Part shown: piece after piece, positions 1-64,000 of the stretch
How positions within the stretch are numbered: the stretch's first letter is position 1
Layout of the letters: each line of letters starts with the position of its first letter
Virus record (IMG/VR): IMGVR_UViG_3300027974_000025
DNA from: a virus
Lineage: Duplodnaviria; Heunggongvirae; Uroviricota; Caudoviricetes
Strand: one strand, 5' to 3'
DNA: 64,000 nucleotides
The notes under the pieces: generated by a model
What the model was told of the DNA's origin: nothing
Seen by the model: only the letters and a program-made list of their open reading frames with translations
Database searches by the model: none
Program-made: the position numbers and the translations under genes

Positions 1-608
1 CTGTATTGAGAGATGACAATAACACATGTGTTACTGATAGACATAGCAGACTTTAGTTTTGAATATACACTGCTGTTTAATCTAGCTTTCAAACCAATTG
101 AGCTATCACCCACCTCACCATCTAATACCTTCTTAGGAATCAATGATGAGTCTGAGTCAATAATCAATAGATCCACCTCACCAGTCTTAATCATTTCTAA
201 TGCAACATTAAATCCTTCTTCACCACAACTTGGCTGAGCAATTAACATCTCTGATGTATCAACACCAATTGCTTCAAAGTAATTTTTATCAACAGCATGT
301 TCGCCATCAATATAAACCACCTTACCTCCTGCCTTCTGACATTCAGCAACTGCGTGACCACAGATGGTAGACTTGCCTGAACCTTCCCATCCCATTAGTT
401 CATACAACTTACCTTTTACAAATCCACCAGTACCTAATGTGATCCAATCAAATCCAATTGAACCTGTACTGATTACATCATAATGACCATCTGTTTTGGA
501 ATCTAGTGCTAACACTGTACCTGTGCCATATGCTTTGTTTAATTTATCCAAAGCGTCTTGGAGTTTAGAGACACCACTGTCTGTTGGTTGTTTTGCTGCT
601 TTTGCCAT
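1..608 (-). CDS. recA: RecA-like recombinase, N-terminal part only (the C-terminus lies beyond the window start)
   Basis: The reverse-strand translation from the ATG at 608 reads MAKAAKQPTDSGVSKLQ...ISTGSIGFDWITLGTGGFVKGKLYELMGWEGSGKSTICGHAV...VVYIDGEHAVD. This matches the RecA Walker A and L1 region. No stop is reached before position 1. Confidence 0.8.
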   Translation of the reverse strand, partial: MAKAAKQPTDSGVSKLQDALDKLNKAYGTGTVLALDSKTDGHYDVISTGSIGFDWITLGTGGFVKGKLYELMGWEGSGKSTICGHAVAECQKAGGKVVYIDGEHAVDKNYFEAIGVDTSEMLIAQPSCGEEGFNVALEMIKTGEVDLLIIDSDSSLIPKKVLDGEVGDSSIGLKARLNSSVYSKLKSAMSISNTCVIVISQY

Positions 609-660
609 AATTGTTAATTTTGTGATACAAATTTACTATTTTTCTTTGATATTTCCATAC

Positions 661-706
661 TTTTTTGTTAAAAAATAAAGCCCCCAATGTAGAAACATCA
701 GGGGCT
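661..706 (-). terminator. rho-independent terminator (minus strand)
   Basis: Hairpin agccccc(679-685)...ggggct(701-706). On the minus strand it is followed by TTATTTTTTAAC. It lies downstream of the RNR gene and the small Cys-protein gene. Confidence 0.5.
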
Positions 707-738
707 GACACAATTAACAAAAAACAGATATGCAAATA

Positions 739-770
739 TACGCATACATACGCATACATACGCAAATTAT
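739..770. repeat. short tandem repeat (acgcatacat, about 3 copies)
   Basis: Direct 10-nt period, visible in the intergenic sequence. Confidence 0.6.
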
Positions 771-774
771 TTTA

Positions 775-951
775 TCATTTATTATCTTCTGCTATCGTTT
801 GAGTACCTTTGATAACAGGTTTTTCATATGGACAGTGTCTGCAGTTGTTACCACAGCACTCTCCTTTTTCTCTAAGATAGCTTTCTGTAAAGATTACAAA
901 ACCATCTTCTAGATAATAATCAATGTCTTTTATAAATTCTTTCTTTTCCAT
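775..951 (-). CDS. small Cys-rich protein (58 aa; CCxxxCxHCPY motif), translationally coupled to the RNR gene
   Basis: Reverse-strand ORF MEKKEFIKDIDYYLEDGFVIFTESYLREKGECCGNNCRHCPYEKPVIKGTQTIAEDNK. Its start codon overlaps the RNR stop (TAATTATGG). It is too short to appear in the ORF track. It resembles the short Cys-motif proteins common in Bacteroidetes. Confidence 0.45.
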   Translation of the reverse strand: MEKKEFIKDIDYYLEDGFVIFTESYLREKGECCGNNCRHCPYEKPVIKGTQTIAEDNK

Positions 952-953
952 AA

Positions 954-2810
954 TTATTGTATTTCACAAGCACCACCTGCACAAGCTGCCACCTGACCAA
1001 AGTTTACAGTGTCATCTAATTCCATCACCTTAGTTAAGTCAAGGGAACTTAATGCATTAATACGTGTATTATATTCTTCTTCTGTAATGTCCTCGAAAGG
1101 AGCTTGCTTATAAGTATGATCAAATGCTGGTAATACAGAAAGACCATTATAGAATTCCTGATTAATCCACATCCAATCTCCTACAGTTTCCCACTCTCCT
1201 TCTCTAACAGATATTGTTGCTGAGACGTTATGTGTATTAGCCCCATTAATATGACCTGCATTAACCCATTCTGTAGAGAATCTCTTAACACGTTCTAATG
1301 TATCAAGTGCTGTCTCTGTACGTAGAATAGATCCTTCTGGTGCTTTAACAGGAATTCTTACACATATTGTATCCTTAGGACGTAACACATCATCTTCAAC
1401 TAGTTCAGGATGGTTAATCATTAAGTATTGTGCAAGGTCTTCTGTCTTGTTAAATCTCATTGTACGTAGATAGTGTGAAGCATGCCAAGCATGGATGCCA
1501 CTTGCTGTACCTAATACTAATGATGTGGTTCCTGAAGGCTTAATACATGTAACACGAGCTGCTTCATTTGTACCAATAATCTCTGTAACAAATTGATTAG
1601 TCTTTATTGCTATTTTAGCTGCCACTTCTAGATTGTATTGTAACACTTCACCAGATGCAATACCAGTCATACCAATGCCTAATAGAGCGTCTTTAAAGGT
1701 GGTCATCTTCCATATGTCACGTAGATAGTGGAAATCAGTAAAGCCTGCCTGTAATGTACCAAAGAATGCAGCTGCTGTCACTCTATCATTAAGATCCTCT
1801 TGACATGTGATGTCAGACACATTCACCTCACATAAGTTACAGAACTGATATGGTCTCAAAGCAATCTCACAACAAGGATTAGTTCCCCAATCTTTATCAT
1901 TAGTCCAATAGATACCTGGTTCACCAGAGCCAGAAGCTTCAATTCTTTTCCATAATGCTTGGAATTCCTCTTCACCTACTACTCCTCTCTCTAGAACAGC
2001 TGAGTTGTTAGCTCTACCTCTTTGCTCATTTAGTTCCCACCAGTTACCATACTTACATGTGATCATCTCTTCATCATCATGGCTGAACAAGGCAATCATT
2101 GCTGACCTTCTGATACCACCTGCTAACACAGAGTTAGCAATATGACATAAGATGTCATGACACTCTAATGATGTAAGCTTTGATCCATTCTCTTTACGCT
2201 CCATAATAGCATCAATGTGTGCTAAACAGATCTTTAATGGTTCAGAACCAGGTGCTTTACCACCAGCTGTTACAAGTCTTGCTCCTTTCTCACGAATAGC
2301 TCTAAAGTCAAACTTAGGCTTTTGACCACCTTCAAAATAAAACTTTAATAATACCTTCACTGCATCAGCCCAGCCCATGATAGAATCTTCAATAAGCCAG
2401 TTTCTGTGCTTAAATTTCTCATTTTTAACAATTGTAGGTAGTTGGTCTACATGGTGCTTTTGTACAGAATAACCTACACCTGTACCTCCTAACAATAGGA
2501 ACATAGTCTCACTGAAACTATAAATACTATCAATTGGTAGGAAACAACAGTTGTAGATTCTTGAGTTGTTCACCTCAGCTGCAACACCTGCAAACTGTAG
2601 AGCTCTCATAGAAGGTAACACTTTCTTTTTTCTGATAAATGTACCACTGTCTTTAATTTCTTTCTCTAGATTAGGATACTTCTTGATCATCATGCTCTCA
2701 TATCTATCTACTATCTCTTCCCATGTCTCTCTTCTTTTTAGCTCAGGGATGTACTTTGCGTACTTGCTAAAAATGGTAATCTTGCTCAAGGCTTCTAATC
2801 CTAAATCCAT
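954..2810 (-). CDS. nrdJ: ribonucleotide reductase, class II (adenosylcobalamin-dependent, NrdJ-like)
   Basis: 618 aa. Contains NPCCEIALRPYQFCNLCEVN, which matches the class II RNR active-site NPCGE...CNLGS motif. GGTGVGYS and the C-terminal Cys pair are also present. Confidence 0.8.
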   Translation of the reverse strand: MDLGLEALSKITIFSKYAKYIPELKRRETWEEIVDRYESMMIKKYPNLEKEIKDSGTFIRKKKVLPSMRALQFAGVAAEVNNSRIYNCCFLPIDSIYSFSETMFLLLGGTGVGYSVQKHHVDQLPTIVKNEKFKHRNWLIEDSIMGWADAVKVLLKFYFEGGQKPKFDFRAIREKGARLVTAGGKAPGSEPLKICLAHIDAIMERKENGSKLTSLECHDILCHIANSVLAGGIRRSAMIALFSHDDEEMITCKYGNWWELNEQRGRANNSAVLERGVVGEEEFQALWKRIEASGSGEPGIYWTNDKDWGTNPCCEIALRPYQFCNLCEVNVSDITCQEDLNDRVTAAAFFGTLQAGFTDFHYLRDIWKMTTFKDALLGIGMTGIASGEVLQYNLEVAAKIAIKTNQFVTEIIGTNEAARVTCIKPSGTTSLVLGTASGIHAWHASHYLRTMRFNKTEDLAQYLMINHPELVEDDVLRPKDTICVRIPVKAPEGSILRTETALDTLERVKRFSTEWVNAGHINGANTHNVSATISVREGEWETVGDWMWINQEFYNGLSVLPAFDHTYKQAPFEDITEEEYNTRINALSSLDLTKVMELDDTVNFGQVAACAGGACEIQ

Positions 2811-2830
2811 GTTAATTTGTGTTTTTTAGT

Positions 2831-2867
2831 TAAAAAATGAAGGGTCGCAAATTTACTGCAACCCTTC
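2831..2867 (-). terminator. rho-independent terminator (minus strand), upstream of the RNR gene
   Basis: Hairpin gaagggtcgca...tgcaacccttc (2839-2867). On the minus strand it is followed by a T6 run (plus 2832-2837 aaaaaa). Confidence 0.5.
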
Positions 2868-2893
2868 TTATAAACCAAGAGAATTAGAAAATT

Positions 2894-3145
2894 CTATCTA
2901 ACTAAATTTCTTATTTTCATTCCTAGCTCTGTATCATTTGGATGATCTCTAACTAATTTAGTTATTTCCTTGTCAAAGCTTATTAATTTCTGTAGATAAA
3001 GCGTGGCATCCATCAATTCTTCTTGTAAGTGTTTTAGATAGTTATCATGATTGTTTTGTTCAAGGGTAGTTCCATATTTGTTAATACCTATTTCACTACG
3101 CTGAGCATACTTCTCAATCACTTCTAATACTATTTGATCACTCAT
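2894..3145 (-). CDS. hypothetical protein, possibly a MazG-like nucleotide pyrophosphohydrolase
   Basis: 83-aa ORF. An EE-rich helix (LQEELMDATLYL) is reminiscent of MazG/DUF550. The match is weak. Confidence 0.3.
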   Translation of the reverse strand: MSDQIVLEVIEKYAQRSEIGINKYGTTLEQNNHDNYLKHLQEELMDATLYLQKLISFDKEITKLVRDHPNDTELGMKIRNLVR

Positions 3146-3516
3146 AACTTGTTATTTAAGATTTCAAATGCTTGTTCAATGGCTAATTTCTCAGCTTCTT
3201 TTCTAGTACTAGATGTTTCTGTTGATCCAACTTCTGCTACCTCACCCACTAGCGAATAGATAAATAACTTATTAGGAAAAGCTGTAACATTAATATAAAT
3301 ACCATTTTCATCAAAGATATCAAATAAGAATCTAGGATTGTTGTCTATAAATGTTGCAACATATTCACTATCAAACTGTTGTGATTTAACCATCTCTTTA
3401 AAGTCTTGTGGAATGTCAGAGTCTTCACTTAAAGACTCAATCATCTTTCCATAGTAAAACTCCTTAATAGCAAATGCTGCCTTAGGATAGGTCTCTAATA
3501 GTTCTGCTCCTGTCAT
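3142..3516 (-). CDS. hypothetical protein
   Basis: 124-aa ORF whose stop overlaps the next gene start, packed into the operon. Confidence 0.4.
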   Translation of the reverse strand: MTGAELLETYPKAAFAIKEFYYGKMIESLSEDSDIPQDFKEMVKSQQFDSEYVATFIDNNPRFLFDIFDENGIYINVTAFPNKLFIYSLVGEVAEVGSTETSSTRKEAEKLAIEQAFEILNNKL

Positions 3517-3719
3517 ATTCTTTGTTTTAATTGTTTACCACTTTCAGCCCACCAATCTCTTTCGAATCTCCATTCATTAGGTTCTGGATGGTGCTGCTTG
3601 TCTTCATCTACTGACTGTGCTAGGAGAGCATTCTTTTCACGCTCCATGTCACAGAATTTAATTACATCATCTATACCATATTTACTGATTAGATGGTTTA
3701 GTATATCACTATTATACAT
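3513..3719 (-). CDS. hypothetical protein
   Basis: 68-aa ORF with a 4-nt overlap with its neighbours. Confidence 0.35.
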   Translation of the reverse strand: MYNSDILNHLISKYGIDDVIKFCDMEREKNALLAQSVDEDKQHHPEPNEWRFERDWWAESGKQLKQRI

Positions 3720-4263
3720 ACTCTTTAATTTTATTAAGGTCTAACGTTTCAAATTCCTCAAAGAAACCATGCCAAACTTCTAAGTCTTCTGGAAGCTCCA
3801 TTCCTAGTTTATCCTCCCAAAACTTTACAAGATCTTCTGTCTTATTAAAGACTCTGTATTGCAAAGATATCTCATCTTTACGTATACTACCTTTCTTGAT
3901 CTGTACAACTTTGGGGAATATTCCTTGAAAAGCAGGAGAAGTTTTAGAATATTTGCCCTGTTTTATCAATTCTATATCACCTTTCAGTTTAGGATTGATT
4001 TCATAAACAACCACTACATAACCATCTTCATAGTCATAGTCATCTATAATGGACTTTGTTCTTTCATACTCCTTATCTAGAAAAACTTTAAATTTATCTA
4101 GATTAATTGGTTTAAAGAGAAGATATACAGCATTTTCATACTGTACATCTCTCATACCATCTTTTATATATCCATTTACAAATCCATTGTCTACCAACTT
4201 GTCTTTGCCAATGCTAAGAGTTGGGACAATGAATATGCTAGTGATTGTGTGTTTTCTCTCCAT
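3712..4263 (-). CDS. hypothetical protein
   Basis: 183-aa ORF tightly packed against its neighbours. Confidence 0.4.
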   Translation of the reverse strand: MERKHTITSIFIVPTLSIGKDKLVDNGFVNGYIKDGMRDVQYENAVYLLFKPINLDKFKVFLDKEYERTKSIIDDYDYEDGYVVVVYEINPKLKGDIELIKQGKYSKTSPAFQGIFPKVVQIKKGSIRKDEISLQYRVFNKTEDLVKFWEDKLGMELPEDLEVWHGFFEEFETLDLNKIKEYV

Positions 4264-5343
4264 TTAGCTTAGGTTTACAATGCCATTATTAATATAATTC
4301 TCTCTTGAAATGTTCCACACATCATTATCTAAAGTCCATTTAAGGTCTTCAATAAGTTGTGCAACACCTGGATATGGTCTTCCATTATGTTCAAAACCAT
4401 TAAGAGCATTGTCCATACTATCTACAGTCATTACATATACTAAAGGATTAGAATAATTAGTGCTGTCACATACAATGAATCTAGGATATAAAATAGTATA
4501 ATCTCCATAGCCCATTTCACTAGCCCAAGTCTCTGCAGCTTTGTGATAGAGGAATCCTTGGATGTAAGCTCTTCTGTAAAGATAATACTCACTATAGAAG
4601 TTCTCTACAGACCATGTACATTTAAGGTCATACACTTGGACAGTCTTTGACTTGTGATCTACAATCATCTTATCCATCATACTCTTGAACATGTGACCAA
4701 ACACTTCATATCCTTCCACCTGTAACTGATTGTATACAGAATACTGCTTATCATCTACTAAGTTTACAATCTCTGCTGTGGTAGGATTAGTTCTTAATTC
4801 TAGAACAATCTTCTCAGCGTTTTCTATCTCTTTGGTAGTCACCACTGTAAGCTTCTTAGATCTCACCTCTCTAATCTCTTTGTAATATATCTCAGCTTCA
4901 GATCCTATAAACTTCTTAAGAACAGCCTCTAATGTAATCTTGAAGCCTGCATCTGCATAAGCATCCTTACACATGTCTTCAAAGCTTCTAGTTATTGTAC
5001 CATCTTCAGCTGTAGCCTCCACTGTGTATTTATACAAAGCTTCTACAAAGTCCAACATCATAGCTGTTGGTGTAGACATACATGTAGATATGTGAAACTT
5101 CTCATCAAATAGATGGGGCTCCATTAGTAAAGTTTCTACAAGTCTACCTGTAGTGGCTGCTTTACTTTCTTCATCCTCAACCACTTGGTTAAGTATGTAT
5201 TTCTTATGGTACTTTTTCCTATCCATGGAAAAGTCCTTTAAACTAGAACTGCTGTCTAGATAAATTGCTCTATATTGAGCTTCTGTTTTCGTTTCCCCTT
5301 GTATCATTCTTCTTGTATTTATACTGTTGTAAAATTTGGTCAT
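4264..5343 (-). CDS. hypothetical protein, possibly a PD-(D/E)XK-family nuclease (recombination exonuclease)
   Basis: 359 aa. D...DLK (VYDLKCTW) is followed by a QxxxY-like motif (YIQGFLYHKA), as in RecB/Cas4-type nucleases. The assignment is weak. Confidence 0.3.
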   Translation of the reverse strand: MTKFYNSINTRRMIQGETKTEAQYRAIYLDSSSSLKDFSMDRKKYHKKYILNQVVEDEESKAATTGRLVETLLMEPHLFDEKFHISTCMSTPTAMMLDFVEALYKYTVEATAEDGTITRSFEDMCKDAYADAGFKITLEAVLKKFIGSEAEIYYKEIREVRSKKLTVVTTKEIENAEKIVLELRTNPTTAEIVNLVDDKQYSVYNQLQVEGYEVFGHMFKSMMDKMIVDHKSKTVQVYDLKCTWSVENFYSEYYLYRRAYIQGFLYHKAAETWASEMGYGDYTILYPRFIVCDSTNYSNPLVYVMTVDSMDNALNGFEHNGRPYPGVAQLIEDLKWTLDNDVWNISRENYINNGIVNLS

Positions 5344-5620
5344 GAGCTGCTCTAATCTTAGCAGGGACGTTCTTAAAGAACCACCTCACCTCCATTTCAT
5401 ACTCATTACCATACTGGTCTTCACCCTGAGGATCAATTAACCAAAACTGGTGCTTGATATCTCCTTCTTCTATGTAGCCTTCATACCACACTTCTGTAAA
5501 TGCAGGATTTCCACTTACAAATACGTTAGTCAGTTCCTTTCTCATCTTTTGTAGTTTTAGTAGGTTCCCATAAATAAGATAACAAATGATATGGCTTTTC
5601 CCCATACTTTGGCTTCTCAA
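5270..5620 (-). CDS. hypothetical protein (start uncertain; probably an internal ATG near 5545)
   Basis: 116-aa ORF that overlaps both neighbours by about 75-95 nt when the longest start is used. Confidence 0.3.
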   Translation of the reverse strand: MRSQSMGKSHIICYLIYGNLLKLQKMRKELTNVFVSGNPAFTEVWYEGYIEEGDIKHQFWLIDPQGEDQYGNEYEMEVRWFFKNVPAKIRAAHDQILQQYKYKKNDTRGNENRSSI

Positions 5621-5855
5621 TATACTGCCTGCTTAGGCACTTTGTTTTGAGATCTTCTGAAGTGAGTATCATCGTCTTACCTCTGTACTCAATTTCATAG
5701 TTTTCATTCTTTAGAATGCATTCTTTGACTCTGTCATCAAGTAGGTTTGCATACTTCTTGTCATGAAGCTTTAGAATTTGTCTTTTCATTTTTATCTGTT
5801 TTTGTTTTGTTATCGTGGCATGTAGTGCATAAACACTGTAAATTGTCCTGTTCAC
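5526..5855 (-). CDS. hypothetical protein (start uncertain)
   Basis: 109-aa ORF that overlaps the HNH gene unless an internal start is used. Confidence 0.3.
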   Translation of the reverse strand: MNRTIYSVYALHATITKQKQIKMKRQILKLHDKKYANLLDDRVKECILKNENYEIEYRGKTMILTSEDLKTKCLSRQYIEKPKYGEKPYHLLSYLWEPTKTTKDEKGTD

Positions 5856-6177
5856 AGAACAATCTTTCTACAAATCCTGGCAAGTCTTGAGCACAGTTTA
5901 GTGATCCTGCAGGAATGATGTGGTCCACATTAATCTGTTTCTGAGGGAACCAGTTCTTGCATGCTTTGCATTGATACTCAAACTTTTGTCTTTTGTTTGG
6001 TCCTTTATAATTACGCTTAGCTTTGAGCCTACATTCTGTAATAGGCTTCCACCATCTAGATTTCTGTCTTAATGTACTTCTAATAAAACTCCAAAAAGCA
6101 GATTCAGTCATTGTACCAGCATTTCTCACCTTAACTGCTTTAACTCTCTTAACTGCCTTTTTCTTTGCTGTTGCCAT
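5761..6177 (-). CDS. HNH endonuclease
   Basis: CKACKNWF...VDHIIPAGS...NLQCLCTTCHDNKT gives the canonical HNH (His-Me finger) motif with two CxxC pairs. Confidence 0.85.
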   Translation of the reverse strand: MATAKKKAVKRVKAVKVRNAGTMTESAFWSFIRSTLRQKSRWWKPITECRLKAKRNYKGPNKRQKFEYQCKACKNWFPQKQINVDHIIPAGSLNCAQDLPGFVERLFCEQDNLQCLCTTCHDNKTKTDKNEKTNSKAS

Positions 6178-6214
6178 AATATTGTATTAAATAGCCCAGG
6201 GATTTCTCCCTGGG
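6178..6214 (-). terminator. perfect 8-bp hairpin (cccaggga/tccctggg), a possible terminator between the 488-aa ORF and the HNH gene
   Basis: Hairpin at 6195-6214 with a 4-nt loop. On the minus strand it is followed by CTATTTAATACAATATT. Confidence 0.35.
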
Positions 6215-6223
6215 ACTACAAAT

Positions 6224-7690
6224 TTAATCAATTTTTACAATTCTTTTAGATATTTCTTGCTTTATTTCATCAAGACTCTTAACAATTGTATAAACTTCTA
6301 CAGCAGACAAAGCAGGTAGGTTGAAATCATATTTCTTACGCTCTTCTGTAAACCCTTGTTTGGCCTTCTCAGCCAAGTTATCTAGTTCACGTACAGCATA
6401 AGACTCATCCAATTCTAATGTGTCAAAGTCTAGGTCATGTAAGATTTCTGTTGCTTCGTCAGTAGGAACAGTCATAATTGGTAAATACTCATAGCATCTA
6501 CCCTTAGACTCACCAATACCTACAACCTTCATTGGATTAATAAGTACAAGCACGCTTGTGTCACCACAACCTACATAATGAATCTCATCACTAGTGAAGT
6601 GTAAACCTTCAGCACCACAGTCGTCAGTATTCCATCTACATTGCTCCATAGGCATATCTACTGGTCTACCAATTCTAATGTCAAATGTTCTTGTGTGAGC
6701 ATCTGTATATCTATTCTCTGCTCTATTAGGCAAATCAAGATATAATTCAGTTAAGTTACCAATATTCTCACCATAATCAGACTCATGATATTTTGTCTGT
6801 GTACCAGTACCATTACATTCCCAACAGTCTTCGCTGTCATCATAATCATCATCTTCACAAGGAATAGTTCCAGAACCATCACAGCCAGCACATGTCTCTA
6901 GCTCATCAAATATAGATTTAGCAACCATTTTGTATTCACCATCCTTTAAGAATACTAAATACTCATCAGGTTTCTTCTTCCATACAGCCTTCACTTTGTT
7001 ATATGCATTTGACACAAAGTCTACAAGTTCAGTAGAACCATGTAATGTCACTACATTTCTCAAAGCTACAAAGAAGCCCTGTTTAGTGATACCAAAAGCA
7101 TTCTTTTTTAAGAAGTTAAATAGCTTGTCTGCTACCTCAGCTCTTGGATTCAAGCAACACCACATAAAGAATCTTTGTAAAGCAAGAAACTCGTCATTAT
7201 CTGTACCAAAGTTTCTACCAGTCACTTCTAAGAACTCTTCTACTAGTAATGGAGGTAAGCTTCTGTTGATGCCTTTTAAGTAAAGACTACCATCTTTCAT
7301 TTCAAACTGCTCAAGTGTAGCCAAATACTCAGCACCTCTTTGAACAGCCTTTACCTTTTCATACTCAGCTTCAGCCTTTCTTCTTTGGTCCTTAACTTCT
7401 TGTGAACTTACAAGATTAAATAGACAAGCTTCTGTTCTACAGTTTCTAGCAGCATTGAAATCATCTGCTGTTGCTGGAGATTTAGTAATGATGTTGCCAT
7501 CGTTCATTACAACAGTCAATGTATCATTAACCATTTTAATGTTTAGATAGGGCTTTCCTGAAGGATGATAAGAAGGGGCTACTTGCCCCTCCTCATTATC
7601 CAATTCATTAAAAGCCTGCTCAATTTTGTTTTCTACTACTTTTTCAATTGTGCGTTCAATAGCACTCTTAAACCATTTTAAGCTTAACAT
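6224..7690 (-). CDS. hypothetical protein with two DnaJ-type CxxCxGxG zinc-finger motifs
   Basis: 488 aa. It contains CAGCDGSGTIPC...DCWECNGTGTQ. It sits directly downstream of the Hsp90-like ATPase gene with a 12-nt gap. Confidence 0.5.
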   Translation of the reverse strand: MLSLKWFKSAIERTIEKVVENKIEQAFNELDNEEGQVAPSYHPSGKPYLNIKMVNDTLTVVMNDGNIITKSPATADDFNAARNCRTEACLFNLVSSQEVKDQRRKAEAEYEKVKAVQRGAEYLATLEQFEMKDGSLYLKGINRSLPPLLVEEFLEVTGRNFGTDNDEFLALQRFFMWCCLNPRAEVADKLFNFLKKNAFGITKQGFFVALRNVVTLHGSTELVDFVSNAYNKVKAVWKKKPDEYLVFLKDGEYKMVAKSIFDELETCAGCDGSGTIPCEDDDYDDSEDCWECNGTGTQTKYHESDYGENIGNLTELYLDLPNRAENRYTDAHTRTFDIRIGRPVDMPMEQCRWNTDDCGAEGLHFTSDEIHYVGCGDTSVLVLINPMKVVGIGESKGRCYEYLPIMTVPTDEATEILHDLDFDTLELDESYAVRELDNLAEKAKQGFTEERKKYDFNLPALSAVEVYTIVKSLDEIKQEISKRIVKID

Positions 7691-7701
7691 GTTTTGCTTT
7701 T

Positions 7702-10053
7702 TTAAATTGTTTGTAATTCTTCAATTGTGTCTTGTGTCAATGTCTCCTCTAAAGGAGCATCTTCTGTTAATTTGATTTTATAATGCTCTAAATTAACTTT
7801 ATGCTTGTGATATTTAAATAAATCAGCTATAGCAATCATCATTGGACCCTCTTTCTTAGACTCACGATAGCCCATTGTGTCTAGTATTACATTTAAGAAT
7901 GTTAACTTAGTAAACACTTCATTGACCTGCTTGTACACCAAATATGTAGGTTGGTCAAATAAGTTGTTTGCTATGGCATGTTCTATAATTGCTTTCCTAG
8001 TGTCATCATCGCAATAACTTCTATATTGGCTATTATGATAATTATGTAGTGTCTGTAATTTATCTGCCAAATCAGTAGATATCTCTCTAACTGTACTGAT
8101 TCTTTTAAATGTAGCACTATATGTTTCGATCAAATCCCTGATTAGAAATTCTGTAGCTACTGTTTTAAATGGTCTATTTTTACCTTCCATAAATTTATCT
8201 ATTGTTATCCAGTTATGTAAATCTGCTTTCTGTAAGTTATCATAGGTTGCTTGGGCAACTAATACAAATGATGCATGTTTATTAAAACAAGACCAAGCAT
8301 TGTCCATTTTCTTCTTATCAGATTCTTTAGCATAAACACTTAACTTATTCAATTTATGAATGTCTTCCATTTTGTATGTAGTAGGAACAAACTTACAATG
8401 TTGATCAGATAGATCTATTTGCATTTGTGTACCCACCTTACCAGAGAATTCACCTTTCATTCTTATCTTCTTAGGACCCTTTACAGATGCAGCTGCAACT
8501 GACATCTTCAGTCTCTTAGCCTTCTGAGCATCCTTAAATGATTGTGGAATTTCAATAGCATCTACATCTATAAAGTCTTTAGCATACAGACCCACTACAT
8601 ATTGGAACTCTTGAATAAGCTGTCTCCATTGAGCTTTAGGATACATTGATAAGTTTAATATAGAGTCATAATACTTAGCATAATCTACTTGACCACCTTT
8701 AGCTTTAAGTTTAAATGGTGATTTCTTAACAAAATATATCTGTTTATTATCTGGTAGAATAGTTCTTAGATAGTCTTGTTTACCTTTAGAAAGCTCATTC
8801 TCATAAATATACACACCACCAAAGTTATAACTTGTAAATTCTGAAATTCTTAGATACTCATGATAGTAACTTTTCATACTTTGAAACTTACCAGTAAATC
8901 TATATTTAAACTTGTATTCAGCAAGAATATACTCCTTGGCTTTTACAGCAAGTCTTTCTAAGTTCAACAACTTTATGCTATCTAGTTTAGGCTGTGCTAC
9001 AGGTATAGAAGAATGTACTAAAAGATCATCTATACAAACATCATCGTCTGTACCCTTGTACCAAGACTTAATATGTTTGCTGTTTCTACTGTAGAATTGC
9101 ATAATAGCTTTGATATCACTTTGTGTAGTGATGGCTTCATTAAACTTGTTCATGAACACATCAGCCACTGCAGCTATCTTGTTAAGAATAACTTGCTTAG
9201 CTTCTTGTGTATATCTAAGAGCTTCTCTGTTTGGTGTAGGGAACAATCCATCACTAAGACTGAATCTCAAAGCCATTTTGATACCTATTCTACTTATACC
9301 AAGTTTATCCCAATCAATAGGATAACTAACATTGTCCAAGCATAAATGCATATCATTGTTAGTAGCTAAGCTAGAATATTGAAAGTGTTCTGCTCTGTGA
9401 ATTATGAAATCATTATCCACTCTTCCCCATGAGCTGTCCACCTCAAAATAAACATTCTCAAAATAAGCCAATTGTTCTTTGATTTTGTTAGTGAAATTGT
9501 ATCTATCAGAATAGTTCACTGGAACAATCACTTTTACACCATTTGGTTCTGCTGTAGGCTTCTCATACAAAAGGTCAATACTGTTTGTATCTTCTCCTTC
9601 GTACATCATATACTTACGTTCCATATAATCTTTTCTAGCTATAAAGTAGAAGCTAGAGCTATATGCCAATGGAGCCTTGAAACCAAGACCCATCATGCCC
9701 AATTCTGTGTTGCTATTACGCTTGGTTGACTTACCATACTTACTGATGATATTTACTACATCATCTGCATCTAAGCCAATACCAAAGTCTTCAACAGCAA
9801 ATTCATACGTATCTGCCTGACTGTTTCTTTTGAATGAAACAATAATAGGCTCGTCACATCCAGCTCTTCTGTGACTATCTAGTGCATTAGATGCACATTC
9901 TCTGATAGTAGAGCCTATTGAATCTGAATATAGATTCTTACTTAACATCTGCATCAATACTTGTGCAGAATCTAAGTCTAGTGACATTTTCACAGTTTCC
10001 TGTGTGGTTCCTTCCTGAAGGATGTGTGATTCTGTTTGTTTTTCGAGTATCAT
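7702..10053 (-). CDS. Hsp90/HtpG-like GHKL ATPase domain protein
   Basis: 783 aa. It carries the Bergerat-fold motifs N-box IRECASNALDSHRR, G1 box EDFGIGLDADDVVNIISKYGKSTK and G2 box ELGMMGLGFKAPLAYSSSFYF. These align closely with the Hsp90 motifs ELISNASDALDK, DTGIGMT...IAKSGTK and IGQFGVGFYSA. Confidence 0.6.
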   Translation of the reverse strand: MILEKQTESHILQEGTTQETVKMSLDLDSAQVLMQMLSKNLYSDSIGSTIRECASNALDSHRRAGCDEPIIVSFKRNSQADTYEFAVEDFGIGLDADDVVNIISKYGKSTKRNSNTELGMMGLGFKAPLAYSSSFYFIARKDYMERKYMMYEGEDTNSIDLLYEKPTAEPNGVKVIVPVNYSDRYNFTNKIKEQLAYFENVYFEVDSSWGRVDNDFIIHRAEHFQYSSLATNNDMHLCLDNVSYPIDWDKLGISRIGIKMALRFSLSDGLFPTPNREALRYTQEAKQVILNKIAAVADVFMNKFNEAITTQSDIKAIMQFYSRNSKHIKSWYKGTDDDVCIDDLLVHSSIPVAQPKLDSIKLLNLERLAVKAKEYILAEYKFKYRFTGKFQSMKSYYHEYLRISEFTSYNFGGVYIYENELSKGKQDYLRTILPDNKQIYFVKKSPFKLKAKGGQVDYAKYYDSILNLSMYPKAQWRQLIQEFQYVVGLYAKDFIDVDAIEIPQSFKDAQKAKRLKMSVAAASVKGPKKIRMKGEFSGKVGTQMQIDLSDQHCKFVPTTYKMEDIHKLNKLSVYAKESDKKKMDNAWSCFNKHASFVLVAQATYDNLQKADLHNWITIDKFMEGKNRPFKTVATEFLIRDLIETYSATFKRISTVREISTDLADKLQTLHNYHNSQYRSYCDDDTRKAIIEHAIANNLFDQPTYLVYKQVNEVFTKLTFLNVILDTMGYRESKKEGPMMIAIADLFKYHKHKVNLEHYKIKLTEDAPLEETLTQDTIEELQTI

Positions 10054-10057
10054 GTGT

Positions 10058-10417
10058 CTAGTAGTTTACTGTAATATTCAATTCTTGTAGTATTTCTTTT
10101 GCTTCTAGTATATCTTCTATTACCTTTTCATCTGTAATGTTATATCTGTTCAATTTAAGTATTCTGGTATCTCTTGGTGTATTTAGAAAGTCTTTCCAAA
10201 GACATTTAATTGTAAATGGACCTGCTTTTTCAGCACCAATACTAGTCACTCTGTTATTATGACGTTCTTTACAATGTCTAGGGGTAGTGTATCTATAATA
10301 TTGAACTGTACCACCTGCTCCTCTACCAAAATAAATACCAACAGTGAAGTCATTACCATTACTTACTGCTATTAAATCTCCTTTTTGGATGTCTCCTCCA
10401 TGTTTTACTGTATACAT
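10058..10417 (-). CDS. hypothetical protein
   Basis: 119-aa ORF. Confidence 0.4.
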   Translation of the reverse strand: MYTVKHGGDIQKGDLIAVSNGNDFTVGIYFGRGAGGTVQYYRYTTPRHCKERHNNRVTSIGAEKAGPFTIKCLWKDFLNTPRDTRILKLNRYNITDEKVIEDILEAKEILQELNITVNY

Positions 10418-10427
10418 AATTGTGTTT

Positions 10428-11144
10428 TTAAAATGGTGAATCTAATAACCAATCTATTGATGTGTTATTGTTTTCTTTTAATATTGTATTTACCTTTGTA
10501 AATACTCCTTCTGTGTCCCAATCAGTCTGCTTATAAGAAGCACTGGCTGGATGACTTAGTGTAAAGTTCCATGTGAATGGAGCAATATACTTTTGATATT
10601 TAGCTGCGTCCTTACCTAGGAAGATTACAGGTGCTCCTGTTACTGCCAACACCTCTTCTAACAGATACTTAGTAAAGGGTTCCCACAGATCAATGTGAGA
10701 GCCTGCTTTATTAATTTCTGTAGTCAAAGCTGCGTTATACATCAACACACCCTGCTTAGCTAGGAATGACATGTCTGGTGATCTTTCGCAGGTTACACAC
10801 AATCCTGAATAGAACTCTTTCTCTATAGCATCATAAAACTTTATTAGAGAAGGCTGTAATATACCTGTTGTAGAGCAACCCATTAGAAGACCATCTGCTA
10901 CATACTCTCCATTCTTTATAGAGTGATAAGGACACATGCCTATCATAACCACCTTCAGATCGTTATAGGATGTCTCCATAAAGCATCTATAAACATTCTG
11001 AGAGAGAGGAGCAATCTTCTTGCCCCTCTGACTTTCAGATTTGAGATATTTATAGATGTTGTCACACGCTTCACTTTCAATGAAAGGTTGCATAAACCTA
11101 TGCCAAGAAGGATGAAACTGATCTTTAAATTTCTCCCAATTCAT
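10428..11144 (-). CDS. ung: uracil-DNA glycosylase (family 1-like)
   Basis: KVVMIGMCPYHS matches the GQDPYH water-activating loop. LSHPASASY matches the HPSPLS motif near the C-terminus. Confidence 0.6.
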   Translation of the reverse strand: MNWEKFKDQFHPSWHRFMQPFIESEACDNIYKYLKSESQRGKKIAPLSQNVYRCFMETSYNDLKVVMIGMCPYHSIKNGEYVADGLLMGCSTTGILQPSLIKFYDAIEKEFYSGLCVTCERSPDMSFLAKQGVLMYNAALTTEINKAGSHIDLWEPFTKYLLEEVLAVTGAPVIFLGKDAAKYQKYIAPFTWNFTLSHPASASYKQTDWDTEGVFTKVNTILKENNNTSIDWLLDSPF

Positions 11145-11145
11145 G

Positions 11146-11907
11146 TTAAAATATTTCTAGTTGACTAAATGATGCTTCTTGAGCTTCCCATGGCACTGAT
11201 TGATCAAATGCATAGTTATTGAAGAATGCATGTGCTTTGATATGACTCTCCATCCATTGAGCTGGATGAGATTCTTTCATAGCAAATGTTGTATAGTTGT
11301 ACAACTCCCATAAGCTATCTTTAGCATTGTAATCATGTGTAGGGGCTTTTAACTCTCTACTGATGATGTTTAACTGTGTAGATGTAATGAACTGCTCTTC
11401 TAGCATCATTCTACCAACTAACTCAGCTTTGGTACGCTTAGTGATTTCTATTTGCTTCATAGACTCTCTTTGCTGTTGCATAAGTGTAAATGCTTCACCT
11501 GCTTGTGCAATGTAGTCTACAATAGCACCTGGTGTAAATGATTGAATCTCACCTACATGCTTTCTTTTGAATGCACCAAAGTCACCTGATACACAACCAT
11601 TCTGGCATACCAAAATACGTGTACCAATAGCAAACTTCAATGTAAGCTGCTTGTTGTAGCTATTCTGCCAACCAATCTGTAATTGCATCTCACTGTCTGC
11701 AACATTGCTGATAGAGAATCTACCATTAGCAATCTGACCATCCACTGCAGAAGAGTAAGTCTCTTTGTCTAATTTGAATCCTGCTTTCTCAATACTGTTT
11801 AATGTTAGGTCAATCAATGATGAATGACTAACTGGCTTATATGTACGTGTTTGTACAGGAACTGCTGTATTCATTATCAGTTCCTTTGTTGTGTTAAACG
11901 TCTCCAT
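11146..11907 (-). CDS. hypothetical protein, possibly a DUF932-like phage/plasmid-family protein
   Basis: 253 aa. IGWQNSYNKQ...ILVCQNGCVSGD resembles the gw.NShdGs...vC.NG core of that family. Assigned from memory only. Confidence 0.3.
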   Translation of the reverse strand: METFNTTKELIMNTAVPVQTRTYKPVSHSSLIDLTLNSIEKAGFKLDKETYSSAVDGQIANGRFSISNVADSEMQLQIGWQNSYNKQLTLKFAIGTRILVCQNGCVSGDFGAFKRKHVGEIQSFTPGAIVDYIAQAGEAFTLMQQQRESMKQIEITKRTKAELVGRMMLEEQFITSTQLNIISRELKAPTHDYNAKDSLWELYNYTTFAMKESHPAQWMESHIKAHAFFNNYAFDQSVPWEAQEASFSQLEIF

Positions 11908-12055
11908 TTAATGATAATTTAATTTCTGTGTTAAAATATTCAGATAGTATACCTTCTAAGTTTTCTATACCAATACATTCCAAATCATCACCTTCAGTGG
12001 TTTCAAACCACTCTACATGGTCTTGAATAGCTTGTTTTAAATCTTCTATTGTCAT
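11894..12055 (-). CDS. small hypothetical protein (53 aa)
   Basis: Reverse-strand ORF MTIEDLKQAIQDHVEWFETTEGDDLECIGIENLEG... Its start overlaps the primase stop (ATGA) and its end overlaps the next start. It is not in the ORF track. Confidence 0.3.
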   Translation of the reverse strand: MTIEDLKQAIQDHVEWFETTEGDDLECIGIENLEGILSEYFNTEIKLSLNGDV

Positions 12056-13056
12056 AAAATTTGTTTACTTTTTAAATAATCTTCAATTACTTTTAATCCA
12101 TGGACTTTTGCAAGATCTGCCCAATCTTTAATACCTTCTGCTAGATACTGACGTGGGACGTTAGTATATTCAAAGTCAAACATCTTTGTAATCTGTACAG
12201 AATTCTGTACACCTACATCATCAGCATCAAAGCTAAGGATTTGTCTGTCAGAGTTAGCCTTTAAATATTCTACATTCTCATGTGAGAAACATCCAAGACC
12301 TTCATTCTGGACAGCACAACTGCAGGGGAATAACTTCTTCATCACCATAAAGTCTTTCTTACTCTTGTTGATGAATGCTACACTACAGTTCTTTATATTG
12401 TCTTTACCATCCATTGCTGTGATGGGTACATTGTTAGGCATCCATTTGTGTTTCTTATCAGTAAATGGTCTGTATATCTTCCAATACTGTCCTTCATAGA
12501 GATAACCAAACCTGAGTTCATTCTCTCCTAGTGGGAACCTTTGCTTGTTAAGATATAGCTCTTTGATAGAATACACATTGTTATCTCTAAGGTCCTGGAG
12601 ATCCTGGTGATACTCTGCCCAATAGTCTAGTTCGCTTTTTGTGAACTTCCTAACCTTGACTTGGATGAGAGAGTATCTCTTCTCTATTTCAGGTTGTTTA
12701 TACTCAGATATAATCTTCTTATACTCGCCTGTCATCACACCTGTAGACAGACCAAGACCAAAGTCTCTATCTATCATCTTCAAAGTATCACTTGTACTAG
12801 GAAGGTTATGTAATGTCTGAACAAAGTTAAAACAATCACCACGCTTACTAGTATCAGCATAGTCTATAAATGACAGATAGCCTAACTTATTACCAATCAT
12901 GAAAGATGGATTGTTCTCATGTCTGAATGGAGAATAGGTCACCCTATTAATCCTCCAGTCTTGATGAGGCATATAATATCTAAATATATCATACTCTGAT
13001 ATCCTGCTTAGAATAGCAGCCATAGATAGTTTTGTTTTTCTTTCTCCACTAATCAT
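12052..13056 (-). CDS. DnaG-like DNA primase with a degenerate zinc-binding domain and a TOPRIM domain
   Basis: SPFRHENNPSFMIG matches the DnaG zinc-finger motif CPFHxEKTPSF with Cys replaced by Ser. VQNEGLGCF and ILSFDADDVG match the TOPRIM E and DxD motifs. Confidence 0.55.
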   Translation of the reverse strand: MISGERKTKLSMAAILSRISEYDIFRYYMPHQDWRINRVTYSPFRHENNPSFMIGNKLGYLSFIDYADTSKRGDCFNFVQTLHNLPSTSDTLKMIDRDFGLGLSTGVMTGEYKKIISEYKQPEIEKRYSLIQVKVRKFTKSELDYWAEYHQDLQDLRDNNVYSIKELYLNKQRFPLGENELRFGYLYEGQYWKIYRPFTDKKHKWMPNNVPITAMDGKDNIKNCSVAFINKSKKDFMVMKKLFPCSCAVQNEGLGCFSHENVEYLKANSDRQILSFDADDVGVQNSVQITKMFDFEYTNVPRQYLAEGIKDWADLAKVHGLKVIEDYLKSKQIL

Positions 13057-13118
13057 AATATAGGGTTAATGAAAAGGCCCCACAAGTGTGAGGCCAATTC
13101 GTATTTAGAGGGGACACA

Positions 13119-13994
13119 CTAAAAATCACTGTCATCATCTTCCATAACTTTGTCAGATGCTACTAAATTGTCTTCAGAACTATATTCCTTTAACTCTTTA
13201 AATGTAAAGAAGTCTTTACAACCATACTCACCCACTACGTTTATTACAAAACGCTCATGAGGTTTTAAGTCTTTAGAAGACTTTTGACGTAAAGCACTAA
13301 CTGAGTCAGCTCTGTTGTAATCTACCAATCTGAAAGCTTTGATGCTATATGGAGGTAAGAATGCTTTGTTGTATACATTCTGATACTCTTTTACACCTTC
13401 TTCTGTTTCTTTACTGCTGATAGTTGCTAAGGCTACAATGCTGTTAGCCCACTCAGAGTTAATCTGCTCACTAAGTTCTCTTACATTACCCTTAATCAAC
13501 TTATTAAACTCCACTTGTAATGTAGATTTCTTACTGCTGAAATCAATGTTACTTAACCAAGAGCGTAAGAAATTGTATAAGTCTTCTTCACCAACAAATG
13601 CTACACGATTCTCTCTTTCTTTGAACCATGTTGGTAAGTTGTTTGGACTGTCTGCCCATGTACAACGTCCTACATTGTTGATGTATTGTTTCTTTGTACC
13701 ATCTCTATTTTCTTTCTCTTTGTTCTCAATAAAGAAAGTTAGTTTGTACTTGTCTTGTGATTTAACTTCTTCTAACCAAAAGTCTAAACGTAATCTTGCA
13801 TTACCATCTTTGCTTGTACCTAAGTAGTCAGTAGCTTTACTGTCTTCTTTTAGTTCTCTACCCAATACGTCAGCATATTGCTCTCTTGTTGGGTTTACTG
13901 CAATCACCTTTGCTTCGAATAAGCCAACCTTTTTGGCAAATTCTTTGTCTTCAAATACTGGGTTTTCTCTTTTTTCTCCTCCAATGTTACTCAT
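13119..13994 (-). CDS. putative single-stranded DNA-binding protein
   Basis: 291 aa. The acidic C-terminal tail ends ...MEDDDSDF, which is the SSB and T7 gp2.5 hallmark. It sits between the primase and the ATPase/helicase genes. Confidence 0.45.
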   Translation of the reverse strand: MSNIGGEKRENPVFEDKEFAKKVGLFEAKVIAVNPTREQYADVLGRELKEDSKATDYLGTSKDGNARLRLDFWLEEVKSQDKYKLTFFIENKEKENRDGTKKQYINNVGRCTWADSPNNLPTWFKERENRVAFVGEEDLYNFLRSWLSNIDFSSKKSTLQVEFNKLIKGNVRELSEQINSEWANSIVALATISSKETEEGVKEYQNVYNKAFLPPYSIKAFRLVDYNRADSVSALRQKSSKDLKPHERFVINVVGEYGCKDFFTFKELKEYSSEDNLVASDKVMEDDDSDF

Positions 13995-14015
13995 TTTTTC
14001 TGGATTTAATTGTTT

Positions 14016-14687
14016 TTAATTGTAATATTCATCAATTGCATTGACTACTTCTTGTAAGTTATTAGGCATCTTGATATCTGCAAACATTCCATCAGGACTC
14101 TTTGCTGGATACTTTCTAAACCTATTAGTTATAAAGTTATATGTGGCTGTGCCATCTTTGCTCTCTTCCACGTATGTGTATAAACACACTGTTAGTAAAC
14201 CCTCAAGGACAATCTGATTGTCAATCAACTTACCTGCTGTCTTAATCTTATATCCTATAATCTCACCACCATCTTCAATAGTTTCAGGGTGTGTGAAATA
14301 GAACACTTTGATGTCATCACGTAAGCGTCTTGCTTCTCTAAACAACTCTACCATATCTCTAGCCATTATGCTAAATTTAGTAAAGCCAGCTTCTGTAGCT
14401 TTAGCAATCATATTGAATCCCATAATGTAATTAGAGTCTTCAATAATGATGTTCTTAATGTGTGGTGCTTTCTCTGAGATAGTCTTTAATAGACGTGTAA
14501 TCTCATTTGCATCATCCACTTCTTTGTAGTTCTTGTTCTCTGCGTTGTACAACTTCTCTGCTCCTTTGAAAGGTAATTCCTTTTTAGCAACATTGATGAT
14601 GTAAGTTTCCTTTGGATTTAAATGTTTCACTGATGTTGACTTGCCAGTTCCTGTAGAACCAACAATTCCAATTAATTTGCTTGCCAT
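14016..14687 (-). CDS. P-loop NTPase (AAA / Sak4-like ATPase)
   Basis: N-terminal Walker A motif GIVGSTGTGKSTS. 223 aa. Confidence 0.5.
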   Translation of the reverse strand: MASKLIGIVGSTGTGKSTSVKHLNPKETYIINVAKKELPFKGAEKLYNAENKNYKEVDDANEITRLLKTISEKAPHIKNIIIEDSNYIMGFNMIAKATEAGFTKFSIMARDMVELFREARRLRDDIKVFYFTHPETIEDGGEIIGYKIKTAGKLIDNQIVLEGLLTVCLYTYVEESKDGTATYNFITNRFRKYPAKSPDGMFADIKMPNNLQEVVNAIDEYYN

Positions 14688-14692
14688 GTTTT

Positions 14693-14905
14693 TTATTGAT
14701 TTGTTTCCTCCAAAGGTACATCAATTTCTTCTGATTTCAAAACATTTTTTTGCTGTTTTAATAAATTTATATCAGCTAATATTGCGTCATAGAACGCTTC
14801 TGCATCTTCTCTTTTAGAAAACCACTTGACAGAATTATTGTCAGTTCTCACTACGTACATTGTACCAGTTGCTGGGTTTATTTCTTCTACTAATTCTAAT
14901 ATCAT
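14693..14905 (-). CDS. hypothetical protein
   Basis: 70-aa ORF whose start overlaps the helicase stop. Confidence 0.35.
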   Translation of the reverse strand: MILELVEEINPATGTMYVVRTDNNSVKWFSKREDAEAFYDAILADINLLKQQKNVLKSEEIDVPLEETNQ

Positions 14906-15996
14906 AAGTATACTATTTTGTTTTTATCAAAAAATTCTAATGCTTTTCTAAGCCATTTCTTCTCTACTTCCTCTGTAGAACAGATGATGTAGATGTGTGC
15001 CTTCTTATCAGGTGTATTATACTCCATAGCCATGCATCTATTAATCTTTTGTGCAAGATTCTCAGCGTTGCTATCAAAGTAATTGATTATCACTCTATTA
15101 AGAGGCTTATATGTAACTCCTGTATTACCTATCTTTACAACAGCCAGGTGGTTACCTCCTCCAGATGCAAAGTCTTCAAACACTTCTTTGTCACCTGCTT
15201 TGCTATGATATACAGGAATGCCTAATGCATCTGCAATCTTTGTGACCCCACAGAATACTAAAATACGCTCGTCCTTATGCTTTGCTAAGAGTTCTTTAGT
15301 CTTGTTAAGTTTTGCAAGACTGCCTTGGATAATTCTCATCCTAGCTAAACGTAAGAACATTGTATTATTTCTCTGTCTTTCCATCTGATCTATGACCCAA
15401 CCATAAGCATCAAACTGTTTCTTCTCAGTCTTCATTTTACCTTTATAGTTGATTGCCACCTTGTTATCTAAAGGTACAGAGATAACTCTGATTTCATAGT
15501 CTGTGATAACACCTTCTCTAATTGCTTGTTCTATGGAATACGTAGCTAAAACTGGTAGTTTTAACTCTAGTCCTAATGTTTCTTCTGTATCTGATGCTAA
15601 GGTTCCTGTTAAACCAAGCACACTTACACACATAAGTTCCTTTACAGCCTCTATTTGTGCTTCAGAGAGTAAATGTATCTCATCAAGTACAACTAGGTCC
15701 CAAAAGCCTCCTATGTGCTTTTTAATAGATAGATGTGTTGTATAAGTGATGTTTGGATTCTTATACTTTCTAGCTTTAAAATCTGATTCCCAAGCATCCT
15801 TAATCTTTAAATCAGGATATGCTATGAGGATGTTGATATTCTTATCCATTTTCTCCAGGATGTTGATAGTTGTATATATCTTACCAAATCTAGGACACAA
15901 GTTTAGAATACCAAATTCACCATGGTCTAAGAACACTTGAGCAAACTCTTGTTGTCTCTTATCTCGTAACGTAAGGGTGTTGACCTTTTTTGCCAT
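14902..15996 (-). CDS. superfamily 2 DNA/RNA helicase (DEAH-box-like)
   Basis: Motif I CPRFGKIYT, motif II VLDEIHLL, motif III GLTGTLAS, and a helicase-C region ILVFCGVTKIADAL. Confidence 0.6.
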   Translation of the reverse strand: MAKKVNTLTLRDKRQQEFAQVFLDHGEFGILNLCPRFGKIYTTINILEKMDKNINILIAYPDLKIKDAWESDFKARKYKNPNITYTTHLSIKKHIGGFWDLVVLDEIHLLSEAQIEAVKELMCVSVLGLTGTLASDTEETLGLELKLPVLATYSIEQAIREGVITDYEIRVISVPLDNKVAINYKGKMKTEKKQFDAYGWVIDQMERQRNNTMFLRLARMRIIQGSLAKLNKTKELLAKHKDERILVFCGVTKIADALGIPVYHSKAGDKEVFEDFASGGGNHLAVVKIGNTGVTYKPLNRVIINYFDSNAENLAQKINRCMAMEYNTPDKKAHIYIICSTEEVEKKWLRKALEFFDKNKIVYL

Positions 15997-16166
15997 AGCT
16001 TATAATTGTTGTAATTGACCAGAACAAATACTCAGCATTCACAGCTAAGTATGGGTCATGTTTTTGTATGTTGTTCATCACACTCACTGTAGGAAACAAC
16101 ACCACTTGCCACCAATGGCTCTTCTTAGTGGGTAATGTATTATACATTTTAACGTTTAATCTCATG

Positions 16167-17228
16167 TTATTTGTTTATAAAAAAAGTTTTATTAATAATC
16201 TCATTGTATACGTTTTCATTCATATACTTAACCTTTGGTAGTTCTTTAAACATACCAATCTGACCTAGGAAGCCTAGACCAATCCTTACATCATCTTCAC
16301 CATAAGAATTCTTGATAAGTCTCAAGGATCTAAAATACTTTGCACCATGCTCATCTCTGAGTTTGTTCAGGTCATAGCCTGATGGGTCTTGCACCTTGTA
16401 TCTCATAGGATCAAATAATGCTAGGACAACATCAGCATCGTTCTGTGTCTGTGAACTGTCAGCAAAGTCTTCCAACTGTGGTTCTACATCACCATTCTTT
16501 AATCTCATTGGACTAGAAATGTCTCTGTTGAACTGACTGACAATCACAGGACTATAACCATACATATCTCTAGCATATCTAAGCTCATCTGACATTTTAT
16601 CTATCAGTTGCTTTTTAGTAGGATAGTCTTTTGTTGGTTTTAATAAACCTATATGATCAATAACAACAATAGTTAGTTCATTCTCATTATTAGGAATGTA
16701 TCTTTTGTTGTATTTATCTACATCTTCTATTACACCATTCTCTAGTGCATGGTCTCTTAGATGCTTAGCTATGCCTATTGGGTTCTCTGGTCCATCAATG
16801 ATTGTAATAACATCTTTCATGTTCTCCATATAATCTTCATACATCAAGAACAAATCGTGCTCATCACTCGTCATCTTCTCTGTCCAACCTAATAGCTTTG
16901 GCACAGGAATAACTACTCCTTGGTCTAGGAATATCTTTCTACTTACCCACTTGGCATACTTATACGTTCTACTACGCTCCATAGAGCGATATATGATGCG
17001 TAACTTCAGCTCTGGTGGTTTGTTAGCAATATACCAATCAAATGGATTTAAAACGTAAGCATCATCAATGAAGCTAGTTTTACCTGATCCAGTGAGACCA
17101 CCTACAAGTGTGTACATAGACTTCCTGATACCAATGTATCTGTTCAATCTGTCAAAGCCCATAGGTATACCATTGTTTCTACCATCTAGGCCAGCTTGAA
17201 CTTCTCGTTTTAAATCTTCAAAACTCAT
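16167..17228 (-). CDS. DnaB-like replicative DNA helicase (RecA-fold C-terminal domain)
   Basis: Walker A YTLVGGLTGSGKTSFIDDA. Walker B IVVIDHIGLL. A loop-like sequence follows (SQFNRD). Confidence 0.65.
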   Translation of the reverse strand: MSFEDLKREVQAGLDGRNNGIPMGFDRLNRYIGIRKSMYTLVGGLTGSGKTSFIDDAYVLNPFDWYIANKPPELKLRIIYRSMERSRTYKYAKWVSRKIFLDQGVVIPVPKLLGWTEKMTSDEHDLFLMYEDYMENMKDVITIIDGPENPIGIAKHLRDHALENGVIEDVDKYNKRYIPNNENELTIVVIDHIGLLKPTKDYPTKKQLIDKMSDELRYARDMYGYSPVIVSQFNRDISSPMRLKNGDVEPQLEDFADSSQTQNDADVVLALFDPMRYKVQDPSGYDLNKLRDEHGAKYFRSLRLIKNSYGEDDVRIGLGFLGQIGMFKELPKVKYMNENVYNEIINKTFFINK

Positions 17229-17851
17229 ATGTCCATTCCTTTAATTGGTTCATCAGCCTCTTTAATTACCACACCCTGATTGATAAGCTCTATATAGTTT
17301 TGAAATGAGCGTTGATTCAAATAAGTGAGACTACCTTGCATGTAAGTCAACCTGTTTGTACCTGTCTTGAAAGAGTTTTCTTTCTTCTGTAACACTTCAT
17401 ATTCTAATGCTGCTATAAGCTGATCAATAGTGTATTCTCCTTCAGCAAGAATAGAATCTAGTTTTACTTGACAGTCATCTCTGTAAACACGTAATGTTCT
17501 ACCACCTGAGAAGCTTTTACCTTTATGTGTAAAGATATCTGTTCCTGGATAAGCAGCCCACCATCTCTCAAACTCAGCAAAGGTTTGTGTTTTCTTTACA
17601 ATCTTGCTAGTCTTAGCACGTGAGTTCATGAATTCCAATAGATTCCTACCTAACACTGTAATCTTAAATTGTTCAGACATTAGTCCTTTTCTACGTAAAG
17701 TTTGACATAGCATGTCTGTCTTTGCTCCTCCTTCAGCTAATGTCTTGATATCAAATTCTTCATCTATCAGCTTGAGAAGAAATATCATGTCTAATGTAAA
17801 TCCATCTTTAAGCAACTGCTCAAAATGGTAAGGGGTTACTTTGATGTTCAT
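17225..17851 (-). CDS. hypothetical protein, possibly a helicase loader or replication accessory protein
   Basis: 208-aa ORF whose stop overlaps the dnaB-like start. Its function is inferred from position only. Confidence 0.35.
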   Translation of the reverse strand: MNIKVTPYHFEQLLKDGFTLDMIFLLKLIDEEFDIKTLAEGGAKTDMLCQTLRRKGLMSEQFKITVLGRNLLEFMNSRAKTSKIVKKTQTFAEFERWWAAYPGTDIFTHKGKSFSGGRTLRVYRDDCQVKLDSILAEGEYTIDQLIAALEYEVLQKKENSFKTGTNRLTYMQGSLTYLNQRSFQNYIELINQGVVIKEADEPIKGMDI

Positions 17852-17991
17852 GTTCTCTGTTTAGTATTTTGTCTTTATCTATTACTACTATCTGAGCAGG
17901 TAGTTTTATTCTTCTAAACTCCTCTTCAAGTATCTGTTGTGTCTCTTGCAAATATACTAAATCCTTGAGAGATTCTCTCTCCCAATCATCA

Positions 17992-18222
17992 TTAATTTGT
18001 AGGTTTTTGCTCATCTTTTTTATATTTTTCATTATTCCAAAAATAAGCACAAGCTGTTGTGACAACACCTAGATTAGCATTGTGTTCATCTAGCATCATG
18101 TTTACTTTATATGGAGGTTCTGAGAAAAATGATTGACCTAAAGGTTCAGCTGTTGCTGTATATCTGTGACATTGTAATCTTAGCATACAATGACCACCTT
18201 TGCACATTGAAATATCTGGCAT
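17992..18222 (-). CDS. hypothetical Cys-containing protein (overlaps the alternative ORF 17820..18068)
   Basis: 76 aa: MPDISMCKGGHCMLRLQCHRY... It is unclear which of the two overlapping frames is expressed. Confidence 0.25.
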   Translation of the reverse strand: MPDISMCKGGHCMLRLQCHRYTATAEPLGQSFFSEPPYKVNMMLDEHNANLGVVTTACAYFWNNEKYKKDEQKPTN

Positions 18223-18237
18223 TTTATTTAATTTTAA

Positions 18238-18840
18238 TTATTCTGCTGCATAACCAAAGAATATCCACTCACCATCTCTTTCTGTTGGTGCTTTCTTGTA
18301 TGTTATCTTAGCTACTCTTCTATCACCTTTCTCAAGCACTTTCTCCATATTTATATATGTAGAGGTTTGGTGCTTTTCTGTAATGTCTCTAGCTTTCTTA
18401 ACAGCATCACCTTTAGTAGAAAAAGATCCAATTAGTTGATCATTATAATCATTGAACACTACATATTTAAGAACCCATTTCTTTGTACCAGGTGTTACAA
18501 TGTGCTCCACGTGAGACTTAGTCTTGTTCTTATTAGCAATAGGTTGTCTAATACATATAGCTGAACAATCATATTTGTTCATGTTTTCAAATCTATTACG
18601 TATATAAGCAGATACATCATCAAACTTACTTTTACCATATGCTTCTGTTTCATCTCTGAATCCAGGGGTAGTACTGATAGTACCATTATATCCATCTTGA
18701 TGACCATATTCTTCTTCTGCGTCATCACAAGCTTTTCTATATGCTTCATCTGCTGTTTTACCACTGTATCTTACTTTAAATTGTGTTGCTCCCATAACTA
18801 TCTGTTTAAAATTTGATCTAATTGTTGTTGTGCTTCCCAT
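18238..18840 (-). CDS. hypothetical protein
   Basis: 200-aa ORF. Confidence 0.4.
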   Translation of the reverse strand: MGSTTTIRSNFKQIVMGATQFKVRYSGKTADEAYRKACDDAEEEYGHQDGYNGTISTTPGFRDETEAYGKSKFDDVSAYIRNRFENMNKYDCSAICIRQPIANKNKTKSHVEHIVTPGTKKWVLKYVVFNDYNDQLIGSFSTKGDAVKKARDITEKHQTSTYINMEKVLEKGDRRVAKITYKKAPTERDGEWIFFGYAAE

Positions 18841-18977
18841 CTAGAATAGAATGGACCACTGTGTTTCTTCTTTCTAGGTGTTGTTGTATATATCCACCAA
18901 TTAACCCCTCTTTTTGAGAGAGATCTGCTGGACGATGTCTTTACAGAACTAATTATATATTTTTGATTAGTCATAAA

Positions 18978-19232
18978 TTAATCTTTAATACGTAAACCAA
19001 ACTGTAGGTCAAACCATTGAAAGTTTGCTTCAGCTCTTGCTTTGTTTATTTTAAATACCTTTTTCATCAATGGTATAGCATAAGCTTTGAACTGATCATG
19101 TTGTTCTTGTGTCATAGTCCATTTGCTATACCATTCTCTTGTCATATATGCTTCTTGTGTAGACTTACCAATCATTCCTAATTGATAGTCTACCAAGTGC
19201 TCACCAATATTCTCTCTATTTATCTTTGCCAT
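18978..19232 (-). CDS. hypothetical protein
   Basis: 84-aa ORF immediately downstream of the DNA polymerase gene. Confidence 0.35.
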   Translation of the reverse strand: MAKINRENIGEHLVDYQLGMIGKSTQEAYMTREWYSKWTMTQEQHDQFKAYAIPLMKKVFKINKARAEANFQWFDLQFGLRIKD

Positions 19233-21184
19233 TAGAACAAACTAATTTGATTAGGGTTAACAATGATTTTACGTTTCTTACCCTCTAGTTGTATCTTGTG
19301 TATTATGCGTTCAGCACGCTCAATATAATATGCATGATTGATATTATCTAATGGATGGTCTGGTTTTAGATTGTTGCATACATGCATCACCCAATCACCT
19401 GCTTCCACTTGTGATATATCAACAGCTGTGCTATCTGAATTGTGATTCTTCACCTTCAGTAGCTTCTCTCCTGTATTGGATACATAATATCTAATCAGCT
19501 TATTGTAGACTGTCTTTGTCTCTTTGCTATGACCTTCATAATGAAAGTCTTTACTAGCTTTTTGCCTGAGACAATAGTCATATATATTTGTATGATTGCG
19601 AATGGTGGTAGCCACAGGCACATCATTAACAAAAAACTGCTCCAATGCAATAGGTACAATCCTGGCAGACTTATTTTTGTGTAGTTCAAAGTCTGTAAGG
19701 AAGTCACCCTTCTTTTTGATTTCTCCATTAGTTTTAATTGCTAGATAGTCATTTACTGTAGAGAATATAATCTTAGCATAGTCTGTACGCTCTAGCTCAT
19801 AGCTAGTTAGATCCATCCACCACTTATTAATCTCATGCATCTTATCTATTAGTGATTTCTTAATCCTAATAGTTACACCATCTGTATTTGCAGATATAAC
19901 ATGTATATCAGCTAGTTCATATGCTTCGATGAGCATAAGAAGACTCAGTTCGCCTGTGATAGTGGTAAACATTGTTAGCTGTCTGTCATATATCCAGTTT
20001 TGCATGTCACTAGACTTACCATACACAGAGTTAACTGCAAGTTTAAGAGCACCAACAATACCTGCTATTTTCTTGTCTTTCTTGGCCATTGGTTTGAGTT
20101 CCAACCTTTTATCAAACATTGCTTTGTACCCAAGTAAGAATTCCTTACCCAAGTGACCAGGATATCTACCATTGTTAATGATAATAGCTGGATAATAGCT
20201 AGACACATCCCAATCAATAATTTCATAATCCTCATCAGACTCAAAAATCTTTGGTTTGTTCTCTGTATGAAGGCCACCCTTTGCAAACGTGTACGTATTT
20301 TCATAAAATTGTAATGATTCTTTGAATTCATCCTTCATTGTCAATACCTCTTTGCTAACCTTCTTTAAGAAATCTTTTAGCTTTGGTGTTTGGAATGTAA
20401 TGTAATCAGCTATACAATGTCTCACCTTCACTTCAGTTCTAAACTTACCTTTCTTTGGTAAATCAGAGTATTGTATGTTCTTCTCTTGACAATAGAACTT
20501 CTTAATCATCTCATCACCAATCTTGCTATCAGAATAGTTTAAGCATGGTATACCAAACTCTTCTTCAATGTCTTGTCTCAGCTCTATTTGATTGTTACCC
20601 TTGTACAATGGATGGTCTGTATCACCTGTTGTCACCTTGTAGAACTCATAGGTAGCCATAACATCATTCTTACAATAGTCTTTAGTTAGTTGAATATCAT
20701 CATCAGTCATGTTTGTTTTAGTATGGTGTACTGGCATCTCTTCAATGTTCTCCAGATCCATCTCAAACTCTAACCTTTTTAGTGAGACCATTCTATTCTT
20801 GTTGTCATAGTGATTGATTCTAAACAAATCAATCTGCTTTAGTGTAAGCCATTCTTCTCTGTACTCAGGGAATACATCATAGTTAGCATCATGTATGATA
20901 TCAGCAGCCTTTTGTGCTATCTTAGCAGCTATTTCAAAAGCAGCAAGCTCATGCCAATCATCATAGTTACGCAAGATCCACTCAATCACTTGAGAGTCAA
21001 AGCGTAAGTTATTATAACCAACCCAATAGTATTCAGGGTGTTGTTCAATAAACCTCATATACCCATCTAGTTGGTTCTTATCCTTACTCACTTCAAACTC
21101 TGTATAAGTTTTGCTCTCAGGATTATATATGCCAATGAGGAATAGTTCCTGCATTGTCTCAATATCATAGATGAGTATGTTCAT
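19232..21184 (-). CDS. family B DNA polymerase with a phi29-like motif architecture
   Basis: Exo I sits at the extreme N-terminus (LIYDIET). Exo II is YNNLRFDSQV and Exo III is YCKNDVMATYEF. Pol motif A is DVSSYYPAIII and motif B is KLAVNSVYGKSS (phi29 has KLMLNSLYGKF). The motif C region is ISANTDGV. 650 aa. Confidence 0.75.
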   Translation of the reverse strand: MNILIYDIETMQELFLIGIYNPESKTYTEFEVSKDKNQLDGYMRFIEQHPEYYWVGYNNLRFDSQVIEWILRNYDDWHELAAFEIAAKIAQKAADIIHDANYDVFPEYREEWLTLKQIDLFRINHYDNKNRMVSLKRLEFEMDLENIEEMPVHHTKTNMTDDDIQLTKDYCKNDVMATYEFYKVTTGDTDHPLYKGNNQIELRQDIEEEFGIPCLNYSDSKIGDEMIKKFYCQEKNIQYSDLPKKGKFRTEVKVRHCIADYITFQTPKLKDFLKKVSKEVLTMKDEFKESLQFYENTYTFAKGGLHTENKPKIFESDEDYEIIDWDVSSYYPAIIINNGRYPGHLGKEFLLGYKAMFDKRLELKPMAKKDKKIAGIVGALKLAVNSVYGKSSDMQNWIYDRQLTMFTTITGELSLLMLIEAYELADIHVISANTDGVTIRIKKSLIDKMHEINKWWMDLTSYELERTDYAKIIFSTVNDYLAIKTNGEIKKKGDFLTDFELHKNKSARIVPIALEQFFVNDVPVATTIRNHTNIYDYCLRQKASKDFHYEGHSKETKTVYNKLIRYYVSNTGEKLLKVKNHNSDSTAVDISQVEAGDWVMHVCNNLKPDHPLDNINHAYYIERAERIIHKIQLEGKKRKIIVNPNQISLF

Positions 21185-21320
21185 AGGTTATCTTGTGTAT
21201 GTTTTAAAATACTCTTTAACACACCATTTAATCATATCCCATAGATAATATCTTTGCTTAGACTTAAATAGCTTATAAAAGCCTTCATGAAATGAAAAAT
21301 ACTTATTCATAATTAAAAGT

Positions 21321-21527
21321 TTATTTCTCTTTTTGCTCCAATGTTATAAGAAATGCTGCACTGATAGCATCTAATAAGTAACTATCTTCCATCATAGCTG
21401 ATGCAAATCCTGCAGCTAATATTGATTTATCATCATTATCATCATATAGTGTAGTTACATTACCATCACTTACAGACATAAAGAAATGAGCTTTGAGCTT
21501 GTCTATTTGTTTTTTACTTTTTGCCAT
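21321..21527 (-). CDS. hypothetical early protein
   Basis: 68-aa ORF. Confidence 0.3.
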   Translation of the reverse strand: MAKSKKQIDKLKAHFFMSVSDGNVTTLYDDNDDKSILAAGFASAMMEDSYLLDAISAAFLITLEQKEK

Positions 21528-22168
21528 ATTTGTCTTTTAAACGTTTATATACGTAAATTACCATATATGTCCAGCATATTATTGCTAAGACTATTTGAAT
21601 GTAGAATATTATCATAGATTTATATTATATCTTTCTAAAGAAATGTTCTTGCAGAATCTAATCTCTTTGTTTGTGAGTGTCCATATTTGTCCATCATTCA
21701 TGGCACAAGTAAATAGAAGATTATGCTCCTGGCTATAATCTATAACCAAAAAAGCATAACCTTCCATTTTATCACTCAGCCTTAGGATTGGAATCATTGG
21801 ATTAAGCTGTAGAATCATTTTTATGTGTATTAGTATAATGTGGAGCGTTTATCCATTCAGATATAAGCCATATCCATATCAGTAATACAAAGATAATAAA
21901 ATAAATCATTCTAATAGTTTTTAAATCTAATAAGTTTGTACTCATCAGAACTAATATACATATATCTGCGTCCTTTGATGTGTAAACGTCTAGATGGTGT
22001 ATAATGTGCTTTGACAGCAAATATAACATCTATTAGTTTAGAGCACGCTTTAATGCTCCTTGCATAAGGAGAATCTTGTTGGTTTGGTTCGTAAACCTGG
22101 ATTGTATGTGTGCAATTTGGTTTTGCACTAAAGACTAGGCTGTAAGACATGTGTGTTAGTATTAATGG

Positions 22169-22477
22169 TTAAAAGAAGAATGTCATACCTGTTTCAGATA
22201 TCTCTATTTTTGTAGGCTTTCTAAATGTAACAGATCTGTTAATAGGCATCTTTGTAGATACTGTCTTTGTCACAACTGCTTGACGCTTAGTCTTTTTTGG
22301 TGACATATCTAACATTTTAATGTAGACACCACTAGATTGTCTTTTTAACTCTGCAGCTACAAACTTAGATAACTTAGCTATAGACATAGGTCTTGTAGCA
22401 CGCTTGTTTTCGTCCATCATAAATTTAATCCTTCTTAACTCAAATTTGGAGTAGTTGTTCTGTCCTTTTGCTTTCAT
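22169..22477 (-). CDS. small basic hypothetical protein (Lys/Arg-rich, possibly nucleic-acid-binding)
   Basis: 102 aa with high K/R content. Confidence 0.35.
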   Translation of the reverse strand: MKAKGQNNYSKFELRRIKFMMDENKRATRPMSIAKLSKFVAAELKRQSSGVYIKMLDMSPKKTKRQAVVTKTVSTKMPINRSVTFRKPTKIEISETGMTFFF

Positions 22478-22500
22478 ATATTTGTTTTTAATGAATTACT

Positions 22501-22533
22501 TAAATAAAAAGCCCCACATTTCTGCAGGGCTTT
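22501..22533 (-). terminator. rho-independent terminator (minus strand)
   Basis: Hairpin aagcccc...gggctt (22509-22532). On the minus strand it is followed by TTTTTATTTA. Confidence 0.5.
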
Positions 22534-22552
22534 CGCTTACTAACCACACTAC

Positions 22553-22762
22553 CTAACCTAACCTTAATTTCTTATCGTTTAAATCATTTATTAACTTATA
22601 CCATGTATTTATGTCTATATGCTCTTGTGGTGTAGCAGTAGACTTAAGCTTTATCTCAAGCTTTAATGGCTGTTCTTCAGGCTTCTTACCTTCAAATAAA
22701 ATTTCATATAATCTCTTCATTTCTTTGGTTTTTAATGAGTTATTCTGTTTCATGGTCTGCAT
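22553..22762 (-). CDS. hypothetical early protein
   Basis: 69-aa ORF. Confidence 0.3.
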   Translation of the reverse strand: MQTMKQNNSLKTKEMKRLYEILFEGKKPEEQPLKLEIKLKSTATPQEHIDINTWYKLINDLNDKKLRLG

Positions 22763-23312
22763 CTGTTAGTTCAGGATCATGGTCTGTTAAATCATCCTCA
22801 TCTATATCATCCTCATATTCTTCGTCATCATCATCCCAACCTTCTTCATGCTCATCTACAAAGGTTACATGTCTCATAGTCACCTTATTATGAAAGAACA
22901 CTACATTTCTATGTATGCCTTCTTCATCTTCAGAGTCAAAGACTTCTAATGCTATGTAACCATCCTCACCTTCTTCGCCATAGATATATGCATTGATGAT
23001 GTCAACAGTGAGATCTTCTAGGTCATCAGCAGTATCACCTTGGTCCCACCAACCTATTTGTTCAGGTGTGGCAAGGATTTCTTCTTTATCATCTAGATTC
23101 TGTGTTGGCATAACAATGTATGGCTCAACAGGAGCACCATTCATAGACATATAATGATACATGTCATTTGGTATCTCTTTTAGTTCATATATGGTAAAGT
23201 AGTTATATACTCTACCTAAGAGCACATCACTGTGTTCTTTCTTAAACCACATGCCCTTTTCTAATTGCTTGGGCATGTATGATTTGAGTACAAGCTTGGC
23301 TAATGTAAACAT
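22740..23312 (-). CDS. highly acidic early protein (candidate DNA mimic)
   Basis: 190 aa. The C-terminal half is about 40% Asp/Glu (...EGWDDDDEEYEDDIDEDDLTDHDPELTDADHETE). Confidence 0.45.
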   Translation of the reverse strand: MFTLAKLVLKSYMPKQLEKGMWFKKEHSDVLLGRVYNYFTIYELKEIPNDMYHYMSMNGAPVEPYIVMPTQNLDDKEEILATPEQIGWWDQGDTADDLEDLTVDIINAYIYGEEGEDGYIALEVFDSEDEEGIHRNVVFFHNKVTMRHVTFVDEHEEGWDDDDEEYEDDIDEDDLTDHDPELTDADHETE

Positions 23313-23455
23313 ATCGTGTGTTTTTAGTGTCTGTTAGCAAATATAGGTTATTTGTGTTAAAAATAAGGACCCAGCCAGGGGAAGCTGAGCCCTATCTCAC
23401 ACAAACTAACCACTAATATTGTATTGTAATAAAGTCTGGTAGTTCGTTCATTGTA

Positions 23456-23677
23456 TTATGGTTTAAAGAGTGACATGTCATCTTCTTCACCAGAGCTCAA
23501 TCCATATAATATGGAAGCAATAAGACAATAGAAGAACATAATTGTAATCCATAATGGGGAAGTCACAGCAGCTGTATAGCTGAATGAGAACCACGTAAGC
23601 AGGTTAAAGAACCCTAATAGAATGAAAGGAATGCTCCATAGGAACATAATGTTAATGAGATGCTTGATTAGTTTCAT
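23456..23677 (-). CDS. small membrane protein (2 predicted TM helices)
   Basis: 73 aa with hydrophobic stretches MFLWSIPFILLGFFNLLTWF and ITIMFFYCLIASILYGL. Confidence 0.4.
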   Translation of the reverse strand: MKLIKHLINIMFLWSIPFILLGFFNLLTWFSFSYTAAVTSPLWITIMFFYCLIASILYGLSSGEEDDMSLFKP

Positions 23678-23810
23678 AATCGTGTGTTTTAGTTTGTGTG
23701 TTGGTTAATAATAGGCTTCACACCTATTTGGATGTTTGGTAATCCACATCTAACTTGCATTGGTTCATATTAAGGACCTCTACCTATGCTACATACCTAT
23801 ATTAAAATCT

Positions 23811-24005
23811 CTATAATGTCTTGACCATAACCATAATAGAATAACTATTACTCTCACCATACATCCAATTAACTTCTATAACTCTATATATCTTATAACT
23901 ATCATAAGGAAGATGTATATTGTCTCCTAGTCTAGGTATATGAATGATATCTCTATCTACCCATAGTTCATGATCGTCATCTGTTCTGATTGCTAATTGT
24001 GGCAT
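23811..24005 (-). CDS. hypothetical early protein
   Basis: 64-aa ORF. Confidence 0.3.
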   Translation of the reverse strand: MPQLAIRTDDDHELWVDRDIIHIPRLGDNIHLPYDSYKIYRVIEVNWMYGESNSYSIMVMVKTL

Positions 24006-24234
24006 AATATCTATTTAATGCTATATATATTGTATTGTATAGCGTGAATTAATGATGTGTTAATATGTGGGAATAAGTGGTAATTAAGTACACAGCTCTT
24101 CTCACATTCACACAGAATATATTGAGAATCAATGTGTTAGTCAGTGTTATTCCCACCCAAACGTGTACATTACACCCACCCTTATATATAATAAGAGAGC
24201 AACGTCCTTTATTAGAACGTTACTCTCTATTAGT

Positions 24235-24618
24235 TTAGAATGCTACTGACAACAAGCTGTTGATTGCAGATTCTGTTAAGCCTGCACTGCTTGCTTGTGC
24301 TTTGATTTCCTGTTGGATTTCAATGTCAAGCAATGTGCTGTCAGCGTGAGCTTGCTTAATCTCTTCACGAGACTTGAATGCACTCAAAGCTGTAAGTCTA
24401 TCAGCTGTGCCAATAGTCTCGCCCTTCTCATTCAATTGGTTGATTTGCTTCATCTGACCAATTGCGTAGAATGGGAATGTTACGTCAGCGTTGCTCTTCC
24501 AACTTAAGGCTTCCATCTGTCTGCCAAAAATGTGGACTCTCTCGCCCAAAGCTGTGTAACCACTGAAGTTGCCATTTGCAGTAAAACTGCCATTGTTGAT
24601 AACGTAATTTTTTGTCAT
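24235..24618 (-). CDS. hypothetical protein, first gene of the leftward early arm
   Basis: 127-aa ORF beginning right at the divergent switch region. Confidence 0.45.
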   Translation of the reverse strand: MTKNYVINNGSFTANGNFSGYTALGERVHIFGRQMEALSWKSNADVTFPFYAIGQMKQINQLNEKGETIGTADRLTALSAFKSREEIKQAHADSTLLDIEIQQEIKAQASSAGLTESAINSLLSVAF

Positions 24619-24770
24619 CTGTTTGTTTTTTAATTTGTTAATTAATTAATTAGGGGGGATGTGTCGTTCCCCCAATTTGTATGGGGGGTTGTGATATGGA
24701 GAAGGCTACACTCCCATGGACACAAAGGGTGTGGGGGGCTGGGAAAATTTTGGGCTATAAGCAGGGGAAT

Positions 24771-24784
24771 GTTCCACGTGGAAC
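24771..24784. promoter_or_regulatory. perfect 14-bp palindrome GTTCCACGTGGAAC (candidate operator) in the divergent switch region
   Basis: Read directly from the sequence. The flanks extend it to about an 18-bp imperfect palindrome. It lies between the oppositely transcribed gene arms. Confidence 0.45.
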
Positions 24785-24936
24785 GTTTGTTACCTTTTTA
24801 TATAAATATGTAACAAGTTTGGTCAAGGGATGGCTTTACAAAAATAAATTTGGTGGGTATAAAGATTTACCATTATCTTTGGGGGGGATTTAGGGGGGGC
24901 CCTATCTAATACCTCTCTATTAATAAAAGCTTAGAC

Positions 24937-25185
24937 ATGGAAATGATTTTAACATTGGTTGGTTGTATTGTTGGTCTCTTGAGTGTAATTGTTTGTATAT
25001 GGGGATTCACCCATTTTGATGAATGGGAAATAGGGATAGAGTTTCTACCTAAAGACTACAACAACTTTGAACTAGGTGTCACTAATAGAAACTATGAGTT
25101 GACAGATGGAGGATTGGAACAAGAGCTTAGAATAGGTGTGTTGTTATTCACCTTTTTAATCATCTTCAGGAGATTTGATGCATAA
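24937..25185 (+). CDS. small membrane protein
   Basis: 82 aa with a TM-like N-terminus (ILTLVGCIVGLLSVIVCIWGF) and a TM-like C-terminus. Confidence 0.3.
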   Translation: MEMILTLVGCIVGLLSVIVCIWGFTHFDEWEIGIEFLPKDYNNFELGVTNRNYELTDGGLEQELRIGVLLFTFLIIFRRFDA

Positions 25186-25263
25186 TATAGCATTAAGTTT
25201 TACAATAACTAAATTAGTTATTTGTAGATCGTCCAGATATACATATCTTTGTATTAACTAATT

Positions 25264-25614
25264 ATGGAAGCAAAACCAATTGTACAACGACTAAAAACTT
25301 CAATAGAAGATGTCATTCCTATGGCTGAGAAGTATTACAAGATATTGTCAGCTGTGAATGAATTGAAGCTTACAAAGAGGGAAATACAATTGATAGCCTT
25401 TGCTGCTATAAAAGGGAACATCTCTTATGCTAACATACGTAAGGAGTTTTGTGAATTGTACAATAGTACGTCCCCAGCGATAAACAACATTATTTCCAAA
25501 TTAAAGAAGATGGGGATATTTGTGAAGGATGGTACAAAGGTGAAGGTGAACCCCATCATTCTGCTCAACTTCGAAAAGGATATAGTGCTACAAATTACAT
25601 TAACACATGGATAA
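25264..25614 (+). CDS. hypothetical protein, possibly a DNA-binding regulator
   Basis: 116-aa ORF, the first gene of the rightward arm. Confidence 0.4.
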   Translation: MEAKPIVQRLKTSIEDVIPMAEKYYKILSAVNELKLTKREIQLIAFAAIKGNISYANIRKEFCELYNSTSPAINNIISKLKKMGIFVKDGTKVKVNPIILLNFEKDIVLQITLTHG

Positions 25615-25993
25615 GCCTATAAGTATGTCTGTCAAGGACTACCTAGTTAGGACCCTTGCTGTGAAGATGATGATCTCTGAAAAGACGATTGAGACAGTGG
25701 TAAATCACCAGTTTCAATCTGCCAACGAAGCGATGGACACAAATAACAGTATTGAAATATCTGGGTTTGGGAAGTTTTACTTTAATGAGAAGAAAGCTAA
25801 GAAACGTCTAGAAGACTTGACTAGGAAGAAAAACCTAATGCTTGAGTTCCTAGCCAGTGCTGAAACCTCTGAACAAAAGAAACGTTCCTCTCAGGTGACA
25901 CTAGAAAAAACAGAAGCTCTGATCAATCTTTTAAAAAGTAAAATTACATATGAAGATCAACTTCTCTCAGATTTACGAGGGCTGGAAGAATAA
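25607..25993 (+). CDS. HU/IHF-like DNA-binding protein
   Basis: SVKDYLVRTLAVKMMISEKTIETVV...SIEISGFGKFYFNEKKAKKR follows the HU pattern (...LVGFGTFxVxxRxAR). Confidence 0.5.
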   Translation: MDKPISMSVKDYLVRTLAVKMMISEKTIETVVNHQFQSANEAMDTNNSIEISGFGKFYFNEKKAKKRLEDLTRKKNLMLEFLASAETSEQKKRSSQVTLEKTEALINLLKSKITYEDQLLSDLRGLEE

Positions 25994-26012
25994 CCTGTTC
26001 CCAGCTGATGAC

Positions 26013-26297
26013 ATGAAAGAACAAATTACAGCAATTAGCCAACAGCGTATGGCTATCTGTGATGCCTGTGAATGGTGTTCTGAAAACAGACCTAAGAAAC
26101 CTAGAAGGTTTGATAAGCATTGTACCCATTGTGGCTGCACTCTAGCAGCAAAAACTAAGTGTTTATCTTGTGCTTGCCCTATAGAAAAGTGGGTGGCAGA
26201 GATGGAATCAAGAGAAGATGAAGAACAATTAATACAAACAGTATATGGAAAACAAGGAAGTGAAGATTCAGAAGATTCCACTGGACGCTCTAATTGA
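26013..26297 (+). CDS. Cys-rich zinc-ribbon protein (start chosen at an internal ATG to avoid overlapping the HU-like gene)
   Basis: CDACEWC...CTHCGC...CLSCAC gives multiple CxxC pairs. Confidence 0.4.
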   Translation: MKEQITAISQQRMAICDACEWCSENRPKKPRRFDKHCTHCGCTLAAKTKCLSCACPIEKWVAEMESREDEEQLIQTVYGKQGSEDSEDSTGRSN

Positions 26298-26508
26298 GAC
26301 GTTAGTTAGCCTTTATAATCAAGGAATAGATTATATTGACATATCTGGAACACCAGGTACTGATTTTGATAGTATGGCAATTGTGTTCACAAAAGACTAT
26401 ATGACAGAAGAAGGAAAGAAAAACTTTATAGAAGATGATGATAATGAGATAGACTTGGAGATTGGTCCAAGCAAACTAACAGATGACGATATAAACCAGT
26501 TAATATAA
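26245..26508 (+). CDS. hypothetical protein
   Basis: 87-aa ORF with an acidic C-terminus. Confidence 0.35.
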   Translation: MENKEVKIQKIPLDALIETLVSLYNQGIDYIDISGTPGTDFDSMAIVFTKDYMTEEGKKNFIEDDDNEIDLEIGPSKLTDDDINQLI

Positions 26509-26517
26509 TAAAGAACA

Positions 26518-26802
26518 ATGAGTAAGAAAACTCACTATACAGATGTTATTTCTATTCTACAGGAACTAAATAAAGACTTCCCTACATACAATTTGGGAAG
26601 ACACTTAGCTACAGCTCTTGATGGATATGGTGACATTTGGGGTATAACAGACAAAGAATTAGCATTTGCTCTTAGCAAATATAAGTCTGAAATAGAAATG
26701 GACGTTCCTCATACAGAGGATTCTGAATTAGAAAAGATAATTAAAGAGGGCATGGACCTTGATAACATTCTAAAAGAGGAGGAAGAAGATGGCGACTATT
26801 AA
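26518..26802 (+). CDS. hypothetical protein
   Basis: 94-aa ORF. Confidence 0.35.
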   Translation: MSKKTHYTDVISILQELNKDFPTYNLGRHLATALDGYGDIWGITDKELAFALSKYKSEIEMDVPHTEDSELEKIIKEGMDLDNILKEEEEDGDY

Positions 26803-27121
26803 GAAAACTACATACATAAATACAGAGCTTGAATGGGCTGAAGCACAACTTCTTTCCTGGAAAGCTTATGTAAACGCTAACCCACTGCATGAACTAAAGG
26901 ATAGAATTGAGTGGAAACCCACAGCTAAAGGAGGCATGTTACCTATGGTCATAGCATCTATTGAAGCACAGGGTAAGTTTGTACAAGAGACTATGAAGAA
27001 CTACCTAGCCCTAGTGGAAGTGGTAGATAAGTTAAGAAACATGGAAGAAGCTAAGGTGGAAGTGAGAGGAAAAGGTGAGTTATCAGGAGCAGCTGCTGAG
27101 TTCTTAGCAAATAGAAAATGA
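26789..27121 (+). CDS. hypothetical protein, a positional candidate for the terminase small subunit
   Basis: 110 aa. It lies directly upstream of the terminase large subunit and overlaps it by 4 nt. Confidence 0.3.
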   Translation: MATIKKTTYINTELEWAEAQLLSWKAYVNANPLHELKDRIEWKPTAKGGMLPMVIASIEAQGKFVQETMKNYLALVEVVDKLRNMEEAKVEVRGKGELSGAAAEFLANRK

Positions 27122-29160
27122 TAGAACTACAAAACATAGATTACAAAGACTGGTTTATAAATCAGAAACGTATTCCTGACAAAGACTCTCAGGAGTGTAA
27201 GCCATTCTTTGACTTTCACAGAGAGCTATGTTTGAATGGAGCTATGATGGGGGGTGTTTACATCAACCCATTTTTGTATTGGCACTTAAACATCTGGCAT
27301 ACAGAAGTTGACATAATAGATGAAAGAGGAAGGATTGCACAGAAATATGCCAATCCTTTTTTAAGAGATAATGAATGGCTTGTGACAAATGAAATTGACA
27401 GAGCTCAACAAGAAAAGAGGGGCTTAGTCATTCTAGGTATTAGACGTTTTGCCAAGTCAGTTTTAGAAGCATCCTATATTGCATGGGGTGCAACCTTTGA
27501 TGAAAACAGTCAGAATATCATAGCAGGCTTAAATGCCCCAGATATTAAACTGATTACTGATAAGATTGACAAAGGATTGAATTTCATTCCTGAGTATTGG
27601 AGATGGCAGAGAATTGAGGATAACTGGAAGAACCAAGTGACTCTAGGTATAAAGACCAAGTCTGGTGAACGTATCCCATTCTCTTCCATTCTAATACGTA
27701 ACCTTGATGAAGGTAACAATGAAGAGGCTATTGCAGGTACAAAACCACGTAAATTAATTATAGATGAGATTGGTAAAGGGAATTTTCTTAGAGGTTTACA
27801 GGCTGCTATTCCAGGTTTCACAACACCCTATGGCTGGGGATGTAGCCCAATTCTTACTGGTACAGGTGGTGATATGAAGAAATTCATGGATGCAAAGAGC
27901 TTAATGTTTGATGTAGACAATTTTAACTTCCTTACATATAATAACAGTAAAGATGACAAACGTATACATGGTCTTTTTATTTCTCATAAGTATAGAATGG
28001 AAGCCAAAGAAGATTCTACACTAGGAGCATATTTGAATGAGCCATCTAAATCAGACTTACACAATGTAAAAATGCTTGTAAGTAATGAAGAGAAGGCAAC
28101 GCAGATTACTAATGATAACTTAGAGAGACTTAAGAAGGCTGGAGATAGAATAGCTTATTTAAAAGAAAAGATGTACTATCCTCAAGAAGTGGATGATATC
28201 TTCTTGAATGAGGACACAAATATATTTGATATTGATGGTGCTAAGAGACAGAAGATCAGGTTGTTACAACAAGAAAGAACAGGAACTCCTATTGTATTGT
28301 TTCATGATGGAGAGAAGATAGCTCATGAGTTTACAGACAAAATGCCCATCTCTAACTTCCCTCTAAAGAACTCAGACCTGAAAGAAGCACCTGTTGTTAT
28401 ATATGAATTCCCTGTAGATAATCCTCCTTATGGATTGTATGTAGCAGGGGTCGATCCATATAGACAAGGTAAGTCTGCATATTCAAGTTCACTTGGATCT
28501 GTATACATATATAAAAGGATGCATGAAATTAGTGGTGAGAAGTATCAAGATATGTTCGTAGCTTCGTATTGTGCAAGACCTGATAAGAAAGAAACTTGGG
28601 AAGAACAAGCTAGATTTCTTATTAAGTATTACAATGCTAGAACATTGTGTGAGAATGATGATATATCTTTTATTGAATATATGAAAGCTAAAGGGGATGC
28701 TCACTATCTAGAGAGACAACCTGATTGGCTTAAAGAGATTGTTCCAAACACCACTGTAAAAAGAGATTATGGAATTCATCGTTCAAGTCAGAAGATAATT
28801 GACTATCTTCACACCTGTTTAAAGAAGTATATGGAAGCTCCTATATTTGTAGAGAAGAATGATGCTGGTGAGGTGATTAGAGAAGTGCTAGGTGTAAGTA
28901 AGATATTTGATCCTGTATTGCTTGAAGAGATTATTCAATACAATGATCAAGGTAACTTTGATAGAATCATTGCTGCAGAGTTAGCTATTGCCCAAGCAAT
29001 GAAGATGGACCCAATCATGGGTAAGATAGGTGGTACATCAGATGAGAGAGTAGCTTCTATGTTCAATAAGAAAAGAGGTAATATACTTTTCACTGAGTCT
29101 AGGAACAACATGTTTGGACAATCAAGAAATAAATATAAACGAAATAAATTGTTTTCATAA
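27118..29160 (+). CDS. terL: terminase large subunit
   Basis: Deviant Walker A VILGIRRFAKS, Walker B KLIIDEIG, and a coupling motif TGTGGD. The C-terminal RNase H-like nuclease begins at YVAGVDPYRQGKS. 680 aa. Confidence 0.7.
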   Translation: MIELQNIDYKDWFINQKRIPDKDSQECKPFFDFHRELCLNGAMMGGVYINPFLYWHLNIWHTEVDIIDERGRIAQKYANPFLRDNEWLVTNEIDRAQQEKRGLVILGIRRFAKSVLEASYIAWGATFDENSQNIIAGLNAPDIKLITDKIDKGLNFIPEYWRWQRIEDNWKNQVTLGIKTKSGERIPFSSILIRNLDEGNNEEAIAGTKPRKLIIDEIGKGNFLRGLQAAIPGFTTPYGWGCSPILTGTGGDMKKFMDAKSLMFDVDNFNFLTYNNSKDDKRIHGLFISHKYRMEAKEDSTLGAYLNEPSKSDLHNVKMLVSNEEKATQITNDNLERLKKAGDRIAYLKEKMYYPQEVDDIFLNEDTNIFDIDGAKRQKIRLLQQERTGTPIVLFHDGEKIAHEFTDKMPISNFPLKNSDLKEAPVVIYEFPVDNPPYGLYVAGVDPYRQGKSAYSSSLGSVYIYKRMHEISGEKYQDMFVASYCARPDKKETWEEQARFLIKYYNARTLCENDDISFIEYMKAKGDAHYLERQPDWLKEIVPNTTVKRDYGIHRSSQKIIDYLHTCLKKYMEAPIFVEKNDAGEVIREVLGVSKIFDPVLLEEIIQYNDQGNFDRIIAAELAIAQAMKMDPIMGKIGGTSDERVASMFNKKRGNILFTESRNNMFGQSRNKYKRNKLFS

Positions 29161-31742
29161 TGGCAATTATAAGATACACAAAAGACGCAACAATCAGGTA
29201 TGCCTATCTAAATATCTTCCCTGACCAGTTTAAGACTGAAAAGGAAAAGATGGATGAGAGTTGGATTAAAAATACCATGGATTACTTTGCTAACAAAGCA
29301 TACGCTGAATATGTAAAGAACAGAGATACATTTGTTAAAAACTATGACCTTGTAAAAGGTATATTAAGAAGAGAAGATTTCTACCAAGAACCAGAAGTAA
29401 GAAGCTTTACAGATGTGCTCACAGCAGATCTAGCTCTTCCTGCCTATGTAAAACATTATTCTATAATGACCACTCCTATTAATGAGTTAGTAGGAGAAAT
29501 CAGCAAAAGACCTGATGCATTTCGTGTCAAAGCATTTGATGATGACAGTAAAGCTGAAGAGCTTGAGTTTAAAACTCAACTATTACAAGACTATGTTGTT
29601 TCTCAAGCACAAAGAAAGATATTAGAGAAAGCAGCATTTGATGGTGTAGAAATTTCAGATGATGAGTTACAGGAGAAAACATTAGAACAAGTAAAAGATG
29701 AACTTGATAGCTACACCTCTGTAGCAGAGAAATGGGCAAATCATATACTAACTGCTGAGAAAGCTGAGTTTGTATTAAAGGAAAAATCTGAAGATGCCTT
29801 TAGAGATTTATTGATTTCTTCTAGAGAATTCTTCCACATCTATGAAGATAACTCAAAAACTGGGTTTAATGTTGAGGTGGCTAACCCTAAGAACACTTGG
29901 TTCTTAACCACTCCAGATAGAAAGTATATATCAGATACAACTGGTAGAAGTCAAGGGGCTTATGCTGCTGGTACTGTACAAGTTATGGAATTGTCTGAGA
30001 TCATTGAATCAATTCCAGATTTAACCAAAGAAGAGATTGACCACTTACGTAGTTCATTACAAGATTACGGATTGATCAATGTACGTGAATCTAATCTTGG
30101 TAATCCTAATGCTATTCCAGGTAATGACTCTATTCAATATGATACATTTGATCCATTAGTCTTACAGACTAGAATGATTATTGAGTCTGAAATGAAAGAG
30201 AATAATGATGGTCTTCAGGATTTCTTAGGACTTACATCTAATGTAAGCTCTTTTGGTTACAAATATGTTGTGGTAAGAGGTTATTGGATTTCTAAGAAGA
30301 AGATAGGTAAGGTGATATATACAGATGAGATGGGTAATGAACAATCTATGTTAGTAGATGAAGACTACAAATCTAAAACAATTCCTACAGAACTTTCATT
30401 AGAATGGGGATGGATTAACCAATGGTACCAAGGTACTAAGATTGGTCCAGACATCTATCATATCAAACCTTATAACTTATTACCTTACTGTCCAATCATT
30501 GGTCAAGTATTTGAGGTGAAGAATACAGAGGCTAAGAGCCTTGTAGATATGATGAAGCCTTTCCAAGTTTTATACAATGTGTGTATGAACCAGTTATATA
30601 AGTTACTTGAGAAGGAAGTGGGTAAGGTGCAGTTAATGTCTATCAGACACATTCCTATTCCTAAAGATGGAGATGCACAAGATGCTCTTGATATTTGGGA
30701 AATGGAAGCTCGTAACAGAGGTGTGGTATTTGTAGATGACAGCCCAGAGAATTTAAAGAGTCCAAGCTCATTTAATCAATACACCAGCTTAGACCTTACA
30801 CGTACGCAGGAGATCCAAGCAAGATATACTCTAGCACAACAACTTAAGAATGAGTGTTGGGAATTAATAGGTATGTCAAGACAAAGACTAGGATCTGTAC
30901 AAGCTAGTGAATCAGCTACAGGTACTAACGCAGCTATTACACAATCTTATGCTCAGACAGAACCTTTATTTGTAGCTCATGAATATATACTAGGTCAGTT
31001 ATATCAATCAATCATTGATGCAGCTTTATATGTTGAGAGCAAGAAGCCACAGTCTACTATATCTTATATTACATCTGAGGGAGAATCTGCATTTGTATCT
31101 GTGAATGGTACAGACTTACGCTTTAGAGACTTAAAAGTATTCTTGACTAACAGACCTGAAGATAGACAAATGTTTAATGAGATTAGAGGATTGTCTCAAG
31201 CTGTTATACAAAATGGTGGAAGCTTACATGATGTAATTGAACTATATAGCACCAATTCAATGAGACAAATGAAGCATGTGTTTAAGAAATTGAAGGATAG
31301 ACAAGAAGGTCTGCAGAATGCTCAGCTACAACAAAAACAACAAGAGATTGAACAAACACAACAAATTGCTCAAGCTCAAATTGAATCAGCTCAAGCACAA
31401 GCAGAAGAAAAACTAGCTAATGAAAACTACCAAGCTGAGCTTGATAGAATTAATAAGAAAGAGATTGCTCTTATTGCAGCTGAGTCTAAGAGTGGTCCTT
31501 TATCAGATTTAGATACTAGTGGCACTCCTGATGTTTTAGAGATTGATAAGTTAGCTTTGGCTCAGTCAAAGGCTGAAAGAGATTATCAAGCTAAGATGAT
31601 GGATGTACAAAGTAAAAATCAACTTGCTGCTCAGAAACTAGAGATAGAAAGAGAGAAGTTAAAAATAGCTAGAGAGAACCAGGCTAATGATTTAGCTGTT
31701 GCTAAAGAGAATGCTAAAGGCAGAGCTAAGAAAACCAAATAA
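29160..31742 (+). CDS. portal protein (putative)
   Basis: 860 aa, immediately after terL (ATAATGG overlap). It has a coiled-coil Gln/Ala-rich C-terminus. Confidence 0.5.
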   Translation: MAIIRYTKDATIRYAYLNIFPDQFKTEKEKMDESWIKNTMDYFANKAYAEYVKNRDTFVKNYDLVKGILRREDFYQEPEVRSFTDVLTADLALPAYVKHYSIMTTPINELVGEISKRPDAFRVKAFDDDSKAEELEFKTQLLQDYVVSQAQRKILEKAAFDGVEISDDELQEKTLEQVKDELDSYTSVAEKWANHILTAEKAEFVLKEKSEDAFRDLLISSREFFHIYEDNSKTGFNVEVANPKNTWFLTTPDRKYISDTTGRSQGAYAAGTVQVMELSEIIESIPDLTKEEIDHLRSSLQDYGLINVRESNLGNPNAIPGNDSIQYDTFDPLVLQTRMIIESEMKENNDGLQDFLGLTSNVSSFGYKYVVVRGYWISKKKIGKVIYTDEMGNEQSMLVDEDYKSKTIPTELSLEWGWINQWYQGTKIGPDIYHIKPYNLLPYCPIIGQVFEVKNTEAKSLVDMMKPFQVLYNVCMNQLYKLLEKEVGKVQLMSIRHIPIPKDGDAQDALDIWEMEARNRGVVFVDDSPENLKSPSSFNQYTSLDLTRTQEIQARYTLAQQLKNECWELIGMSRQRLGSVQASESATGTNAAITQSYAQTEPLFVAHEYILGQLYQSIIDAALYVESKKPQSTISYITSEGESAFVSVNGTDLRFRDLKVFLTNRPEDRQMFNEIRGLSQAVIQNGGSLHDVIELYSTNSMRQMKHVFKKLKDRQEGLQNAQLQQKQQEIEQTQQIAQAQIESAQAQAEEKLANENYQAELDRINKKEIALIAAESKSGPLSDLDTSGTPDVLEIDKLALAQSKAERDYQAKMMDVQSKNQLAAQKLEIEREKLKIARENQANDLAVAKENAKGRAKKTK

Positions 31743-31744
31743 TT

Positions 31745-32275
31745 ATGTTTGATAAACTAATTGATATATTGCTTGAATGGTGGAATTATGTTCTACCATT
31801 CATCATTATTAGAGACTATGAACAAGCTGTACTTCTCAGGTTTGGAAAGTTTAATAGAGTGTTGCTTCCAGGTATACACTTCAAGATTCCTTTCTTTGAT
31901 GAGGTGATTGATCAGCACGTTGTAGTTACAACACTTAGCTTAGATGCACAGTCTTTATACACATTGGATAAACAAAATATTGTTGTCAAGGGAGTTATAA
32001 AATACAAGATATCAGATGTGAAGATATTCCTACTTGAAGTGTTTGATGCACAGGACGCTCTTTCAGATATGGCTCAAAGCATTATTAAAAATGTAATTAT
32101 GTCAATGACCATGGAAGAATGTACAGATTCTGAATTAGACAACACACTTACAAAGAAGGTGAGAGTGGAAGCTAGGAAATGGGGAGTTGACGTTCAACAA
32201 GTAACACTGACAGACCTTGCCCCAATCAGAAGCTATAGGCTTATAAATGACAATTTTCTTAACAAATTAGATTAG
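31745..32275 (+). CDS. SPFH / band-7 (stomatin/prohibitin-like) domain protein
   Basis: IIIRDYEQAVLLRFGKFNRVLLPGIHFKIPFFDEVIDQHVVVTTLSLDAQ matches the SPFH core (erav.rfGk...pGlhf.iPf.d.v..vd.r). Confidence 0.55.
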   Translation: MFDKLIDILLEWWNYVLPFIIIRDYEQAVLLRFGKFNRVLLPGIHFKIPFFDEVIDQHVVVTTLSLDAQSLYTLDKQNIVVKGVIKYKISDVKIFLLEVFDAQDALSDMAQSIIKNVIMSMTMEECTDSELDNTLTKKVRVEARKWGVDVQQVTLTDLAPIRSYRLINDNFLNKLD

Positions 32276-32333
32276 AGTAAAAAATATTAATGCTATATTA
32301 TATTGAATAATAGTCAATATAAAGGCTCCTCTC

Positions 32334-32364
32334 TTTGCTGTTAACTTAACTTGATATACTTTTA
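32334..32364 (+). promoter_or_regulatory. Bacteroidetes-type promoter (TTTG -33 element, 19-nt spacer, TACTTTTA -7 element)
   Basis: TTTG at 32334-32337 and TACTTTTA at 32357-32364. It lies about 30 nt upstream of the scaffold start, which carries the AACTACATATG leader. Confidence 0.4.
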
Positions 32365-32394
32365 CACACGAAACCAATTAAAACTCAACTACAT

Positions 32395-33666
32395 ATGGCT
32401 GAAAATCTAGATATGCCCCAAATGGGTAACTTTAGTATTCAAGATACTATGGATATGGGAATGGGAAATCAAGAGTTATTAAATGACTTATTATCTCCTG
32501 AAAGTGCTACATCTAGTCCTGATGACATTCAGGACATTAAAGATGAACCTACTCCTGCTCCAACAAAGAAAACTACTTCTAAACAAACAGCTGCATCAAC
32601 TCCTGCTCCAGAAGATGATAAGAAAGATGAAGCTCCTGAAAAGGATATTCAAAGTTTCTTATATGGAGAAGAAGATGACACTGAAGATGAAGATGAAGAA
32701 GCACCAGCTGCACCAGCTAAAAAAGCTACGCAACCTGATGATAATCAAGAAGATAGTGATGAAGATGATGAAGATGGCGTTCCTAACCAGTTCGAAGCTT
32801 TATCAAAAGATCTTTTAAAACTAGGTGTCTTTTCACAAGACGAGGATGAAGAAGAAATAGCAATTAGTAGCCCTGAAGCTTTCTTGGAGAAGTTCCAAGC
32901 AGAGAAGAAAAAGGGAGCTATTGAAATAGTAAACAACTTCATTGGTCAGTTTGGAGAAGATTATCAAGAAGCGTTTGATGCCATATTTGTAAAAGGAGTT
33001 AGTCCAAAAGACTACTTTGGTGCATATAATCAAATCCAATCTTTCTCTGAGATGGATTTAAGTAACGAGAGTAATCAAGTTACTATTATCAAACAAGCAT
33101 TGACAGATCAAGGGTTTGATCCTGAAGATGTTACAACAGAGGTTGAAAGACTTAAAAACTATGGTGACTTAGAAACTGTTGCTGCTAAACACCATAAAGT
33201 CTTGATAAAAAAGGAAGCATCAAAGCTTCAACAATTAGAGCAAGATAAGCAAGCTCAATTACAACAGCAACAAGCCATCAAGCAACAATACTTACAGAAT
33301 GTAAACCAAGTTTTACAAGATAAGATTAAAGCTAAAGAATTTGATGGCATACCAATTAACCCTAAATTAGCTGGTGAACTACAAGATTTCCTAGTAACAG
33401 ACAAGTACAAGACAGCATCTGGAGAAACTCTTACAGATTTTGATCGTACTATACTGGAGCTGAAACGTCCTGAGAATCATGAGAAGAAGGTTAAACTTGC
33501 TCTATTGATGAAAATCATTGAGAAAGATCCTACACTATCTACCATTCAAAAGACAGGTATCACCAAAAAATCAAATGAGTTATTTGGTGAGGTTGCCAGA
33601 CAAGCCCAGAAGAGTTCAGTGAAATCGAAACAATCAGCTAGACCTACCTCTTCTTGGTTTCAATAA
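32395..33666 (+). CDS. scaffolding protein (putative)
   Basis: 423 aa. Acidic low-complexity N-terminal half (EDDTEDEDEE, DSDEDDEDG) and a coiled-coil C-terminal half. It is positioned between the portal/SPFH genes and the capsid gene. Confidence 0.5.
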   Translation: MAENLDMPQMGNFSIQDTMDMGMGNQELLNDLLSPESATSSPDDIQDIKDEPTPAPTKKTTSKQTAASTPAPEDDKKDEAPEKDIQSFLYGEEDDTEDEDEEAPAAPAKKATQPDDNQEDSDEDDEDGVPNQFEALSKDLLKLGVFSQDEDEEEIAISSPEAFLEKFQAEKKKGAIEIVNNFIGQFGEDYQEAFDAIFVKGVSPKDYFGAYNQIQSFSEMDLSNESNQVTIIKQALTDQGFDPEDVTTEVERLKNYGDLETVAAKHHKVLIKKEASKLQQLEQDKQAQLQQQQAIKQQYLQNVNQVLQDKIKAKEFDGIPINPKLAGELQDFLVTDKYKTASGETLTDFDRTILELKRPENHEKKVKLALLMKIIEKDPTLSTIQKTGITKKSNELFGEVARQAQKSSVKSKQSARPTSSWFQ

Positions 33667-33701
33667 ACAATTTATATAACAAAAATTAAAAAAGTATAAC
33701 A

Positions 33702-35255
33702 ATGGCAATTCAAACAATTCCAGGTTTAACTGGTTTTACTTACGCTAGAGTCGCTTCAATGGATAAGCGTGCTGTAGGTAAGTTGACAGATTCAAACCAC
33801 CTAGAGAGTTTTCACTCTACAGAGCCAGCAGACTATGATAAGAAAATCATCAGTTTGTACACTCAGAGTTCTCTTTATAGTAATGATTTCTTAGACATGA
33901 TTAACAAGTCTACTCCTTACTATATTGATAACAACAGCGATGCTTGGAAATGGCAAGTACAAGTTCCTTACAAGTTCCCAAAAATCATTGACGTTCCTAC
34001 TACCACTTTGGAGTTATCCAAGCCTGGTATTGATGGTCAAGAGTTCCAATTGATTATCGACACTAATGAGTTCTCTAAGAACGCTATCATTTCTGTAGGT
34101 ACTCGTCAGTATGGTCCTCGTTTCTATGTAGTAAAAGATCCTGTTCCTTGGAATATGGGCTTCTTGTACACTTTCACTTTGGTGAGTGACAATCCTACAG
34201 TTGATTTCGTAAGTGGTACATTCTTACAAGTTGGTATCGAACTAGAATTAGTTGATGCTGCTATTGGTGAGTTTGATCAAGACTTATTAGGTCTTCCTCG
34301 TTTAGGTGAGCAAATCACAATGTTTGAATCTTTAGGTTCTGCATATGGTTATGAGCACAAAATTACAGAGTGGGCTGATGACAAGATGATGAGAGATGCT
34401 TCTGGAAAACCTTTAGATATCTTAGTATATGCTCCTCAAAGACGTAACCAATTACCTTTAACTCGTAATGATGTTAAGTGGGAACCATTTATTGAGTTCT
34501 GGATGCGTAAGTCTATGTTAGAATTAAAAGTTAAGCGTATGATCTGGGCTCGTCCTGGAACTGTGAAGACTAATGGTTCTAAGCAAGAATTAAAGCGTAC
34601 ATCTGCTGGTGTTTACCACAGAATGCGTAACAATGGTAACTTAGTTCAATACAATCGTGGTGAGTTCACTGCAAACTTGATTCGTTCAGTGTTTGGTGAC
34701 TTATTCTACAGACGTGTTGATGTTAAAGATAGAAGAGTTAAAATGTACACAAACGAAGCTGGTTTTGACGTGTTCCAACAAGCTTTGAAGAATGACGCTT
34801 TGAACTCTGGTTTAACTTTCATGGCTGATTCTGGTAACAGATACATGCAAGGAGAAGGACAACACATCACTTACAACTTTGCATTCGATGCAATGGTAAC
34901 TCGTGAGACTGGTCGTGTTGAATTAATCCACTTGAAAGAGTTAGATCTTCCTCAAACAAATTTAGAATTTGGACAGAACAAGAAGTCAACTCCAGTATTT
35001 ATGGTGTTTGATGTATCTCCAATGTCTGATGGTTCTATGATCAATAACATTCGTGAAGTACGTATGAAGGGTGCACCTTCTATGACTTGGGGTTATATCG
35101 ATGGTACTCGTCACCACTTAGGCTTTGCTAAGTCTCAAGGTATGAGTTCTGCAAACAAATTCCCTGGATATGAGATTTGGATGAAGGATCGTTGTGATGT
35201 ATTTATTGAAGATTTATCTAGAACTGTATTGATCGAAGAGATTCCTCAATTCTAA
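33702..35255 (+). CDS. major capsid protein (putative)
   Basis: 517 aa, directly after the scaffold. Its codon usage is shifted (Arg mostly CGT, Gly GGT, Ser TCT) relative to the rest of the genome, which suggests very high expression. A strong hairpin lies downstream. Confidence 0.5.
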   Translation: MAIQTIPGLTGFTYARVASMDKRAVGKLTDSNHLESFHSTEPADYDKKIISLYTQSSLYSNDFLDMINKSTPYYIDNNSDAWKWQVQVPYKFPKIIDVPTTTLELSKPGIDGQEFQLIIDTNEFSKNAIISVGTRQYGPRFYVVKDPVPWNMGFLYTFTLVSDNPTVDFVSGTFLQVGIELELVDAAIGEFDQDLLGLPRLGEQITMFESLGSAYGYEHKITEWADDKMMRDASGKPLDILVYAPQRRNQLPLTRNDVKWEPFIEFWMRKSMLELKVKRMIWARPGTVKTNGSKQELKRTSAGVYHRMRNNGNLVQYNRGEFTANLIRSVFGDLFYRRVDVKDRRVKMYTNEAGFDVFQQALKNDALNSGLTFMADSGNRYMQGEGQHITYNFAFDAMVTRETGRVELIHLKELDLPQTNLEFGQNKKSTPVFMVFDVSPMSDGSMINNIREVRMKGAPSMTWGYIDGTRHHLGFAKSQGMSSANKFPGYEIWMKDRCDVFIEDLSRTVLIEEIPQF

Positions 35256-35318
35256 TAATGCCCCTCTAAGGATAGTATTCTTAGACTGACACCAGTGGTG
35301 TTTCGCATAAAAAAATCA

Positions 35319-35355
35319 GAAGACTTTCCCCCCACCTCCAAGTGGGGGAGTCTTC
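35319..35355 (+). promoter_or_regulatory. strong intergenic hairpin after the capsid gene (no T-run), a possible attenuator or RNA processing site
   Basis: gaagact-tt-ccccccac...gtggggg-agtcttc. It is preceded by a second small palindrome acaccagtggtgt (35290-35302). Confidence 0.4.
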
Positions 35356-35445
35356 TAACACAGATGGACAGGTGCAAGTAAATTCTGTACAGTGTTCCCT
35401 TCGATGGGGACCATCTGCAAATAAACCAAATAAAAACAACTACAT

Positions 35446-36411
35446 ATGGGCAAGATAGGAAAAATTTCTACTATTAAAAAAGACTACAACAATTCTCAGT
35501 TACAAACTATGCAAGGTGGACTTGCATCAAGAGGCTACACAAGAATTCCTGGTACAGGAGTTTTTAAATATCCTTATAAAGAATTGGATGGTCAGTACAG
35601 AACAGGCTTAGATCCAAAAGCTTCTTACATCAGAAGAATCTCTGATCCTCTTGAAAGAGAGATGGAGGTTGAAAGAGTAACAGAATTAAGAGATAAACTT
35701 GAAGCAGCATTAAATGTTGACTTAAATCCTCGTTCTAGTTTCTGGAACTATGGCTTATCAACTTCTACTGATGATTCCTTACATGTACAACCTGTTAAGC
35801 TTATGGATGGCGACAATTTTTATGATTTGTCAATGCCATTGCAAGAGCTAGCATTCTCATGGTTGAGAGTTCATCCAACAATTGCTTCTAGCTATCAAGC
35901 TTGGGAGCGTGGTGAATTCCCTGCAGACATTCAATATTATGTTGCAGATGATGAGATTGAAAACAAGGTGATGTTTAAAAAGAAACAACTTATTAATAAA
36001 GCTATTATTAAGTTTGATTCTATGACTCCTGAGAAGAAGAAGAAAGTGGCTCGTTTACTTGGTCTTCCAGTATCTGATGATTCTAAAGAAGAAGCAGTTT
36101 ACAATCAGGTGGATAACCTCCTAAAACAAACAGAATTCAAGAATGGCAAATATCAAGGTTTGAACCCTATAGAAGTGTTCAACAGATTTGCAGATATGAA
36201 GGAAAACTTGCTACATATTAAAGACCTAGTAAAACAAGCTGTTGCTCATTCAGTTTATAGAGTGAGACCTAATGGTAGAGTGTTTGAAGGTGAATTTGAA
36301 ATAGCAGTTGATGAAGATGATTTAGTTAAATTCCTTGCAGATGAAGACAACCAAGATCAATTATTGACTTTGGAAGGCAAATTGAAAGGAAAAAAAATAG
36401 CCTCATTATGA
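35446..36411 (+). CDS. virion structural protein (hypothetical)
   Basis: 321 aa. Its start is embedded in the conserved AACTACATATG leader. Confidence 0.45.
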   Translation: MGKIGKISTIKKDYNNSQLQTMQGGLASRGYTRIPGTGVFKYPYKELDGQYRTGLDPKASYIRRISDPLEREMEVERVTELRDKLEAALNVDLNPRSSFWNYGLSTSTDDSLHVQPVKLMDGDNFYDLSMPLQELAFSWLRVHPTIASSYQAWERGEFPADIQYYVADDEIENKVMFKKKQLINKAIIKFDSMTPEKKKKVARLLGLPVSDDSKEEAVYNQVDNLLKQTEFKNGKYQGLNPIEVFNRFADMKENLLHIKDLVKQAVAHSVYRVRPNGRVFEGEFEIAVDEDDLVKFLADEDNQDQLLTLEGKLKGKKIASL

Positions 36412-37139
36412 TCCCAGTAGATAGTTTATTATATAAGATTGATCAGAAACTAAATAAACTATCAACAAATGAGCATCAACAAATTAACCTAGAAGATAAG
36501 ATTCTAGCACTTAACGAGGCTCAGATAAAGCTAATAAAGCAAAAGGTTGATGGTAATAGTACAGTCTCTGGTTATGGGTTGGATGCGTTTAAAAAACGCT
36601 ATGAAGACCTTCAAAGTTTGGTTATCACCTACAACCATCAACCTTTAGCATTAGCATTAAAGAATGCAGAGTTGAATCAATGGTTTGCAAGTCTTTATGA
36701 CTTGGTTCCAAAGTACATGTTCTATATTGATAGTTATGTATTAGCAGACAAAGGAAGATGTACAGATAGAAAGATATGGATAAATAGAGATTTGGCTAAA
36801 CATGGTGACATTCAGTTTATATTAAATAATAACAACTACAAGCCTTCTTTTGAATATCAAGAAACATTCAACTTTCTTTCTTCAGATGAAATTTCTATAT
36901 TCACAGATGGTACGTTTACACCAAAAGATATTTACATATCATATATGAGATATCCAGTGTATATTAATAAAACAGGATATATCATGTTAGATGGACAACC
37001 TTCTTTTGATGCAGACTGTGAACTTGAGACTTACTTAGAAGATGAGTTATTAGATTTGACAGTACAGAACTTGGCAATGTATACAGAAAACCAAAGTGCT
37101 GTTCAAAGCTCAATCTATAGGATACAAACAAACGAATAA
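36408..37139 (+). CDS. virion structural protein (hypothetical)
   Basis: 243 aa, with a 4-nt overlap with the preceding gene. Confidence 0.4.
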   Translation: MIPVDSLLYKIDQKLNKLSTNEHQQINLEDKILALNEAQIKLIKQKVDGNSTVSGYGLDAFKKRYEDLQSLVITYNHQPLALALKNAELNQWFASLYDLVPKYMFYIDSYVLADKGRCTDRKIWINRDLAKHGDIQFILNNNNYKPSFEYQETFNFLSSDEISIFTDGTFTPKDIYISYMRYPVYINKTGYIMLDGQPSFDADCELETYLEDELLDLTVQNLAMYTENQSAVQSSIYRIQTNE

Positions 37140-37166
37140 TTTTTTACAATTTAAATATAAAACAAA

Positions 37167-38327
37167 ATGGCGGACTTTTCACTAACCACCCTCTTTGTAG
37201 TACCAGTAGGAAACACATTACCTAGCTCTGGATCTACACAGAATTTAACAGCTGGACAAGTTGGTTTCTTTAGAAGTGACTACACTGTTGCCACAGCTGG
37301 TAACATCGCTGCTTCTCCTTATTTCTATGTTGCTCAAGGTAGAGTTAACACGTATTTACAAGGCTCTAAAAGATCTGACAAGATCAAAGGATGTCCTAGT
37401 GGATCTGGATGTACTTCAAATGTAACTGAATGGTACAAGTCTAATGGCTGTGCTACTCCAGTGAACCAAGTAACTGACGTAGTTGACTTCACAGTAAAAC
37501 CAGGTGAAATCATCACTTTAACTTTACGTGGTTTCTCTAGCTACTTGAACACATTGTACTTCAATGGTTTCACTCGTTCTGTAACAGTAAACGCTCCATG
37601 TTTAGAATGTGGTGGTGATCCTTGTACAGATGTAGATGTGCCTGCATTGATTGATGCTTTGATTCTTAAGTTAGAATCACATGCTCCTGGTGATAACCCA
37701 GACAACATCTATTTGACTCAGTTCTATCAATTCCAAAGATTGGGTAACAATCAAAGTGCGTTCTTACGTATTACTGGTAAGCCATTGACTGCTTACGGTC
37801 AGCCTTGTGATGTTGCTGCATTCCCTTTTGAGTATGACAGATTCTACTTCAGAACTTTCATCTTTGCTGGACCAGCTACAACTGCTGACTTCATTGTTGA
37901 TGATCCTTGTAACAGAGTGGCTGAACCAATCATTCGTCAAAGATCTAACTATGCTGTTGGTACTTCTGCTGAAGTTCAACAATTAGAGAAGAACTTCTAT
38001 AGCTACCAAGCTGGTTACTTAAAGCATTTATACAGAATGAATGGTTACAACGAGAACTTTGAGTCTTGGGTAACTGATGGTCAAATCTATGATTTGTACT
38101 ATATCAAATTCAATGAGTATGATAAGAGTGCTTACCAATGGGGTGACTATATTTACGAAGATGCAACTGTAATCATTGCTGTTCCTAGCAACCAAACAAC
38201 TGCTATCGAAGCTGTATTAGAAGCTGCTTTAGGAGCTGTTGCAGGTGACACAGCTTGTATCACTACAACTAGCACTACAACTACTGTATGGCCTTCTACA
38301 TCAACAACAACTACTTTGATCCCTTAA
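37167..38327 (+). CDS. second highly expressed structural protein (putative major tail or capsid-associated protein)
   Basis: 386 aa. It has the same CGT/GGT/GCT/ACT codon bias as the capsid gene. It has a Thr-rich C-terminus and a strong terminator immediately downstream. Confidence 0.45.
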   Translation: MADFSLTTLFVVPVGNTLPSSGSTQNLTAGQVGFFRSDYTVATAGNIAASPYFYVAQGRVNTYLQGSKRSDKIKGCPSGSGCTSNVTEWYKSNGCATPVNQVTDVVDFTVKPGEIITLTLRGFSSYLNTLYFNGFTRSVTVNAPCLECGGDPCTDVDVPALIDALILKLESHAPGDNPDNIYLTQFYQFQRLGNNQSAFLRITGKPLTAYGQPCDVAAFPFEYDRFYFRTFIFAGPATTADFIVDDPCNRVAEPIIRQRSNYAVGTSAEVQQLEKNFYSYQAGYLKHLYRMNGYNENFESWVTDGQIYDLYYIKFNEYDKSAYQWGDYIYEDATVIIAVPSNQTTAIEAVLEAALGAVAGDTACITTTSTTTTVWPSTSTTTTLIP

Positions 38328-38354
38328 GAAAAAGGTAGCATCATATTAACCTAT

Positions 38355-38407
38355 GCCAGAGGGTGAGAGGATTAATTCTCAAATCCTCTGGCATTATTAT
38401 TTTAAAT
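38355..38407 (+). terminator. rho-independent terminator
   Basis: Perfect 8-bp stem gccagagg(38355-38362)/cctctggc(38385-38392) followed by attattattttaaat. Confidence 0.55.
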
Positions 38408-38410
38408 AAC

Positions 38411-38968
38411 ATGGTCTTAGATATACTAGTAATACCAACTTACAACACTCTCACTTTAGGTGTTGCGGATGCATCAACATATGATACTAATCCTCCTGTT
38501 GTAACTGCCCCTACAATAGAAATCACTGTTCCTAACTTTGGGGTGGTTTCTTTACCTTTTGTTCCTAATGATTTTAATATATTCAATTCTACATCTTTAG
38601 GACTATCTGCTGTTGGTGAGCCTTTGATTCCTTTACCAGATGGTATTTACTATTTAAAATATACAGTTGCTCCTGCTCTAACATATAATGTAGAAAAGAA
38701 CATTATGCGTACTGAATTGATACAAGAGAAGTTTGATAATGCATTTATGAAACTTGACCTAATGGAATGTGATCTTGCTATTAAAACACAAGCAAAGGTA
38801 AACTTAAATAGTATTTACTACATGATTTCAGGATCAATAGCTGCTGCAAACAACTGTGCTATAGATACAGCAAACAGATTATACATCCAAGCAGATCGTA
38901 TGTTAAATAACTTTATTAGAAATAACTGTGGATGCACAGGAAATAATTATATTATAAATTTTTATTAA
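38411..38968 (+). CDS. virion structural protein (hypothetical). The start was moved to the ATG after the terminator.
   Basis: The ORF is in frame with track ORF 38363..38968. The upstream part of that ORF overlaps the terminator hairpin. Confidence 0.4.
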   Translation: MVLDILVIPTYNTLTLGVADASTYDTNPPVVTAPTIEITVPNFGVVSLPFVPNDFNIFNSTSLGLSAVGEPLIPLPDGIYYLKYTVAPALTYNVEKNIMRTELIQEKFDNAFMKLDLMECDLAIKTQAKVNLNSIYYMISGSIAAANNCAIDTANRLYIQADRMLNNFIRNNCGCTGNNYIINFY

Positions 38969-38969
38969 G

Positions 38970-39104
38970 ATGGCAAACTGTAGAAATTGTGGAATTAAAG
39001 TTGGCTGTGGATGTCAATTGATTAATGGCTTATGTTCAGCATGTAATCATGCTGCTCAACAAGCTGCAAAACTTATTAAATATGCTGCAGCCAAGATTAA
39101 CTAA
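38970..39104 (+). CDS. small Cys-rich peptide (44 aa)
   Basis: MANCRNCGIKVGCGCQLINGLCSACNHAAQQAAKLIKYAAAKIN. It is below the ORF-track threshold. Its start lies 1 nt after the preceding stop. Confidence 0.3.
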   Translation: MANCRNCGIKVGCGCQLINGLCSACNHAAQQAAKLIKYAAAKIN

Positions 39105-39348
39105 TTGTATAGAATGTGCTAGCATTCCTGTTTTACTTACTGATATTGATTGTAAGCTTACAGATCTAGCTAAACAAGAATACAACAATATCATCTTCTC
39201 TATGACTAACTATCTACCTGGTCCTGTGATTGGTGATCTTCTGAATTACAAAAGAATATTAACCTATAAATATTGTAATCCAGATTATGCTATAAGATTC
39301 ACTGTGTCCCAAATAGCTAGCAGAGTTAAAGTGTTAATTCATAAATAA
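39082..39348 (+). CDS. hypothetical protein (start uncertain)
   Basis: This is the internal-ATG version of track ORF 39025..39348. The longest start would overlap the small Cys peptide ORF. Confidence 0.25.
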   Translation: MLQPRLTNCIECASIPVLLTDIDCKLTDLAKQEYNNIIFSMTNYLPGPVIGDLLNYKRILTYKYCNPDYAIRFTVSQIASRVKVLIHK

Positions 39349-39355
39349 ATTAAAA

Positions 39356-40486
39356 ATGTCTTGTTCAAATTGCCCTCCTGAATCTTGTTATAATGGATGC
39401 GTACAAGTTGTATCTGATCAATGTGTTAGATATACAGGTCTTGATAGCATACCTTTAGATATAACATCTGGAGATAATCTTCAATTAGTTATAGAAAATA
39501 TAATCGATAATCTAGTTCCTTTATTAAGTGGAACAGGTGATAAAATTACTATTGCATCAGTTATACGTTGTGCAATTGTAAATGGTTATTTACCTGCTCC
39601 TGTAGGTACAAATCAGTGGACTTCTGAACAATTATTCCAAACATTAGTTGAAGTAGTTTGTGATTTACAAACTCAAATTGATGCAATTGCTGCTGAAATA
39701 GCTATATTAAATGCTAACTATACAATTGGTTGTTTAACAGGAGTAACATCTAGCTCAGATACACATGCTATTGTCCAAGCTATTATAAATAAACTTTGTA
39801 CAACAGTGGCTGACCTAGCTGCTCTTGAACTTGATGTAGATACAAACTATGTTAAGCTTGCAGACTTAGACGCTTTGATAGCAGCTTATATAGCTAGTCA
39901 AGGTGGTGGTAATTCTAACCAACAGTATTTAAAAATGGTTCCTTATGTAGCATATGAATACTATGGAACATTAGCTAACTTTGATGGATCAGGTATTGGC
40001 ATCCCAGCAAATGGTTTCTTCAAAGTGTATTTGTGTAATGGATTAAATGGCACTCCTGATAAAAGAGGACGTGTAGGAGTGGGTGCTGTTGATAATGTTC
40101 CTGGTGGTCCTTTAGATGCTGCTGTAGATCCTACTACTGCTGGTAACCCAAACTATGGTCTTTACACCACAGCAGGAGCAAACACTGTAGTTTTAACTAC
40201 ACCACAACTACCTGCTCACTCGCACGTAGCTTTGGCAAATACAACTGTTACATTAAATGACCCAGGTCATACACATGCCATTGGACAAAGTGGTGTAACT
40301 GGTGGAGGTGGAACAATTGCTGTTGGTAACACATCACCTAAAAATATTCAAGCTGTAACTAGCACAACAGGCATTACAGTGGATTCTACAAATACAGATG
40401 TAACAATACAAAGTACAGGCAGTGGTTCAGCACATGCAAATATTCAGCCTGTCATAGGTGCGTATTACATCATGTATATTCCTTAA
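39356..40486 (+). CDS. tail fibre protein with H-x-H motifs
   Basis: 376 aa. The N-terminal MSCSNCPPESCYNGCVQVVSDQCVRYTGLDSIPLDI is paralogous to the N-terminus of the next (giant) fibre. The C-terminal region carries AHSHVA, GHTHAIG and SAHAN, which resemble phage distal-fibre metal-binding repeats. Confidence 0.55.
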   Translation: MSCSNCPPESCYNGCVQVVSDQCVRYTGLDSIPLDITSGDNLQLVIENIIDNLVPLLSGTGDKITIASVIRCAIVNGYLPAPVGTNQWTSEQLFQTLVEVVCDLQTQIDAIAAEIAILNANYTIGCLTGVTSSSDTHAIVQAIINKLCTTVADLAALELDVDTNYVKLADLDALIAAYIASQGGGNSNQQYLKMVPYVAYEYYGTLANFDGSGIGIPANGFFKVYLCNGLNGTPDKRGRVGVGAVDNVPGGPLDAAVDPTTAGNPNYGLYTTAGANTVVLTTPQLPAHSHVALANTTVTLNDPGHTHAIGQSGVTGGGGTIAVGNTSPKNIQAVTSTTGITVDSTNTDVTIQSTGSGSAHANIQPVIGAYYIMYIP

Positions 40487-40506
40487 TATATTTAAACCAA
40501 TAATAG

Positions 40507-43500
40507 ATGTCTTGTTTACCAGGAATGAACTGTGGAGGATATCAGTCAAATGATTGCTGTCCAGAAGTTAATTCAAATTGCGTAGATTATAGCGGACCCA
40601 ATTTACCTTGCTCAGGTGTACAAACACATGACTGCCTAACAACTGTTATTGAAAAGATAGATGACAAGTTATGTAGAGTGGGTAATGGTACGTCTGGTAC
40701 TTCTGGTTCTTCAGGTTCAACTTATGGAACAGCAGGAACTACAGGTACATCTGGTCGTGATGGTACAAGTGGTACTAGTGGAACTAGTGGCTCTACAGGT
40801 ACAACAGGAACAAGTGGTAGATCTGGTACCTCAGGAACTACAGGCACATCAGGTGGATCTGGTACTTCAGGAACTTCTGCAACAAGTGGATCTAGTGGTA
40901 GAAATGGATCAAGTGGTACGTCTGGTACAAATGGATCATCTGGTACTGCTGGAACTAGTGGAAGAGCTGGTACTACTGGTACAAGTGGTTCATCTGGTAC
41001 AACAGGAACAAGTGGATCAAGCGGTACAACTGGAACCTCTGGTACAACAGGTACAGACGGTTCTTCAGGAACATCAGGTTCTAGTGCTTCTTCAGGCACA
41101 TCAGGAACAACTGGTACAGATGGTTCATCTGGTACAACAGGTTCTTCTGGTATTTCAGGTGACAGATATTTTACTACATCTGCAGATTCACATACATTAG
41201 GTACTGCAGGAACTCTCACTGTAGGAACAAACTTAGCCTACACTCCTGGTCAATCAATTATTATTGCTCATAGTGCCACTGAATATCAAGTGAGCACATT
41301 ACTAACATATAATGCTGGTACAGGTGCCATGTCTTTTAGTGCACCTTCTACAACAGTAGGTTCTGGTACATTTACTGCGTGGAATGTAAATTTACAGGGA
41401 GCTGCAGGTGGTGATGGATCTAGTGGTACATCTGGCTCTGCTGGTACATCAGCATCTTCAGGAACAAGTGGTTCTACAGGTACAAGTGGAACTAGTGGTT
41501 CTACTGGTACTAGTGGTACATCTGGTACTTCTGGATCTAGTGGAACAACAGGAACCTCAGGAACAAATGGAACATCTGGTTCTACAGGAACTTCTGGCAC
41601 AAGTGGGACATCTGGTTCTTCAGGCACAACTGGTACAAGTGGAACATCTGGCACTTCTGGCTCAACTGGTACAACTGGTACATCTGGTACAGCAGGAACA
41701 TCTGGAACTAGTGGTTCTACAGGAACAACTGGTACAAGTGGTACTAATGGTACTTCAGGAACATCAGGCTCAACTGGAACCACTGGTACAAGTGGTACAT
41801 CAGGGTCAACTGGTACAACTGGAACAAGTGGTACTAATGGAACAAGTGGTACTAGTGGTTCTAGTGGTTCTAGTGGAACATCTGGCACATCTGGAACAAG
41901 TGGTAGTACAGGAACTACAGGTACCTCAGGTACAACTGGTACAAGTGGAACTAGCGGTTCTACAGGTACAAGTGGTACTTCAGGTACAAGTGGTTCTACA
42001 GGTACAAGTGGTTCTACAGGAACATCAGGAACAAGTGGTACAACTGGAACTAGTGGTACAAATGGTACTAGTGGAAGTAGTGGTACAGCAGGTACAAATG
42101 GTACTAGTGGATCAACAGGAACTTCTGGAACATCTGGTTCTACAGGAACTTCTGCTAGTTCAGGACAATCTGGTACATCAGGTAGTTCTGGTACATCTGG
42201 TACAGCAGGTACATCAGGATCTGTAGGTACATCAGGTACAACTGGAACTAGTGGAACCTCAGGTACAAGTGGTTCAACAGGATCTTCAGGCACATCAGCT
42301 TCTTCAGGTACATCAGCTTCTAGTGGTTCTAGTGGATCTTCTGGAACTAGTGGGACATCAGGTACTAGTGGTACAACTGGTTCAAGTGGAACAACAGGTA
42401 CTTCTGGTACATCAGGTACAAGTGGTTCAACAGGTACCTCAGGTACAACTGGTACAAGTGGTACATCTGGAATAAATGGTACTGCTGGAACTTCTGGTAC
42501 TAATGGATCTAGTGGTACATCAGGTATCTCTGGTAATATATATGCAACAACATCTTCTACTAACCTAACAATAGGTACAGGTACTAAAAACCTTACTGTT
42601 GCAACAGGTTTATCTTATACGGTTGGACAAAGTGCTATTATAGCAAATAGTGTAGGTAATGACATGACTGGCCCTGTTATTTCATATAACAGCGGAACAG
42701 GTGCCCTATCTGTAAATGTATTAACTACTAATGGTAGTGGTACATATTCTACATGGAGTGTTAACTTGGCTGGTGCCTCTGGTGGTACTGGTTCTTCTGG
42801 AACTTCTGGATCTTCTGGTTCTACAGGAACTAGTGGTACTTCTGGATCAACAGGAACCTCTGGTACAAGTGGAACTAGTGGTACATCAGGGTCAACTGGT
42901 ACAACTGGAACTAGTGGTACTTCAGGTACTAGTGGTACATCAGGATCAACTGGAACATCAGGAACTTCTGGTACTAGTGGTTCTACTGGTACATCTGGAC
43001 TTACTGGAACTGCAGGTACAAGTGCTTCAGCAGGAACTAGTGGATCAAATGGATCTTCTGGTTCTTCTGGTACAACTGGAACCTCAGGGACAAGTGCTTC
43101 TTCTGGATCAAGTGGTACAGCAGGAACTTCTGCTTCTTCTGGTACTTCTGGATCTAGTGGTTCATCTGGTTCATCTGGAACAACTGGTACTACAGGAACT
43201 AGTGGAATTAATGGAACAAGAGGAACAAGTGGAACTACAGGTACCTCAGGTACAACTGGTACAAGTGGTTCAACAGGAACAACAGGTACCAGTGGAACTA
43301 GTGGTATAAATGGAACTAATGGTATTAATGGAACAAGTGGAACCTCTGGTACAAATGGTACTAGTGGTACAGCTGGTACTAATGGAAGTAGTGGAACAAA
43401 TGGTACTAGTGGAATAAATGGAACAAGTGGTACAACTGGAACTAGTGGTACAACAGGTACCAGTGGAACAAGTGGATCTAGTGGTACAGTTGGTACAAGT

Positions 43501-46488
43501 GGTACAGTTGGTACAAGTGGAACTAATGGTTCTAACGGAACATCTGGAACAACAGGTACTAGTGGTACAAGTGGTACAAATGGTTCTAATGGAACATCTG
43601 GTACTAGTGGTACAAATGGTACAAGCGGAACAAATGGTTCAAGTGGTACATCTGGAGTTAATGGTACATCAGGAACAGCAGGTTCTAGTGGTACATCTGG
43701 AACAAGTGGTTTTAATGGAACATCTGGTACAACAGGTACCTCTGGAACAACTGGAACAACTGGTACTAGTGGAACAAGTGGAACAAATGGTTCTAATGGT
43801 ACAACAGGTACTAGTGGTACCGTTGGTACAAGTGGAACATCTGGCACTAGTGGATTTGGTACATCAGGTACAAGTGCCTCTTCTGGTACAGCAGGAGTAA
43901 GTGGAGATAGATATCAAACAACTTCCACTAGTGCATTCACTCTTGGTAACAATGGTACTATAACAGTGGGAACAGGACTTGCTTATACAGCAGCTCAGGT
44001 TATTCGTATTGTATATGATGCCACTCGCTATCAAGATTCTTTAGTTATATCATATAATAGTGCAACTGGTTCATTATCTTTTGATACTCCTACCCTTACA
44101 GTTGGATCAGGAACATTTAGTTCTTGGACAGTTAACTTAGCTGGAGCTAGTGGTGGTAATGGTTCTAGTGGTGTAAGTGGTACAGCAGGTACTTCTGGTG
44201 CTAGAGGTACAAGTGGTACAGCTGGTACATCTGGTACATCTGGAACTAGTGGTTCATCAGGAACAACAGGTACAGCTGGTACTAGTGGATTTGGAACAAG
44301 TGGGACATCAGGAACATCTGGTACAAATGGATCAAATGGATCTAGTGGAACTGCTGGTACGTCTGGTACTAGTGGAACTAATGGTTCTAGTGGCACATCT
44401 GGTACTTCTGGATCTTCTGGTACAAGTGGTACAGCAGGAACTAGTGGATCTAATGGATCTAGTGGTACTTCAGCTTCTTCAGGTACAGCAGGTACAAGTG
44501 GTACTTCTGCTTCTAGTGGTACATCAGGTACAAATGGATCAAGTGGAACTGCAGGTATAAGTGGAATATCTGGAACTAGTGGTACATCTGCATCTTCAGG
44601 TACATCTGGAGCAAATGGTCCAACTGGTGCAACTGGTACCAATGGTACATCAGGACTAACTGGAGCAAGTGGTTCAAGTGGAACATCTGGATTAACTGGT
44701 GCTAGTGGTTCTTCTGGTACATCAGGTGCAAATGGTGGCACTGGATCAAGTGGAACATCAGGTGCAACTGGAGCATCAGGTACTAGTGGTAGTTCAGGTT
44801 CTAGTGGTACTTCAGGAGAGAGTCCATCAATAAGTGGATTATTACCTTTGGCTGGAGGCACAATGACAGGTCAAATTGTTCTCAGTAAATCTACATCAGT
44901 GTCTGATTATTCTAATGGTATAAGATTCCCTAATGATCCATTTGGTGGATCTGGAGATACAAGTGGTTTTAGAATATATGCTTCATCAGGCGAAGCACAA
45001 GTGGTAGAAATATATGTTAAGAATGATGCTGATGATATAATTAATTTCTCAGCACCTTCTAATAATGGTGTAACAATAAATAATAGTGTTATTTGGAATA
45101 CAGCTAATTTAGCAAATGTAAGTCAACTATCTAATGATGCTGGATATATTACAGCTTCTGGAAGTATTACAGGTTCTGCTAGAAGTTTAGATAGTAGTAA
45201 CTATATTAATAGAACAGGATCTTCAGGTAATTACAATATAGACTTCCAAAACACACCAGCTGGTACTTACAGATATCAAGGAGATGATGCATCTGCAACT
45301 AATAATCCAGGTGGTACTTGGTGGATGGTAGAAAACATGCGTCACTCAAATGGTAGTAACTATTGGGGTACACAAATTGCATGGGGCTGGGAAGATAATG
45401 CTAATAGACTAGCTACAAGAAATATTTCTGGAGGAACCTTTAGTTCATGGGTTTATTATCTAAATAGTTCTAATTTCACTAGCTATGCTCCATCTTTAAC
45501 AGGAGCAGGAGCTTCTGGTAGTTGGGGTATTAGTGTTACAGGTAGTGCTGGTTCATTATCTAACACCAACATATCTCAGTTCACAAATGATTCAGGTTAT
45601 ATAACAATAGCAGCATTGTCCTCATACCTTCCTTTAACAGGAGGTACAATGTCTGGTGCAATATTATTTGCTAATAATATAGGTACTGCTTTACAAGGTA
45701 CTATGGCTGATAATGATTTTTGGAGAATATTAGGAGGCAATACAGGAAGCAACAATGGTTATTTAGAAATAGCTACAGCAGATGATGGAACAGAGCCTAT
45801 CTACTTCAGACAATACACAGGAGTGTTTGGTTCTTTAGTTAGAACAGCTACAATATTAGATGGTTCAGGTAATACATTATTACCAGGTAATGTTGGAATT
45901 GGAACAAATCCAAACTACAAGCTCGATGTTAATGGTTCAACTTTCTTAGCAGGTTCTACTAAATTTATAGCAGGAGGTACTAACTATAATGAAAATATTA
46001 GATGTACAGCTTCGTCAAATGATTATTCCTCCATTATATTAGGAGCTGTAGCTGGTGATATAGGTACAGGAGTTGGACAATGGACTTTGGTAAGATGGCC
46101 ATCAGCAAATAGTTATAAATTTACTATTAGATATAATAATACTGATAGTCTTACTATAGATACATCTAATAACTTAACAATGTTAGGTAGTGTAACTGCT
46201 AGTTCTTTCTTTGAAGGTTCAGATATAAGATTTAAAAACGTATTAGAAACAAATCCAGATATCAAAGTATTAGGAATAGATGTAATTAAATTTACAAGAA
46301 CAGATGATGATACCAATGCAGTTAGGTATGGTTATTCAGCTCAACAAGTGCAAGAGGTAATACCAGAGGCAGTTGCAGGAGATGATAAATTATCTGTAAA
46401 CTATATGGATGTACATACATTAAAGATTGCAGCATTAGAAAAACGTATTGCAGAATTAGAAGCTAAATTGAATAAATATGGCATATAG
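40507..46488 (+). CDS. giant collagen-like tail fibre (1993 aa) with a C-terminal peptidase-S74 intramolecular chaperone domain
   Basis: After an N-terminal Cys-rich docking domain come about 1100 residues of uninterrupted Gly-X-Y triplets with X,Y almost only Thr/Ser/Ala/Asn (GTSGTSGSTGTTGTSG...). Three paralogous domains of about 85 aa are interspersed in the triplet region. The fibre-repeat motifs LPLAGGTMTGQIVL and LPLTGGTMSGAILF follow. The C-terminal GSDIRFKNVLE...YGYSAQQVQEVIPEAVAGDDKLSVNYMDVHTLKIAALEKRIAELEAKL matches the S74 chaperone signature (SDxRxK...). Confidence 0.8.
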   Translation: MSCLPGMNCGGYQSNDCCPEVNSNCVDYSGPNLPCSGVQTHDCLTTVIEKIDDKLCRVGNGTSGTSGSSGSTYGTAGTTGTSGRDGTSGTSGTSGSTGTTGTSGRSGTSGTTGTSGGSGTSGTSATSGSSGRNGSSGTSGTNGSSGTAGTSGRAGTTGTSGSSGTTGTSGSSGTTGTSGTTGTDGSSGTSGSSASSGTSGTTGTDGSSGTTGSSGISGDRYFTTSADSHTLGTAGTLTVGTNLAYTPGQSIIIAHSATEYQVSTLLTYNAGTGAMSFSAPSTTVGSGTFTAWNVNLQGAAGGDGSSGTSGSAGTSASSGTSGSTGTSGTSGSTGTSGTSGTSGSSGTTGTSGTNGTSGSTGTSGTSGTSGSSGTTGTSGTSGTSGSTGTTGTSGTAGTSGTSGSTGTTGTSGTNGTSGTSGSTGTTGTSGTSGSTGTTGTSGTNGTSGTSGSSGSSGTSGTSGTSGSTGTTGTSGTTGTSGTSGSTGTSGTSGTSGSTGTSGSTGTSGTSGTTGTSGTNGTSGSSGTAGTNGTSGSTGTSGTSGSTGTSASSGQSGTSGSSGTSGTAGTSGSVGTSGTTGTSGTSGTSGSTGSSGTSASSGTSASSGSSGSSGTSGTSGTSGTTGSSGTTGTSGTSGTSGSTGTSGTTGTSGTSGINGTAGTSGTNGSSGTSGISGNIYATTSSTNLTIGTGTKNLTVATGLSYTVGQSAIIANSVGNDMTGPVISYNSGTGALSVNVLTTNGSGTYSTWSVNLAGASGGTGSSGTSGSSGSTGTSGTSGSTGTSGTSGTSGTSGSTGTTGTSGTSGTSGTSGSTGTSGTSGTSGSTGTSGLTGTAGTSASAGTSGSNGSSGSSGTTGTSGTSASSGSSGTAGTSASSGTSGSSGSSGSSGTTGTTGTSGINGTRGTSGTTGTSGTTGTSGSTGTTGTSGTSGINGTNGINGTSGTSGTNGTSGTAGTNGSSGTNGTSGINGTSGTTGTSGTTGTSGTSGSSGTVGTSGTVGTSGTNGSNGTSGTTGTSGTSGTNGSNGTSGTSGTNGTSGTNGSSGTSGVNGTSGTAGSSGTSGTSGFNGTSGTTGTSGTTGTTGTSGTSGTNGSNGTTGTSGTVGTSGTSGTSGFGTSGTSASSGTAGVSGDRYQTTSTSAFTLGNNGTITVGTGLAYTAAQVIRIVYDATRYQDSLVISYNSATGSLSFDTPTLTVGSGTFSSWTVNLAGASGGNGSSGVSGTAGTSGARGTSGTAGTSGTSGTSGSSGTTGTAGTSGFGTSGTSGTSGTNGSNGSSGTAGTSGTSGTNGSSGTSGTSGSSGTSGTAGTSGSNGSSGTSASSGTAGTSGTSASSGTSGTNGSSGTAGISGISGTSGTSASSGTSGANGPTGATGTNGTSGLTGASGSSGTSGLTGASGSSGTSGANGGTGSSGTSGATGASGTSGSSGSSGTSGESPSISGLLPLAGGTMTGQIVLSKSTSVSDYSNGIRFPNDPFGGSGDTSGFRIYASSGEAQVVEIYVKNDADDIINFSAPSNNGVTINNSVIWNTANLANVSQLSNDAGYITASGSITGSARSLDSSNYINRTGSSGNYNIDFQNTPAGTYRYQGDDASATNNPGGTWWMVENMRHSNGSNYWGTQIAWGWEDNANRLATRNISGGTFSSWVYYLNSSNFTSYAPSLTGAGASGSWGISVTGSAGSLSNTNISQFTNDSGYITIAALSSYLPLTGGTMSGAILFANNIGTALQGTMADNDFWRILGGNTGSNNGYLEIATADDGTEPIYFRQYTGVFGSLVRTATILDGSGNTLLPGNVGIGTNPNYKLDVNGSTFLAGSTKFIAGGTNYNENIRCTASSNDYSSIILGAVAGDIGTGVGQWTLVRWPSANSYKFTIRYNNTDSLTIDTSNNLTMLGSVTASSFFEGSDIRFKNVLETNPDIKVLGIDVIKFTRTDDDTNAVRYGYSAQQVQEVIPEAVAGDDKLSVNYMDVHTLKIAALEKRIAELEAKLNKYGI
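40684..44822 (+). repeat. low-complexity triplet-periodic DNA (GGW-ACW-WSW) encoding the collagen-like region, in four blocks
   Basis: Blocks at about 40684-41157, 41416-42531, 42791-43892 and 44161-44822. They are separated by the three domains of about 255 nt. The region generates many spurious antisense ORFs. Confidence 0.8.
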
Positions 46489-48013
46489 TGATTTAGCATA
46501 TAATCAAGGAGTATCATTCAATAGCTTGAACAGTGGAGTATCCCAAGGATATTTTACTGCTAAAACTAGTATTCCATTTACGCCAAAACAAGTAACTAAA
46601 TCAGAATGTAATACCTATGTAAATATTGATCCAACTTATTTGCCATTTGCTGAAAAAGCAAATAATCAAATAATAGTAAAAAGAGATTTAAGAGCTAATG
46701 AAGCTGCTATTTCAATATCCAACTTTTTTTTCACAGGAACAATAACAGATGTAACAGTCAATGGAGTTAGTATAACAGGTGCTTCATTCCCATTAGATAT
46801 AGGTAATAGCACAACAGGTTACACTACACAATTAGGAACATACGATATATTGGTTTATTATGCAGACGCAGATATGCCTTCAAATTATATGAGAATTCAA
46901 GATTCTGCATATAACAATTTATGTGTAGATGGTTTTTCTTCATTAGGACCAGGACCTTATTATGTTACATTTTCTAGCCAAGTTGTAAACACAAGCATTG
47001 GCGTTGTAATAGAATCAGGAGATGGTTCTTGTATTGGTCCCCTACCACCACCATTTTTCCCAGATTCTCCAATAAGTGCAGTAGCAGTAAGTAGAGGGAC
47101 TGGTCAGTACATGATTGCTGCTATATCTAAATTTTTATCTAGTGGATATCAAGCTGGTGGATTATATGTTTCTTCTAACTATGGTTCATCTTGGACATTT
47201 GTGCCAATAGTAGGTTATTGGATTGATGTAGCTATATCAGATGATGGTTCGCATATGCTTGCAGTAGAACAATATGGTAAAGCATACAGATCTGCTAATT
47301 ATGGGGTAAGTTGGTCTGAAATAAGTTCACTTGGTACAGATTCTTTTAGGGGACCTTCTATTTCTGGAGATGGGCAATTTCAATTAATTTGTACATACTC
47401 TGCATCATCAACTTCATTTATAAAAAAATCAAATGATTATGGTGCAAGTTGGACAACAGCATATTCATATTTTAGGTCAAATTTTTTTAGTTCTACAATA
47501 AATTCATCTGGAAGTGTTTTTTTAGTGGGAGGAGGTATTGGAAGTAATTCATTTATACTACGTTCAGTAGATCAAGGCTCATCATGGTATGAAGTATATT
47601 TTGCTCAATACGGAGGAGCTGTAAATGACATAAATATAAATGCATCAAATGGTTGGGTACTTGCTTCAAATTTTGGGTTTAATAATGAAGGATTTTACTT
47701 AGTTAAATCAAATGATTCAGGTGCAAGTTGGTTACAAATTAATGGAGGATCAGCTCAAGAAAATTGGATTAAAACAGCTGTTAGTAATACACCAACAGGA
47801 TTAGCTTTATACAATATTGGAATCACTTCTTATATTCAACAAGTTTCAGCTACAGGCCCAGTTCCTTTAGCCACAGTAAGTAATTTAACTAGTAGTCCTG
47901 TAAAAGACTGGCATGCATTAGGTAATTCAGATAATGGTCAATACATATTAGCAGGAGCTTATAATGGATTGTTCTTGTCTACAAATTATGGAAGTAGTTT
48001 TACAGCATTATAA
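46478..48013 (+). CDS. BNR/Asp-box repeat (sialidase-like beta-propeller) protein, a probable receptor-binding or glycan-degrading fibre component
   Basis: Six SxDxGxxW-type Asp-boxes: SSNYGSSWTF, SANYGVSWSE, SNDYGASWTT, SVDQGSSWYE, SNDSGASWLQ and STNYGSSFTA. Its start overlaps the giant fibre stop. Confidence 0.65.
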   Translation: MAYSDLAYNQGVSFNSLNSGVSQGYFTAKTSIPFTPKQVTKSECNTYVNIDPTYLPFAEKANNQIIVKRDLRANEAAISISNFFFTGTITDVTVNGVSITGASFPLDIGNSTTGYTTQLGTYDILVYYADADMPSNYMRIQDSAYNNLCVDGFSSLGPGPYYVTFSSQVVNTSIGVVIESGDGSCIGPLPPPFFPDSPISAVAVSRGTGQYMIAAISKFLSSGYQAGGLYVSSNYGSSWTFVPIVGYWIDVAISDDGSHMLAVEQYGKAYRSANYGVSWSEISSLGTDSFRGPSISGDGQFQLICTYSASSTSFIKKSNDYGASWTTAYSYFRSNFFSSTINSSGSVFLVGGGIGSNSFILRSVDQGSSWYEVYFAQYGGAVNDININASNGWVLASNFGFNNEGFYLVKSNDSGASWLQINGGSAQENWIKTAVSNTPTGLALYNIGITSYIQQVSATGPVPLATVSNLTSSPVKDWHALGNSDNGQYILAGAYNGLFLSTNYGSSFTAL

Positions 48014-48028
48014 ATAAAATAAATCAAT

Positions 48029-48649
48029 ATGACAGTATTAATAACATTAACTTTAGCAGGGACAGATGTTGGTCCCTTCAATCTTTTTTCAAATGTGGAT
48101 GGGTATACTACACCATTAGCAACAGGAATATCTAGAGCTGCATTAATAGCAGGATACAGCCTTACAGGTGTGCCTGATGATGCTGCAGTTATAAGAGCTC
48201 AGTCTACAGGAACTTGTACAAACTATCTTGATATGTATCTAAGTGGTGGTACAACCACTACATCTACTAGCACTTCTTCTACAACAAGCTCTACAACTAC
48301 ACCACCTCCAGCATGTCTCACTGGTGATACAAGTGCTGTGGCATCATGTGCAGGTGGGGAATCAGCTCTATTCACAGTGACTGTAGGAAATACAGCAATC
48401 ATCACTCCTGGTGGATATTACTACTCTGGATCTGGTACAAGAACTTATACAGCATACATTATGAATGCTGCTAATGATACAGTGTTGTACACATTCAACT
48501 ACACTCAGACAGGTTCTTCTCCTGGTACTTGGACATCTGATTTGCCTCTTAACACACTATCTGCAGGTAGCTATCGCCTAAGAACAGACACTGTGAACTG
48601 TTTCACTAGCTCTGGTTCATTTAGTTTAAATGCTAGCTGTGGTTCATAA
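48029..48649 (+). CDS. fibre-associated protein, member 1 of a paralogous N-terminal-domain family
   Basis: Its N-terminus MTVLITLTLAGTDVGPFNLFSNVDGYTTPLATGISRAALIAGY is shared with ORFs 57128 and 57573. It has a Ser/Thr/Pro linker (TTTSTSTSSTTSSTTTPPP). Confidence 0.5.
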   Translation: MTVLITLTLAGTDVGPFNLFSNVDGYTTPLATGISRAALIAGYSLTGVPDDAAVIRAQSTGTCTNYLDMYLSGGTTTTSTSTSSTTSSTTTPPPACLTGDTSAVASCAGGESALFTVTVGNTAIITPGGYYYSGSGTRTYTAYIMNAANDTVLYTFNYTQTGSSPGTWTSDLPLNTLSAGSYRLRTDTVNCFTSSGSFSLNASCGS

Positions 48650-48688
48650 ATAGTTAAAAACCTCTGTTTGTTGGTTTACAGAAGGTCT

Positions 48689-48722
48689 CCCCTAGGGTTT
48701 CTACCCTGGGGGTTTTTTGTTT
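48689..48722 (+). terminator. rho-independent terminator
   Basis: cccctaggg(48689-48697)-tttcta-ccctggggg(48704-48712), a 9-bp stem with one G-U pair, followed by TTTTTTGTTT. Confidence 0.6.
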
Positions 48723-48772
48723 AAACTCTAACTAAAAAAGTTATTGTATATAATTAAATTAGTTAGTAAAAT

Positions 48773-48804
48773 TTTGAAAATGTCAGAAATAGTTCTTACC
48801 TTTA
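48773..48804 (+). promoter_or_regulatory. Bacteroidetes-type promoter (TTTG, 20-nt spacer, TACCTTTA)
   Basis: TTTG at 48773-48776 and TACCTTTA at 48797-48804. It lies upstream of the 48833 start, which carries the AACTACATATG leader. Confidence 0.4.
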
Positions 48805-48832
48805 CAATAATTTTAACCAAAATAAACTACAT

Positions 48833-50083
48833 ATGCCTGAAAATCAATCCTTGCTACAACAGCTAGAAGAGATGGTACATTGGAAAAAGAGTAAAAAGTT
48901 CTATGCTGATAAGCTTGGAATTACAGAGTTTGAGGTGGATGAGCTATTAAAAGAATTAAGAAATCAAGAACAAAGTGAAGAAGATGCTGAGATAGGAAAC
49001 TATGTTGCTGAGTTAGAAAACGCAGTGATTAAGTTTACAGAAGATTTAGCTAAGGGTACAGGAGAGGTTGTAGCTAATTTTAGTGAAGAGGTTAAGAGTC
49101 TTGATGAGCTCATTGAGAAATGTAAGATAGATACAGAGAAGTGGGAGATAACCAAATATGTCCAAAACTTCTGGGGGAATGGAGGAAATCCTCATTGGCA
49201 AGTCAAAGCATGGTTAGGGAAGAAGTCTACAGAGCAAGTTTTTCAAGATGTGTTTGTAGACTTTTTAACTTCATATAAGCCTGTGTCTCAAGAAGTTATG
49301 AGTCCTAAGGTTGACTTTAACAAACCAAATGGTATGTTAGTTATCAACAAACAAGACTCTCATTTAAACAAATGGGATATAGATGGTAACAATAATGTGG
49401 CAGACAGACTAGCTAACATTATGTACAAGGTGGAACTAATAGCTAATCAAGCTCAATTGTCCAACAACTTAGAGAACATAACTTACATAATAGGATCTGA
49501 TGAGTTTAACAGTGAGTATACCAATGCCACTACAAAAGGAACTCCTCAGCAGAACACACATACATATCATACATCTTTTGAATACATCTGTGGACATGAG
49601 GTGTTAATGATTACAATGTTATTACAATATGCTCAGAACGTTAATGTAATATACGTGGCAGGTAATCATGATGAGTTTGTAGGATGGCATATGGTTAACT
49701 GGTTACAAACCTACTTCAGGAATGTAGAAAGATTAACCTTTGATTGTTCTCCTAAGTATAGAAAGTATGTAAGTTATGGTGATTCAGCATTGATGTTTAA
49801 CCATGGAGATGCTATCAAACCAGTTAAGCTTGCAGGTTTATTCCCAATAGAGTTTAGAGAACATTGGTCTAGTCATAGCAAGTTCTACATTTTTACAGGA
49901 GACAAACACCATGAGGTGAGTCAAGATTTTAATGGTATAAAGTTTTATCAAATTCCAGCATTTTCAAATGCTAAAAGTCTTTGGGACGACAAGATGGGTC
50001 ACACAATGTCCAAGGCAGAAGTAACAGGATTTTTAATAGATGACTGTGATGGAATGACAAATATATTCAAACAGTATTTATAA
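48833..50083 (+). CDS. metallophosphoesterase (calcineurin-like) domain protein
   Basis: 416 aa. The C-terminal half carries the MPE motifs IIGSDEF (GD), VAGNHDE (GNHD/E), FNHGD and FTGDKHHE. The N-terminal half is helical and acidic. Confidence 0.55.
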   Translation: MPENQSLLQQLEEMVHWKKSKKFYADKLGITEFEVDELLKELRNQEQSEEDAEIGNYVAELENAVIKFTEDLAKGTGEVVANFSEEVKSLDELIEKCKIDTEKWEITKYVQNFWGNGGNPHWQVKAWLGKKSTEQVFQDVFVDFLTSYKPVSQEVMSPKVDFNKPNGMLVINKQDSHLNKWDIDGNNNVADRLANIMYKVELIANQAQLSNNLENITYIIGSDEFNSEYTNATTKGTPQQNTHTYHTSFEYICGHEVLMITMLLQYAQNVNVIYVAGNHDEFVGWHMVNWLQTYFRNVERLTFDCSPKYRKYVSYGDSALMFNHGDAIKPVKLAGLFPIEFREHWSSHSKFYIFTGDKHHEVSQDFNGIKFYQIPAFSNAKSLWDDKMGHTMSKAEVTGFLIDDCDGMTNIFKQYL

Positions 50084-50820
50084 TGGCAACATTAAGACAA
50101 ATGGTTTCAGATGTACGTTCAGTACATAAATTGCTCACTACAGATAATCTAATTACTGATAGAGTAGTTGCGTCTGAAATCAAGAACAACACACTTTTAC
50201 TAATCAAGCGTGAGACTAATCTCAGAAAGCTTTGGGCTACTGACACTGTATTTCAAACACTTCCTTGTTTGGAAATGATAGAGGTGCCCATCTCTGATTG
50301 TTGTGAATATGTGGAACCATGTCAAGTTGCAAGAAGCAGATATAAACTTCCTCGCATCAGTGAGGGAAACTATCAATACTTAATCCAAGGTGTTTATTCT
50401 ATAAACGCTATGGGAGGTAATGGTAAAAGATTCAAAGAGATTACAATCAATAGATACTTAAATCTATTAAAACTACCTATCATCAAAGCTGAACAATACT
50501 ATTGGATAGCAAATGGTGGGTATCTATATATCAACAATCCTAATTTACAATCAGTTAGAATATCTGCCTTCTTTGAAGAAGATGTTCCAAATAAGATTTT
50601 ATATCCTGAGGATTGTGCTTGTGGAAACATTCCTCAAGTTAGTGATGAAGATTATTGCATAAATCCATTAGACAAGGAATATGGATGCCCTGGTTACTTA
50701 ATAACACAAGTGTTACAACTTACTTCTCAAAAACTATTATCGACATACTTTAGCATTAAAACAGACCAAACATTTGATGGCATTGATGGACAAGCTCCCA
50801 ATGCAAAACCAACTAGCTAA
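50083..50820 (+). CDS. virion/tail structural protein (hypothetical, Cys-containing)
   Basis: 245-aa ORF packed with the ATAATGG overlap. Confidence 0.4.
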   Translation: MATLRQMVSDVRSVHKLLTTDNLITDRVVASEIKNNTLLLIKRETNLRKLWATDTVFQTLPCLEMIEVPISDCCEYVEPCQVARSRYKLPRISEGNYQYLIQGVYSINAMGGNGKRFKEITINRYLNLLKLPIIKAEQYYWIANGGYLYINNPNLQSVRISAFFEEDVPNKILYPEDCACGNIPQVSDEDYCINPLDKEYGCPGYLITQVLQLTSQKLLSTYFSIKTDQTFDGIDGQAPNAKPTS

Positions 50821-51296
50821 TGCGTACCAAGATAGACTGGAGAAGTTCTAGTAAAGAAAACTACAGTAACTTTTGTAAGAAACATCCCACCATAAAAATT
50901 ACATTTGATGAGTGGCGAAACATTATATATTTATATAATGACAATTTTAAAAACTACATTCTAGAAACAGGAGAGAAAGCAAGACTTCCTTTTGGCTTTG
51001 GTGAGTTCTCTATCAATAAAAAGAAGAGAAGAAAAACAAAGACAGTTGATGGAAAGGAGATGGTCAATCTACCAGTTGATTGGCAGAGAACAAAACAAAA
51101 AGGCAAAATCATCTACAACTTCAATTATCACACAGAAGGTTACTTCTTTGGATGGATGTGGTTTAAAGAGTCCACTAGGATTCGTAATATAAATCTTTGG
51201 TATTTCAAACCTTCTCGTACCACTTCTAGATTGCTGTCACATTACATAAAAACAGATGATAAATACCAACACATTTATTGTGAATGGAAAAAATAA
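50820..51296 (+). CDS. hypothetical protein
   Basis: 158-aa basic ORF. Confidence 0.4.
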   Translation: MRTKIDWRSSSKENYSNFCKKHPTIKITFDEWRNIIYLYNDNFKNYILETGEKARLPFGFGEFSINKKKRRKTKTVDGKEMVNLPVDWQRTKQKGKIIYNFNYHTEGYFFGWMWFKESTRIRNINLWYFKPSRTTSRLLSHYIKTDDKYQHIYCEWKK

Positions 51297-51302
51297 AAGA
51301 AC

Positions 51303-52277
51303 ATGGCATACTACTACAAGTACAATTTTGTCTCACCTGAACCAGTTTATTCAACTGTTAAAGAAGAGTTAAAATCTTATTTTGACACAGGAGCAGTTGA
51401 TGATTTGTTGTTCCCTACTTACTTAGACAAGTGTCTACAGAAGTTGGGCAGATCAAGTTATGTTATTGCTGAACAAACATTAGATATTTCTGGTTATGAA
51501 GCTAGACTTCCTGACAACTTCTTTGCTGTTAGAGAAGCTTGGATGTGTACAGAGTTACCATCTAACTATCCATATCAGACAGCTAATTCATTCTATTCTC
51601 AAGCTGCTACACAAACAACTATTCAAGTGAGTCCTATTGTAACAGACTGTACTATTCCTAGTCCATGTTGTGGCAATGTAGGATGTGATGGTAGCTGTAT
51701 GCCTGAGATTATACAAACTGTATACAAAACTAATCAACAGATTGCTAGAGGAATAAGAAAACAATATCTATTAAAACCAGGTAATATATCTTGTCAAAAC
51801 AGATGTGATGTAACTTATACAGATGCTTGGCAGTTTTATACAAGTGTGCCTCCTGTACGTGAGTTCACTCCAGGAAGTGCTGGTTATGATAGCTTTGACA
51901 TTAGAGATAATAAGTTTGTTACTAACTTTAGTTCTGGTGTTGTTCATATGATATTCTATGCTACAGACTATGATGCTGTTGGTAATCAATTGATTCCTGA
52001 CAACTATCGTATAAGAGAGTTTGTAGAAGCCTTTATTAAATACAAGGTGTTTGAGACATTGTCTAATCAAATCAATGATGAAACTTTCAATCAAATACAG
52101 CAGAAGTTAGTATACTACAAACAGCTACATGATGAAGCATTCATTATGGCTAACATTGAAATAAAGAAGCAAGACGCATGGACTAAACAAAGAAGAGTAA
52201 GAAATGACTTACAACGCTTTGCACAATATGAATTACCAAATAGAAGCTCAAGATATGGCAGTGGATGGAATAGATAA
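51303..52277 (+). CDS. virion/tail structural protein (hypothetical)
   Basis: 324 aa with a Cys cluster CTIPSPCCGNVGCDGSCMPE. Confidence 0.4.
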   Translation: MAYYYKYNFVSPEPVYSTVKEELKSYFDTGAVDDLLFPTYLDKCLQKLGRSSYVIAEQTLDISGYEARLPDNFFAVREAWMCTELPSNYPYQTANSFYSQAATQTTIQVSPIVTDCTIPSPCCGNVGCDGSCMPEIIQTVYKTNQQIARGIRKQYLLKPGNISCQNRCDVTYTDAWQFYTSVPPVREFTPGSAGYDSFDIRDNKFVTNFSSGVVHMIFYATDYDAVGNQLIPDNYRIREFVEAFIKYKVFETLSNQINDETFNQIQQKLVYYKQLHDEAFIMANIEIKKQDAWTKQRRVRNDLQRFAQYELPNRSSRYGSGWNR

Positions 52278-55200
52278 TCAAGAAACATCCAATATAAGAC
52301 AAGAATACAATCTTGGCAGAGTTGGATTAGACATGGACTCTTCTGTAAATCAAATACAGAAGGGTAAGCTTTCTTATGCTCTAAACGCAGCATTAGAAAA
52401 CTTTGACTCTAATTCTGTAAGCTATCAAAACGAGCCAAGTAATGAAGCTTGTTTAGAGTTTCCTGCAGGCTACCATCTTATTGGAACACATTTTATTCAA
52501 GAGAAAAATAAACACATATTCTTCTTAGCTAATCCTGAAACAGGGGGAAGTGAGATAGGATATATGAATAACAATGATTGTATCTATCATACACTTTGTA
52601 CTCCTATTCCTGATACAGAACTAACAGTTTGTGCTAATTCTCCATGCTTAAACTTTGATATAAACTATCCAATACACAAAGCTGTACATAAGATAACCAA
52701 TTGTACTACAGAAGTTTATTGGACTGATGGATTAAATCCAAGAAGATTTATTAATATTGAACAGGTTCCTTACATTACCACCTATCTAAACAATCAAACT
52801 TGTGATCCACAGATCCAAGCAACATTAGATTGTAATAAGTTAAATGTACAACCTAACTTTCAAATTCCTAATATAGAGGTTTCTGATATTGTTGTAGGAG
52901 GAGATTTAAAAGCAGGTACTTATCAGTTTGCTATTCAATATGGCAATGCTTCAGGAGATGCTTACACATCTTATTACTCTGTAACTAATCCTGCATCTAT
53001 TGCTAATACAGAGGTGACTACACCTGACTTTCAATATTCTGTAGGTAAGTCTATTGTATTGAGTATCACTAACTTAGACATTACAGGATACTTCCAATAT
53101 TTTAACTTGGCTGTTATAAAAACCATCAATAATGGTACCACTGTAGAATTAGTGGGAACATATAACATTCAAGAAAAGAATAGATTAATTACTTACACAG
53201 GACAGAATGTAACTCAAATTCCTTTGAGTCTTGCAGATGTTCTTGAAAAGTTCCCTTATTATGAGATTGCTAAAGACGTAACAAATGTACAAGATGTTAT
53301 AGTTTGGGACAACCTTACCTCCATTGATAGAATCAACTATCAAAGCATAGCTAATCAAATACAACTTCAATGGGAGACATATAAACTACCAGCTGGTAAT
53401 ACCTATGCTGATGGTTTTTATACAGCTAACTTGAGAGGATATTTGAGAGATGAGGTGTATGCTTTTGAAATAGTATTCTTATTAGATAATGGTAAACAAA
53501 CAGATGGTTTCCATATTCCTGGTAGAGCTAAGAACTTCAACGAGATATCTGAGCCAGATGTAACAACAGCTAATGCTGATTATATAGGAGATGGACTTCC
53601 TCAACCTTATTGGAAGATATATAATACAGCTTCTGTATCTACAACATATCCTGTTCCTACAGGAGATGCTAAAAAGATAGGAGATGCATATCCTTATCAA
53701 TCTGGAGACTTTGCATATTGGGAGTCTACAGACTTATATCCTTGTAATACAGATGTATGGGGAGAGCTTGCTGGAACACCAATTAGACACCATAAGTTTC
53801 CTGATGTTCTTGTAAGTCCTTACTTTGAGAGCCCAAGTATCATATATTCTGGAGGTCAGATAGATCCTGTAATGCAAACAGCTAATGCCATCTATCCAAT
53901 AGGTGTGAAGATAGATGTACAACAAATAGAATTTATCATTCAAAACTCTAGTTTAACAAATGCAGAGAAGGCATCTATTGTTGGATTTAAAATAGTAAGA
54001 GGTAATAGAAGTACAAACAAATCTATTATTGCTAAGGGTATATTAAGAAATGTAGGTAAGTATGAAAGAGAAGGAACAGAATATTACTATCCTAACTATC
54101 CTTACAATGATTTAAGTACAGATCCATTCTTACTTAAAGAGAACAATGCATACAATTCACAATGTGATACATTCACAATAACAACAATAACTCCTGGTAA
54201 GTTACAATATACAAACTGTAATACAGGAGAACCAGATACATTAACCTTTGATAGTAGTGTTACTAGTATTTGTTCTATTACACTTCCTGTTGTAAATAGT
54301 GGATCAGCTACATTTGTAAATGTTACAGCTACATCATATACAATTAATGTAATTTCTGGTAGCACTTCTTTTAATTATACAGATATAATTACAAACGCTT
54401 TACAGAGCATTACTATTGTTTCAGGAAATCCACAATCTGTAAATTCAAAAACTGTTCCTGTACGTACAGGCGGAAGTACTAACTTTACAATGGTTGCTAG
54501 TAATGTTGGTCAAAACAATGAATGTTATCCTAAACAATTAGATGGATTTAATAATGCTGACTCTCCTTACAGACAAGTGTTTAACTCTCCAGAAACTTCT
54601 TTTGGACAGCCTACATTAGGTAATGTTCTTAAGTTAGAAAGTGTATTGTTTGGTGGAGGAAGAGCTCATTTTGTTGAGGTGCAAAAACATGCAATGTATA
54701 AGCTCCTTACTAAGCAAATACAAATTGATGCTTTGGATTCTAGTAGAAGAATAGCTGACCTAGGAGGGTTTAGTGCCACAGCAATGTTTACAGCTTACCA
54801 GTCTTATCTACAAATATACATCAATGGTGTTAGTAGAAAGAACTTTGCATATTCTTTTAACTCTATATCTAGCTATGACTATAGTTCAGATATTCCTAAT
54901 AATCAGGGAGTTAAACAAAGACAACTTGATAAATCTCAATACATATTTCCAGGTGTACAGAACGTAGGTGATAATCATGATATTAACAACTGGAATAGAG
55001 AATCTTCAGTTTATGTTAAAACCATTGATAGTAGAGATGGTGTACCTTTTACAGTGGCTCCTCTACCATATCCTAATCAAACTCCTTCTCTTGTTGTAGC
55101 AGGTGTAAGTCAGATTAGTGATAATTCAAGATTTACTCTTGGAGAATCAGGAAACTGTGCATCTCCTGAATTTCAACAACCTATAAAAGTGGTATCTTAT

Positions 55201-57111
55201 TATGGTTCTATAAAGACTATTAATAATGCTCAATGGGGGCAGATATATTCATATCAAACTATTGACACAGGATTCCAAAGAATATTTAATACCATCCCAG
55301 CTAATGATCCTGAAGTGGTATTTGGTGGTGATACATACATTGGTAAATTTGGATTTAAAACAAAACTTCCTTTCTTTATAGATAATAGAGTGGGTGCTCC
55401 TGATGATTCTGATATATACTACGATGAGATTGGTAATGTAGCCTATCCACAATATTGGTATTCAGCAAGATCTATACTATCTGATTACTATGTAGGAAGC
55501 ACATTGATGAAGAACATCATCTCTATCAAAGCTCATAATTTTGATTGTCCTAATGATGCTATTGTAGATACATCAACAACTACAACATCAAGTTCTACCA
55601 CTCCTGCTGTAGGAACAACAACTTCTGGTTCTTTCAACTATGTGTACGATGGTAAGATGTATGTGTTTGCTTATGGTGTTCCTTACTACTATGTAGAAAG
55701 TTCTATTAATGTAGACTTACGTCAGGCATTCAATAACTTAGAAGGTGACTTCTACCCACACGTAAGCTCAGGTATTCCTGATAGCTGGTTCCAAGAAAGT
55801 AGAGTTCCTATTGCATTTGATAATACTTATTATTACAATACAACTTTCTCTAAACAGAATACAGAAAACTTCTTCTCTCATTTACCAACAGATTGGAAAC
55901 AACAGTTGTGTTATACATATTTTCCATTCAGAGCAATATATTCTGACAGACAGGAAAGCTATTCTGATAATAGAATAAATAGCTGGTTGATATATCGTCC
56001 AGTGAGCTTCTTTGATTTCCCTCAGAACTATGGTAATCTAATATCATTAGATGGTATTCAGAACAGAGCTACATTAGCTAGGTTTGAGAACAAGACTTTA
56101 TTGTATGGCAACTTATTAACAATTGATACAAGCAATCCTCAGGCTGCATATTTAGGCAATCCTTATTTATTTGGTGGTCCTGGTGGAACTCCTCCAGTAG
56201 ATTATGCTGAGACAGATCTTGGATTTGTTGGTTGTCAGAATAAGTTTTTACTTAAGATACCTCAAGGACAAATAACTATTGATGCTAAGAGAGGACAGAT
56301 ATTTTTAATCCAAGGAACACAGGCACAGGAAATTTCAGGGTTTGGTTCTGGTCTTAATAGGTTCTTTACAGACCATTTGGCATTTGAAATCTTGAGATAC
56401 TTTCCAATAGTAGATACAGACAACCATTTCAAAAACATTGGATTACATGGTGTATATGATAGTAAGTTTGAAAGAATTATTATCACTAAGTTAGATTATA
56501 TTCCTCAGCCAACTAAGGATGTGTTTTATGATGATGTGGCTAAAGAGTTTTATGTTAATCAACCTGTGGCTGGTAATATTTCAGTTAAGAAATATGTTGA
56601 GGTGACAGATCTTGAATACTTCTGTAACAAATCATGGACTGCATCATTTAACTTGAATACAAAGAGCTGGGTGAGTTTCCACACATACCTACCTAACTTC
56701 TACATAGGAGAAAACAACTTCTTCTATTCTGGCTTAAATGAAGGTTGTGATGTCACAGCAATAGCAGTTACAGAAATACCTTCTCCAACCACAACTACAA
56801 CCACAACAATAATTATATATTGTAACCTAACTGGTACAGCTGTAGTGACAGGATATCCTTGTCTTTTAGAGGGAACAGTGGTAGAAGAAACTACAACAAC
56901 AACAACTTCTACATCTACTAGCACAACAACAAGTACAACAAGTAGTACTACTTCTACATCTACTAGTAGTACTACTTCTACATCTACTAGTAGTACTACT
57001 TCTACATCTACAACTACTGTACCTTTTGAATGTACATTAGTACCAGGATCTTTTACAACAGAACCTGATTGTGCATTAGTAGCAGGAGAATTTATATATG
57101 AACCTTCATAA
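52255..57111 (+). CDS. large virion structural protein (about 1620 aa), a putative tail/host-recognition protein. The start is uncertain (track ORF begins at 52204).
   Basis: A very long, beta-rich ORF. The C-terminal Thr/Ser linker is encoded by a perfect 24-nt x3 tandem repeat. It ends with a Cys-containing module of about 40 aa. Confidence 0.5.
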   Translation: MAVDGIDNQETSNIRQEYNLGRVGLDMDSSVNQIQKGKLSYALNAALENFDSNSVSYQNEPSNEACLEFPAGYHLIGTHFIQEKNKHIFFLANPETGGSEIGYMNNNDCIYHTLCTPIPDTELTVCANSPCLNFDINYPIHKAVHKITNCTTEVYWTDGLNPRRFINIEQVPYITTYLNNQTCDPQIQATLDCNKLNVQPNFQIPNIEVSDIVVGGDLKAGTYQFAIQYGNASGDAYTSYYSVTNPASIANTEVTTPDFQYSVGKSIVLSITNLDITGYFQYFNLAVIKTINNGTTVELVGTYNIQEKNRLITYTGQNVTQIPLSLADVLEKFPYYEIAKDVTNVQDVIVWDNLTSIDRINYQSIANQIQLQWETYKLPAGNTYADGFYTANLRGYLRDEVYAFEIVFLLDNGKQTDGFHIPGRAKNFNEISEPDVTTANADYIGDGLPQPYWKIYNTASVSTTYPVPTGDAKKIGDAYPYQSGDFAYWESTDLYPCNTDVWGELAGTPIRHHKFPDVLVSPYFESPSIIYSGGQIDPVMQTANAIYPIGVKIDVQQIEFIIQNSSLTNAEKASIVGFKIVRGNRSTNKSIIAKGILRNVGKYEREGTEYYYPNYPYNDLSTDPFLLKENNAYNSQCDTFTITTITPGKLQYTNCNTGEPDTLTFDSSVTSICSITLPVVNSGSATFVNVTATSYTINVISGSTSFNYTDIITNALQSITIVSGNPQSVNSKTVPVRTGGSTNFTMVASNVGQNNECYPKQLDGFNNADSPYRQVFNSPETSFGQPTLGNVLKLESVLFGGGRAHFVEVQKHAMYKLLTKQIQIDALDSSRRIADLGGFSATAMFTAYQSYLQIYINGVSRKNFAYSFNSISSYDYSSDIPNNQGVKQRQLDKSQYIFPGVQNVGDNHDINNWNRESSVYVKTIDSRDGVPFTVAPLPYPNQTPSLVVAGVSQISDNSRFTLGESGNCASPEFQQPIKVVSYYGSIKTINNAQWGQIYSYQTIDTGFQRIFNTIPANDPEVVFGGDTYIGKFGFKTKLPFFIDNRVGAPDDSDIYYDEIGNVAYPQYWYSARSILSDYYVGSTLMKNIISIKAHNFDCPNDAIVDTSTTTTSSSTTPAVGTTTSGSFNYVYDGKMYVFAYGVPYYYVESSINVDLRQAFNNLEGDFYPHVSSGIPDSWFQESRVPIAFDNTYYYNTTFSKQNTENFFSHLPTDWKQQLCYTYFPFRAIYSDRQESYSDNRINSWLIYRPVSFFDFPQNYGNLISLDGIQNRATLARFENKTLLYGNLLTIDTSNPQAAYLGNPYLFGGPGGTPPVDYAETDLGFVGCQNKFLLKIPQGQITIDAKRGQIFLIQGTQAQEISGFGSGLNRFFTDHLAFEILRYFPIVDTDNHFKNIGLHGVYDSKFERIIITKLDYIPQPTKDVFYDDVAKEFYVNQPVAGNISVKKYVEVTDLEYFCNKSWTASFNLNTKSWVSFHTYLPNFYIGENNFFYSGLNEGCDVTAIAVTEIPSPTTTTTTTIIIYCNLTGTAVVTGYPCLLEGTVVEETTTTTTSTSTSTTTSTTSSTTSTSTSSTTSTSTSSTTSTSTTTVPFECTLVPGSFTTEPDCALVAGEFIYEPS
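56941..57012 (+). repeat. perfect tandem repeat, 24 nt x3 (agtagtactacttctacatctact), encoding SSTTSTST x3
   Basis: Read directly in the sequence, inside the coding region of the 1635-aa protein. Confidence 0.8.
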
Positions 57112-57127
57112 AATAATATAATATAAT

Positions 57128-57562
57128 ATGCCATTTTCAGCAACAATAAGTTTAACTTCAGCAGGAACAGATACAGGTCCTTTTGATTTATATTCAGATG
57201 TGGATTCTTTTGTAACTCCCTTTGAATCAGGAGTTAGTAAATCAGCTTTACTTTCAGGATTTTTATCATTTAATGTGCCTAATACAACAGTTACCTGTAG
57301 AGTTAAGTCTGCAGGAGCGTGTGTTAATTATGTAGATATGCCTATTGATGATCCTTACATATTTGTATATCAAAGATGTGATACATTAGATTATTATTAT
57401 AGGATAGGATTATCAACAACAGGTAATGTAGAAGATGATAATGCACCTACACCAAATTGTTATCAATATGTTGCTCAAGGATTATTATCAGTTATGAATG
57501 CTACTTATCCAAGTTTAACAATTAATAACACTCTATCTCCTTCAGGTTGTTTCTGTGTTTAA
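57128..57562 (+). CDS. fibre-associated protein, paralogous family member 2
   Basis: Its N-terminus MPFSATISLTSAGTDTGPFDLYSDVDSFVTPFESGVSKSALLSGF is homologous to those of 48029 and 57573. Confidence 0.5.
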   Translation: MPFSATISLTSAGTDTGPFDLYSDVDSFVTPFESGVSKSALLSGFLSFNVPNTTVTCRVKSAGACVNYVDMPIDDPYIFVYQRCDTLDYYYRIGLSTTGNVEDDNAPTPNCYQYVAQGLLSVMNATYPSLTINNTLSPSGCFCV

Positions 57563-57572
57563 AATAATATAA

Positions 57573-58439
57573 ATGGCTAAAACAGTAATAATAAGATTGA
57601 CATGTTCAGGTGGCAGAACAGGACCCTTTGATATCTCTGATAACTTAGGGACAGTCTTGGGCACTGACATCACTAAGCAAAACCTTATTGATGGTTACAC
57701 TGTTAGTGTTGCTGATGCTGTTACTACAATAGTTATACAATCTCAAGGTAAGTGTTCTACTACTATAAACGTTACTATTGGCACAGCTACAAAAGAACAA
57801 CTAGCTGCGTTAACATACACTGTATGTAACACAGGATCTATGTGGAGACATCTAACAGATGTAATTAACTATAACAAGTATTATGGTAATGTAGAACCAT
57901 ACATAATTGAATATCCATTTGCTTACCAAAGCTATGATGAGATACTTCAGAATGTAAAAGATTATAGTAAGGTGTTTAATTACTTACCTATTCCAGATGG
58001 TGTGTTTAATGACAACGCTCAAATACAGGTTGATAATCAATGGTTTAACAAAGCTGTTCTATACAATGGACAACAGTCCACAGGTATATTAGAACTTGTA
58101 CCAAAGCCAATCAATAACCTAAGTCAATATCTAACCTACCCTATATACAATGAGTTTAGCAAGACTATCACTTATACTAAATCAGATAACTTCTATCAAT
58201 ATAATACATTCTGGGGGTTAGTTAAGAATAAATCAGTACCTTTGTTTTCAACAAGTTGTGAGTCTTTATCAATAGATAAGATTGTATATCAACCAAATAT
58301 GGACTATGGAAAAAGATCATTCAAGAAAGAACCATTAAGAGCTAAGGATCTTAAGGTGAGACACATTCTTGATAACAGCTCTGAAGCACATATAGTGAGC
58401 CAATTTATTATTGCACCATCTCAAATCTCTTACAAATAA
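57573..58439 (+). CDS. fibre-associated protein, paralogous family member 3
   Basis: Its N-terminus MAKTVIIRLTCSGGRTGPFDISDNLGTVLGTDITKQNLIDGYTV has the same pattern. Confidence 0.5.
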   Translation: MAKTVIIRLTCSGGRTGPFDISDNLGTVLGTDITKQNLIDGYTVSVADAVTTIVIQSQGKCSTTINVTIGTATKEQLAALTYTVCNTGSMWRHLTDVINYNKYYGNVEPYIIEYPFAYQSYDEILQNVKDYSKVFNYLPIPDGVFNDNAQIQVDNQWFNKAVLYNGQQSTGILELVPKPINNLSQYLTYPIYNEFSKTITYTKSDNFYQYNTFWGLVKNKSVPLFSTSCESLSIDKIVYQPNMDYGKRSFKKEPLRAKDLKVRHILDNSSEAHIVSQFIIAPSQISYK

Positions 58440-61400
58440 TGAAAAATAAATCTTTAAATAAATACGAACAAGGAGGATTAGTCTTAAAGAAAAAGACTAA
58501 GGATAACTATGGTAAAAAAGAGAATGCCAATGCAGGATATTCCACTGCTGGCCCAGGTTGGGTGGGTGAAGGAACAACAAACAGAGGATTTAACTATAAT
58601 GGAGCATGGGGAGGCACTATGCAAATGGGTGGATCTCTACCAGGTGCTGTAGGATTCACATACGCACGTACGCAAGACCCTGCTCCTGCTAATGGTAAAT
58701 ATACAAAGAAGACAAAAGCTTCTGCTCAAAATGGACAAGAAATGAAATACTATCAAGAAGGATTAGACTTCAAACCTAAGACAATTAGTAAAAATGGTAA
58801 AAAGTTAAGTAAGGCTGCTATGGGTAAAGCTATGGTAAATAAGCAGTTACATCAACTTACAGAATGGGAAGGTGTTCCTCAATATTATAATGGAGGTCCA
58901 CTTGATACAAGTATAATAAAGTCATACCAACCTATAGGTATGCCTAGTATGAGTGCTTTGAGTGGCAAGTTATCTGATCCAGGATTTCAACAACAAGCAA
59001 TTAAGCAAGTAGAATCAATACAACCTAAAGGTGGGTTTGATGGAGCAGGTGCAGCTATGGCAGGATTAGGAGCAGTACAAGGAATCATAGGAGGTATCGA
59101 AGCAATAGGTGCACAAAAGAAGGCTAAGAAGAAAGCAGAACAAGCTACTCAGTTATCAGGACTTGCTTTACAAGCTCAGAATACTATGGAAGATCCTGCA
59201 CGTAAGTATGTCAGACCAGAAGATATGGTTTTACAACCTGGACAGATGGGTAACCCTTATGGATCAGGTACAAACTTCTTGGCTAAGAATGGTACAATGA
59301 TAGGTGGTAATCCTACAGAGATTCAGAATATCTACAACCCTGGTGATATTTATACAGATGGTGGATATGAACCTATAGATTCTAAAAGTATAAAACAATA
59401 TAAACATGGTGGTGGTATGCACAAAGCAGAACTTGGAGATTACTTCCAAGATTCTGGTCAAGCACAGATTGGTAGTGCTGTAGGAGGAGCAGCTGCTGCT
59501 GCTTTTGGATTGCCTCCAGAGTTAGGACAACTAGTAGGTAAGATTGGAGGTAACTTATTAGGTGGGGCTAAACAAGCTAATGAATTAAAAGCAGAAAAAA
59601 ATAAAGCTGTTATGAATAATGCACAATTAGCATTTAGTCAAAGCAATCAGTTTGGTGCATATATGGAACAAGGTGGTAAGGTAGATGTAGGAGATGAATA
59701 TAAGTGGGTTAGTCATGAATGGCAACCACAAACAATTACTAAGTTTGGTGAGTATAATGTTAAAGACTTATTAAAACCTCCACATGATGCAGACATGCTA
59801 AGAAGTGGTGGTCATTTAAAAGATGAATATTATACACCTCCTAGTGCAGCAGCAATGTTTACTGGCAGACCTGAGTTAAAACCTTTGACTATGGAACATG
59901 GTGGAAAATTTGCTATGGGTGGTGATTTAGAAATCTTAGATGGTGGTAAGGCAGAAACTATTTCTTATAATCCTTTCCTACCAGATGGTGGTGAGACAGT
60001 TATGTTTAAAGGAAGGTCTCATGACAATGGTGGTATTCCTATCAACTTTGGTGAGAATGGTGTAGAAGTTGAAGGTGGTGAACCAGCTGTTAAATTGAGA
60101 GATGGTGGAAATGAAAGTAATATGGTTGTCTTTGGTAATATGAAACTATCAAAGATGGCTGCTGATGAGTTTGGTATCCCAGATGCAAAAGGCAAGAAGT
60201 TTAAACATGTTGCTAATGAAATAAGTAAGGTGGAGAAAAAACAAAACAAATTAATAGATCAAGCTACAGAAAGAGCAGACATGACTACAGGAAGTAGTGG
60301 CTTTGATCAATTGAAAATGAATACAAGTGAGGCCCAACTCATGGGAGCTAATATGAAATTAAGAAACGCAGCTATTTTAAAACAAAACTTAGGAGCTGTT
60401 CAAAATGCTATTCTTGATACAGCTAGTGAACTAGGTGTAAAGAGTGATGAGTTAGCTCAAGGTAAGTTAGTAAAAGAAAAAGATCCTCGTATGATGGCAG
60501 AAACAGGTACTAATGTTCCTTATAGTGGCACACCATTTACAGATGCACCTCAGTTATATCCTGGTCCTACTCCTAGAGAATTAGTGACTAATGTTGTATC
60601 TAATGCATTAAAAGGAGTTCCTCCTATACAAGAGTATACTCAAATACCTTATCAACCAGGCTTTGGTTCAACTAGTATGTTACCTGAGGTTACAGTGACT
60701 AGTGATAAACTAAGCAGCACAGCTAACCTATCTCCTATATCAGATGCTTCTATGTCAGATAAAGGTAAATTTGATTTTAAAGGATTAGGTCAAATGGCTC
60801 TATCAAACGTAGCTCCATTCTTAAGACCTAAAACTAATTTAAGTCTTGATCCTGAAGAACTATATCCTGAATACTATGCCATGGCTACCAATCAGTTAGA
60901 ACCTGTACAGGCTCAGACATTCCAGCCAATGCTAGATACTCCTATGGACATTTCTTTGAATGATCAATTAGCTGCTATTGATTCTCAATCTAGAGCACTT
61001 ATGAGACAAGTTGGTAATAATCCTAGTGTATTAGCAAATATTGCAGGTCAAACATTAGAAGCTAAGAACAAAGTGTTAGGAGAACAAACAAGAATTAATG
61101 CTACAAATAAGATGCAGACTTATGATAAGAATAGAGCTTTGTTAAATGATGCTCAGCTTAAGAACTTACAAATTCTTGATAATCAATACGTTAGACAAGC
61201 TCAAGCCAAGTCTAATACTAAAGCTCAAACTTTTGAAGCTCTTAAGTCTATTGCTGCTAAGACTGCTCAGAACAAACTTGAGAATCAAACACTTAACACT
61301 TATGAGAACATGTACAACTACAGATTCTCTCCAAGTGGTGTAGCTTACAATACTAATGCTCCTGCTCAATTTAATATTCCTGATATTGGAAATATAGAAA

Positions 61401-61555
61401 ACATGTCTACTTCTGATAAGTCTAAGATAAAAGACTTATATGAGAGAATTGTAAGTAAGGATAAAGCTGGCAACATTACAGGAAGTAGAGAGAAAACCAG
61501 CACATCTAAAGTGAGTAGAAATGGTGCAATTGTTCAAGCTCTAAAAAATCTATAA
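58439..61555 (+). CDS. large Gly-rich virion protein (1038 aa), possibly an internal/ejection or tail protein
   Basis: A long ORF with Gly-rich segments (GGSLPGAVGF, GGAAAAAFG, MGGDLEILDGG) and a coiled C-terminal third. Confidence 0.45.
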   Translation: MKNKSLNKYEQGGLVLKKKTKDNYGKKENANAGYSTAGPGWVGEGTTNRGFNYNGAWGGTMQMGGSLPGAVGFTYARTQDPAPANGKYTKKTKASAQNGQEMKYYQEGLDFKPKTISKNGKKLSKAAMGKAMVNKQLHQLTEWEGVPQYYNGGPLDTSIIKSYQPIGMPSMSALSGKLSDPGFQQQAIKQVESIQPKGGFDGAGAAMAGLGAVQGIIGGIEAIGAQKKAKKKAEQATQLSGLALQAQNTMEDPARKYVRPEDMVLQPGQMGNPYGSGTNFLAKNGTMIGGNPTEIQNIYNPGDIYTDGGYEPIDSKSIKQYKHGGGMHKAELGDYFQDSGQAQIGSAVGGAAAAAFGLPPELGQLVGKIGGNLLGGAKQANELKAEKNKAVMNNAQLAFSQSNQFGAYMEQGGKVDVGDEYKWVSHEWQPQTITKFGEYNVKDLLKPPHDADMLRSGGHLKDEYYTPPSAAAMFTGRPELKPLTMEHGGKFAMGGDLEILDGGKAETISYNPFLPDGGETVMFKGRSHDNGGIPINFGENGVEVEGGEPAVKLRDGGNESNMVVFGNMKLSKMAADEFGIPDAKGKKFKHVANEISKVEKKQNKLIDQATERADMTTGSSGFDQLKMNTSEAQLMGANMKLRNAAILKQNLGAVQNAILDTASELGVKSDELAQGKLVKEKDPRMMAETGTNVPYSGTPFTDAPQLYPGPTPRELVTNVVSNALKGVPPIQEYTQIPYQPGFGSTSMLPEVTVTSDKLSSTANLSPISDASMSDKGKFDFKGLGQMALSNVAPFLRPKTNLSLDPEELYPEYYAMATNQLEPVQAQTFQPMLDTPMDISLNDQLAAIDSQSRALMRQVGNNPSVLANIAGQTLEAKNKVLGEQTRINATNKMQTYDKNRALLNDAQLKNLQILDNQYVRQAQAKSNTKAQTFEALKSIAAKTAQNKLENQTLNTYENMYNYRFSPSGVAYNTNAPAQFNIPDIGNIENMSTSDKSKIKDLYERIVSKDKAGNITGSREKTSTSKVSRNGAIVQALKNL

Positions 61556-61641
61556 CTAATTAAGTTATAGTGATTTACCAAAAAATGTTATACCTCTTGG
61601 TAATTCTAATATTTTAAATTAAATTTGCTAATTATAATACC

Positions 61642-64000
61642 ATGGCATCCTTTACTGATCAAATACAAACATTTAACCCTTACGTATCAAAGGCCCCTTT
61701 GATAGAAGCAATGGTCACTGTTGGCACTCAAAAGCAACAACAGTATGACCAAGGTGTGCAAAAGATTCAAGGGTATGTAGATAGCATTGCTGGAATGGAT
61801 GTTGTCAATGATGCTGACAAAAAGTATTTACAGTCCAAGCTAAATGACTTGGGTAGTAAATTAAAGACTGTCGCAGCAGGAGACTTCTCTAACCAACAGC
61901 TAGTTAACTCTGTTGGTGGTATGGCTACTCAAATTGTTAAAGATCCTACAGTTCAGAATGCTGTATACTCTACAGCCAATTATAGAAAAGAGTTAGCTAA
62001 ATTACAGAAAGATGTAGAAGAAGGAAAGTCTAGTCCAGCTAATATTGAGTTCTTTAACAAAAGAGCTAACAGTTGGTTATCTTCTGACAAAGCTGGTCAA
62101 AAGTTTTCAGCAAGTTATGTTCCTTACTTTGATGTACAAAAGTTTGCTAAAGAAACGTTTGATGCTGTAAAGCCTGATGGTTTTACAATTGATCAAGTGT
62201 ATGAAACAGATACTCAAGGTAACATCAAAGTTGATAAAGCAGGTAGACCTATCTATTCTCCAGTGATGAAAAGAATGGAACAAGAAGGTAGATTTCCAGA
62301 GAAGGTAAAACAAACTATAGAACAAATCTTTTCTGATTCTAGAGTGGGTCAACAATTAGATATTTCAGGTCAATATGAATACAGAGGTTACTCTCCACAG
62401 ATGTTAACTCAAAAAATTAACTTACAAAAAGAAGACATCATTGCTAAGTATAATGACCAGATAAATGAACTTGCTTTACAAAAAGGCACAGGTAAGGATG
62501 TCCAAGCTCAAATAGATCAGCTTGAGTTAAGAAAGAATAACATTAAAAGTCAGTATGATGATATAGTTTCTGTAGCTCAAGATAACCCAGATGCTATCAG
62601 ATCTCTTTTATATAAGGATGATGTTAAAAGTAGATTCACCACAATGTTTGGTGAGATGAAAACTAAAGAAACTTTGATGAGTAATCCAGGTTGGGAAGCT
62701 AACTTTAAGTTACAACAAGAAGCTAATGAACAATCTAGATGGGCTCAAGGAATGGCATGGGATGTTAAGAAGTTTAACATAGGATTATCAGAGGCAGAGA
62801 AAAATCGTAACTTACAAATACTTCTTGCTCAAATGAGAGGAACCAAAGGCAAAGGTGTTGATACTAATGGTGATGGTATTCCTGATGATTTTGGAGCAGG
62901 TGCTGGTTTTGAACAAGCTGATATGCCAGGTAATATTGATACTATCGCTAGGTTTGAATCAGACTTAACTAATGCTGCAGATAACTTTACTAATGCTTCT
63001 GATAACTTTATATGGACTTCTGTTCTATCTAAAATTCCTGGTAATCAGGCTAAGTTAGATGGTATGATGAAACAAGGTATTGGAAAAGACCAAGCTATTA
63101 AAAACTTACTTGATAATACAGCAGCTCAAAATAAAGAAACTCCAGAAAACTTCAGAGCAAGATGGGGAGATAAATCTACAGTGGCTTATAACAATATGAC
63201 TGCTGAACAAAAGAAAAGAAACCCTGATGTTCAAGATGCTTACTTCTTGTATGGTGAATCAAGAAGAAACTATGACATGTTAAACACTGTTAAGAATAAA
63301 GTTAATGAAGTTGCAGGAAACATATTAGGAAAGGATTTTGATAAAACAAAAGTAACAGAAGGTATAAAGCCTGTTGCAGGACTTATTAAAGGTAAACCTG
63401 TTAGTCTTAGCTCAGAAGATTTTTATGATATGGCAGTTTATCTAAAAGGTAATGAATCTTCTGTTGGTTTCTTAAATGATAAAACTGCAAGAGAAGAAGC
63501 TAAGAAAGCTGAGGCTAGATTAGACTCAAGAGGTAAATCAGAATTATTACCTATATTGTTAGAACAACAAGGTAAAACTAGAGGAGGAGTTATAACAGGT
63601 GCTGTAAGAGGAGTAAAGGCTTTAGCAAGTTTAGCAGGAGCAGGAGGACCTATTCCAGTTCCTAATGCAATGAATTTTATTGATTTGTCTCAAGTTAATA
63701 AAATATATGATAAGATGGGTAATGATTATGCAGGAGCTTTAAAAACAAAAGCAGATGTTGTAAAACAATACTATAACATTCAACCAAACTTAAAAGCTGG
63801 TTTATTAACTGGAGATGCTGGTGATGATAAAGTTACAGTAGATAAGTTAACAAGATATGCTGCTAATTACAATACAGCAGGAAAGAATCTTTCTCCTGAC
63901 TTTAAAGCATTTGCTTCTAATGTTGGTGGTAAAGATGTTACTTATGAAGCACAAGTTATTACAGGTCCTGGAAGTAAACCTTTGGTTGAAATTGTAGCAT
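61642..64000 (+). CDS. large virion protein, partial (continues beyond the window end)
   Basis: The open frame starts at the ATG at 61642 (MASFTDQIQTFNPYVSKAPLIEAM...). It has no stop before position 64000. It is not in the ORF track because it is incomplete. Confidence 0.5.
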   Translation, partial: MASFTDQIQTFNPYVSKAPLIEAMVTVGTQKQQQYDQGVQKIQGYVDSIAGMDVVNDADKKYLQSKLNDLGSKLKTVAAGDFSNQQLVNSVGGMATQIVKDPTVQNAVYSTANYRKELAKLQKDVEEGKSSPANIEFFNKRANSWLSSDKAGQKFSASYVPYFDVQKFAKETFDAVKPDGFTIDQVYETDTQGNIKVDKAGRPIYSPVMKRMEQEGRFPEKVKQTIEQIFSDSRVGQQLDISGQYEYRGYSPQMLTQKINLQKEDIIAKYNDQINELALQKGTGKDVQAQIDQLELRKNNIKSQYDDIVSVAQDNPDAIRSLLYKDDVKSRFTTMFGEMKTKETLMSNPGWEANFKLQQEANEQSRWAQGMAWDVKKFNIGLSEAEKNRNLQILLAQMRGTKGKGVDTNGDGIPDDFGAGAGFEQADMPGNIDTIARFESDLTNAADNFTNASDNFIWTSVLSKIPGNQAKLDGMMKQGIGKDQAIKNLLDNTAAQNKETPENFRARWGDKSTVAYNNMTAEQKKRNPDVQDAYFLYGESRRNYDMLNTVKNKVNEVAGNILGKDFDKTKVTEGIKPVAGLIKGKPVSLSSEDFYDMAVYLKGNESSVGFLNDKTAREEAKKAEARLDSRGKSELLPILLEQQGKTRGGVITGAVRGVKALASLAGAGGPIPVPNAMNFIDLSQVNKIYDKMGNDYAGALKTKADVVKQYYNIQPNLKAGLLTGDAGDDKVTVDKLTRYAANYNTAGKNLSPDFKAFASNVGGKDVTYEAQVITGPGSKPLVEIVA

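Follow-up and report, generated by a model that had tools for sequence, protein, structure and literature searches.

The gene at 40507..46488 (+ strand; 1,993 codons plus stop) of the window, by which we mean the whole 64,000-nucleotide stretch of DNA analysed here, encodes a giant, essentially proline-free Gly-Thr/Ser collagen-like protein that probably forms a long homotrimeric tail fibre of an uncultured crAss-like phage, with collagen segments and small beta-barrels assembled by an S74 chaperone. Collagen-like phage fibres and S74 chaperones are both already known, and the gene shares its Pro-free G-T-S composition and its collagen-barrel-collagen plan with many related uncultured phages, as traits of the family. 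Special to the present gene are its triplication and its length.

Gene integrity and the collagen-like shaft

The gene was delimited from the ORF list, identical JGI copies and PHROG matches. The possibility, raised in the earlier note, that its giant repeat is an artefact of assembly or frame is effectively refuted, and we give it next to no credence. One JGI contig does stop within collagen block 4 (window position 44520), so that the region is indeed difficult for assemblers, but the gene is present with identical length and protein on two independent contigs from other JGI metagenome assemblies, at a difference of 1 nt in 5,982 nt and with no amino-acid changes. Because the same gene was recovered from these other samples, it is not an assembly artefact. 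Its first 1.1-1.3 kb are moreover matched exactly in two further read-set assemblies, the repeats have diverged at the DNA level (mutually 60-88% identical, one 39-bp array reaching up to 95%), the roughly 35% G+C genome keeps a single frame open over all 1,993 codons, and another phage carries a three-barrel orthologue of 1,541 aa. Within the repeat region, the long reading frames of the other strand and of alternative frames were regarded as artefacts of the repeats. The exact 1,993-aa sequence was absent from the protein-cluster members searched, identical products being encoded on the JGI contigs, and megablast of a 16-kb stretch containing the gene returned no matches among 50,697 phage records.

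The shaft comprises four collagen-like blocks on the + strand, delimited by their G-X-Y runs and interruptions together with the Pfam Collagen match (block 1, aa 61-218, 40687..41160) or composition (block 2, aa 300-676, 41404..42534; block 3, aa 758-1133, 42778..43905). Block 4 (aa 1215-1440, 44149..44826), delimited by runs and interruptions, is richer in Ala and Asn and contains the sole Pro within any triplet run (aa 1372). Four triplet blocks had been described before, and four were found. The repeat is as long as had been claimed, although not as the ~370 consecutive triplets then proposed: perfect G-X-Y triplets number 357 (in runs of at least four), or 381 when in-phase Gly-to-Ala triplets are included, and the runs are broken by 14 interruptions. 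Most of these are in-phase Gly-to-Ala triplets (ASS/ATS/ASA), the remaining types being two interruptions after a GFG triplet and one single inserted Tyr.

Position X is occupied by Thr in 239 triplets and by Ser in 76, position Y by Ser (220), Thr (68), Asn (37) and Ala (18); GTS alone accounts for 166 triplets, and Thr or Ser for ~84% of X and Y positions. Over aa 61-220, 298-678, 756-1135 and 1213-1440 (1,149 aa in total), Pro, Asp, Glu and Arg occur 2, 6, 1 and 8 times and Lys not at all, that is, 0.2% Pro and 1.3% charged residues (15 in 1,149 aa). The stabilising residues of characterised collagens (imino acids at X/Y and charged pairs), which are typical rather than strictly defining, are thus not present here. 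The Pfam Collagen model PF01391 matches at 438.8 bits (cutoff 27.2; E=9.9e-135), and triplet counts, composition and this match all agree with the giant, essentially proline-free collagen-like protein that had been claimed. The NCBIfam SclB and Lcl models also match the fibre repeats, a reflection of composition and not of orthology.

Barrel domains, distal region and related fibres

Between the collagen blocks lie three paralogous domains, 50-60% identical to one another: node 1 (aa 219-299, 41161..41403; 50% and 58% identical to the other two copies), node 2 (aa 677-757, 42535..42777) and node 3 (aa 1134-1214, 43906..44148), all on the + strand. All three match the domain profile, with scores of 89-107 bits. 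The earlier note had counted the copies correctly but had put their length at about 85 aa; each is 81 aa. The AlphaFold2 monomer model of the second copy is a confident, independently folded beta-barrel (pLDDT 94.7), whose fold resembles phage tail-protein domains, namely the N-terminal and accessory barrels of capsule depolymerase tailspikes and of the tip-attachment protein J. No Pfam or NCBIfam model matches the isolated barrel, and Tudor/LSM hints among its homologues were sub-threshold and were treated as generic small-barrel noise.

An exhaustive HMM search with the barrel profile reached 3,682 protein clusters at E <=1e-3; a word-indexed search returned 2 fragments only. The barrel-bearing clusters are mostly collagen-like, at least ten triplets being present in 106 of the 150 top-matching representatives. 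Copies per protein range from 1 to about 12, and in the fibre and its relatives they were counted by hmmsearch with --max, as the default bias filters miss barrels. The domain also occurs in signal-peptide-bearing Bacteroidota proteins and on chromosomes of Bacteroidota metagenome-assembled genomes, which made up 8 of 10 genome matches (to a 3-sequence alignment query that reaches close relatives only); these matches are the only hint at a host for this uncultured phage. A domain that is found in thousands of clusters and has no Pfam or NCBIfam name is of interest in itself, with register setting, hinging and glycan binding as candidate roles, and it could serve the engineering of recombinant collagens.

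Beyond the shaft lies a distal, predicted receptor-binding region of the mature protein (aa 1441-1904, 44827..46218, + strand), with a conserved beta-sandwich core at about aa 1570-1654 (45214..45468, + strand). It carries two LPLxGGTMxG motifs (LPLAGGTMTG at aa 1446 and LPLTGGTMSG at aa 1708) and two NxSQxxNDxGYIT motifs, and the best fold matches of the distal domain are pyocin and phage fibre or receptor-binding proteins. The description of this region as T4/T5-like fibre repeats holds for the presence of fibre-type motifs; the similarity is weak, fibres of Klebsiella phages being 39-47% identical over some 100-120 aa. Given their genomes of 163-175 kb, we take these phages to be T4-like.

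The last 89 residues (aa 1905-1993, 46219..46485, + strand) constitute an S74-type intramolecular chaperone, as the earlier note had recognised; the Ser/Lys dyad and profile matches to solved members agree on this. SDIRFK at aa 1905 places the nucleophile Ser1905 and the base Lys1910 five residues apart at the domain start, and S, D and K of the motif are invariant across 16 family members. For this sequence alone the Pfam model PF13884 (Peptidase_S74) scores 20.8 bits (E=4.7e-4), just under its 22-bit cutoff; the same C-terminal module passes in close homologues (e.g. P0180, 59.1 bits), and for many matches a PF13884 assignment had been precomputed. A profile built from the C-terminal family matched the PDB entries 6f45 (1.6e-8), 8jov (6.5e-6), 8hqz (T5 pb1; 1.1e-5) and 7dc3 (MyRF; 6.8e-5), and more weakly 3gud (E=0.34). 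The family profile was needed to reach these structures, phmmer with the C-terminal 554 aa having given chance matches only among PDB sequences. The terminal stretch of the protein, LKIAALEKRIAELEAKL, lines up with the coiled-coil portion of solved S74 members and can be read as a C-terminal coiled coil.

Characterised S74/ICA proteins are cut N-terminal to the nucleophilic Ser (P586|S587 in MyRF, corresponding to S911 of endoNF), and their dyads, S587/K592 in MyRF and S911/K916 in endoNF, have the same spacing as S1905/K1910 (PMC8326128). The predicted self-cleavage site is therefore G1904|S1905, and not after the Ser of SDIRFK as had been proposed.

A syntenic fibre occurs in related phages, where complete copies have 535-1,542 aa and consist of an N-terminal anchor, collagen, one barrel, collagen, a binding region and S74. 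At least 598 related IMG/VR loci were found. All of the relatives are named 'hypothetical protein'. The suggested comparison of block length across related phages revealed real variation, the relatives having 72-250 triplets and usually one barrel. Among the fibres examined, three barrels occur only in the present protein and in one relative of 1,541 aa; the former is thus a mosaic, expanded form of the fibre and, within a common unnamed family, the largest and triplicated member encountered in this analysis. The L040 orthologue is 85% identical to the fibre at the N-terminus and 80% in barrel 1 and in barrel 3. With shafts of about 70 to 357 triplets and swapped distal modules, the family is a natural series in which the effects of fibre length and bead number on host finding can be explored for abundant uncultured crAss-like phages.

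Comparison with known collagens and chaperones

The EPclA-D side-tail-fibre proteins of E. coli O157:H7 prophages (Ghosh et al. 2012, PMC3368898) are likewise trimeric phage fibre proteins with a collagen-like stalk between globular N- and C-terminal domains, and EPclB has an extra globular domain between two stalk regions. Their collagen, however, is about 110 residues long, with 48% Pro at X and abundant Asp/Glu/Lys/Arg, whereas the nearly proline- and charge-free shaft of the fibre extends over 1,149 residues; they use PfN, PCoil, PfC and Pf2 domains and have neither the barrel nor an S74 chaperone. Viral and EPcl collagens carry 22-48% Pro at X (PMC3368898 Table 4). The Thr-rich proteins BclA of Bacillus (GPT repeats) and Scl1/Scl2 of Streptococcus resemble the fibre as collagen-like surface filaments without hydroxyproline that depend on Thr and hydration or glycosylation, but they have Pro at X (~31% in Gram-positives) or many charged pairs, with Thr at Y, while the fibre has Thr at X, Ser at Y and neither of these stabilising features (PMC8968730). 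The view that a proline-free, hydroxyl-rich helix is atypical of bacterial collagens is thus borne out. Because every characterised bacterial or viral collagen that we found depends on charged pairs, on Pro at X or on both (PMC3368898 Table 4; PMC8968730), the shaft, with neither and yet with helix-like sequence constraints, tests current rules of triple-helix stability. Our literature search found no paper on proline-free natural collagen-like proteins, and a search for crAss plus collagen returned noise only.

The C-terminus resembles those of S74/ICA proteins (K1F endosialidase, the T5 L-shaped fibre pb1 (8hqz), S16 gp37 (6f45), the GA-1 neck appendage (3gud) and MyRF (7dc3)) in having a Ser/Lys dyad and, after it, a trimeric coiled coil. 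The shafts folded by the chaperone are triple beta-helices or otherwise beta-rich wherever structures have been solved, whereas a collagen-type helix would be the substrate in the fibre and in database relatives with both PF01391 and PF13884. In the literature searched, no S74 chaperone with a collagen-type substrate had been solved or studied biochemically. The tail fibre of Ralstonia phage GP4 (PDB 8jov chain 1) has 439 aa and low sequence similarity to the present protein.

The splitting of triple-helical segments by small folded domains recalls the FACITs (e.g. collagen IX), in which NC domains between COL segments trimerise, set chain register and act as hinges. This likeness is a design analogy only, with no homology; animal FACITs are Pro/Hyp-rich, modified after translation and often heterotrimers.

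Proposed fibre architecture and alternative readings

We postulate that the S74 chaperone joins three chains at the C-terminus, where its coiled coil would trimerise, and that folding then moves towards the N-terminus through the receptor-binding region, zipping up four collagen-type triple helices. After folding, the chaperone would cut itself off at G1904|S1905 to leave a mature chain of 1,904 residues. As the shaft is almost without proline and charge, stabilising what is presumably a relaxed, imino-acid-poor triple helix would fall to Thr/Ser hydroxyls and Asn, perhaps together with bound water or sugars; with Pro and charged pairs both absent, its thermal stability may therefore be low. 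A Pfam scan of 18 proteins of the window detected no glycosyltransferase, which also counts against the model. Taking 0.286 nm per residue, we expect lengths of about 46, 109, 109 and 65 nm for the four segments, or roughly 330 nm in total. Because an autonomous 81-residue barrel is expected to fold in each chain between segments, the result would be a thread with three trimeric beads, whose most likely roles are to bring the three chains back into register and to serve as hinges; nucleation or registration had been suggested for them earlier. The N-terminal domain (aa 1-60, 40507..40686, + strand), marked out by its 8 Cys, is presumed to be the virion-attachment module and would dock on the tail; it shares 36% identity over 42 aa with the N-terminus of a shorter neighbouring fibre (376 aa, 39356..40486, + strand), which itself matches PHROG tail-fibre families (E=5e-17).

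A bolder version of this model is a tentative possibility: that the shaft is a natural triple helix of ~330 nm, virtually without imino acids and without charged residues, held by Thr/Ser/Asn through hydration or an undiscovered O-glycosylation, nucleated by S74 and re-registered by a new family of barrel nodes. If true, collagen would have a third means of stabilisation beside hydroxyproline and charge pairs, while designed collagens could draw on a new class of registration domain.

That the G-T-S blocks form a triple helix is suggested by what their sequences conserve. In the fibre, Gly is replaced in phase exclusively by Ala (n=12); over 3,329 triplets of related fibres, it is replaced by Ala (162) or Ser (14) and by nothing else. 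The core of a triple helix would admit just such very small residues, and the restriction argues for a real triple helix over a disordered linker. Gly periodicity is held across 1,149 aa despite repeats that are only 60-88% alike in nearly all arrays, and most short gaps in relatives (145 of 163) span a multiple of three residues and thereby preserve the phase. A disordered linker would have no reason to respect any of these constraints over 357-381 triplets, nor does one readily fit the Pfam Collagen match. It is thus improbable, in our judgement, that the blocks are flexible Ser/Thr-rich spacers, possibly O-glycosylated and mucin-like, that hold the barrels and the binding head off the virion, although Thr/Ser-rich composition is typical of O-glycosylated linkers, both known stabilising strategies of bacterial collagens are missing, and Thr/Ser tracts occur in other proteins of the window too. 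Since triplet autocorrelation revealed no consistent super-period in the blocks, we set aside a polyproline-II bundle and other folds with turns.

The barrels could also be carbohydrate-binding modules that make several weak, reversible contacts with host surface glycans and not structural registration nodes. This would suit their resemblance to depolymerase tailspike barrels and protein J, their occurrence in Bacteroidota proteins and chromosomes, their variable number per protein and the different origin of barrel 2 from barrels 1 and 3, and we regard it as unlikely but deserving of serious attention. A different question is where the fibre sits. Its gene, flanked by crAss-like capsid, portal and ring genes, comes directly after a block of capsid genes (the major head protein at 33702..35255 plus unassigned structural genes) and before the ring gene, and its N-terminal Cys-rich module has no characterised homologue among Pfam or PHROG matches; other phages, such as SPP1, have collagen-like head decoration proteins. 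A real collagen-like fibre that serves as a head or neck decoration, or as a whisker, and not in receptor binding could share these features. However, S74 chaperones have been described in tail fibres, tailspikes and neck appendages, with tail fibres as the closest solved matches; PHROG tail-fibre families match the protein with E down to 1e-127; the best fold matches of the distal domain include receptor-binding proteins; and C-terminal modules are swapped among relatives, as is usual for receptor-binding modules. We consider a head or neck position very improbable, the PHROG matches, synteny and fold matches fitting a tail fibre.

Downstream, an ORF of 511 aa (46478..48013, + strand) overlaps the last 11 nt of the fibre gene. 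It contains Asp-box/BNR-like repeats and has a weak NCBIfam glycosylhydrolase match below cutoff; judged from the overlap alone, it is a possible partner of the fibre.

An uninterrupted gene for the giant fibre

The giant fibre is the product of a single uninterrupted open reading frame of 1,993 codons (40507..46488, +) in the ORF list of the window, and it matches the Pfam Collagen model at 438.8 bits. Four collagen blocks (aa 61-220, 298-678, 756-1135 and 1213-1440; 1,149 residues together) are divided by three 81-residue domains with pairwise identities of 50-60%. Counted in runs of at least four, there are 357 perfect Gly-X-Y triplets, with mostly Thr (239) and Ser (76) at the X position and mostly Ser (220), Thr (68), Asn (37) and Ala (18) at Y; the total rises to 381 once in-phase Ala-first triplets are included, GTS accounting for 166 of these. 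The 14 interruptions are mostly in-phase Gly-to-Ala changes (ASS, ATS, ASA), the others including two that follow a GFG triplet and one inserted Tyr. Fibre motifs occur at aa 1446 (LPLAGGTMTG) and aa 1708 (LPLTGGTMSG), followed by SDIRFK at aa 1905. Checks of the ORF, triplets, domains and motifs thus bear out an earlier note on this sequence save in small numerical details: the long repeat is present, with 357-381 interrupted triplets in place of about 370 consecutive ones, and the three paralogous domains measure 81 rather than about 85 residues. Elsewhere in the window, neither strand holds a G-X-Y run of at least eight triplets.

The same note had named mis-assembly or a frame-shift as one of two findings that would undermine its description. 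Five public contigs reached via the neighbouring 376-aa protein were used to check the gene. In JGI samples 3300009152 and 3300009160 it has the same length, with 1 of 5,982 nt different and no amino-acid change, and two independent read-set assemblies agree with it exactly over the initial 1.1-1.3 kb. A further contig (L002; JGI 3300027973, Ga0209298_10000010; 114,732 bp) shows no difference from the window and ends inside block 4, at 44520. Tandem Repeats Finder detects arrays whose period is almost always a multiple of 9 nt. Their copies match at only 60-88% (the exception being one 39-bp array, at 95%); the repeats have therefore diverged in their codons, which makes assembly possible. An assembly artefact as the source of the giant repeat is effectively excluded. 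Many related IMG/VR contigs also stop inside their fibre gene, with ORFs running off the contig end, and assemblies often break within these repeats. The exact 1,993-aa sequence is absent from a collection of 15 billion proteins although two JGI contigs encode identical 1,993-residue products, probably owing to an indexing gap for a low-complexity protein. ORFs of 74-410 aa in other frames or on the minus strand at 40661..44861 (for example 42615..43847, minus, 'VPLVPEVP...') were rejected as genes, being mechanical by-products of the 9-nt periodicity.

Helix or linker in the Gly-Thr-Ser shaft

Published viral and bacterial collagens carry 22-48% Pro at X and frequent charged residues (PMC3368898 Table 4), and typically place Pro at X and Thr at Y, with hydration networks built on polar or charged residues (PMC8968730). 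The giant-fibre shaft, in contrast, is essentially without Pro and charge (2 Pro and 15 charged residues, namely 6 Asp, 1 Glu, 8 Arg and no Lys, among 1,149), so that its composition is indeed atypical of bacterial collagens, as had been proposed.

Blocks of this kind might instead form a non-helical glycosylated tether, a reading that we regard as improbable. The glycine periodicity is held over 1,149 residues despite the divergence of the DNA repeats, and in-phase Gly is replaced by Ala only; across 3,329 triplets of related fibres, the replacements are Ala (162) or Ser (14) only. Because the periodicity outlasts DNA divergence and only these two residues replace Gly in phase, the sequences argue for a packed helix, not a loose Ser/Thr linker. 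Short gaps in the related fibres have a length that is a multiple of three residues in 145 of 163 cases. A turn-containing polyproline-II bundle was also considered and set aside, as triplet autocorrelation shows no consistent super-period. Collagen segments poor in imino acids have been associated with a looser 10/3 helical symmetry (PMC13138384). This symmetry would be expected in the giant fibre. A textbook rise of 0.286 nm per residue would give lengths of ~46, 109, 109 and 65 nm for the four segments.

Barrel domain, S74 chaperone and a proposed folding route

The interspersed barrel domain has no match among Pfam or NCBIfam models. A word-indexed search gave two fragments, and an exhaustive HMM search was then run on 1.84 billion cluster representatives, returning 3,682 proteins at E <=1e-3 (1,066 at <=1e-10) with up to ~12 copies per protein. 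Among the best 150 of the 3,682, 106 contain ten or more G-X-Y triplets, a group that includes 31 nearly proline-free proteins. The barrel usually abuts the triplets directly, with an entry G-D-[RK]-Y and an exit V-N-L-x-G-A. AlphaFold2, given an 80-sequence alignment, predicts a seven-strand beta-barrel (mean pLDDT 94.7), which 24 UniProt proteins of uncultured phages in a viral structure library match at E <=1e-3 (best TM ~0.95), most of them named just 'Collagen triple helix repeat' or 'Tail fiber protein'. In deposited phage genomes, tblastn finds the barrel only in two Synechococcus phages and in an uncultured phage genome of 735 kb that has two records. A pattern scan of bacterial genomes gives 10 loci, eight in Bacteroidota MAGs; some of these lie on contigs 600-790 kb long. 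The combination of barrel and collagen is also seen in two metagenome proteins (P0123, P0132) with an N-terminal signal-peptide-like sequence and on large Bacteroidota MAG contigs (among loci L087-L096); it therefore either extends beyond phages or sits in prophages. One protein of 3,286 aa (P0185) has 302 triplets and eight barrels.

Two fibre motifs, each present twice, lie in the stretch from the end of block 4 to the chaperone. By tblastn, fibre genes of Klebsiella and related phages are 39-47% identical over ~100-120 aa. More than 715 homologues exist for the last 554 residues, and for many of them PF13884 is a precomputed assignment. Alone, the giant fibre scores 20.8 bits against Pfam S74 (cutoff 22). 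Aligning the last ~100 residues of 16 family members shows Ser, Asp and Lys to be invariant, and the resulting profile matches the solved structures of S16 gp37 (6f45, 1.6e-8), GP4 (8jov), T5 pb1 (8hqz) and MyRF (7dc3), with a weaker match to GA-1 (3gud, E=0.34). The S74 chaperone recognised from the sequence is thereby corroborated. MyRF is cut between P586 and S587, its S587 and K592 are equivalent to endoNF S911 and K916, and its trimerisation is driven by a C-terminal coiled coil (PMC8326128). By analogy, we predict a cut at G1904|S1905 in the giant fibre, with K1910 as base.

A five-step route of folding and docking appears most likely. The S74 domain, for which homology and the dyad are shown, would trimerise; folding would proceed from the C- to the N-terminus through the binding region, zipping up the collagen segments; the barrels, as autonomous folds, would assemble into three-fold knobs, resetting the register of the chains and serving as hinges; the chaperone would cleave itself off; and the Cys-rich N-terminus would dock the fibre on the tail, beside a shorter fibre with the same N-terminal type. 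The barrels could alternatively have a lectin role as weak glycan-binding points, which we think unlikely. The shorter fibre (376 aa; 39356..40486, +) is encoded directly upstream. It matches tail-fibre PHROGs at the C-terminus, and at the Cys-rich N-terminus it is similar to the giant fibre (36% over 42 aa); the two probably have one type of docking site in common. The PHROG matches of the giant fibre are likewise tail-fibre and 'collagen like minor tail' families, and its placement as a head or neck fibre is improbable.

Collagen-like phage fibres, S74 chaperones and database proteins with both Pfam domains are of known kinds. New against described systems are the extreme proline-free, charge-free composition at such length, the unnamed barrel family and the beads-on-a-thread layout in triplicate. 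Literature searches gave nothing relevant on natural proline-free collagen or the barrel domain, an absence that is weak evidence since most subscription journals lay outside their reach.

Relatives of the fibre and its gene neighbourhood

Relatives were gathered via the structural protein three genes upstream, which has at least 598 counterparts in IMG/VR, with identities of 77-92% for the best 80. Their loci hold 41 collagen-like ORFs downstream of this protein, 30 complete and 11 cut by the contig end. The complete fibres span 535-1,542 aa, and all 41 ORFs have 46-250 triplets and 0-15% Pro. An S74 module ends all 30 complete fibres, and exactly one barrel is present in 38 of the 41 ORFs. 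Among the relatives found, the three-barrel plan is common only to L040 (IMGVR_UViG_3300025889_000082, 13328..17953; 1,541 aa, 250 triplets, no Pro). The search for block-length variation that the earlier note had recommended finds it here: the L040 collagen blocks measure 149, ~220, 219 and 228 aa, against 160, 381, 380 and 228 aa in the giant fibre, and the distal region and S74 module also differ. The N-terminus and barrels 1 and 3 of the giant fibre are 80-85% identical to L040, whereas barrel 2 is nearest to the single barrel of locus L009 (66%) and the S74 module to locus L007 (81%, versus only 44% to L040); for two distal segments, the compared relatives offer no match. This segment comparison shows the giant fibre to be, as judged from sequence, a mosaic. 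Its gene thus belongs to a common family, in which it is an expanded and recombined version, and L040 is a natural length and host-range variant useful for comparison.

Around the fibre gene lie a large terminase, a P22-type portal, a crAss-type capsid protein and a crAss ring protein (PHROG and precomputed Pfam). The terminase has its nearest counterparts in Leptolyngbya phage Lbo-JY46 (38%), in Cellulophaga phages phi17:2 and phi4:1 (31%) and in gut crAss-like phages. In the left third of the window, the minus strand carries replication genes. A strand switch with a GC-skew sign change lies at ~23300..27100, with ribonucleotide reductase, DnaB-like and SF2 helicases and a GHKL ATPase to its left (minus) and structural genes to its right (plus). 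The ~3.8 kb gap contains no ORF of at least 150 aa and may hold divergent promoters or an origin.

Downstream, an ORF of 511 aa (46478..48013, +) overlaps the last 11 nt of the fibre gene. At least six Asp-box/BNR-like motifs (SSNYGSSW, SANYGVSW, SNDYGASW, SVDQGSSW, SNDSGASW, STNYGSSF) suggest a beta-propeller, and the sole database match is a sub-threshold one to the NCBIfam F510_1955 glycosylhydrolase (E=2.6e-11); the product may be either an enzyme associated with the fibre or another binding protein. Two very large virion-protein genes follow, encoding 1,635 aa (52204..57111, +; PHROG 'virion structural protein' families) and 1,038 aa (58439..61555, +), which by analogy with other crAss-like phages we presume may be ejected cargo or polymerase-type proteins. 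Thr/Ser-rich stretches occur in two further structural-module proteins, as a C-terminal tract (37167..38327, +; TTTSTTTTVWPSTSTTTT) and as an internal linker (48029..48649, +; TTTSTSTSSTTSSTTTPPP), which hints that hydroxyl-rich, possibly glycosylated segments are used more widely in the virion.

Follow-up and report, generated by a model that had tools for sequence, protein, structure and literature searches.

The window analyzed here is a 64,000-nt stretch of a tailed-phage genome (IMG/VR record IMGVR_UViG_3300027974_000025), and its source is a ~115-kb freshwater crAss-like phage. On the + strand it contains a 416-codon open reading frame encoding a metallophosphoesterase (MPE), which is preceded by fibre genes and followed by genes matching the crAss Ring-2, Ring-1, and muzzle families (Table 1).

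Table 1. Features of the MPE gene, its upstream region, and its operon, in window coordinates
Feature	Position	Strand	Description
Intrinsic terminator	48689-48722	+	End of tail-fibre transcription unit; 10-bp G+C-rich stem, 4-nt loop, U-run
Promoter-like site	48773-48804	+	Bacteroidota type, from pattern search: TTTG (-33), N20, TACCTTTA (-7)
Leader	48805-48832	+	Short, A-rich, unstructured; ends in AACTACAT before ATG
MPE open reading frame	48833-50083	+	416 aa
MPE residues 1-64	48833-49024	+	Three-helix HTH-like module; helix 3 extends as a long acidic linker helix
MPE residues 65-165	49025-49327	+	Family-specific beta-sheet/helix domain, fold not recognisable
MPE residues 166-416 and stop	49328-50083	+	Calcineurin-like metallophosphoesterase domain
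Motif I	49355-49363	+	D175/H177 (D175-S-H177)
Motif II	49499-49501	+	G221-S-D223
Family loop	49529-49549	+	TTKGTPQ, residues 233-239; adjoins motif II
Motif III	49664-49669 (N/H)	+	G277-N-H-D280
Motif IV	49802-49804	+	H324
Motif V	49901-49909 (D357-H359)	+	G356-D-K-H359
Ring-2 gene	50083-50820	+	crAss tail-barrel gene; the identical copy in JGI contigs matches PF25702
p158	50820-51296	+	158-aa open reading frame
Ring-1 gene	51303-52277	+	crAss Ring-1; PF24228
Muzzle gene	52204-57111	+	PF25731
Rest of operon after Ring-2	50820-57111	+	PHROG 'virion structural protein' matches

The MPE gene heads the tail-barrel operon

The MPE stop codon overlaps the Ring-2 start codon as TAATG, an arrangement found at all 78 related loci with a readable junction, and there is no terminator downstream of the MPE gene. 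This overlap makes MPE the first cistron of an operon that continues through Ring-2, p158, Ring-1, and the muzzle gene. The downstream order, R2 ... R1 and then muzzle, is that of PhicrAss001, whose tail-barrel module comprises THA gp38, THB gp39, R2 gp40, gp41, gp42, and R1 gp43 (PMC10172136). In PhicrAss001 the hub proteins gp38 and gp39 are numbered before R2 gp40 and no MPE is listed among the components described, whereas here fibre genes, a terminator, and MPE precede Ring-2.

Upstream of MPE, the terminator hairpin (48689-48712) and its T-run were picked up by the terminator scan, and the structure has an MFE of -19.9 kcal/mol (z -2.75). Compensatory double changes keep its stem paired in related loci (for example CCCCTAGGG/CCCTGGGG, CCCCTGGCC/GGCTGGGG, CCCCTTGAG/CTTAGGGG, and CCCCCGATG/CATTGGGGG). 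The promoter-like site that follows consists of TTTG at 48773-48776 and TACCTTTA at 48797-48804; across 80 related loci its -7 box shows conservation of at least 95%, and the adjacent intergenic DNA is variable. A near-identical site, TTTG-N19-TACTTTTA, precedes the gene at 32395. The pattern and its conservation suggest a promoter, and the Bacteroidota type fits better than the Sigma-70 consensus, for which the promoter scan showed no enrichment (28 found vs 32.8 expected). The leader has a predicted MFE of 0 kcal/mol. The string AACTACATATG occurs exactly three times (at 32387, 35438, and 48825; 0.15 expected), each time at a + strand start codon, and the leader is common to MPE and the genes starting at 32395 and 35446; its upstream part, TTTTAACCAA, is kept in relatives.

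An earlier, sequence-only reading of this locus had proposed the terminator, the promoter, and the common leader, and all three are present. It had also called the other two leader-bearing genes highly expressed head genes; they flank the capsid gene but have no assigned function. Its description of the MPE gene as stand-alone and insulated does not hold, as the gene is joined to that of Ring-2.

MPE belongs to a large phage family

In the AF2 secondary structure the N-terminal module consists of helices at residues 2-17, 21-28, and 32-64. Residues 1-64 carry a net charge of -9, compared with +3 for the median of the family, and the pI of the entire protein is 5.1. The MPE domain, previously placed in the C-terminal half, occupies residues ~166-416, or the C-terminal 60% of the protein. 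All five superfamily motifs (DxH, GD, GNH[DE], H, GHxH) are found in order, with Asp replacing the first His of motif V in this subfamily. The literal strings GNHDE (277-281), NHGD (323-326), and GDKHH (356-360) had been recognised in the sequence-only reading, but motif II is G221-S-D223 rather than a literal GD, and motif I (D175-x-H177) had been overlooked. In an alignment of 115 family sequences, residues D175, H177, D223, N278, H279, H324, and H359 never vary; the fold is predicted with high confidence and has the beta-sandwich of the superfamily, and purifying selection acts on all three domains (dN/dS about 0.10). The motifs and the modelled fold identify the product as a binuclear calcineurin-type metallophosphoesterase, as had been suggested, and the full active-site set indicates that it is catalytically intact.

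A Pfam scan of the MPE protein returned no Metallophos match (PF00149/PF12850), even at E<=10, whereas 40 and 24 of 115 family relatives matched PF00149 and PF12850, respectively (E<0.01). Because MPE itself does not reach the Pfam gathering score, its superfamily membership rests on transitive and structural evidence. Scanning NCBIfam likewise gave no match for MPE, and the nearest models among its relatives were the PdeM nuclease (15/115, weak), SbcD (3/115), and the PolD small subunit (3/115). When the family profile was compared with the PDB, SbcD/Mre11 came first among MPEs, with marginal E-values of 0.008-0.015.

A full-length match was obtained to PHROG 704 (E 6.2e-45, 155 bits, residues 8-408 on profile positions 9-378 of 390), which is labelled 'DNA repair exonuclease'. 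Its members, which bear this label in RefSeq, include Lactobacillus phage Lrm1 gp50, Bacillus phage vB_BhaS-171 gp01, Synechococcus phage S-CBS2 gp003, and Leptolyngbya phage Lbo-JY46 XAI97391.1, the last of which is likewise encoded upstream of Ring-2. MPE has the three-part architecture and the TTxGTPQ loop in common with this family, but is only 24-28% identical to the members from cultured phages and differs in its acidic N-terminal module and in having GDKH at motif V in place of the usual GHxH. The family comprises 3,689 clusters at 50% identity, and its catalytic core and TTxGTPQ motif are conserved across phages of Firmicutes, Bacteroidota, Proteobacteria, Acidobacteria, and cyanobacteria. 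The N-termini of relatives match Sigma70_r4, HTH_23/24, AsnC-type, and GcrA HTH models and are basic in 61/115, and two family members match the homing-endonuclease-associated repeat PF18780. A literature search found no tested function for any family member, and no relevant virion proteomics or crAss-related phosphoesterase work. The database labels in the family ('DNA repair exonuclease', 'DNA polymerase II small subunit', 'GcrA', 'LysR') are homology guesses only. By sequence, MPE is a member of a very large, uncharacterised phage family that most resembles DNA nucleases.

Distribution and genomic position

The order MPE-R2-p158-R1-MUZ also occurs in Lbo-JY46 and in contig L089, at 25-28% identity, and the position of MPE between fibre and Ring-2 genes is identical in these two distant crAss-like phages. 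MPE divergence across crAss-like lineages is roughly in step with that of its neighbours. The related loci retrieved with a 26-sequence alignment all come from close relatives. MPE is missing from the fibre|Ring-2 junction in 9 of 79 close relatives; these form a sister clade with ring proteins 70-75% identical. Cellulophaga phage phi17:2 also has no MPE at this junction, and the two absences mark MPE as an accessory gene. When the sister clade was searched for what might be left of the MPE 5' end, TACATAT..CTGAAAATCA was the best local alignment, but it is not significant (84/500 shuffles score as well), and MAFFT gives another alignment of this region. The scanned 40-kb segment of cr118_1 lacks a homolog, and tblastn gave no crAss-named record among the matches listed. 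'MPP' is listed among crAss-like replication genes (PMC7886860).

Unlike its PHROG 704 homologs in most other lineages, the MPE gene lies in a crAss-like tail-barrel operon and not upstream of terS/terL. The homolog is beside terminase genes in 7/18 phage lineages examined, no more than ~2.6 kb upstream of, or between, terS and terL and on the same strand. It is near-universal in Lacticaseibacillus phages (46 records), where it sits between the late activator ArpU and HNH-terS, and Leuconostoc phage phiLM33_01 has it between terS and terL. It often adjoins HNH endonucleases, and in one other phage contig it is found between portal and head genes. In the source phage, 21.7 kb separate the MPE gene from the terminase gene. 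These gene orders repeatedly place the gene first in a late operon, in different phage lineages.

Possible functions of MPE

We propose, with a probability of roughly 45%, that MPE is a late, accessory DNA-processing phosphodiesterase or nuclease heading the tail-barrel operon, with a substrate that we infer. The gene would be transcribed late from the host-type (Bacteroidota) promoter and, as the first cistron before Ring-2, would be translated as packaging and assembly begin. The protein would act on nucleic acid as a Mn2+/divalent-metal-dependent phosphodiesterase, presumably a nuclease of the Mre11/SbcD/DP1/PdeM kind, and may trim or clear ends, flaps, hairpins, or branches in replicated phage DNA at the transition from replication to packaging; alternatively, it could degrade competing DNA at that stage. 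A nucleic-acid substrate is suggested by the first rank of SbcD/Mre11 in the PDB profile comparison, by the PdeM, SbcD, and PolD matches, and by the HTH N-termini of relatives, with a basic N-domain in 61/115. A packaging-stage role is suggested by the terS/terL linkage and by the ArpU|HNH-terS slot in Lacticaseibacillus phages.

Several observations weigh against parts of this proposal. The N-terminal module and the protein as a whole are acidic, and so poor for DNA binding. Sequence similarity to Mre11/SbcD is marginal, and MPE differs in its extra N-terminal HTH-like module and novel middle domain; it lacks the capping domain that follows the MPE domain in Mre11/SbcD, and no Rad50/SbcC-type ATPase partner is present among its annotated neighbours (fibre genes, Ring-2, p158, Ring-1, and muzzle). 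The archaeal PolD small subunit DP1, a 3'-5' proofreading exonuclease, and eukaryotic polymerase B-subunits have a similar phosphodiesterase domain, but the OB-fold directly N-terminal to it is not found in MPE. PdeM, or Pseudomonas putida 'Nuclease MPE' (TIGR04123; PDB 6nvo), is a Mn-dependent ssDNA endonuclease of the superfamily and, of the NCBIfam models, the one with the most matches among relatives; its context is an Lhr/ligase repair operon, in contrast to a phage tail operon. The distance to the terminase gene argues against a packaging role, and terminase-adjacent placement elsewhere could be no more than occupancy of the 'first slot of the late operon', a site at which accessory genes gather. 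A broader version, which we regard as rather unlikely, is that the HTH-MPE family is a functional partner of the packaging machinery across many tailed phages, for example as a packaging-stage nuclease, and may instead have been recruited as a virion-delivered enzyme in an environmental crAss-like lineage. Such a nuclease would have a role analogous to terminase-associated HNH endonucleases or T4 endonuclease VII, but with an Mre11/DP1 fold.

This very large family keeps its active site fully conserved and turns up repeatedly as the first gene of late or packaging operons in phages that are not related. Learning what the enzyme hydrolyses would close a gap in the account of late infection for many phages. 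In the crAss-like group, it would tell whether environmental lineages carry an extra enzyme without a gut-lineage counterpart. For the window itself, the gain is mainly a corrected annotation of operon membership, likely functional class, and accessory status.

MPE might also be loaded into the capsid or tail with crAss cargo proteins, be ejected with the DNA, and act at once as a nuclease or phosphodiesterase. Co-transcription with the tail-barrel genes to which it is joined, a position kept in three divergent crAss-like lineages, and the portal-head placement of one homolog are consistent with this, as is the leader common to two capsid-flanking genes, which suggests output beyond catalytic amounts; crAss-like virions are known to carry cargo proteins (PMC10172136). 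However, MPE is missing at the junction in phi17:2 and in relatives with closely similar ring proteins, the scanned cr118_1 segment has no homolog, and in most other lineages the homolog is upstream of terS and not among structural genes. The operon also holds non-virion genes: phi17:2 gp045, the p158 homolog, is not annotated as structural, although its neighbours are. The tail-barrel and fibre-hub components of PhicrAss001 consulted in the structural atlas (PMC10172136) do not include an MPE either, and we consider packaging of the protein rather unlikely. Cleavage of a small molecule (cyclic mono-, di-, or oligonucleotides, Ap4A, or a nucleotide-sugar pyrophosphate), possibly blunting abortive-infection signalling triggered by late structural proteins, appears quite unlikely. 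The conserved T/G-rich TTxGTPQ loop by motif II could bind phosphate or a nucleotide, the protein is acidic, and its present/absent accessory pattern is typical of counter-defence genes; yet the HTH DNA-binding domains of many relatives would have no obvious role, nuclease families rank first in sequence profiles, and the literature search turned up no known MPE-fold anti-defence family. A PADLOC scan of the MPE protein gave no meaningful match, which, as PADLOC covers defence and not anti-defence systems, shows only that MPE is not a known defence-system component.

At one precise intergenic junction MPE is present in some close relatives and missing in others, which raises the idea of a free-standing, homing-endonuclease-like element (HTH module, linker, and MPE) that invades fibre|Ring-2 or terminase junctions. 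The layout of a DNA-binding module tethered to a nuclease, the swapping of N-terminal modules across the family, the PF18780 matches, the frequent HNH neighbours, and the terS-terL placement in phiLM33_01 would suit such an element. Set against these are the near-universal, syntenic occurrence in Lacticaseibacillus phages, the divergence that roughly matches that of neighbouring crAss-like genes, the strong purifying selection, and a conserved extra domain superfluous for homing endonucleases; to our knowledge, no MPE-fold homing endonuclease has been described, and we judge this origin improbable. The sequence-only reading had favored a phosphoesterase associated with the tail, acting in adsorption on surface polymers with phosphodiester linkages, whether teichoic-acid-like or capsular. 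The gene is outside the tail module in most lineages and dispensable at the tail-operon position in close relatives. Phages whose hosts have unrelated envelopes and share no such polymer keep the same catalytic core and family loop, and MPE has an HTH-like N-terminus and no fibre, spike, or carbohydrate-binding domain or secretion signal; this activity is highly improbable. The other idea put forward there, an Mre11/SbcD-type nuclease misplaced among structural genes, fits the sequence comparisons and the PHROG 704 label better than a surface-polymer hydrolase does, and the gene is not misplaced, as its position recurs.

Gene context and tail-barrel operon

The window is assigned by sequence to a crAss-like phage. 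Its large terminase is closest to that of Leptolyngbya phage Lbo-JY46, followed by the Cellulophaga phage phi17:2 and phi4:1 terminases at 31% identity, with gut crAss phages ranking lower. The region 48650-50083 consists of a 183-nt intergenic region and a single ORF for a metallophosphoesterase (MPE); an identical protein occurs on freshwater JGI contigs (29.6 and 114.7 kb). Tail-fibre genes, among them a collagen-like fibre, lie 5' of the MPE gene; the collagen-like gene also contains long antisense ORFs and long ORFs in alternative frames, as repetitive G-X-Y coding sequence would lead one to expect. The muzzle gene is apparently split over 52204-58439. Elsewhere, an SPFH/Band-7 domain protein (31745-32275, E 7e-27) is encoded between portal and head genes, and the early/replication arm carries a rIIA-like (7702-10053) and rIIB-like (6224-7690) pair on the - strand.

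Features of the MPE locus and reference genes in the window
Feature	Position	Size or strand	Observation
Large terminase	27118-29160		38% identity to Lbo-JY46
Capsid gene	33702-35255		Pfam Crass_capsid match
Tail-fibre protein	40507-46488	1,993 aa	numerous collagen-like repeat matches
Terminator hairpin and U-run	48689-48712 (hairpin)		terminator scan; folds at -19.9 kcal/mol
Promoter-like site	48773-48804		TTTG-N20-TACCTTTA; fits Bacteroidota -33/-7 pattern
MPE ORF	48833-50083	+, 416 aa
MPE domain	residues 166-416		C-terminal
crAss Ring-2	50083-50820		family match on JGI contigs with identical MPE protein
crAss Ring-1	51303-52277		family match on the same contigs
Muzzle ORF (crAss_MUZ)	52204-57111	1,635 aa	family match on the same contigs
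144-aa ORF	57128-57562	144 aa	between muzzle and 288-aa ORFs; no family match
288-aa ORF	57573-58439	288 aa	residues 89-288 align to C-terminal ~200 residues of single-ORF muzzle proteins of Lbo-JY46 and metagenomic contig L089

The sequence-only reading had described the gene as stand-alone, with its own terminator, promoter and leader. The upstream terminator withstood scrutiny: related IMG/VR loci supplied 56 distinct upstream sequences, in which the stem varies by paired substitutions that preserve pairing, good evidence that the predicted hairpin is a real structure. The candidate promoter site is likewise present. Its -7 box and the leader segment TTTTAACCAA show conservation of ≥95% across 80 related loci; the DNA between them is variable. 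Its designation as Bacteroidota-type relies on what we take to be the consensus, TTTG / TAnnTTTG. A near-identical TTTG-N19-TACTTTTA precedes the gene at 32395, correctly oriented promoter-like matches also precede genes at 24937, 25264 and 14687 (- strand), and a scan of the sigma-70 consensus revealed no enrichment. The leader, predicted to be unstructured, contains AACTACATATG, which occurs exactly three times (0.15 expected), in each case at the start codon of a + strand gene (32395, 35446, 48833). The leader is thus common to three genes, but the description of the other two, hypothetical genes flanking the capsid gene, as highly expressed head genes was a guess.

Other regulatory-like elements were also observed. 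A G/C-rich hairpin (~35329-35348, -14.6 kcal/mol) lies 3' of the capsid gene in 35256-35448; the AACCAAA...AACTACATATG leader copy follows it, and the gene at 35446 has no recognisable promoter in front of it. Between the - and + strand gene blocks, the divergent intergenic region (24619-24936) carries a Bacteroidota-type promoter-like site at 24849-24881 with G7-ATTTA-G7-CCC directly 3' of it, and at 733-766 (- strand) GCGTATGTAT is present in short tandem copies within a promoter-like match.

The gene does not stand alone. No terminator was found downstream of it, and its stop codon overlaps the Ring-2 start as TAATG, a junction kept in 78/78 readable related loci. The terminator ends the fibre unit; the tail-barrel operon then starts with the candidate promoter and leader, followed by the MPE gene as its first cistron.

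The MPE protein

A Pfam scan of the protein returned no Metallophos match even at E≤10, a result that, strictly read, is one of the outcomes the sequence-only reading had named as its own refutation; deeper evidence overrides this miss. A profile search matched PHROG 704 ('DNA repair exonuclease') over residues 8-408 (E 6e-45); D175, H177, D223, N278, H279, H324 and H359, representing calcineurin-like superfamily motifs I-V, are invariant in an alignment of 115 family members; Metallophos and Metallophos_2 are matched by 40 and 24 of these 115 relatives, respectively; and an AlphaFold2 model built from the alignment has a pLDDT of 94.5. Together these results argue for an MPE with an intact five-motif active site, and by motifs and fold the protein belongs to PHROG 704 and the MPE superfamily. 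The motif series first reported had missed motif I, and the GD it gave for motif II in fact reads G-S-D. Motif V in this subfamily is G-D-K-H instead of G-H-x-H, and a TTxGTPQ loop between motifs II and III (residues 233-239) is family-specific and nearly invariant.

An exhaustive HMMER search retrieved 3,689 cluster representatives at E≤1e-3 (1,826 at E≤1e-10), mostly of 400-450 aa, with the match running from ~residue 70 to the C-terminus. The protein is a new member of an already known family of predicted phage enzymes. Among 70 close relatives dN/dS is ~0.10, with conservation covering all three domains. Residues 1-64 are modelled as three HTH-type helices, the third extended as a long helix, and the relatives' N-termini match varied DNA-binding HTH models (Sigma70_r4 at 2.8e-08, HTH_24, AsnC-type, HTH_23 and GcrA). 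This segment is basic in 61/115 family members; here its net charge is -9, and the whole protein has a pI of 5.1. The MPE domain ends the protein, which therefore has no Mre11-like capping domain.

Distribution among phages

The order MPE, Ring-2, p158 (a 158-aa ORF), Ring-1, muzzle is shared with Lbo-JY46 (MPE 25% identical, neighbours 26-34%) and with L089, a crAss-like contig of ~120 kb (28% and 40-47%). In phi17:2 the order is fibre gp047, Ring-2 gp046, gp045, gp044, muzzle gp043, and a family profile search found no MPE in 48 kb of its structural region, nor in a 40-kb stretch of the gut crAss phage cr118_1. By gene number, Ring-2 (gp40) of PhicrAss001 comes after hub proteins gp38 and gp39, and MPE is not among the tail-barrel and fibre-hub components described (PMC10172136).

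A Ring-1-seeded search yielded 79 usable close relatives, 70 with the MPE gene upstream of Ring-2. The other nine (L161, L162, L170, L173-L175, L178-L180; genomes ~110 kb) have none at the junction, where fibre genes are followed by a homologous terminator, ~55 nt and Ring-2 (e.g. L174, 4630-4794). These nine make up a sister clade whose Ring-1 and Ring-2 are 74-76% and ~70% identical, respectively; what looked like a leftover of the MPE start in this clade was not statistically significant. Given these nine and phi17:2, the gene is accessory and dispensable at this tail-operon position.

Across phages more widely, tblastn identified homologs in 231 phage records, with full-length matches in phages of Bacillus, Psychrobacillus, Lacticaseibacillus, Oenococcus, Leuconostoc, Flavobacterium, Elizabethkingia, Rhizobium, Tunturiibacter, Synechococcus and Leptolyngbya. 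In 7/18 lineages examined the MPE gene shares its strand with terS/terL and lies either between them or no more than ~2.6 kb upstream: Bacillus phage vB_BhaS-171 (MPE-HNH-x-HNH-terS-terL), Lactobacillus phage Lrm1 (ArpU-like, MPE-HNH-x-x-terS), Oenococcus phage phi9805 (upstream of terS/terL), Virus Rctr41k, Psychrobacillus phage Perkons and Bacillus phage vB_BcoS-136 (each upstream of a terminase gene), and Leuconostoc phage phiLM33_01 (terS-x-MPE-terL; L103, 3204-4418). Within Lacticaseibacillus phages (A2, J-1, PL-1, phiAT3, Lc-Nu and others; 46 records, locus L006 noted alongside) it is near-universal between the late activator ArpU/DUF1492 and HNH-terS; in A2 the homolog is annotated as two ORFs and may be disrupted. 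Elsewhere, portal, tail, endolysin or clamp-loader genes precede it. What these contexts share is a late-expressed location; often the gene opens a late or packaging operon. PHROG 704-type MPEs appear to be a very widespread late phage enzyme family of predicted function, and the result weighs somewhat more for the family than for this locus.

Substrate and role

An intact, selected active site, late-operon placement and accessory status are established. Several lines point to nucleic acid as the predicted substrate: SbcD/Mre11 are the top MPE matches in the PDB by sequence profile, with nuclease MPEs ranking first; structurally, the DP1 exonuclease matches best; relatives carry DNA-binding N-termini; and conservation of the enzyme core spans hosts that have DNA in common but differ in envelope chemistry. 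Relatives also match the NCBIfam models PdeM, SbcD and PolD-small. Orthology to Mre11/SbcD was ruled out, there being neither a capping domain nor a Rad50-type partner gene nearby, as was orthology to DP1, there being no OB fold; identity with PdeM was rejected.

These lines favour nucleic acid over the surface polymers proposed in the sequence-only reading, whose observation was otherwise largely right; a tail-borne depolymerase is wrong in our judgment and highly improbable. Its other proposal, a nuclease, fares better, with the substrate predicted. Against a nucleic-acid substrate stand the acidic N-terminus of this member, the lack of a partner ATPase near the gene, and a fold that cannot separate nucleases from LpxH- or YfcE-type enzymes. 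A small-molecule phosphodiesterase, possibly acting in counter-defence, is unlikely, and slightly less so is an enzyme packaged as cargo; a mobile homing-type nuclease is more doubtful than either. We tentatively favour, at a probability of roughly 0.45, a nucleic-acid MPE active at the start of packaging, a timing suggested by the linkage of homologs to terminase genes. Such an enzyme would act as packaging begins, for example on replicated DNA, whose ends, flaps, hairpins or branches it would trim or clear.
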